Positions 1 to 31,895 of a stretch of DNA of 31,895 nucleotides are shown here, piece after piece. The DNA comes from Trichormus sp. ATA11-4-KO1 (GTDB taxonomy: Bacteria; Cyanobacteriota; Cyanobacteriia; Cyanobacteriales; Nostocaceae). Under the pieces are notes generated by a model, which was not told the DNA's origin, searched no databases, and saw nothing but the letters and a program-made list of their open reading frames with translations. The position numbers and the translations under genes were made by a program. Positions within the stretch are counted from its first letter, which is position 1; every line of letters starts with the position of its first letter. The stretch spans positions 1 to 31,895 of the forward strand of contig JAHHIM010000044.1 of assembly GCA_019358915.1 (NCBI GenBank). Direction: 5' to 3'.

Positions 1-125
1 TAATGTTCCAGATTGCATTGTGCTGTGGACGGTTTGCTGATTTTTCTGATTGTCCGATACCTATTCATTGGATGATACTTTTTATCAATCCACTCTTTTG
101 CCACTTTGTCAATGCGTAAGTCCTA
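1..125 (-). mobile_element. End of an IS701-family-like insertion sequence, running off the left edge
   Basis: Minus strand begins TAGGACTTACGCATTGACA (terminal repeat at 113-125). An ORF from ATG at 68 reads MNRYRTIRKISKPSTAQCNLEH, resembling the N-terminus of cyanobacterial IS701-type transposases. The same 13-bp repeat bounds the MITE at 15112-15205. Confidence 0.75.
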
Positions 126-1691
126 ATTGCTACTATTTATTAGTTGATAAACAGCTTGTTGATTTTTGCGGGACAACTGCTGTATTCCATTAATTGCTTC
201 TGTCAACCAACGGTCAAACTGATTGTTACCACGAATAAACCAATCACGCAGCCCTTCTGGTGTTCCTCCCTCTCCACCACACCATCTATCTGCCATAGTC
301 AGCAGCACATTAACAAGATATTCAGCAGCAAAGTAGTTTGCCTGATATTCAACCGTGAGAACACTAACAAAGGCATGGTGGATGGCATGGTAACACAGAT
401 TTTTCTGTGTCGAAGCAGAAAATTGGAGCTTAGTTAGCAAATCGGAATTGAGGTCAAAACAAACTCCCTCCGTCAATATCTGGTATCCTAAAGCACAGTT
501 ACTCAGGCTCTCCTCGTCTGCTGTAAAACCCAGGACTCCACGAATTTCTTCAGCTGGTGAATTGTGGAATTTAATTGTGTATTCACTTCCCAAAATAATT
601 CGCTGCACATCTAACAAATTAAGATTTGCAGTTTCGTCACTGTGAAAAACAACTCGTTGTATTAATTCTTGCCCTAATGGATCGCAAACAAGTGAAGGAT
701 GACCAGGCTTAAGGGTATATGCGGGCGTGGGAGTATCACCTCGGACAGGGCGAATTGCTACCGCACTGATAGCGTTAGCCGAACAGGAGTGGGCTAATGA
801 TTGTGTATCTTGGGCTGCATTTTCAGAGGTACGGCTTTCAGATAATTCTCCTGTTTCTGGGTTACACCACCAAAATGATGAGTTATAGTCTCGACTAAAC
901 TGCTTAGGCTTAATTGCAGTGGGACGATATAAATTCAAAAAGTTGGTACTTTTTTTACTAATGTCAACTTTCTTTAGCGCCCGTGTTGGCAAGTTAACTG
1001 TATTTGTTAAGCCTTCGTAGAAAATTTGGCACAAAAATCCTTCTGACTCATCGTCAAGTACCTGTTTTATGGCATCGTCTGGGATTGCAAAAGTTTGTTG
1101 GAGATAATCTTTAAATTCCAGTAACACTCCAAAATCGACACTTTGCTCCATTAAATACTCGTACCCCTGCCGAGATAAATTATCGAGTTCGAGGTCGATT
1201 CCCGCACAACTTGCCCGATAAACTAACCAGTCGAAGAAAGCATAAAATCCATGAATTCTTTGCAGGTATCGGTTTTGGGAATTGAGAGGAAGTTTTTGGA
1301 AAGTAGGGTCTGTAAGTATGTGTTCGTTACGAAACAAAAATAAGTCAGTAGATTTATAGGGGCTGAGTACTGTAACTACAATCGGTCGTGTGCCAACTTT
1401 CCGCCCTCCCCGACCTTTACGCTGTACAAAACTAGCGACATTTGCAGGTGCTGTGTATTGTAAAACACACATTAATGCTTCGTCGTCGTAACCGACTTCT
1501 AATGCTGTTGTTGTAATTATTAAATCATCATCAGGCTCGATAGTAATTGAGCGATCGCTCCCTGTTTTCCGTGTAATATTTAGAGATTCTTGACGTGCCT
1601 TATCTTTCTGGCTGAGTACCCACCAGCACTCTCCTGCTTGGAAATATGGACAATTTAAATCTGGAATTTTACTGTTATGGCAATTACAGTC
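123..1691 (-). pseudogene. C-terminal part of a DpdJ-paralogous SF2 helicase (HelicC domain), cut by the IS at 125
   Basis: The frame stays open upstream of the 1472 ATG: DCNCHNSKIPDLNCPYFQAGECWW...TTTALEVGYD (motif V), then ASFVQRKGRGGR (motif VI; DpdJ in this window has ASFLQRKGRAGR). The stop TAG is supplied by the IS terminal repeat. Confidence 0.8.
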
Positions 1692-2797
1692 CTGGCAAAC
1701 TGGATAAACGGATATTGCTTGTCACAGATAGGACAAATCAAGGTTTGTGGGTTTGTGGGACGCACAAGTAATCGTTGTTTATCTGTTTTGCAAGCTTTAC
1801 CATCTGTACCTACACAGTAAGCAAAAGGTGATAGATAACCTGCATATTCTTCGCTAAAAGTCCAGCCCCGTTGCTTAGAAAGTTTTTGTTGGCGATCCGC
1901 AGTGATATCTTGGAAGTCTCGGATTTGATAAACTGCTGCACCACTTTCTACCCCAATTGTCAGTTGTGGAAGATTGTACTTTGCTAGGACTTGGTTGAGA
2001 TAAAATAATACTTCAATAAAATCAGTCAGTTGATTTTCGGACAGTGCAACCCGTGGGTAAATGCAAATCGCTTTAACCCCTTCTCGCCCGCGCAAGCAAC
2101 GTTCTAGCACCATCTTGGCGAGTACGGGTAAAAAGAAAGCGTAGGTTTTACCCGCTCCTGTGCTAGCAGTAACTACAACGCCTTTTTCGATACCTTCTTG
2201 TGCTTTTAACTCGATTGCTTCGAGAATTCTTTCTAAAGTTCGTTTTTGGAAGCCACTCATCTGACGTAGCTTCGGGAGATAGGTGTCAATTACCTCTAAA
2301 ATTAGGTTTGCTGTTCGCTGTTGCTCTGTATCACCACTAAGTAAAGGTGTCATGCAGGTTTGTACTGCTATGTTCCTTCGAGGTACGCGACGAGAAGCGA
2401 CACTAAACTTAATATCTGCCACTAAACGCTTGCTATTGCTGATGCGGTGCGCTACTTTGAGGTTGTTTTCTCGAACAATTCTTTGACGGAGTTTTGATAG
2501 CAACCTGACAGTTTCTGCGATTCGACTGCGAAAAATCCAGTTATCAGGAGATTCTCCTTGGTTAAAGCGGATAATTTGCAAGTCCTGTGCAAGTTGCTCT
2601 AAAGCCTTTCTGAGAGCTTCTGGTTTTTCTTCAGGAGTTAATTTGATGTCTTCGGAGGGTTGAAAATTATCAATTACTTCAACCCCTGCCATTGTTACAT
2701 CATAAATGCCATAGGCAACCTGTTCTGCTTCGCGTTGTTCAATGAAGGTCAGAACTTCATCAGCCAGGCGTTTTATTGCGTCAGAGTCTAAGCTCAT
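1655..2797 (-). pseudogene. N-terminal part of the DpdJ-paralogous DEAD/DEAH helicase
   Basis: Q motif (SGFQ), Walker A ASTGAGKT, motif Ia IYPRVALSENQ and CxxC. The N-terminus aligns with DpdJ at 14375-14890 (FRSRIAETVRLLSKLRQ vs FRTRMAEAVRLFARLRQ). The frame breaks at about 1690 before any DExH motif. Confidence 0.8.
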
Positions 2798-2866
2798 GGT
2801 TGTTGAACTTTAAGGTAGATGAACTCGAAAAATTAGGGTTGGCTAATGCCATCTAGTTACAACGCT

Positions 2867-3172
2867 TTAGCTGCCATCAACTGTTCTCTTACCCATGTTT
2901 GAACGGGCTATTTTACGGTGTTCCAATAACTCATCGAGTAACTGATTTTGTTCATCTGGGTTTTCCCAATCTTTGATGAATCTCCTTAAAGCAACGCTGA
3001 CCATATCCTGCACAGTAGGTGCAGCACTTTGATATTGGCTCTCAAGCGAGAGCCTAATTTCACGCAATGTTTCGTAGAGGTTTGCCGGTACGCGGACTGT
3101 TGAAGACAAGGTTTGATCACTTGATGGGTAACTTTCGCATTCTATTAATCTTGGAGGTACATTTGCCACCAT
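2867..3172 (-). CDS. Small putative ribbon-helix-helix DNA-binding protein
   Basis: 101 aa; SSTVRVPANLYETLREI...TVQDMVSVALRRF fits the strand-helix-helix RHH pattern. It lies upstream of and co-oriented with the helicase paralog. Confidence 0.6.
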   Translation of the reverse strand: MVANVPPRLIECESYPSSDQTLSSTVRVPANLYETLREIRLSLESQYQSAAPTVQDMVSVALRRFIKDWENPDEQNQLLDELLEHRKIARSNMGKRTVDGS

Positions 3173-3181
3173 GTATACATG
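3170..3181. promoter_or_regulatory. Perfect 12-bp palindrome CATGTATACATG in the divergent promoter, a candidate operator
   Basis: Overlaps the RHH-gene start codon and enters the 55-bp gap before the DGQHR gene; nearby GTACA motifs on both sides. Confidence 0.4.
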
Positions 3182-3227
3182 AGTACAAGATTGGTTAGCA
3201 TTAAGCTTTACATTGGAGAAATAAACT

Positions 3228-4322
3228 ATGGAACTTGTACTTCGGGCTGTACCTGTGCGTCGGGGTGTGCAAGAAATACATCAAAGTTATGTTGGCAGTC
3301 TGTATTTTGGCGATGTAGTTCGACTTCTAGACGATGAACGCTTATATATTCCTAACAGTCCAGACTTGCCAGACTTGGCCCAACGTAAACTCAATCCGAC
3401 ACGAGTCAAGGCGATCGCTCGGTATATTCTGGAGACTTATGAAGATGGGACTACGTTTTTCCCACCGATTTGCGTTAACGTTCAGCCACGCCCAACCTAC
3501 AGGGATGGCAGTCTTTACCTGCCTTATCACTCTGTTGCTTTACGCTTAACTGATGGTCAGCATAGATGCTATGGCATTCGTCAATCGCTCTTAGATATTC
3601 AGGCGCAACAGTCAGAGTATGCCATCATCCTTTCACAGTTAGAAATTGGTGTATTGATATATGCGGGATTGCCACTAGAGGAGGAGCGTCAAGCCTTCCG
3701 TGACCAAAACCTTTTAGTGCAAAGACCAAGTGTATCGCTTTCGCATATGTTTGATAAGCGATCGCCTACAGTTTTAATTGCCAAAGATTTGCTCCAGCGA
3801 GTTCCTCAGTTCCGTAATAATGTAGAAATGGTGGAGAACGGCTTGGGTAAGCATAATCCCAAGTTGTTGACACTTTCTACCCTGGTGACAGCCACGAAAT
3901 ATATGTTTCCCAATCTCAACTCTAAAAAAGATTTGGAATTGCGAATTGATTGGGCAGCAACGTTTTGGGCTGCTGTAGCCAGCATTTTACCTGATGACCC
4001 TTGGAAAATTAAAAGCAAGGAGGAGCGCACAGATCAAAGACAGGAGTCCCTGACGGTTAACGCAGTTGTATTCCAGGCTTTGGGAATGTTGGCTCGCGAT
4101 TTGTTATTAGAAAATGTTCCTGAACAGGAACTGGTCAAGTGGTTGAATAGACTGCGGGAGATAGATTGGCGTAAACGCAATGAATTTTGGTTGGAGCGAG
4201 GAGTCACGCAAGTTGGGGCAGCAGGAGACCCAATTATTCAAAATACACGGACTACTGTGGATGCCTGCCATAGAGTTTTGCGTGAGTTTGTTGGTATACT
4301 CCCTGTAAGTAATGTTGTTTAA
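3228..4322 (+). CDS. DGQHR-domain (ParB/Srx fold) protein, DndB/DpdB-like
   Basis: AQRKLNPTRVKAIARYI, FFPPICVN, LTDGQHR and FRDQN...RPSVSLSHMFDKR are DndB-family-like. RBS GGAG precedes ATG 3228. Confidence 0.85.
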   Translation: MELVLRAVPVRRGVQEIHQSYVGSLYFGDVVRLLDDERLYIPNSPDLPDLAQRKLNPTRVKAIARYILETYEDGTTFFPPICVNVQPRPTYRDGSLYLPYHSVALRLTDGQHRCYGIRQSLLDIQAQQSEYAIILSQLEIGVLIYAGLPLEEERQAFRDQNLLVQRPSVSLSHMFDKRSPTVLIAKDLLQRVPQFRNNVEMVENGLGKHNPKLLTLSTLVTATKYMFPNLNSKKDLELRIDWAATFWAAVASILPDDPWKIKSKEERTDQRQESLTVNAVVFQALGMLARDLLLENVPEQELVKWLNRLREIDWRKRNEFWLERGVTQVGAAGDPIIQNTRTTVDACHRVLREFVGILPVSNVV

Positions 4323-4475
4323 TTTACATATTTATTGACAGTAAGATATCACAAGATACCCACCTCATGCTGAGAGTGCGATGGACTATACCCCCACCTT
4401 TCCTGGGGATTGCGTTGAGCGCAGTGCTGTAGGCAATCACTGATCAAAGACAACCTATTGTTATGTATCAAATCC

Positions 4476-6764
4476 TCAGACGGCTAAATAATCCCGTATT
4501 ACCCGCAGCATACTTGCACTACCTTTACTATTAACCAAAAGAATTGGTGCAAGATTTGATGGGCGATGCGTTTCAATAAAACCTGTGGCTGCGTGTTTGG
4601 CACTAGCTGTTACCATGACAACAATATCAGAATTTCTCACCCACTGACGCAGCCTATCATTACCCCCTTTATCATGGCTGAGGTAAACTGTAACCTCTTG
4701 GCAAGCAGTTTCCAAAATGCTTTTCACCCTTAAGGCTGCTGATTCTGTCAAAGTGTAAATAAGAATAGATTTCCCCTTCAGTTTTTGGAAGATATTCGCT
4801 TCAACCTCAATACTTGGTTCTACCAAACTTGCTTGTTCGCCGAGTAAATTTGGCAGTGATTCTTGTAAGTTAAGGTCTTTCACCAGAGAACGAAAAATCC
4901 CCCATTGAGTCTCGTCAATACGTCCGGCAAAGCGACGCAGACTTTCAGCAACCGTAAATAATAACTGTTCGCGCCTCTGGGGAACTGCACAGGGGTACAA
5001 TACCAGTAGGTCAAGTAGGTCAAGCATCCAATCAACCTTTTTAGGAGCGTTAAAGCGATTCCAGAGTTCCAAAGCATGGTCTAGAATTTCGCTATATATT
5101 GCAGCGTCAATTCCCAAAGTTAAAAGTGCGATCGCTAAATCATTAAACAAAATCAAATCAGCATCTCCACCCAGGGTGCTGAGAACTAGCAGTTCTAGCA
5201 GCGAATGATAAAGAATCAAAAACTCGCCACGGGGAAATTGTTCATCTTTTTGAAAAAAGGCTAACAAGTGGGGAAGGGCATTGTGCAGCACAGACTCAGC
5301 TTTTGAGCCGACTTTATCTAACAATTCGTCAAAATCTGCCACTGCTTGCGGCTGCATCAGCAAACTGGTGACATCCCACTCAGCAGAACCTTGGTATGCA
5401 GTATATAAAGCTCGCTCCCAATTTGGATCTTTGTCCAACTGCAACAGCCACTCAAGCCAATTGATCGGCACAGTTTCGGCTGTTGGGGTGTTTTGTGTTG
5501 CATCTTCTTGCCTTCCGGACAGTTGGTTAAGAAAATCTCGGTTCCAACGTACCTTGAGCAAAGCTGTTTGCTCATCAGCAGTCAGCGCATCAAAGGCTTG
5601 CAATGCAGCTTTTTCTACTGCCAAGGTTCCCAATTCATAGGCACACTGCAAGAGTAAGCGAACTTTGTCCTTCGATGAGGGAGCATCACAGAGCAATGAA
5701 AAGGCTTGGTCAAAGTCGCCATCCTTGCATAGCTGTTCAGCTCGTTGCAATTCCCCAGCATCCCACTCTATTGGCTTTTCCAAGTGAGGAGGGGCAATAT
5801 CGGGTAGGAGTGCAGCTAACCTTTGTAGATAGTGGCGATCGCTCTCCTCAACTCCTGGAATTGCCAGCAGTTCGTCACGGAGGGCAGGTTGTGGCGGTTC
5901 TCCACCGACAGCCAGGAGCATGAATAATTTCAACACTTCTGGGAGCTTACTACCAGCACGCACCGCAAAAAGACTTCTGTAACGGGGGAAAATGACTTCT
6001 CGGAAATAGGCTATAGCACTCGTAAGGGCGTTATTTTCCTCAAAATGTTGCAGATGGGTGCGGTACACTGCCTGAAGTAAAGCTTGGGTAACAGCAAAGG
6101 GTCGGCGAACCTGTAAGAGATTAGTCGATTCTAGAAGGTTAAGTAACTCGTTCCATTGCTGTAATTCTGCTAAGAGTTGTACCCGCAAAAATAGGAGATT
6201 GAGGGCATCCAGGCGATGCTGGTCTAGGAGGTATTGCAGGGAGTTTTCCGCAGAAACGCGATCGCCTGCTTGCAGTGCCATGTAAAAGTCGCGCAGTACC
6301 CGACCCGTGGGCAGAGGAATTTCTACTACTCGCTTGACTCGGCGATCGCTCACCCGGCGCATCCGTTCTAAAGCTTCCCAAACAGTTGTCGCCTGTCCAC
6401 TCAATTTGACTACTGCACCGCCAGTAAATTTGTAAACTGCTAATTCTACAGGATCTTGCAAGTTTAGCTGGGCCCGTTGTCCTCGGAATGTAGAGTAGGT
6501 GGGGCCAACGAATGCCATCAATTCTTCACTCAAGGTGCGTAATTGGCGTTGGCTTTGGGCTATGCCATACCAATCTACCCCACCTTCACGCCAACGGGGG
6601 AGAACCGTTGGTTGAGGTTCAGTTTGGGTCAATCGTTCCACCCAAGGACGAATTTTGGCATGGTTGCCTTCACCACGTTCGATTTTTCCCAGGTCTAATT
6701 GATTACCTGCGCCAAAGAACTGCTCTAGGAAACGGCGGACATCGGTATTGCTAGAATTACTCAT
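4476..6764 (-). CDS. dpdD: DpdD-like protein
   Basis: About 762 aa; C-terminal ILIYTLTESAALRVK...SAKHAATGFI...KGSASML is DpdD-like. ATG 6764 overlaps the dpdK stop (ATGA). Confidence 0.8.
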   Translation of the reverse strand: MSNSSNTDVRRFLEQFFGAGNQLDLGKIERGEGNHAKIRPWVERLTQTEPQPTVLPRWREGGVDWYGIAQSQRQLRTLSEELMAFVGPTYSTFRGQRAQLNLQDPVELAVYKFTGGAVVKLSGQATTVWEALERMRRVSDRRVKRVVEIPLPTGRVLRDFYMALQAGDRVSAENSLQYLLDQHRLDALNLLFLRVQLLAELQQWNELLNLLESTNLLQVRRPFAVTQALLQAVYRTHLQHFEENNALTSAIAYFREVIFPRYRSLFAVRAGSKLPEVLKLFMLLAVGGEPPQPALRDELLAIPGVEESDRHYLQRLAALLPDIAPPHLEKPIEWDAGELQRAEQLCKDGDFDQAFSLLCDAPSSKDKVRLLLQCAYELGTLAVEKAALQAFDALTADEQTALLKVRWNRDFLNQLSGRQEDATQNTPTAETVPINWLEWLLQLDKDPNWERALYTAYQGSAEWDVTSLLMQPQAVADFDELLDKVGSKAESVLHNALPHLLAFFQKDEQFPRGEFLILYHSLLELLVLSTLGGDADLILFNDLAIALLTLGIDAAIYSEILDHALELWNRFNAPKKVDWMLDLLDLLVLYPCAVPQRREQLLFTVAESLRRFAGRIDETQWGIFRSLVKDLNLQESLPNLLGEQASLVEPSIEVEANIFQKLKGKSILIYTLTESAALRVKSILETACQEVTVYLSHDKGGNDRLRQWVRNSDIVVMVTASAKHAATGFIETHRPSNLAPILLVNSKGSASMLRVIRDYLAV

Positions 6765-7276
6765 GGCTCTACTCCTCCCCAACGGTTAGCAAAAATTACC
6801 TGTTGTTCAGCGATAATTTCTGGGGATGTCTCATAAATTACTGCTTCCTCATTGACTGTAATACCGTTGTAAGTAAAATTCATCGAACCTGCAAGATAAT
6901 ACCCGTCTCCCAGGATACCTTTGGCGTGTAATTCTTCAGTAATGTGGATGTGGCAGTTTGTGCCGTCATTTCTAACTTTGAGTGCTGACAAAAAACTATG
7001 GTTGTGGGAGTCGGGACGGGTGGCGATGTGTATGGTGGTTCCCTGTGCTGCTAGGGTAGCGAGGATTTGGGAAAGGCGAATGCGGGAGCGACTCCAAGCT
7101 GGTTCTAGGCACAGGAAGATGTTGGCAGTGTTATCGATAACAGGTATGTCAGATAGCCAGGGGGAAACAAGCCAGATACACTGACTGGGATTAATGAGTT
7201 CGGCGACGAAAATAGTTTGGAGTAAGTCAGGGATTTGGCGGGAACTTAGCCGCGAGTGGATATAGCGGGAGGGCAT
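6761..7276 (-). CDS. dpdK: Phospholipase D-like nuclease DpdK
   Basis: WLVSPWLSD, single HKD-type motif LHAKGILGD and GSMNFT; directly upstream of dpdD. Confidence 0.88.
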   Translation of the reverse strand: MPSRYIHSRLSSRQIPDLLQTIFVAELINPSQCIWLVSPWLSDIPVIDNTANIFLCLEPAWSRSRIRLSQILATLAAQGTTIHIATRPDSHNHSFLSALKVRNDGTNCHIHITEELHAKGILGDGYYLAGSMNFTYNGITVNEEAVIYETSPEIIAEQQVIFANRWGGVEP

Positions 7277-7309
7277 TTAATGTTATTCAATTTGAGCAGA
7301 TTCTTGTTG

Positions 7310-7717
7310 TCAATTTTGGCACAAGCGCAAATATTCTAGAATCAGCAAGCGTAAGTAATCTAGCATTCTAATATAAACTTTTATTTGCTTGTAGTCTCCA
7401 TCGGTGACAAAGTAAAATTGAGCAATAGCAGGAACATCAAAGACTTGCATAGGTTGCAATCGCTCAATTGCCTGCTGTTCATTCTCAATCCTACCCCGTG
7501 CCTGAATTTGACTGGCATAGCCTCGGATATCCACTGTTAACAATTCGATTTCCTCTAAAACAGTAAATTCTTCATTAGAAGCGAGTGATAGAGAAGCTAA
7601 TTTTTTTCGTTCTTCTTTGGTGTTTTTATAATCTTCAGTTAACTGCTGTAATAGATGAGTGATGTAGTTTTTAGTGATTTCAGGGTTTTGAGAATTGAAC
7701 GTTGCTTTAGTCATCAT
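7310..7717 (-). CDS. Hypothetical helical protein (135 aa)
   Basis: Clean ORF co-oriented with and 33 bp upstream of dpdK; no motif recognised. Confidence 0.6.
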   Translation of the reverse strand: MMTKATFNSQNPEITKNYITHLLQQLTEDYKNTKEERKKLASLSLASNEEFTVLEEIELLTVDIRGYASQIQARGRIENEQQAIERLQPMQVFDVPAIAQFYFVTDGDYKQIKVYIRMLDYLRLLILEYLRLCQN

Positions 7718-7828
7718 TTACAAACTAAGTGACTACTTATTGTGATAATCAAATTGTCAGGTGCTTTGAGATCCACTGCAAGTTCCAACGATATCGCGTA
7801 TATCAGCTAACAAAAGGAGTAAAGATAA

Positions 7829-8944
7829 ATGGATATTGAAGTACAAGATAGTGATGTAATTGAAAAAGATGAAGATACTGCTGAAGAAGATAGAAGTGAT
7901 AATGGGGGGTTGTATCCTTATGACCCAACTACAGCAGATATTGACATTAGAGAAGATCCTCAAACAGTTTTCGAGTTGATGAGAAAATATGATAATAAAA
8001 AACTGATCATTGATCCTGATTTTCAACGTAATTTAGTTTGGACACCAGAAAAGAAAAGTAAATTTATCGAATCAGTAATCCTTAACTTTCCATTACCTCC
8101 TTTGTATGTTAATCAAACTGTAGAAGGTAAGTATATTATTGTAGACGGGTTACAAAGGACATCCACATTACACCAATTTGTGAATGATGAGTTTAACTTA
8201 ACAGCCTTAGAAGCTTTAACAGATTTAAATGGATATAATTTTTCAGAACTTAAAGAGTTGCCAGGTGACTATCAAACAAGAATAGAAGATAAAAAACTTT
8301 ATATATACATTATTAGACCTTCTGTGCCAGCCAAAGTTGTTTACGATATTTTTAATAGAATTAATACGGGTGGAACAAATCTTGAGCGTCAAGAAGTACG
8401 AAATTGTATTTTTTCGGGAAAATCTACTAGACTCCTCAAAGAGTTATCAGAAAAAGACTATTTTAAAAGAGCTATTGATGATGGAATATCCCCTAGAAGA
8501 ATGAAAGATAGGGAGGTTATATTACGCTACTTAGCATTTAAAATATTTGATTATGAAACAGAATATCAGGGTGAATTGAGTGATTTTGTGGAAAATGCAA
8601 TGAAAAAAATTAATTTGATGTCAGATGAAAAAATAGATTTATTAAAAAATGATTTTAAGAGAGTTATGAATTTAAGCCTAGATTTTTTCGGCAAAAGAAA
8701 CTTCCGTTTACCTGCACTAGAAAGGAGAGGAAGAATAAATATTGCTATTTTTGAATCTGTTTCTTATTTTTTATCAATTAATAGTGATGTTTTTTTACAA
8801 GAAAATAAAAAAACTATTCAAGATAACTTTGATAAGTTACTACAAAATCCAGAATATATTGATGCTATAAGATATGCTACAAGTAGTAAAGCTAAGGTAA
8901 TTACTAGATTTAACCTTGCACAAAAAGTTTTAGGAAGTATTTAA
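7829..8944 (+). CDS. DUF262 (ParB/Srx-like) protein, Menshen NsnA-like
   Basis: PDFQRNLVW, IVDGLQR and FNRINTGG are DUF262 motifs; RBS AAGGAG at about 7814; TAATG overlap with the next gene. Confidence 0.88.
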   Translation: MDIEVQDSDVIEKDEDTAEEDRSDNGGLYPYDPTTADIDIREDPQTVFELMRKYDNKKLIIDPDFQRNLVWTPEKKSKFIESVILNFPLPPLYVNQTVEGKYIIVDGLQRTSTLHQFVNDEFNLTALEALTDLNGYNFSELKELPGDYQTRIEDKKLYIYIIRPSVPAKVVYDIFNRINTGGTNLERQEVRNCIFSGKSTRLLKELSEKDYFKRAIDDGISPRRMKDREVILRYLAFKIFDYETEYQGELSDFVENAMKKINLMSDEKIDLLKNDFKRVMNLSLDFFGKRNFRLPALERRGRINIAIFESVSYFLSINSDVFLQENKKTIQDNFDKLLQNPEYIDAIRYATSSKAKVITRFNLAQKVLGSI

Positions 8945-10308
8945 TGATTACACAAATAGAATTAGAAAATTTTAAAGTTTTTAAAGAAAGAACATCTTTC
9001 CTATTAGGTCAAATAACTCTGTTAACAGGAATAAATGGATGTGGTAAGTCTACGCTTCTTCAATCTTTGCTATTAATGAGGCAATCTATTGAGCATAATG
9101 ATAGTGCATCTCAAATTGTATTAAATGGTAGTTGTGTCAACTTAGGTAGCTTTACAGATATTAAAAACAGTAGTATTTCCAGAAATGAATCAATCAAATT
9201 TATCTACCATTATGAAGATAAACATATTCTGAATCCTAATCAAGAAGATAATCTCAAGCTTCACGGCTACGCAGAATATGATTTTGAGGAAAATTTTGAA
9301 GATGATATGGTAGCTCAGATAAGCAATATTACTTTTTTTGATAAAGCTGTTATAGATACCAATAAAATCCAATCTAATTATGAATTTCAAGGAGTATACA
9401 AAAAGATTAAAGATTCAAATAATTTGAATATAAATAGATTTGATTTTAATGAAGGAAACCGAGGTGAATTACCAGGGCTAATACCGGAACGAAAAGGCTC
9501 TTGTGGTCTTTTAAATTTATTACCTTTCTATGGCGGGGGATATGATTTTAAAATTCCAGAAAAATACAGCCTCACATTGGATGTATATTCGCTGCATCAA
9601 TCTTTGCATTTTTATAAAATACATTACATTTCAGCAGACCGTTTAGGTCCACAAGAATCTTATTCTAAAGCTACTTTGAACAAATTTCCAAATGCAGGAG
9701 CCAAGGGAGAATTTACAGTTAACTTACTCTATAAAAAGAGAGATTATTTAATCAATGAAAAGTTATGTCTAGGTCAAGATGCCAAGACTTTATATACTCA
9801 AACAGAAGAATGGCTTAACGAAATTTTTAATGGAGCAAAGGTCGAAATCCCTAGTTCTGACAGTAATATACTCGAACTTTTATTTAATACGAGTAACTCA
9901 AAAGACCGTTTTAAACCAGCTAATGTTGGATTTGGGTATCATTGCATTTTGCCTATTGTTGTTTCAGGATTGATTGCTCAACCAGGTGAAATATTAATCG
10001 TAGAAAATCCTGAAGCGCATCTGCATCCAAGAGCGCAATCCCGATTAGCTCAATTTTTAGCCAGAGTTAGCAGTTGTGGGGTGCAAGTTTTTATTGAATC
10101 ACACAGCGACCACATCTTGAATGCCTTGCGAATAGCTGTTCTTGATAAAATTGTCACTCCAGAAGATTTAATTATATTATATTTCCAGCGAAATCCAGAA
10201 CAGCCAGTAGTGCAAATTCCCGTTCAACCAAACGGAGGAATTGAAGAATGGCCAGAAGGATTTTTTGACCAAATGGATAAAGATTTCTCTCGGCTTTTTG
10301 GAATGTAA
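8944..10308 (+). CDS. ABC/AAA_21-type ATPase with DUF3696-like C-terminus, Menshen NsnB-like
   Basis: Walker A GINGCGKS, signature-like NVGFG, Walker B IVENPEAHLHP, H-loop ESHSDH, C-terminal WPEGFFDQ. Confidence 0.88.
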   Translation: MITQIELENFKVFKERTSFLLGQITLLTGINGCGKSTLLQSLLLMRQSIEHNDSASQIVLNGSCVNLGSFTDIKNSSISRNESIKFIYHYEDKHILNPNQEDNLKLHGYAEYDFEENFEDDMVAQISNITFFDKAVIDTNKIQSNYEFQGVYKKIKDSNNLNINRFDFNEGNRGELPGLIPERKGSCGLLNLLPFYGGGYDFKIPEKYSLTLDVYSLHQSLHFYKIHYISADRLGPQESYSKATLNKFPNAGAKGEFTVNLLYKKRDYLINEKLCLGQDAKTLYTQTEEWLNEIFNGAKVEIPSSDSNILELLFNTSNSKDRFKPANVGFGYHCILPIVVSGLIAQPGEILIVENPEAHLHPRAQSRLAQFLARVSSCGVQVFIESHSDHILNALRIAVLDKIVTPEDLIILYFQRNPEQPVVQIPVQPNGGIEEWPEGFFDQMDKDFSRLFGM

Positions 10309-10311
10309 GTA

Positions 10312-11169
10312 ATGGAAATATTTATTAACGAAGTATCCCTAGAAGGACAGTTTATGACAGAGGCAGAATTCCGGGATGCTATAAAAATTTTTAACTCTAT
10401 TTTTGAATTAATCAATCAAAAAATTAAAGATAGAGAACTTTATAAAGAAGATAACAATATATATGCTAAATATGAAGCAATCAAAGGAGATAGTTTCAAT
10501 GCTAGTCTTAATCAACTGAAAGATAAATCCTTGAAAACGGCTTTTATTAATATCGTCTTCAATAAGTCAAATCCCAAACAATGGCGTACAGAGCAGTTGC
10601 ATTCTTCAGAAGATTTATTTGATTGCTTAACTATTGACAAGGATTATAAAAATGTCTGTGACACTTCTTTGGCGGAAGTAACTGAACGAAAAATTCAAAA
10701 CGAAAACAAGGCATACTTGTTAGTTAATTTTATTAATTCTAGTTTTAAAATCACTCACCCCCATATTATTAACTGTTGTTTAATTACAATTATTAAAAAT
10801 AATGTGGAAGATAATCAGATATGTATAGATGGTGTTGATAGTAAATTAGCACTGGAATATTGGTTAGAAAATAAATTAAATCTAAGCTCACTAGAATATT
10901 CTTTAGATGTTACTGAACCTCCAAGAGATGAACAAACAATTTTCCGAGACACTACAATATTTCAAAAAACTTCACGAAAGTATGATGGCAGATGTATTTA
11001 TTGTGAATTATCTACAGGAATGTATTGGTATGTAGATAATTTACATTATGGTAAAGCTGCTCACTTAGAAGTTTTTGATAAAAGAGGATATCATATTGGG
11101 GAAGCTGACTTACAAGGAAACATTGATACTAGCAAAAAAGATAAAAACAAAACTATTAATTTGTCCTGA
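10312..11169 (+). CDS. Putative effector with C-terminal colicin-E3-like RNase motif, Menshen NsnC-like
   Basis: Starts 3 bp after the ATPase. C-terminal YWYVDNLHYGKAAHLEVFDKRGYHIGEADLQG resembles the colicin E3 cytotoxic pattern (D..H..E...G.H.G..D). Confidence 0.65.
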   Translation: MEIFINEVSLEGQFMTEAEFRDAIKIFNSIFELINQKIKDRELYKEDNNIYAKYEAIKGDSFNASLNQLKDKSLKTAFINIVFNKSNPKQWRTEQLHSSEDLFDCLTIDKDYKNVCDTSLAEVTERKIQNENKAYLLVNFINSSFKITHPHIINCCLITIIKNNVEDNQICIDGVDSKLALEYWLENKLNLSSLEYSLDVTEPPRDEQTIFRDTTIFQKTSRKYDGRCIYCELSTGMYWYVDNLHYGKAAHLEVFDKRGYHIGEADLQGNIDTSKKDKNKTINLS

Positions 11170-11202
11170 TAAATGCTTACTTCTCAGCTATTGACTTTAA
11201 GA

Positions 11203-14200
11203 TCACTGCACTGTCTCCCTGACTCGTAACCGCACCCCAAACCCCTGTGGATACCTCTGCATCCCCTCCACCACTGGATAAACTTGCAAAAACCCAACTT
11301 CCATTGGTTCCACTGCCAAACTCAACATTGCTGACTTTAAATCCCCCCGTGCATCAGGACGCGCTATCAGCGAAACCGAAGCACCTTGCTTAAACGCCTC
11401 CTCCACCTGTTTGCGCCAGTCGGGTTCATCCAGCCAAACTGTACGATCGCCTACTTGCAAAACATCCAGTAAAATTTCTCTATCAGCATCGGGAATCACA
11501 ACAAAGGGATTATAGGAAGATAAGGCACGCGATCGCACTATATTTCCCCTTGCCCACAACAGTCCATAAATCACTTGAAATCGCCAATAGGGATTAGGCT
11601 GCAATAAACCAAGATGCGACAACGCCTGATCCAATTGGTCATTATTACTAACTACATAGGCAAAAACCCGCCCATCAATTTCGATACCTAAGCGTTGTTC
11701 TTCTGTATGCCACAAACTAATTAAATTCAACAGCAGTTGATCTGTTTCGCAGTTACTCCCTGGACGCAAAACCCGTGCATTAATTGCAGTTATCACTGGG
11801 TGTATTGCCAAAATTCCCGCAGAAGATAGGACTTGACGCAGGCGATCGCTTGCCTGTTTTAATTCATTATGCCCCTGTGTTAACCTCACCTCTGCCATTG
11901 CATCAGCAACTTCCACACTGGTTTGGGTTAACTCCAGTAACCGAGTCAGTTCTGAATCCACAATCTCAAAATCCGAAGCTGCCAACGCACTCCCCGCCAA
12001 CCGGAAAAAATTCGCTGGGTCAGCTGCATAACGCCGTAAAATCTCCTCAATCACCCCACCACCGCCAATGGTAGACTCAGTAATCCAGATTTCTTCGCCC
12101 TCACTCTCAACATTTACATCTTCTGGACGCGGCCCCGGATCAATATCTAAAATCAAGTCCCCCACATCAAAATGAGGGCATAACTGATTGCAAGCATCCA
12201 GCAAAGCCCCTCCCAAAGTTGCTTTGAACCGTAATGCTGCCCAAGTGTGCCACTCCTCATCCGGTTCTGACCAGAGAACTGATGCCAAGTCGTTTAAAAT
12301 AATTTGAATTGTGTCCGTCCTGCAAAGTGCCAGCAATCTGTCATGTACCCTCTGCCTTTCTTGTATCTGGTCTGGTAACGACTCCTCGCCGTCCTCAAGT
12401 AAGGTTTCCTTGACATCCAATGTTTGGAAGATATTGTCTAAAACCCTTGCCATTTCCTGACCTATATCTTCTCCTAAAAGAACCTTAAACGCTTCAGCCA
12501 AAGAAATTTTGTCTGTTAAGGCACGGGCAGTGAGCATTGATATATATATTTGATAAAGCCACTCCCGTTGAAAGACATTGGTTAACTCGCACAACCTGAT
12601 ATCTGTCAATACTCGATGTCGGAAATAAGCTGTCCGAAAGGCGCGAACCTTATTTTGATTGGAGTCACTGGGATTGATACGGAAATGAGACGGGATGCAA
12701 AAACGAAATACCAAACCGTCAACGGATTGGGCGAATCCGACGGCAGCCGGACTACCGTCCAGTTTCTGTGTAAAGTGAATGGTGGTGTCAAGTTCCTGTC
12801 CATTGTCGAAGCGGATGTTAGCATGGGATGCTATGGCAAACCGCCGCACCTCTACTGGTGATTGTTGACTGTGGGTAAAGCAACAAACTTCTGTAATAAT
12901 TTCGCACCACGGCGAACCTTGAGGTAAGTCGAGTTTTGTGCCAGATTCCGGTGGTATGATTTGACTACGCCATTCTAATTGAGCATTAGATGTAATTGAA
13001 ACGTTTGCTGGTACTTGAGTTGGGTTAATCGCCCAAGAACGAATGCAGCGAATATCTATAACCTCTTCATTTTGCCAAAACTGAAAATTCCCCGCCTCTT
13101 CAAATTCAGCACAATAGTCTTCTACGGGTAAGTATTGTTCGCTTTGTTGCAAGTTAGGTGGGGCAATCCAGTGAGTTGCATAGATATGCTGCACTCCAAA
13201 ACGGCGCGTTGCCCTGCCTGGGGTAAAAGTTTTCAGGGCTTGGACGATGGGCATGGAGTTGACATCTGGTTCACTGTTACGCGTCTGCGCTGGTGTAGTA
13301 ATTGTTACTTCTGGTAACAGCAGGTCACTAAATAAATTCGGGGGGACAAAATCCGGTAATGGGTCGTAAGTTTGGTAGTCTTGGTCTGACTCATCTGGAT
13401 GAATAGGAAGACGCTTCCATCCAGATTCTAACCGCCGTAGCAAAGTGGGAAGTACCGCCATCATTAATGACCTTGGCGGTTCCCAGAGAATTGCTTCGAC
13501 CTCATCTTGAGTGAGGTGTAGTGCTGTTTGCAGATATGCAGCTAAGTTTTGTTCCCCAGCTTCCGTTTCCAGAATGTTTTTAATCAGTTTTATCTCTTGT
13601 TGCTGGCGGTTATTTGAGTATGAAAGCGATGAAGACGATTTGGCAAAGTCATTCCATACACTTCCTTTGCTAGCAGTAGCTAATTGCTGTGCTACCCAAT
13701 CTATGAAGGCGAATACAGCTTGAATGCGGATAACATAGCGGTTAGCAATAGGTAGAGAACGCTTTTCTAAAACGGGGTTAAACAGCATATCGTAGCCTTG
13801 ATAGGCAATGCGATCGCGTCCGTAATCAGAAAGTACCACCACCGTCCAAGGTCGCATAGTTCTGCGTCGTCCCGCCCGCCCTTTACGCTGGAGGAAAGAT
13901 GCCATATCTCGCGGTGCTTTGTGCTGAATTACACCTCCAACTTCTGGGTCATTAAATCCTACTTCCAGGGAAGCAGTAGCAACAATGACATCTGCATCTG
14001 GCGTAACTCCGGTATCTTGGGAACTGGTGCGCCCAATGGTTAAAGGAAGTTGCAAGCCGTGACCGATTTCTTCGCATAAATACCAAGATTGACCAGCAAT
14101 CAGCCGTTCTCTGGTATCGGCTGCACCATGCGATCGCAAAGCTGCTAATGGTTGTCTTCCCCGCAAGGGACGACCCCAACTATCCCGACCTTCAGCATCC

Positions 14201-14890
14201 AAAAGGTTGTGGAATAAGCGATTTGTAACATCTAAATCATCGGTAAAGGCGAAAACACGAGAACCATAAAAACCTTTGCTGGGGGGTTCGTCAGCCGGGT
14301 CTAGTATGCGCCGTAACAACATCGCCGTTTGAATGCTGGTAGACAATAGACTTGTCCCTGATACGGGGTCGCCTCTAAGAACTAATTGATACTCCATCCC
14401 CAAGTTGAACTTCACCACGCGGTGGTGAATTAAGGATAGCTGCAACAGCTTTTTGTCGGATCGGAGTTAATAGTTTATCTGCCTCTAGCTGTTCAATTAC
14501 TGTTTCAGGTGTAATATACCTTTGAGGATAAACTCTGGGACGGATTTGTAAGCGGTAGTCAGCCACTAAAGTAGGCGCAGTTTGCCAATGATTTTTAGGA
14601 AATAATTGACGAAGCCGCGCAAATAATCTTACAGCTTCTGCCATTCTGGTGCGGAAAAGGCGACGACCTCTAAGGTTAAATTCAAATAGTAATCGCCGTT
14701 CCAGCATTTCATGAATTAAATCCCACATCTCGACATCAGACTCATAATTATTCAGCAAGTCTGCTGCCATTTCTGCAATTTCTTCCTCTACAAATCCTCC
14801 ATCCACAATTCCCCAGGTGAGGAGTGTTATTTCCTTAATCTCTAGCAAATTTAGGAATTGTTGAATTAAGGAATTTATCGAGGCATTCAT
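11203..14890 (-). pseudogene. dpdJ: DpdJ helicase split by an internal deletion/frameshift at about 14400
   Basis: N-terminal ORF 14375-14890 (LLTWGIVDGGF, LVADYRLQIRPRVYP) and C-terminal frame 11203 to about 14400 (LRGDPVSGTSLLST, FTDDLDVTNRL, ATASLEVG, QRKGRAGR). Neither piece has Walker A or DExH. Confidence 0.82.
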
Positions 14891-14918
14891 AAATATAACA
14901 ATATAGATAATTAAAAGA

Positions 14919-14969
14919 TTGTAGTAAGGACTTGAGTCCTAATAAAATAACTATAACCGCTTACTACAA
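14919..14969. repeat. GTAG-type REP-like inverted repeat
   Basis: TTGTAGTAAG (14919-14928) and CTTACTACAA (14960-14969) form a perfect 10-bp inverted repeat, with an inner palindrome AGGACT-TG-AGTCCT (14927-14940). Confidence 0.6.
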
Positions 14970-15111
14970 ATTAAATTGTTAACATAATTTGATTTATTTC
15001 TCCCAACTTACGTATCATTCTTAATTTATCAAGGTAGATAATGAACTGATTTCTCCTAGCAAATTTATGAAAATCTGCAAAAACACACGTTTATCATTAG
15101 TCTTTTTATAT

Positions 15112-15205
15112 TAGGACTTACGCACGATGTTACCGAAACCCTGATTATTGCGTAGTATTAACTCATGAATTACCAACACTTTAGTTATGTTTTGCGTAAG
15201 TCCTG
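15112..15205. mobile_element. 94-bp MITE with 13-bp terminal repeats and a 5-bp target duplication
   Basis: TAGGACTTACGCA (15112-15124) and TGCGTAAGTCCTG (15193-15205) match 12/13; flanked by TATAT at 15107-15111 and 15206-15210. Confidence 0.88.
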
Positions 15206-15233
15206 TATATCTGAAACAGATTGTAACTATCAT

Positions 15234-16028
15234 TTAATTCAAGCGAATACGTAAGGAGCTAATGAGTCTATGTTGAATTAGCCATTCTTTTACTTCTGGA
15301 GTTAAAAGGTCAATAGTTGCTCCTTGAGTAGCAGCAGTTTTGAGAAAATTTTGTACATCTTCAGGTATTTGGTCTGAATTTAGACTATCTACACATAGCC
15401 GTAATTCGTTAATTAAATTATCTATTCTGTCAAATTCTTCACTATTTTTGGGAAACTCAACTTCTTGTATTTGTTTATCTAAAGTATAAATTTTATGAAT
15501 AGTTGACCTAAGTGTTACCACTTCAGCAAATATTTCCAGCATTTCTTTCTTAGTGCTGGGTAAATACTGATTAAGATAACTTTTCCAAGCTTGTATCAAA
15601 CTCTGGTGAAGTGAGTTTTTCAAGCTTACTATATCTCTACTAAAAGTCTTACCATTGAATTTATTATTATCAATAATCGATTCAGGATCATTTCGGAAAT
15701 TGTCTTCAGCAATCTTAACAAAATTTAACAATTTATCTAATTTTTGATTTACATCAAAATTGATAATATTTTTTTGCTTAAAAGCTCTCACCGCAATCAT
15801 AAGAGGCTTAATTTCTTGAACAGCTTTTGTAATTTCTTCTTGTCGTGATGTAAAGCCATCAAGTTGGTCAGCATACTTTTTTAAATCCAATTTAATTTTA
15901 GATAAATCAATGAGGTGTTGACATTTATCCTTTAAAGATTCACGATTATCCTGAGAAATTTGATTAACAGAATTAACAGGTTCGATATTTAAATTTAAAT
16001 TGTTACTGCTATCTAATATATCTATCAT
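15234..16028 (-). CDS. dpdI: DpdI-like coiled-coil protein
   Basis: Position between dpdH and dpdJ, 264 aa, C-terminal PEDVQNFLKTAATQGATIDLLTPEVKEWL. Confidence 0.65.
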   Translation of the reverse strand: MIDILDSSNNLNLNIEPVNSVNQISQDNRESLKDKCQHLIDLSKIKLDLKKYADQLDGFTSRQEEITKAVQEIKPLMIAVRAFKQKNIINFDVNQKLDKLLNFVKIAEDNFRNDPESIIDNNKFNGKTFSRDIVSLKNSLHQSLIQAWKSYLNQYLPSTKKEMLEIFAEVVTLRSTIHKIYTLDKQIQEVEFPKNSEEFDRIDNLINELRLCVDSLNSDQIPEDVQNFLKTAATQGATIDLLTPEVKEWLIQHRLISSLRIRLN

Positions 16029-16054
16029 TTCATCCTCCCCAATTAATCGTTTGT

Positions 16055-19000
16055 TTACCCTTGAATTTCAGTGAGCAAGCTACGCAATTCTACTAAACCA
16101 TCCTGAATTGCTTGATGGCTTGATTCAACTGTCGCACCGCCAGATGTTTTTAAATCATTTATCTCTTTATTTACTGCGTCGAGAGAAGCATCAAGAAAAT
16201 TACTTGTATTCTTGAGGAATTCTGTAGCATCTGTCATAGCTTTTTGATAATTTTCGCTTAAATAATGAAGCAGTTTACCTGTTTTAGCTTCAGGATTTTC
16301 TTGCTCTATTTGGACACGTTTCATTGTTTCTACATAGCTAGTAAATCTAGTACGGTTAAACTGTTCTAAGAGTGAGGTAAGGTCATCAAAGTTCTTCCGC
16401 CCACGAAATACACCTGCTCCTCTGGCTGCTTCCATTGCCTGTTTTACAATGTAGACTACATCTTTTTTCTTAATATCTTCTCCTAATTCATATACCAGAG
16501 AATGGTACACAGAAAGCTGGCGCTCGCTCTCTTCCTGAAGTGCTTTGTCTAACAATTCATCTACTTGTTGACGTACCTTACATAATTCTGTAAATTTATC
16601 GCGCACATCTTCAGGAATTTGATATTGAGGTTGCCAAGATTTACGGGTTTGTTCTAAAGGTTGTATAATTTGAGCCGCATCAATGATTTGAAATGTAGAG
16701 TTACTTCCTTTAGTGCAAGCAATTCTACTTTTGAGAATTTCTAATAATGCTTTCTGATTTTTCGTAAAGACATTAAAAAGCTGTTCCCAAGCTTTCGCAC
16801 GAGTTATATTTTCATTGTTAGGTAGGTCAATAAATAAAGCATTAATCAAATTTTCGAGCGTATTAGTAGAATACCCCGCCATTGTCGCTGCGATCGCCAA
16901 TAACTCCACCGTTGCTGGTACTGGGTTCCAGGGTTCTCCAGATTCACGGGGATAAAGGCAAATTTGCTCTAAGACGTACTCACTCCAACGTTCTAAATAC
17001 TTGGCATAGGTGCGAAAATAGCGATCGCCATCAGGGAATTTCCAATGCTTATAATGGTTGTACAATAAAATACCTTGAAATGCGAATGCAGTTTCTTTAA
17101 ACTCATTCGAGTCGCTTGGGTTTAGGGGAAGTGATAAAACTACCCCAGAATAAGTCCCTCTCTTGACTTTTGGATTGTAAAAAATTACATTCCTTTGCTG
17201 GAACAATCTACCACCACTACCGACAAAATTACCTTTCAGCAGCATTTCTGTATCCCATTCAATTTTTTGGGTAATAGCTGGAAAGACAAACTCACGAATA
17301 TCTTTAGCGATGTTGTCAGGAAGGATTTCTTGATTATTCCAACTGTCGAGATCCTTTATTTTTTTGCTCAGTGTCTCTGGTAGTTCTTGTACCGTTACCG
17401 GAGGTTCACTATCAGGTTCAGAACGAGGCTTGTATGATGTTGCAGAAGCAGCAGCGCGTGGTGTACCAGGATTAATTTCTGTTTGATGAATCTTGACACC
17501 TAATGGGGGTAAATTAAAAGCTGTATGAACTTCTGTAGGTAAGTCGCAAAGTTCATTACTATTAGTCCAAAGGTCTAGGAGAATTTCACGACGATCAAAG
17601 TTTTGCTGGTCTTTAGCTTTAATATCTAGCTGTACTTTAGCACTCAGCCTCATTTTACCAAAATGTTGTCGTAGAGTTACTGAGGGAAACTGCCTATTTT
17701 GAATATCGTCAACCGAATTTTCTAAAGTGTACTTAACAACATCTTTAATTAAAATTCTTGGATTAAAATCGCTAGGGTTAACTCTACTAAACATCTGTAT
17801 TAAAGCGTTAGGTGTGAATGGATAAAGTCCTATTCCATTAACAGCACCAAATCCAGCATGACAAGCTTGACGGTATTCACACTCTGTACAAGAGCTTATC
17901 AGGGATTCTCTTTGAAAATCCTCTTGATTATGAGAATTTGCCCAATCCTCAATCACCTGTTCTTCTAAACGCACAGCGTTTAAATATCTAGTAACAAATG
18001 CTTCAATATCAGCCTGAGTAATTAAAGATTGTTCACCAACTTTACCAATATCTAAGTTAACGTTAAAAGTGACACGTTGTTGTACTGTATCAATTAAACT
18101 TTCAAAATAACCCGTAGTACAAGCTAGTGCAGTGCGTATAGCACATAATGGTTTGCTTCCTGGTTGTTGAGGTCTTGCCAGGACAGCTTCTAATAATTCT
18201 CTATCAATACCTTGCAATTTAGCAAAATCTTCTATAAGTAAAACTAACTCAATGCCCTGTTCTGCTAAAGTCTCACGGACTTCCTTCATTAATCTTTGTA
18301 AATCTTCTCGTCCCAAGTTTAACACTTGGGTAATGGCTTCATCTAGATGCAGATTCAACCAATCAACAGTGGCTTTTTGAATATTATCATCACCAATGAG
18401 AAGACTGTAAAATTCTTGAGCTTGTTTGCCTGCTTTTGGTAAATTTAAAACATTAAGAGGTAAGTCATCTATAGAAAATTTACGCCGTTCTTCAATAATT
18501 TCTACCTTATCTTGATATCCTAAAATATGAATAACTAAGCGATGAATAATACCGCCATCTTGAAGCCAATATTCTCGGAAGAAAGGGTCATATAATAGAG
18601 AATCTAGTTCATCAACGAGGTAATTTTGCTCATCAGTGAGTTTAGAGCGATCGCGCCTACCATTATCACCGACTGCTGCGGCTAATTGATTGAGTAATTG
18701 TACACGCGCTTGAGTTTCAGTTAAAGTATTGGTTGCTCGATTTACATGTTGACGATATTCCTCAAACTTCTCGCCTTCTATCCCTTTAAGAATCAGAGTG
18801 ATAATATCTTTTAAGTTAGTTCCAATTTTAGGAATTAGTAATACCTTACGCTGAGGTATAGATTTGATATTAGCTGCTAACCAACGAATAAGGTGAGATT
18901 TTCCTGTTCCAGAACCGCCTAAAACAGGCACAAAAGCAAAATCTTTTTCAGCTAGAAAATCTCTGAGAAATTTCTCTTCATCATATTCAACCCGTGATGA

Positions 19001-19141
19001 TGCTTTAATCAATTCTTGACGATACATCGCCACTGGATGATGTGTTGCTAGAAACAAATGATTTGGAGGTTGAGTTGCTTCTACATCCATCACCCGGCGA
19101 ATCATATTAGGCTTCCAGCAAACAAAATTTTTAAAAGTCAT
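16055..19141 (-). CDS. dpdH: DpdH P-loop ATPase
   Basis: N-terminal LFLATHHP, Walker A GGSGTGKSH, Walker B LLIEDF, CxxC and LYPFT; ATGA overlap with dpdG. Confidence 0.85.
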   Translation of the reverse strand: MTFKNFVCWKPNMIRRVMDVEATQPPNHLFLATHHPVAMYRQELIKASSRVEYDEEKFLRDFLAEKDFAFVPVLGGSGTGKSHLIRWLAANIKSIPQRKVLLIPKIGTNLKDIITLILKGIEGEKFEEYRQHVNRATNTLTETQARVQLLNQLAAAVGDNGRRDRSKLTDEQNYLVDELDSLLYDPFFREYWLQDGGIIHRLVIHILGYQDKVEIIEERRKFSIDDLPLNVLNLPKAGKQAQEFYSLLIGDDNIQKATVDWLNLHLDEAITQVLNLGREDLQRLMKEVRETLAEQGIELVLLIEDFAKLQGIDRELLEAVLARPQQPGSKPLCAIRTALACTTGYFESLIDTVQQRVTFNVNLDIGKVGEQSLITQADIEAFVTRYLNAVRLEEQVIEDWANSHNQEDFQRESLISSCTECEYRQACHAGFGAVNGIGLYPFTPNALIQMFSRVNPSDFNPRILIKDVVKYTLENSVDDIQNRQFPSVTLRQHFGKMRLSAKVQLDIKAKDQQNFDRREILLDLWTNSNELCDLPTEVHTAFNLPPLGVKIHQTEINPGTPRAAASATSYKPRSEPDSEPPVTVQELPETLSKKIKDLDSWNNQEILPDNIAKDIREFVFPAITQKIEWDTEMLLKGNFVGSGGRLFQQRNVIFYNPKVKRGTYSGVVLSLPLNPSDSNEFKETAFAFQGILLYNHYKHWKFPDGDRYFRTYAKYLERWSEYVLEQICLYPRESGEPWNPVPATVELLAIAATMAGYSTNTLENLINALFIDLPNNENITRAKAWEQLFNVFTKNQKALLEILKSRIACTKGSNSTFQIIDAAQIIQPLEQTRKSWQPQYQIPEDVRDKFTELCKVRQQVDELLDKALQEESERQLSVYHSLVYELGEDIKKKDVVYIVKQAMEAARGAGVFRGRKNFDDLTSLLEQFNRTRFTSYVETMKRVQIEQENPEAKTGKLLHYLSENYQKAMTDATEFLKNTSNFLDASLDAVNKEINDLKTSGGATVESSHQAIQDGLVELRSLLTEIQG

Positions 19142-20052
19142 GATTTTTCTCCTTGCCAGATAATATGAGAAATTCGCCCATCATCATCAACTTGATTATT
19201 TACTTTGGGCAAAAGCATCAAATCTGCATCTGATTTCCTCAGTAGCTTGATATAACCTTCATCTTGAAGCCTAAATAATGCAAAAGCTGTACTTGTAGAA
19301 AGATAATTAGGCTGACGAAGAACAACTTGTGATTCAACTTCTTCCCTAAATTTACCTGTTTCAAACAAAGGACATTTTCTTGCCAAGCGAGTAATAAAAT
19401 CTGTCAGTAAAATTTCTTGCTCCTCATAAAATATGTCTTTAAGATTACGTTTGATATAAGCAGTTGGATCAGGTACAGTTACTCTTTTTACTCTGGCATT
19501 AGAGTCGGTAATAGTAGCTAGTTTTACCCCTAATGCGTGTCCCCAAGCTAAACCTAAATAACACATCCAGTCATCCAATTGACCATGAAGTACGTTATTT
19601 GACATTTTCAAAAAATCACCGACTTTCTGTCTGTCTACTTGCCGTTCTACTTCTTCCCAATTTCCTGGCGCATCATAAATATCCTGTGCTAAATACCAAG
19701 CACAAACACGACCAAAGTCTTCTTCATCTTCGTTATTGGAAGCAAAGAATAGTTCAGCCAGAGTATCAGGTAATAATTTGTCGCCAAGTTGGGGATTAAG
19801 AGCATTTTCTGGCAAATCTGAGTTAATGGCAATTTCTTCGTCTTCTTTGACTAAAATACCAACTTTCACCATCTCATTAATTGTTGCACGCAGCATTGGA
19901 CGTGGGGAAGGAGCATTTTTTACCAGTTCATCAGGAGATAAAATCTTTTCTAAGACTTCTGTTTTCTCTCGTTGATTTTTTGTAGACAACAAATATCTAA
20001 AAACCCCTCTAACTCTGCTGGGTGTTGCAAAAGGTTGTTTTAAAACACTCAT
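19138..20052 (-). CDS. dpdG: DpdG-like protein
   Basis: 304 aa translationally coupled between dpdF and dpdH; WMCYLG, VPDPT, CPLFETG, SDAD. Confidence 0.75.
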   Translation of the reverse strand: MSVLKQPFATPSRVRGVFRYLLSTKNQREKTEVLEKILSPDELVKNAPSPRPMLRATINEMVKVGILVKEDEEIAINSDLPENALNPQLGDKLLPDTLAELFFASNNEDEEDFGRVCAWYLAQDIYDAPGNWEEVERQVDRQKVGDFLKMSNNVLHGQLDDWMCYLGLAWGHALGVKLATITDSNARVKRVTVPDPTAYIKRNLKDIFYEEQEILLTDFITRLARKCPLFETGKFREEVESQVVLRQPNYLSTSTAFALFRLQDEGYIKLLRKSDADLMLLPKVNNQVDDDGRISHIIWQGEKS

Positions 20053-22583
20053 ATACTAATCTCCATACAGAATGTGTCAAATCTAAATTGCCGTCCTGAA
20101 AAAACATTTATGAGTAGTCGGTCTTCTCGACTGGGGTCTGATGTATTAACGGGAAGGAGAATAATACGTGGGTTATCGGCTGTATTTTGATTTAATAAAT
20201 ATCGCTGAGGTAGGGTTTTTCCTGGAGGATGAAAAATTAGAGTAGGGATACGTGCCATCCGAATTGGTTCGTAAGTTTCAAATAAAAAAATCCAAGCGTT
20301 ATGTATTCTATTAATTTCTTTAATAAAGTGTTGATGTTCTGGTGGAATGACAATATTCTTTATACCCTGTTCGATTAACCATTTAAATAATTTGATACCT
20401 CTCCGCATCTTATTTAATTGTTCAAGAGATTCATAAAAAATTAGCATTACATTATCACCTGCTAATAAGCGTTGAATTTCCGCACCTAAAAATGATTTAG
20501 TTTCCTGCCATACAGGTTGTGATGCAGGCATAATTCCGACAAAAGGTGTTCTTTTACTTTTTCGGCAAACAGGACAACCACCACAAGATTGAGAGACAAT
20601 GACTGGACTTCTATTTATAGATGTTTGTTTTTTAGTAATTGTGTAAGCCTCAGCAAATATTTCCGAAATACAACGCTTCGGCTGTAATGCTTCTCTCATT
20701 AATTGCAGATTTTTATAGCTCCAATTCTGGCGTTCTTGGCGAATAGGCTCCACTTCCCATTCCCAAGTTTCTCTTAAAAGATGTGAGTCATTACGAATGC
20801 GGATAATGCGAGAATTACTATAACTTTCTAATGCTTTAGAATAAGCATCTTCTGATATAAAATTTTTCAGCTTAGGAGGTTCTTCTGAGTCCAATTCAAT
20901 TAAACCTGCTCGGCTCATCAGAGTTAGAGTGTGGATGTTCCAAGCTGTATTCTGTTCACTATTCATATTAATATCGCCACTTTGAAAAGAAGGAGGGATA
21001 TTAATTGGTACGCGAAACCCTTTTTCATGTACTATTGTTTTTCTAGCAAACATACTCTGCCATCGCTCAAGACCCCGGTCGATGGTAATTGTTGATTTGT
21101 CATTAAGTGCTTTGGCGATTTCGTGGTCTTCAGATGTATATAATGTGAGTGAAATAGAAGCTTTACCATCTCTACCACCTCGTCCCACTTCTTGATAAAA
21201 ACGGTCAATATTTTCTGGAATACAAACATGAATAACCGCACGGACATCTGACTGATCTACACCCAATCCAAAAGCGGAAGTAGCAACAACTATATCAATT
21301 TTCCTTTCTCGCCAATTTTGAATAAGCTTTAATCTTTGGTCGGGGGTAGATTTACCAGTCATCACCGCATATCTTTTGAAGCCAGCGCGAGATAATTCCT
21401 TGTCCCAATATTCCACATCAGCAACTTTTGTGCCGTAAATAATTAAAGGCCGTGGCAGATGATAAACTGCCTCAAGTAGTCGTTGCTTCCTAATTTCTTC
21501 AGTTTGACAATAAGCAAACCAATATGCGGGTTCTGGACGCAACTGCACGGCAGATATAACTTTAAATTCTCCTGGTTGTCCAAATAATGTTTCTAGAGTA
21601 TCTAAACAGGATTCTGTTAAAGTTGCAGTTAGTAATAAAGTTGTAAAGGAAGTTAAACGTAATAAATCTTTTCGCAACCCCGGAATTTCTTGAAATGCTG
21701 GACGAAAATCATCACCCCACTGTTCAACCATGTGAGCTTCATCAATAACGAAATAGCGCAACAACCCTAAATTTGCTGCTTCGTAAAGAGATGATGCTAG
21801 GGACTCCATGAGACTTTCTGGGGAAGTAAATATGATTCGTTGTGTACCTGCACGGATACGCAGGCGTATTTCTTCTCTTTTCTCTTGCCCTTGTAAGCTT
21901 TTATCACTGTAATATGCCGTATCGTGGTTGACTAAATGTCTTAATGCCCGTTCTTGGTCAATTGCTAGTGCTGTAGTTGGCACTACTACAACACTGACAC
22001 CAGCCGTTTGGGATTCTAAAAGTGCAGGAAGTTGAGCGCAAAGGCTTTTTCCTGACCCAGTGGGTAAATTAACTACTAAAGTTGACTTGTCAGGAGCAGT
22101 TAAAATGGCGTGAATTGCCTGTTTTTGCCCGATACTGCGGTATGCGTCTAATTGCACCAGTTGTTCCAAAAATGGATCTCCTGTTACTGGTTCATAATTA
22201 CGGCGGATTTCTTCTTTATATAGAAGAGTATCTGGAGGATATTCAGTGCTAAATTTCAGCCATTCAGGTTGCCAAGCCTTAGGACTAATTAGATAGGTGT
22301 TTGCATCTTCAGCCAATACAGTTATGCCTGTTTCTTGCCAAATATTTTTGTCAGGAAAAGGAGGTATTTTGGGTACTTTGAGCAGAGTTTGAGACGTTAC
22401 GCCCTGTAGTTCATCTTCTCGCCGTAGCAAATGACGTACCAAAGTTGCGATATCTCTTGTCCCTGGTGAATTACGCAGTGCTTCTAATAACCGTCGATGA
22501 CAAGCTTCAGAAAAATCGCTAGTATCTTCAGGTATTTCACTTGTTTGCAGAATTTCTTTGAGTTCTAAGAAGGAGTCAGTCAT
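20049..22583 (-). CDS. dpdF: DpdF RecQ-like SF2 helicase (intact)
   Basis: LPTGSGKS, DEAH, TAT, ATSAFGLGVD, QEVGRGGRDG and CGGCPVC; TAATG overlap with the dpdE stop. Confidence 0.88.
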   Translation of the reverse strand: MTDSFLELKEILQTSEIPEDTSDFSEACHRRLLEALRNSPGTRDIATLVRHLLRREDELQGVTSQTLLKVPKIPPFPDKNIWQETGITVLAEDANTYLISPKAWQPEWLKFSTEYPPDTLLYKEEIRRNYEPVTGDPFLEQLVQLDAYRSIGQKQAIHAILTAPDKSTLVVNLPTGSGKSLCAQLPALLESQTAGVSVVVVPTTALAIDQERALRHLVNHDTAYYSDKSLQGQEKREEIRLRIRAGTQRIIFTSPESLMESLASSLYEAANLGLLRYFVIDEAHMVEQWGDDFRPAFQEIPGLRKDLLRLTSFTTLLLTATLTESCLDTLETLFGQPGEFKVISAVQLRPEPAYWFAYCQTEEIRKQRLLEAVYHLPRPLIIYGTKVADVEYWDKELSRAGFKRYAVMTGKSTPDQRLKLIQNWRERKIDIVVATSAFGLGVDQSDVRAVIHVCIPENIDRFYQEVGRGGRDGKASISLTLYTSEDHEIAKALNDKSTITIDRGLERWQSMFARKTIVHEKGFRVPINIPPSFQSGDINMNSEQNTAWNIHTLTLMSRAGLIELDSEEPPKLKNFISEDAYSKALESYSNSRIIRIRNDSHLLRETWEWEVEPIRQERQNWSYKNLQLMREALQPKRCISEIFAEAYTITKKQTSINRSPVIVSQSCGGCPVCRKSKRTPFVGIMPASQPVWQETKSFLGAEIQRLLAGDNVMLIFYESLEQLNKMRRGIKLFKWLIEQGIKNIVIPPEHQHFIKEINRIHNAWIFLFETYEPIRMARIPTLIFHPPGKTLPQRYLLNQNTADNPRIILLPVNTSDPSREDRLLINVFSGRQFRFDTFCMEISI

Positions 22584-24871
22584 TAATCATCTCCTTCATC
22601 TACAAATTTAATAGGGTTTCGCCCAGATACAATCATGAAACCCACAGAGTCAAGCTTAATTTGAGGCTGGCGAATTCCTTCTAAAATTGCTGCACTAAAA
22701 GCACTTTCTATTTTCAGTTCTCCTGCTAGTTTATAATCCCAAGTCTGTCGATTTAGCCGCAGGCGTAACTGTTCAACTCTGTTACCTAATTTCTGTTCTG
22801 CTGACTTAGTACATCCTTGAAGCCAGTCCATATATTCAGAATTATTAGTGAGTAATTCATAGGAAGTCTTACTCGCTTGATAACAAAAGTTCTGCCATTT
22901 ACTAGCATCAACAAAATCGTCAATAATCCTTAAACGTTCCTTAGCTAAATTGTAATCTCGTCGGTGACTACCATTTTTATATTGATATGGGCGTTCCAGA
23001 ATATTTAATAGTGTTTCATCTGCAACAATGCCCATTGGTTCATAGCGTCCATCAATGAAGATTGTTTTCATGGTTGGTGGAAATAAAGCATCTACACGCC
23101 GCTTCAATGTTTTGTATACAGAACTATCTAGCTGGGAATCTATTAACACCTGTTTGGCAAATTTTAAGTCAGTTTCAATTACATAATTGCATCGAAAACC
23201 GAACCACTCCATTCCTTCCCCAGCATCCCAAGATGTATCTGTGCGCCAGACAGCAAAGGATTGACCTCGGTCATCCCAGTTTATATAATTTAGGAGCGAT
23301 TCTAGCAATCCTTCCCCAATTCGGAAGAGTTTAATTCCAGTATTTTGATTGGCAACCCTGCGGTTATAAGTACCAAATTGCTCTAGATAACTATTAGCAA
23401 AACGAATTTTTAATTCATTCACAGGAATCAAAGTGCGAATTGTAGGTTGATAACGCCGTATCTCCGATGAATTTGGTTTATTGATAGGCTTAAATTCCAA
23501 TACGTCATCAATCCAACCTTCAATTGCTTGTTTAATTTCTAAATGGCAAGCATCATAATTATCTAAATCTTGAAAAGACTGGATGGCAACTTCATCATTA
23601 GCATCAATTTCATCTAAAGCATTTTGTTCGCTAATTTTTACGATTTCCGTTTTAATTTGTGACTGAATCGGCTCAATCATTTCCAACAGTCCAGTCGCGC
23701 TTGATTGGAACAAAGTTTTTTCTAACTCTGCTAGTTTCTCGTCTACGTAAAACTGTAAACTTGCAATTGATTGTTGAAAGATTCCAAACCCATTTTTTAA
23801 AATTTGATACCAAGCATTATGGGGGCTGTCTTCCAAATAGGGGCCAATCAAAACACAGGATTTAACTCCTATTTTGCTGCCAATGCGGTCAAGTCTGCCG
23901 ATTCTTTGCTCTAATTGATTAGGCGACCAAGGGAGATCAAAGTGAATTAACCAGTCAGCAAACTGAAGGTTACGTCCTTCTTCACCAGAGCGATCGCATA
24001 CCAAAATAAAGCAGTTTGGGTTATCCTTGAATCTACTTATGCTTTGCTCAACCTTGTCTGGTGATTCTCCGAATTGATGGCTAGCTACCGTCCCTTCACC
24101 GAAGGTATCAGACAAATATCGCACAAGTTCTGCACAAGTTTGCACAAAACTGGTAAATACTACAAATTTCGGCAGAATATCGTCCCCAATAGGTCTATGT
24201 GTTCTCTGTTGTATTCTTAGTAGTAATTCATTTTTATTTCTGCGAACAGTTGGCGGAATTCTGAAGTATTCAGCTAGCTGATTTAGTAGCACTGTTCTCA
24301 AATTTTCCCTACGTTCTCCATCCTCTATAGGTTGACGAATAACTTTTAGTAAGGATTGCAAAATTTCTTCTTCCCCAGGGAATTTGGGGGTTGTAGTCAA
24401 GATATGAACATCATCCTCGCCAAACTCCTGGATGAGTCGAGAATCAGTTTCACCATTTAAACGTGCAGTAATTACCTGTTCCAAAATGCCTAACCAAGTA
24501 CCAGAACCCAGGAATAACAGCCGAAAAACTCGTTGATACTGCTCCTCATCAGGGGCGATGGTACGCCATTCATCGATGATTTCGTGAATGTCCAGCGATC
24601 GCTCGTCTAAATCATATTCCTCTTTAGGTATAATATTGCGGTCAAATATGACATCTTCCACCGCAGCGCGACGGTTGCGAAGCATTCGCCGATGCAGGCG
24701 ATAGGTATCGCTGATGTGAGTACGAATTGCGCGAACAATCTGATCTATCTCAGTGGAATTTGCTTGTAAACAATTTTCTAAATCGTCTGCTAGCTTCAGT
24801 AAATACCCATCCTCAGCAAATAAATTTCGTAATTGTTTGAGGTTGGTTTTTAGGACAAAAGGTTTTGCACC
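22583..24871 (-). pseudogene. dpdE: 5'-truncated DpdE (SNF2/RapA-like helicase, C-terminal part only)
   Basis: The frame is open from directly after the dpdA stop (GAKPFVLKTN...HISDTYRLHRRMLRNRR). It has CDRSGEEGRNLQ, DLPWSPNQLEQRIGRLDRIG, but no Walker A, DExH or natural start. Confidence 0.82.
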
Positions 24872-26815
24872 TTACATCTGGGTATGTAACTTCTGTCGCC
24901 GTTCCTTCGCTTTAGGTTCTACCTTGCCGTTACGAGGTAACTCTAACAACTCATCGTAAGCTAATAATATCTCAAGTGTTTCATCTATTGATAAATTACC
25001 TTTATCAAATTCTCGTAAGGATTGCATTGCATTTTGTTCAAGTAATACCAATTCATCACGCGTGAAACCGCTTTCGAGTAAATGTTTAATTCGTATTGAG
25101 TGCTTATCCACAAAAGGAATACGAACGGCAGCATATTTTTTACCAGTCATAGTATAATAATTTGCCTTTGGATCTAACCAAGCACGGCGTAAAGGACTAG
25201 CCGAATCAAAACTTGTTACACCCAAGTGACGAAAAGCTGGAATAGCATTAATTCGAGCTACTCCAAATAAGTGCAATCGAGTATTAGAAGTTAAATGAGG
25301 ATGAATTTCTTTTAATATTTCTATAATCTGTTGGCTCGGAGTTCTAGCTAATCCACCAAGTGCAATATATTCATAACCCATACCAATATAGGCTTTGACA
25401 GCCTCAGCATAAGATTCAGGGTTCCAACCCTGAACAGCACCAATAGGAGTAAATTTATATTCTCCACTTCGATGCTTTTGAATGAAATCTTCAGCATTTT
25501 TAATAGTTAAACTATAGCGTTTTTCCCTGACACCTGGTTCAGCAAATGGACCAACTATCAAATGGTCAATACTGACTCCATAGTTAAAACCTAAACTCTC
25601 ATAATAATCCAAAATTTCTTCGGTACTGTAGGGAGGAACTTCTTCCTTAAAATAGCCAAAAGCTCCACAATCTCCCATTACTGAACCTTGAAAGCGAATA
25701 AAGTTACGAATACCAACTTCGTTAATTTTAGTTTTTTTATTCTTGCTATTTTGAACGACTACTTTAGATACTAAAATTCCATCATAATTAGAAATTGGAA
25801 AAATTTCGTGAGCATACACGTCATTCTCATAAAGGTTGCGGCTAGGTGTATTCATATCGTTGAAAAAGTCATATCCGGGGTCTACTCGGTCATCCCAATC
25901 GGGAATGAAATACTGCATCCCTAAATGTATATTAGGGGCTGGAGGTAAATCCGGAATCGGAAGAAATTCATTTTCTTCTTGAGAGGTATCTTCAACTTGT
26001 TTTTTCTTAACTTGATTATCCTTAAGTTTTACTTCAGGTAATCCCAGTGGTAATTCTAATTGAGTTGCTACACGCTCCACAGATTCGGTAAATATTTCTG
26101 GCTTCTCATAGACTTTTTGCAGCAGTTCAGCTTCAGTAGACACGGATTCAGCAAATTGCTTGAAAAGGAAACCTTTCAGTCCAACTAAACCATAGCGATA
26201 AAGCTTTGCCTCTGCATTAGAAAGAGTCACAACAAAGGTTTTTGCAGTTAAATCTCGGATGTAAGATTTACTTGTTTTTGAAGCTAAAAATATCAATGTC
26301 TGCTCAGGTTGAGTTGCAACTGGAAGACTAAGCGAACGCAGATAATTTTCTCCCAATAGCAAAAACACTAAATCATAGCCAAAAATAGCCTTTTCAAAAG
26401 CTTGGTGAACTTCTAAAAATTTAGACCACTTATCTACCTCATGTCCTTTCATTATGTTGAAGGTAACTTCATAAGGCACAATAATTTTATTCTCAGGAAT
26501 TAGTCCATAACCAGCAGAAAGAATAACCAAGTCCACTGCTTTTTGACCAAAAGACTGGCGCAGTAACTTTACTCCTTCTATTACCCGTAAATGCTGCAAC
26601 CCAGTGTACATTTGACTAGCTGGACAAGCAAATTCCGCCAGTTCTCTAGAGCGAGATTGTAATCGAGCCGAGTCTTTGAAGTCCTCTAATGTCAGCTGGT
26701 TAGTTGGCTTAAACCGCTTTTCTCCGGTGCAAGAAGTAATAATTAATATGCGAAGATTATGCCACAAGTGAGTTGAATCTAAAGATGTGTTCAGAAAGGA
26801 TTTAGTCATCTTCAT
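24872..26815 (-). CDS. dpdA: YaaA/DpdC-like domain fused to DNA-guanine transglycosylase DpdA; C-terminus truncated
   Basis: The TGT-like part starts at aa 300 (nt 25918): YFIPDWDDRVDP, YAHE, YDGILVSK, GDCGAF, SIDH, LGGL, HLFG, SFDSAS. The N-terminal part has IITSCTGEK, ASQMYTG, ILSAGYGLI and PYEVTF. No CxCxxC zinc motif occurs before the stop. Confidence 0.85.
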   Translation of the reverse strand: MKMTKSFLNTSLDSTHLWHNLRILIITSCTGEKRFKPTNQLTLEDFKDSARLQSRSRELAEFACPASQMYTGLQHLRVIEGVKLLRQSFGQKAVDLVILSAGYGLIPENKIIVPYEVTFNIMKGHEVDKWSKFLEVHQAFEKAIFGYDLVFLLLGENYLRSLSLPVATQPEQTLIFLASKTSKSYIRDLTAKTFVVTLSNAEAKLYRYGLVGLKGFLFKQFAESVSTEAELLQKVYEKPEIFTESVERVATQLELPLGLPEVKLKDNQVKKKQVEDTSQEENEFLPIPDLPPAPNIHLGMQYFIPDWDDRVDPGYDFFNDMNTPSRNLYENDVYAHEIFPISNYDGILVSKVVVQNSKNKKTKINEVGIRNFIRFQGSVMGDCGAFGYFKEEVPPYSTEEILDYYESLGFNYGVSIDHLIVGPFAEPGVREKRYSLTIKNAEDFIQKHRSGEYKFTPIGAVQGWNPESYAEAVKAYIGMGYEYIALGGLARTPSQQIIEILKEIHPHLTSNTRLHLFGVARINAIPAFRHLGVTSFDSASPLRRAWLDPKANYYTMTGKKYAAVRIPFVDKHSIRIKHLLESGFTRDELVLLEQNAMQSLREFDKGNLSIDETLEILLAYDELLELPRNGKVEPKAKERRQKLHTQM

Positions 26816-27134
26816 ACTCCAGACAAAAATTCCAAATTTTATACACTGGTATTTTTAATAACTCCTTATCTAAGATAAATAATTTGAGGTTAACGACCAT
26901 ACCACGATTAGCCATTTATTTAACAAGCTGATACAGATTTAACTCAGAGTCATATTGCCAAATGAATGTAAATAATATCGTAAAAGAACTGGAGTTCAAC
27001 TGTCCTCACATCCATGATCTACTTTTTATAGAAGAAACGAAACGAATATACTAGGCAACTGCTTTGGGTTAATCATGTGCCAAAGCGGTTATTGAAATGT
27101 ACGTTTACGTAACCTTATACCCTAAATGGGAATA

Positions 27135-27236
27135 TAGCGTTTACTAGTCTAATGAAGTACACTAATTAAGATAAATCAGTGCATCTACTCAAGGGTAAAA
27201 ATGAAACCATATTCCCTCGACTTCCGCCAAAAAATA
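27135..27236 (+). mobile_element. 5' stub of an IS630-family element
   Basis: TA followed by TAGCGTTTACTAGTCTAATGAAGTAC (typical cyanobacterial IS630-type end), then ATG 27201 MKPYSLDFRQKI (IS630 HTH N-terminus), ending abruptly. Confidence 0.75.
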
Positions 27237-28318
27237 AGAGAACTGGCAAATATTAAGTAAACTCCATCTTCTGGCAATGTAGTGACAATCTGTGAGTTCA
27301 GATCACCAGGGCCTTTGTCAATACTTTGGGCTACTTCTTTGCGTTTACCATCACTGGTGATTTGGTACAGAATTAACACTGGGTTGAACATTTGACTGTT
27401 CATTTCAATGACTACCTGTTGACCAGTCCGACCCTGAAATTGGTATAAGTTGACAAAACTGCCATTGTTTCTGATTAGGCGGTTTTTGCCTAAATTACCG
27501 TTAATGACTCGACCATTGAGTGAAATGGTAGTAGGGTTTGGTTTTTCCTGGGGTTGAAATATGGTGGGTATGCTAGAAATCTCTCTTCTTCTAGCTGCGG
27601 TGAGAAAAGAATGAACTTGTGAAACAGGAATGGCAAAATTCATACCTGTATTCAATTTCTCCTTGGTGGAAATTGCGCTTGTATTTACACCAATTACTTG
27701 ACCTTGGCTATTTAGCAGTGGACCGCCAGAATTACCACCATGAATCACTGCATCGTGTTGTATTTCGCCATCTGCTGGGTTTATCCGGGTGATGTGACCT
27801 TGGGTAAATGTATTTCTATAGTCTCTACTGCGGGGAGTTCCCAAAGCAAAAACGCGATCGCCTACTGAAGCAGCCTCAACTTTAGCCAAAGGTAATGCAG
27901 ATAAGTTCTTCTGATTATGAATTTTGAGAATGGCTAAATCTAGTCCGTCTCTACCAAAACCCAGCACATCAGCCGCTACTTTTCGTCCATCAGCAAAAAC
28001 CACAGTTACTACGCTAGGAAAATCATGGGGATTATAGTTTTCTTGTTGACTCGGTGATGGTTTAATCACATGGGCGTTGGTGATAATTAACCCATCTTGA
28101 CTAACCACAAAACCACTACCATGACCTCTACTCGTCTGAACTGTGACTGTAGCAGGACTGGCTTTTTGATACACTTGGCGGGAAATTCCTTCCTCGGCTG
28201 TTTGCGCTACGGCTATATTGTTATTATTCGGTAGTAGCTGTTCTATGCTAGTGCTGCTAATTACAGTCAATGTAGTACAAATCGCTAAAGTGCCAAATTG
28301 TAAGAGTCGGTTTTTCAT
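27185..28318 (-). CDS. Secreted trypsin-like (HtrA-family) serine protease with C-terminal PPC-like domain; native tail replaced
   Basis: Signal-like MKNRLLQFGTLAIC..., catalytic triad TNAHV / DLAIL / GNSGGPL, and YQFQGRTGQQVVIEM. The last ~17 codons are antisense IS630 sequence. Confidence 0.85.
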   Translation of the reverse strand: MKNRLLQFGTLAICTTLTVISSTSIEQLLPNNNNIAVAQTAEEGISRQVYQKASPATVTVQTSRGHGSGFVVSQDGLIITNAHVIKPSPSQQENYNPHDFPSVVTVVFADGRKVAADVLGFGRDGLDLAILKIHNQKNLSALPLAKVEAASVGDRVFALGTPRSRDYRNTFTQGHITRINPADGEIQHDAVIHGGNSGGPLLNSQGQVIGVNTSAISTKEKLNTGMNFAIPVSQVHSFLTAARRREISSIPTIFQPQEKPNPTTISLNGRVINGNLGKNRLIRNNGSFVNLYQFQGRTGQQVVIEMNSQMFNPVLILYQITSDGKRKEVAQSIDKGPGDLNSQIVTTLPEDGVYLIFASSLIFWRKSREYGFIFTLE

Positions 28319-28623
28319 TGCTGGGCAAAATATGAATGTATAATCGCAGACAAATAAAATCTTAAGGAAAGGAAAATTTTTAGCACCCACCATAAGTTTA
28401 AAGTTTTTGTAACCGTAAAAAATTTAAAGATTCGGTTAGTTTTGCTAAAATTTCCAAATATTTCACCACAAGCTTTAGCCTGCGATCGCTCCAATTTAAA
28501 AAAGGTCAGCGATCGCTTGCTTCTATTGATATTTCGGTTTTAACTTGTAGTTTTTACGCAGAAAAATATTTTAGCCACAAAAGTTTATACTTGGTAGACA
28601 GCAGTAGACTTTGTAACTGAATA

Positions 28624-29118
28624 CTATTGACTTAGAGTTTTGATAAAGCCTACAGTTAATAGATGCTGCCCTAAATTAGCGTTAAAGTTCTTGAGTTGCC
28701 AATTCCAATACCTTGGATTCGCTTCGACTCTAACAACTGCAACATAAGGTTTGTTCTCTTCCCAAGGGTGTTGCCAATCCATTCTCATATATGCGATAAA
28801 AGCACCTTCGTTAGCAAAGTATGTGCATTCTTCGACTCTTGTCCGTAGACCCATCGGTAATAAGAAATACAAGTTTTTCTCTTGAGTCACAATTTTAGTT
28901 GCATAGCTGCTAGCGGTATTATGTACTTGATAAGGACAGGTTTGAGCAGAAAGTGCAGGTTTATGAGTAGCTGCAATCATACTCACAACTAATGTCGGTA
29001 TAACAAACATTGTCTGGAGTAAGGATTGGCAACGGGGCATTTTTTGGGTAGAGTTCTTGGCGGAATAATTTTTCTTAGAGAAAGCAAGCATCAACCTAAC
29101 CTCTTGTATTTCAATCAA
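28624..29118 (-). CDS. Hypothetical secreted protein (start possibly at 29040)
   Basis: Signal-peptide-like VIPTLVVSMIAATHKPALSA|Q and two Cys in the mature part; co-oriented with the protease. Confidence 0.6.
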   Translation of the reverse strand: MIEIQEVRLMLAFSKKNYSAKNSTQKMPRCQSLLQTMFVIPTLVVSMIAATHKPALSAQTCPYQVHNTASSYATKIVTQEKNLYFLLPMGLRTRVEECTYFANEGAFIAYMRMDWQHPWEENKPYVAVVRVEANPRYWNWQLKNFNANLGQHLLTVGFIKTLSQ

Positions 29119-29275
29119 GCTTCTTCTTTAAGTAGTTCGTGGCTAGATTGAAAAAATTACGCAACCCGCCGAAATTTTTTTACTTTGTCCGCAAACCGAC
29201 AAACTCATATAAGTCAAAGTGTGGGTATGGGTTCGCGGTAAACTATCTATACTTAGGTAGATAAAAAGTGTAGAC

Positions 29276-29881
29276 ATGGTGAAAATTGAGCGGGTATCAA
29301 TCAACTTCAAACTTCCCCAACCTCTAGTCGAAGCACTCAAAGCCAGAGCTAGAGAACAAGAAACCACCGCCACAGATTTAGTCATCAAAGGGCTGCACTA
29401 TGTTTTGGCTTCGTCTATTACTGGGATAGACAACAGTACAGATAATGTTCTACACGAAATTATCACTCGCATCGAAGCACTAGAAACCAAGCAGGCTGTC
29501 GATAGTAATGGTATAGATAATCGTCTACACTCACTAGCAGACAGCCCAGAACCACAGCGAGTTAGTAAATTGGAACAAAAGCTAGAGGTAGTTGCTAGAC
29601 GATTGGAAATTTTAGAGATAGCGATCGCCTCTGGCAGATACAGTGGCAACAGCAAACCGAGGAAACAATCATACCCATATCAGCAACAATCCGTTGAACT
29701 GCAAGCTATGCCTTTGGAAAACTTAGCACCAAGACTAGGTTTAACACCATCGTATCTGGCAGACCAAAAAGACAAACTATCAACTAAAGAATTTATCAGT
29801 TGGTCGCGGAATCGAGATCCCAGAAGTATTGGTTGGCAATTTTCCCCACAAAATGCTTTGTATCACCCAGTGCCACAATAA
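29276..29881 (+). CDS. Plasmid-type DNA-binding protein (N-terminal RHH, coiled coil, C-terminal HTH-like region)
   Basis: RVSINFKLPQPLVEALKARA...ATDLVIKGL (RHH); LAPRLGLTPSYL...WSRNRDPRSIGW at the C-terminus. Confidence 0.7.
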   Translation: MVKIERVSINFKLPQPLVEALKARAREQETTATDLVIKGLHYVLASSITGIDNSTDNVLHEIITRIEALETKQAVDSNGIDNRLHSLADSPEPQRVSKLEQKLEVVARRLEILEIAIASGRYSGNSKPRKQSYPYQQQSVELQAMPLENLAPRLGLTPSYLADQKDKLSTKEFISWSRNRDPRSIGWQFSPQNALYHPVPQ

Positions 29882-29938
29882 ACAGACCTAGCAAACCCAG
29901 CTTTTCACCGGGTCCTATTCCTCAACCCAATGAAATAC

Positions 29939-30868
29939 CTACACATCCATCAACTTTAAAGCACTGCTATCACTAGGTCTAGCTTTGAGATAACGGTCAG
30001 TAGTCGCTAAATTGGCATGACCCAAAGTTTCCTTTACCAGCACCGGATTAGTCCCCCGCTCAATAGCGTGAGAACCATGAGCATGACGCAACCAATGAAC
30101 CGAAACTTTATCACTCAGCCCCGTCGCCTCTGCTATTTCCTTAATAATCGGATGTAGATTTTGACGGTCTAGATGTCCTCCCTTCTGACTCTGGAACACC
30201 GCATCTGTCGCCAGAGCATCTCCCTTAAACTCCATCAATTCTGCCCACAATTTTGACTTGATGAGAATAGTACGGTTCTTGCTGCCCTTAGTCTTGCGAA
30301 TATAAACCTGTCCACTATCCCCACGCGGACTTAAATCTCCCCATACGAGCTGACATAGTTCATTAGCCCGTAGCCCTGCTTGGTACAGCAACTTGATAAT
30401 TAACAAATTGCGACGAGCTACATATTGCCTTTTCGGTGTCTTCACGGACTCCAGTTTCTTCTGTGCCATCCGCACCAACAACTTAATATCACCCTCATCT
30501 AAATACCGCTCATTGATTGCGTCTGGCATTTCACTCAACTTGAGTGCCATCCCCACATTGAAAGGCAGATAACCAATTTTATGGGCGAAAGAAATCAAAC
30601 TTTTAGCTGCCGCCAGATACATCCGTCTGGTACTTTCAGCGCAACCCCCAAATTCCGTCGCGTATTCCACCAAATCTTCATAGGTAACTTTTTTGAGTGG
30701 TTTACCCAAAAAAATTAAAAATCGCTTCGTATAACGCTGGTAAGCCTGTACTGATGACTCTGCCTTGCCATCCAACCACAACGAAATCAACTTCGCCTCC
30801 GCTTGCATTGGCGTAAGCGATGCGATCGCCTGACGATAGTTGCTCACCTTCACCAACGACAGAGCCAT
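29939..30868 (-). CDS. Tyrosine recombinase (XerD/integrase family)
   Basis: Complete catalytic set: GLRANEL (R), KGSK (K), HWLRH (HxxR), LGH and RYL (Y). Confidence 0.93.
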   Translation of the reverse strand: MALSLVKVSNYRQAIASLTPMQAEAKLISLWLDGKAESSVQAYQRYTKRFLIFLGKPLKKVTYEDLVEYATEFGGCAESTRRMYLAAAKSLISFAHKIGYLPFNVGMALKLSEMPDAINERYLDEGDIKLLVRMAQKKLESVKTPKRQYVARRNLLIIKLLYQAGLRANELCQLVWGDLSPRGDSGQVYIRKTKGSKNRTILIKSKLWAELMEFKGDALATDAVFQSQKGGHLDRQNLHPIIKEIAEATGLSDKVSVHWLRHAHGSHAIERGTNPVLVKETLGHANLATTDRYLKARPSDSSALKLMDV

Positions 30869-30887
30869 TTTGATTACTCTCTTTTTT

Positions 30888-30915
30888 ATCAGACATAATT
30901 GTAGTTTTGTCTGTT
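30888..30915. other. dif-like 11-6-11 recombination/operator site
   Basis: ATCAGACATAA-TTGTAG-TTTTGTCTGTT with inverted arms (inner 8 of 9 match), about 20 bp upstream of the recombinase ATG. Confidence 0.6.
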
Positions 30916-30978
30916 TTTATATTGTCTGATTTTTATTGTCTCTCAAGACAGGTACTTGAGATACATATGTTTAATTTA

Positions 30979-31281
30979 TTAAGTTATGTTAAGAGGTAAC
31001 TTACTTAAGTGTTTGATGAGTGAAAGGCACTGCACTACCAGAGGTCTGTTAAGGATACTCATGACTTCGCCTGGATTGGGACTTGGTAGCAGGGGACTCC
31101 AATCGCCTACCTGGGCATAGCCAATAACCTGTAAGTAGTGGATTGTACTGGTTACAGCTTTAGAAGAACCAATCAACAGATGTTTGAGTGGTTCTCTAAG
31201 AGGAACTGTGTTGTCAGACGCTTGATTTTGGACGGGTGGATTTGGGTCTTCTACACCGGATAGGAAGCTTTGGGTAATCAT
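30979..31281 (-). CDS. Small cyanobacterial hypothetical protein
   Basis: REPLKHLLIGS..AVTSTIHYL...GYA.VGDWSPLLP.PNPGEVMSIL resembles a small cyanobacterial family as I recall it; the tail after LVVQ may be non-native. Confidence 0.7.
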   Translation of the reverse strand: MITQSFLSGVEDPNPPVQNQASDNTVPLREPLKHLLIGSSKAVTSTIHYLQVIGYAQVGDWSPLLPSPNPGEVMSILNRPLVVQCLSLIKHLSKLPLNIT

Positions 31282-31330
31282 GATTCACCTGTGTTGAGCA
31301 GGAATGGCTATTACCCACAATAAAGTTGTT

Positions 31331-31373
31331 GTTGTCATGGTGACAACTAATTAATGCACCCGTGACAACTAAT
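31331..31373. repeat. GTGACAA...AATGCAC..GTGACAAC repeat unit, copy 1
   Basis: GTGACAACTAAT at 31340 and 31362, plus inverted repeat GTTGTCA-TGG-TGACAAC at 31331-31347. Confidence 0.7.
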
Positions 31374-31698
31374 CATTGCACTCTGTATCGTTTTTGCGGC
31401 GACGCTTTCTTGCCCAGATTTCTCTGAGGTGAGCAGGTTCATTTTCAAATTGAGTCCACAGCGCATGAATTTCTGCCAGTCTGCGTTTGTCAGCTTCCGA
31501 CGGTTCTCTACGATGTTCACCTTGAGAAAACCAATGAGCCACCGTGCTTTTAGAGCGTCCGCATAACTCTGCCAGTTCTTCATAGTTGACAGCCCAATGT
31601 TTTAGGAACTCTTCAGGCTCCATCTTGATAGCAACCTTAGCTTGATAAACCTTAAACAGTTCCCAGTGTCTTCTAGTAGGGGTTTTGGCTGCAATCAT
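31369..31698 (-). CDS. XRE-like HTH protein (start possibly at 31623)
   Basis: YEELAELCGRSKSTVAHWFSQG helix-turn-helix. Confidence 0.78.
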   Translation of the reverse strand: MIAAKTPTRRHWELFKVYQAKVAIKMEPEEFLKHWAVNYEELAELCGRSKSTVAHWFSQGEHRREPSEADKRRLAEIHALWTQFENEPAHLREIWARKRRRKNDTECND

Positions 31699-31699
31699 A

Positions 31700-31730
31700 G
31701 TGACAATTATCTAAATGCACAGGTGACAAC
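31700..31730. repeat. GTGACAA...AATGCAC..GTGACAAC repeat unit, copy 2
   Basis: GTGACAATTATCTAAATGCACAGGTGACAAC, immediately upstream of the HTH ATG on the minus strand. Confidence 0.7.
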
Positions 31731-31768
31731 ATAGTAATCATCATATCCTGCTCTTAAACAAAGCAGTC

Positions 31769-31895
31769 TGTGACTTGAAGAAGATTTTGGACAGGTTTGG
31801 AAGAAGAAAATGGACAGGTTGCAGACTGAAATACTTATAACTTCGTTAAGAAAAGAATAAAGCCATTGTCCATTTGGAAGAAGAAAATGGACATA
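31769..31895 (+). mobile_element. Probable end of a Tn7/Tn5053/Mu-like transposon extending rightwards
   Basis: Terminal TGT at 31769; degenerate site TTGAAGAAGATTTTGGACAGG at 31775; perfect 21-bp repeats TTTGGAAGAAGAAAATGGACA at 31796 and 31873. Confidence 0.65.

What the first reader, a model, noticed from the sequence alone, without database searches (positions are those of the whole stretch)
123..4322. Non-canonical add-on module: second DpdJ-like helicase plus RHH protein, divergent from a DndB-type DGQHR gene
Seen: a diverged DpdJ paralog sharing the N-terminal domain and motifs V/VI but with extra Cys clusters, a 101-aa RHH-like gene upstream, and a DGQHR gene 55 bp away in the opposite direction, all beside dpdD. 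Established: the characterised dpdA-K cluster has one dpdJ; DndB is a regulator in phosphorothioate systems and DpdB is an ATPase partner of DpdA. Inference: this may be an undescribed, separately regulated helicase defence sub-system attached to Dpd, or a Dpd subtype with two DpdJ subunits. It is the best candidate for a new system in the window.
Basis: partly seen in the sequence, partly recalled or inferred. Interest (0 to 1): 0.8.

Follow-up and report, generated by a model that had tools for sequence, protein, structure and literature searches.

The report
Swappable restriction cassette of cyanobacterial Dpd
Beside a cyanobacterial DNA-marking defence cluster (Dpd) lies a small switch, a likely repressor gene and its conserved binding site, that heads a second helicase-nuclease cassette predicted to cut unmarked DNA; the cassette is intact in relatives, in some the only one of its kind, but it is broken in this genome.

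Summary
The three genes are real, but here the second helicase (J2) is a pseudogene: a 733-bp frameshifting deletion removes motifs II-III, 333 bp more are lost, and an IS moves its last 416 codons and two partner genes (PLD nuclease K2, TPR protein D2) to contig C70. Relatives carry it intact (14 of 15 loci). J2 is an old DpdJ-like clade (27% to DpdJ, keeps the DUF1998 zinc site), already listed as 'Dpd-like helicase' in a 2025 preprint; this scan found J2-K2-D2 before on other DNA (e1-2476417). The trio is not the fixed unit. The fixed part is DGQHR gene + divergent RHH gene + a palindromic operator, with exchangeable cargo behind RHH (J2 in 18 of 23 genomes; UvrD/PD-(D/E)XK or another helicase elsewhere). 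The DGQHR gene tracks dpdA (21 of 23), not the restriction genes, and is not a DpdB orthologue; it likely stands in for the missing DpdB. In 5 of 5 compact loci tested, dpdC-A + DGQHR + J2-K2-D2 occur without canonical DpdJ, DpdD or DpdB, and without DpdH. New variant of Dpd; function untested.

The parts
1..126 (.). End of an insertion sequence that splits the J2 gene; the other end starts contig C70, which carries J2 residues 1240-1655, K2 (170 aa PLD nuclease, C70:1372-1884) and D2 (732 aa TPR/DUF2325-type, C70:1884-4082)
   Evidence: Same 126 nt at 9 contig ends; matching inverted ends and a 5-bp target duplication on C44 and C70
126..1006 (-). J2 helicase remnant, residues 954-1246 of the 1655-aa intact protein
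   Evidence: 98% DNA identity to L013-L015, L017
1007..1690 (-). J2 remnant, residues 614-841 (RecA2 Cys cluster, motifs V and VI); followed by an in-frame 333-bp deletion at 1006|1007
1691..2797 (-). J2 remnant, residues 1-369 (N-terminal domain, Walker A TGAGKT, RecA1 zinc module); followed by a 733-bp frameshifting deletion at 1690|1691 that removes motifs II and III
2867..3109 (-). Ribbon-helix-helix protein, likely 80 aa from TTG 3109 (101 aa from ATG 3172); predicted autorepressor heading the cargo operon
   Evidence: Atlas feature hits CB_ParB_C 0.92 and MetJ 0.91; model pLDDT 85; weak fold hits include TraM, pCXC100 ParB, omega, PutA RHH domains; conserved core in 34 sequences
3163..3190 (.). 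Operator-like element of tandem 8-bp boxes with a perfect 12-bp palindrome at 3170-3181, between the divergent genes
   Evidence: Present in 32 of 38 distinct DGQHR upstream regions; matrix score 36.7 here against 17.8 for the next site in the 5.97-Mb genome
3228..4322 (+). DGQHR (ParB/Srx-fold) protein of a cyanobacterial DndB-family clade, intact; likely NTPase partner of DpdA in place of DpdB
   Evidence: Pfam DndB E 4e-83, no DpdB model hit; own clade; ParB/PadC/SspE/sulfiredoxin fold hits; co-occurs with dpdA in 21 of 23 genomes
4476..7276 (-). Canonical dpdD and dpdK
   Evidence: NCBIfam DpdD 560.8 bits, DpdK 214.7 bits, over cut-off
11203..14890 (-). Canonical dpdJ, itself broken by an about 848-bp deletion at 14400|14401
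15234..22583 (-). dpdF, dpdG, dpdH, dpdI
   Evidence: NCBIfam hits (DpdI below cut-off)
22583..26815 (-). dpdC-dpdA fusion cut at its 3' end and joined to a dpdE lacking its first 346 codons; an about 2375-bp deletion at 24872|24873 also removed the 279-aa TGT-like gene found there in relatives

Best explanation
This is a broken copy of an add-on cassette of a cyanobacterial variant of the Dpd defence system, in which an RHH protein likely represses a swappable set of restriction genes, most often a helicase-nuclease-scaffold trio predicted to destroy DNA that lacks the 7-deazaguanine mark, while the divergent DGQHR protein likely serves the marking enzyme DpdA in place of DpdB. Steps. Shown: gene content, linkage to dpdC-A, exchangeable cargo, the operator and its tie to RHH, J2's intact helicase motifs and DUF1998 zinc site in relatives, and the lesions here. 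Inferred: (1) DpdC-A, helped by the DGQHR NTPase and perhaps the 279-aa TGT-like protein, puts preQ0/ADG into host DNA; (2) RHH dimers bind the tandem 8-bp boxes and limit transcription of the cargo operon, and perhaps of the DGQHR gene, so that nuclease output is damped, as controller proteins do in restriction-modification systems (recalled analogy); (3) J2, a YprA/DrmAB-type SF2 helicase, loads on and tracks foreign DNA and licenses the single-HKD PLD nuclease K2, with D2 as scaffold; (4) in compact loci this trio, with or without a UvrD + PD-(D/E)XK pair, replaces the eight genes dpdD-K, and in long loci such as this one it is a second, parallel restriction arm. In this strain J2, canonical dpdJ, dpdE and dpdA are all broken, so the whole system is likely dead.
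For: J2 full length (1644-1655 aa) in 14 of 15 loci, the 15th at a contig end; K2 follows in 13 and a D2-type gene in 13 of the 15, the other two ending at contig ends. Among 389 family genomes all 16 with K2 have the DGQHR gene and 15 have dpdA. No DpdH in 6 of 15 J2 genomes; in 5 of these tested further (98-99% complete) J2 is the only DpdJ-family gene and DpdD and DpdB are not found (positive controls), and dpdC-A lies within about 9 kb of J2. DGQHR occurs with dpdA in 21 of 23; of 28 genomes with canonical dpdK, it is in 13 of 14 that have dpdA and 1 of 14 that lack it. DpdB model finds no match over cut-off in 13 DGQHR-type genomes. Same ParB/Srx fold neighbours as DpdB (PMC10164549 section 32). 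RHH beside DGQHR in 21 of 23. Operator absent in the 6 DGQHR loci that lack RHH, and a related palindrome 60-64 bp before all 4 RHH genes that head dpdE, against 0 of 10 dpdE genes without RHH. Other cargo in the same slot: UvrD + PD-(D/E)XK, and a third YprA helicase + PLD (complete plasmid NC_019762.1; G048). K2 is 25% identical to DpdK; D2 shares DpdD's C-terminal domain (E 1e-4).
Against: No experiment; nothing shows that J2-K2-D2 reads the mark. One genome (G180, 99% complete) has DGQHR, J2-K2-D2 and dpdE-K but no dpdA match. Seven of 28 dpdA genomes lack the DGQHR gene; three are explained by short contigs or decay and one has true DpdB, but G492, G756 and G760 carry DpdC-A-type genes without it, as does a Paenibacillus plasmid within the 42 kb fetched, so DpdA of this type may need no such partner. 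The protein is DndB-family by HMM and falls outside the DpdB clade, and DndB is a regulator (PMC5699537 passage). D2-DpdD likeness outside the C-terminal domain is weak (prob 7%). The genomes are kin, so the counts are not independent; the four RHH-dpdE loci look like one event. RHH fold hits are all below significance (best E 0.94, Z 6.4). G665 keeps the operator beside DGQHR without an adjacent RHH. The consensus scan found no promoter at the operator.
Confidence: 0.55

Rival explanations
1. The DGQHR protein is a DndB-like, nucleotide-modulated transcriptional regulator of the modification genes and not a catalytic partner of DpdA (compatible with the rest of the best explanation).
For: Pfam/PADLOC/TIGR DndB hits and no DpdB hit; tree places it on the DndB side, not with DpdB; DpdC-A-type loci without any DGQHR gene exist; DpdB is said to be dispensable in some clusters (PMC12839542 passage).
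Against: DpdB is itself related to DndB and found in 92% of dpdA genomes (PMC5699537 passage); the DGQHR gene fills the gap where DpdB is missing; the one conserved site found next to it tracks RHH rather than DGQHR.
Confidence: 0.35
2. J2-K2-D2 is a self-standing defence cassette that senses phage or damaged DNA without reading the 7-deazaguanine mark, and only sits in an RHH-controlled cargo slot of the Dpd island.
For: The slot takes unrelated cargo; J2 keeps the DUF1998 site lost by canonical DpdJ and is only 27% identical; G180 lacks dpdA; J2 is broken or internally deleted in 5 of 18 family genomes (G000, G469, G526, G528, G688), as costly stand-alone cargo often is (inference).
Against: 15 of 16 K2 genomes have dpdA against 28 of 389 overall; gene order and kinds mirror dpdJ-K-D; compact loci would otherwise have a marking enzyme with no DpdJ-type restriction partner.
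Confidence: 0.25
3. J2 is a second subunit that works with canonical DpdJ in one complex (Dpd subtype with two DpdJ subunits).
For: Both helicases share one cluster in most long loci; BRIGADE systems usually have two YprA helicases (10.1101/2025.09.15.676423); a Paenibacillus plasmid has two annotated dpdJ.
Against: J2 occurs without canonical DpdJ in 5 of 5 compact genomes; canonical clusters occur without K2 in 18 of 28 genomes; J2 brings its own PLD and TPR partners and its own operator.
Confidence: 0.07
4. A recent dpdJ duplication, or an assembly artefact.
For: The gene is in pieces in this assembly.
Against: 26.6% identity to DpdJ and a separate clade reaching Chloroflexota at about 50% identity; an independent contig set has the same deleted form with 0 differences.
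Confidence: 0.02

Closest known systems
Dpd system (dpdA-K, Salmonella Montevideo)
   Same: TGT-type DpdA with DpdC, a DGQHR ParB-fold protein, a YprA helicase followed by a PLD nuclease and a DUF2325-ending protein; the long loci hold canonical dpdD-K.
   Different: DpdC fused to DpdA, extra 279-aa TGT-like gene, no DpdB orthologue, RHH-headed cargo slot; J2 is 27% identical to DpdJ and keeps the four-cysteine DUF1998 site; compact loci lack DpdH, DpdD and canonical DpdJ.
'Dpd-like helicase' class of the YprA survey (10.1101/2025.09.15.676423)
   Same: [quoted passage not shown]
   Different: In the parts read the preprint names no system, partners or regulator for this clade.
BRIGADE types I and II
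   Same: Dpd-like systems with two YprA helicases, PLD nucleases, and (type II) a regulator.
   Different: Reported only in halophilic archaea and defined by an ARMADA-like helicase; J2 is classed as Dpd-like and occurs in cyanobacteria and Chloroflexota.
DISARM (DrmA/B/C)
   Same: YprA helicase with DUF1998 zinc site plus single-HKD PLD nuclease.
   Different: Helicase and DUF1998 part are one protein; no methyltransferase in the cassette; linked to DpdA.
DndB of phosphorothioation systems
   Same: Pfam DndB family, DGQHR motif, about 360 aa.
   Different: Only 21-30% identical to other DndB-family proteins compared; lies beside dpdA-type genes, not dndCDE; the genome's dnd-like cluster is on another contig (C1).

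Membership tests
DpdJ (NF041067) | Score over the 800-bit cut-off | tested here: not met
   Intact J2 scores 525 bits
DpdJ (canonical) | DUF1998 four-cysteine site lost | tested here: not met
   J2 keeps Cys1354 and the C-x-C-x-C-x2-C cluster at 1524-1531; all 8 canonical DpdJ rows lack them
YprA family helicase | SF2 motifs plus C-terminal DUF1998-type zinc site | tested here: met
   In intact relatives: TGAGKT, DEIH, SAT, QRKGRGGR and the Cys cluster; PDB hits include YprA and Lhr. The window copy lacks motifs II-III
'Dpd-like helicase' class (YprA preprint) | Listed in that class | tested here: met
   2 J2 accessions found with this label; 5 of the 6 accessions searched were not found in the cut file
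Dpd system | dpdA (TGT) linked | tested here: met
   15 of 16 K2 genomes; truncated in this window
Dpd system | DpdB orthologue | tested here: not met
   No match over cut-off in 13 DGQHR-type genomes; control G550 scores 386 bits; separate clade
Dpd system | dPreQ0/dADG in DNA and restriction of unmodified DNA | not testable with these tools
   Needs LC-MS and transformation or phage assays
DpdK | PLD family, NF041068 cut-off 100 | tested here: inconclusive
   K2 scores 85.7 bits, best family DpdK, HxK and GSxN motifs present, 25% identity
DpdD | Homology along the protein | tested here: inconclusive
   No DpdD model hit; C-terminal domain aligns at E 1e-4, prob 56%; middle region prob 5-7%
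DndB | Pfam PF14072 over cut-off | tested here: met
   279.7 bits; TIGR03233 equivalog 125 of 328 bits not reached
DndB | Located in a dndBCDE operon | tested here: not met
   Neighbours are dpd genes or cargo in the loci mapped
Ribbon-helix-helix regulators | Strand-helix-helix fold binding tandem short repeats | tested here: inconclusive
   No Pfam RHH hit for the window protein; Atlas and weak fold hits agree on RHH; binding untested
BRIGADE | ARMADA-like YprA helicase; halophilic archaea | tested here: not met
   Orthologues labelled Dpd-like; hosts are cyanobacteria and Chloroflexota

The most novel reading that the evidence does not exclude
Cyanobacteria run a modular Dpd system: a fused DpdC-A plus a TGT paralogue and a DndB-clade NTPase write the 7-deazaguanine mark, and an RHH repressor with its own operator forms a socket into which different restriction machines are plugged; the three genes J2-K2-D2 alone are a complete machine that reads the absence of the mark, replacing the eight-gene dpdD-K operon.
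Probability: 0.3. Interest if true: 0.78.

Novelty: new variant of a known kind. Interest (0 to 1): 0.5.

Why it matters
Which of DpdD-K recognise and cut unmodified DNA is open (PMC10164549 introduction: specific roles unknown). Natural compact loci with only helicase, PLD nuclease and TPR protein beside dpdC-A would cut the problem from eight proteins to three. The DGQHR clade would show that DpdB's job was filled twice, and explain why a survey that required dpdA and dpdB found a single cyanobacterial island (PMC12235509 passage). The RHH operator gives a first handle on how a Dpd restriction arm is regulated. For this genome the practical result is that the locus is a decaying relic; work must use an intact relative.

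Tried and rejected
Assembly artefact: rejected. Recoding or programmed frameshift joining the two ORFs: rejected, 733 bp with motifs II-III are physically missing. HIP1-mediated deletion: no GCGATCGC at any of the two J2 joints, and no microhomology at 4 of 4 joints examined. DGQHR as a DpdB orthologue by sequence: rejected. Operator before dpdE without RHH: none in 10; the matrix also found no site near dpdC-A in the loci scanned. Sigma-70 scan of 2700-4600 found 2 sites against 3.8 expected, none at the operator; TTGACA lies 17 nt before the first box in 8 of 31 rows but not in the window, so the promoter is not assigned. No solved relative of the DGQHR protein by sequence. Viral contigs held no relative of a Chloroflexota J2, so its neighbourhood there is unknown. 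The complex predictor was not available, so DGQHR-DpdA binding is untested. My early note that G372's cargo was NurA/HerA-like was dropped: it is an unknown 454-aa gene, PD-(D/E)XK and UvrD. Thiaville 2016 (PMC4801273) was not held. PMC10470545 passages gave nothing on DndB regulation. The Fisher value is not used: genomes are kin. The DGQHR tree left out one DndB-family protein (L154, 361 aa) that my motif filter missed, and warns of long branches.
Full report
What the window holds. The window is the whole contig C44 of a 5.97-Mb cyanobacterial genome. Family scans give a dpd cluster on the minus strand (dpdC-A fusion, E, F, G, H, I, J, K, D) with PADLOC NsnA-C inserted between J and K, then the DGQHR gene on the plus strand, a small ORF and a second DpdJ-like gene, J2.

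The helicase is broken here. J2 appears as ORFs of 380 and 449 aa. Relatives found with its N-terminal part have a full-length ORF of 1644-1655 aa in 14 of 15 loci; the 15th ends at a contig end. Alignment to four of them shows clean losses of 733 bp at 1690|1691 and 333 bp at 1006|1007. The first shifts the frame and removes residues 370-613 with motifs II and III. At 126 an IS end begins; residues 1240-1655 and two further genes, K2 and D2, are on contig C70, and a 5-bp target duplication ties the two contigs together. A 17,018-nt Logan contig of the probable source run matches the window without a difference, and runs X2 and X9 have the 333 and 733 letters in place (contigs only, and X1 is not independent of the assembly's DNA). 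Canonical dpdJ has lost about 848 bp, and about 2375 bp are gone between dpdA and dpdE. The locus is decaying as a whole.

What J2 is. It is 26.6% identical to the DpdJ of the same kind of cluster and scores 525 of 800 bits on NF041067. In a FastTree tree of 43 helicases it forms its own clade, away from canonical DpdJ. Named hits reach Chloroflexota at about 50% identity. It keeps the C-terminal four-cysteine DUF1998-type site that canonical DpdJ rows lack, and has a Cys cluster in RecA2. The YprA preprint (10.1101/2025.09.15.676423; I read parts 1-3 of 7 and passages for 'Dpd') says this site is lost in Dpd but kept in deeper-branching Dpd-like systems. Its Table S1 (PMC12458937, held cut to 34,868 rows) lists two J2 orthologues as 'Dpd-like helicase'. 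K2 is a single-HKD PLD 25% identical to DpdK. D2 has TPR-like repeats and shares DpdD's C-terminal domain (E 1e-4) but little else. So J2-K2-D2 mirrors dpdJ-K-D, firmly for J and K, weakly for D. Earlier scan notes e1-2476417 and e1-2475982 reached this reading on other DNA; I had it before looking and tested it here.

Two architectures. Of 15 J2 genomes, 6 have no DpdH match; in these dpdC-A and a 279-aa TGT-like gene lie next to the DGQHR gene. Five of the six, tested further, have J2 as their only DpdJ-family gene and no DpdD or DpdB (controls 124, 125). In the long form the cassette is appended after dpdD, as here. In 389 genomes of the family, K2 is in 16; all 16 have the DGQHR gene, 15 have dpdA and 10 also have canonical dpdK.

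The trio is not the unit. The DGQHR gene is in 23 of 389 genomes. RHH is beside it in 21 and J2, whole or in part, follows in 18. Elsewhere RHH heads UvrD + PD-(D/E)XK (G491, G593, G751, several metagenome contigs) or a third YprA helicase with its PLD (G048; complete plasmid NC_019762.1, which also carries queD and dpdC-A). J2 is broken in 5 of the 18.

The DGQHR protein. It is DndB-family by HMM and matches no DpdB model; a 29-row tree sets its clade apart from DpdB, with long-branch warnings. Its model (pLDDT 72) resembles Noc, ParB, PadC, SspE and sulfiredoxin, the neighbours reported for DpdB (PMC10164549, sections 32 and 33 read). It goes with dpdA in 21 of 23 genomes; among 28 genomes with canonical dpdK it is in 13 of 14 with dpdA and 1 of 14 without. 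Two Nostoc plasmids with dpdE-K,D and no dpdA in the 42 kb fetched show no annotated DGQHR gene. Against a required role: 7 of 28 dpdA genomes lack it, three of them (G492, G756, G760) without an obvious excuse, and a Paenibacillus DpdC-A-sized dpdA locus has none. I put the DpdB stand-in role at about 0.5 and a DndB-like regulator role at 0.35.

The RHH gene and its site. The conserved core starts at 'LSSTVRVP', pointing to TTG 3109. Atlas neighbours are CB_ParB_C and MetJ; fold hits are weak but include several RHH proteins. Between the two genes lies an element of tandem 8-bp boxes, at 3163-3190 here. It is in 32 of 38 distinct DGQHR upstream regions; the 6 without it also lack RHH. The matrix was built from these regions, so those hits are circular; not circular are its uniqueness in the genome (36.7 against 17.8), a second copy before J2 where UvrD genes intervene (L013-L015), and a related palindrome 60-64 bp before all 4 RHH paralogues that head dpdE, against 0 of 10 dpdE genes without RHH. 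Those four loci probably stem from one event. Tandem short boxes are what RHH dimers such as MetJ bind (recalled).

Literature. Searches for DpdJ, DpdB + DndB + deazaguanine (23), Dpd + cyanobacteria (90), DndB autoregulation (109), DpdA/B/K + restriction (110) and RHH + DGQHR + defence (118) listed no paper that describes this cassette, its regulator or a compact cyanobacterial Dpd; most subscription journals are not searched. PMC5699537, PMC12839542, PMC12235509 and PMC10470545 were seen as passages only.

Verdict. A real, conserved and so far unnamed variant of Dpd, with a regulator and swappable cargo, of which this window holds a dead copy. The helicase clade is catalogued and the J2-K2-D2 block was noted before by this scan; the additions here are the lesions, the DGQHR-dpdA link and the RHH operator. 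Interest 0.5.

Noticed in passing
window 1006|1007, 1690|1691, 14400|14401, 24872|24873: All four deletions in this locus have blunt joints with no microhomology, unusual if they arose by slippage or homologous repair; whether the rest of the genome shows this was not checked.
   Followed up: partly
L013:3912-4751 and other loci; deleted in the window at 24872: A 275-290-aa TGT-like protein (FIDSG, ALGGL, DST motifs) follows dpdC-A and stays beside the DGQHR gene even when dpdC-A is further away; no family names it.
   Followed up: partly
L030, L053, L104, L107 (G071/G665, G372, G469, G526): The four loci with an RHH paralogue directly before dpdE are the ones whose dpdA stops at about model position 300 of 417 and that lack the TGT-like gene: a repressor placed on the restriction operon where modification looks lost; probably one event.
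   Followed up: partly
L055-L056, L059, L060, L148-L150: 14 of 28 family genomes with canonical dpdK have no dpdA match; orphan dpdE-K,D operons are common, also on plasmids.
   Followed up: partly
L039 (G070:C333:76800-101100): A canonical dpdE-K,D operon lies directly behind a 540-aa DGQHR gene and two genes resembling those of dnd clusters (label inferred, not scanned), while that genome's dpdA sits with J2 on another contig: possible pairing of Dpd restriction genes with phosphorothioation.
   Followed up: no
window 7829-11169: Three low-GC genes matching PADLOC NsnA, NsnB, NsnC inserted between dpdJ and dpdK; the same slot holds other cargo in relatives.
   Followed up: no
G000:C2:113063-117849 (L057): A second, full-length dpdE (1103 aa) and a queD on another contig of this genome, without other dpd genes in the 20 kb fetched.
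   Followed up: no
L152 (NZ_CP043762.1): Paenibacillus plasmid with a long dpdA, a second TGT, no annotated DpdB and two annotated dpdJ genes.
   Followed up: no
L046:1944-7744; L058:6604-12422: A third YprA helicase clade (1665-1672 aa, 27% to J2) with a 267-aa PLD occupies the RHH slot.
   Followed up: partly
L144-L145 (G760), L142-L143 (G756): dpdC-A genes with other neighbours (helicases of 799 and 779 aa and a second TGT-like gene; or 194- and 1166-aa genes) and no DGQHR gene: further Dpd-like variants.
   Followed up: no
window 27185-31698: Trypsin-like protease, tyrosine recombinase and small HTH genes at the far end, consistent with a mobile element context.
   Followed up: no
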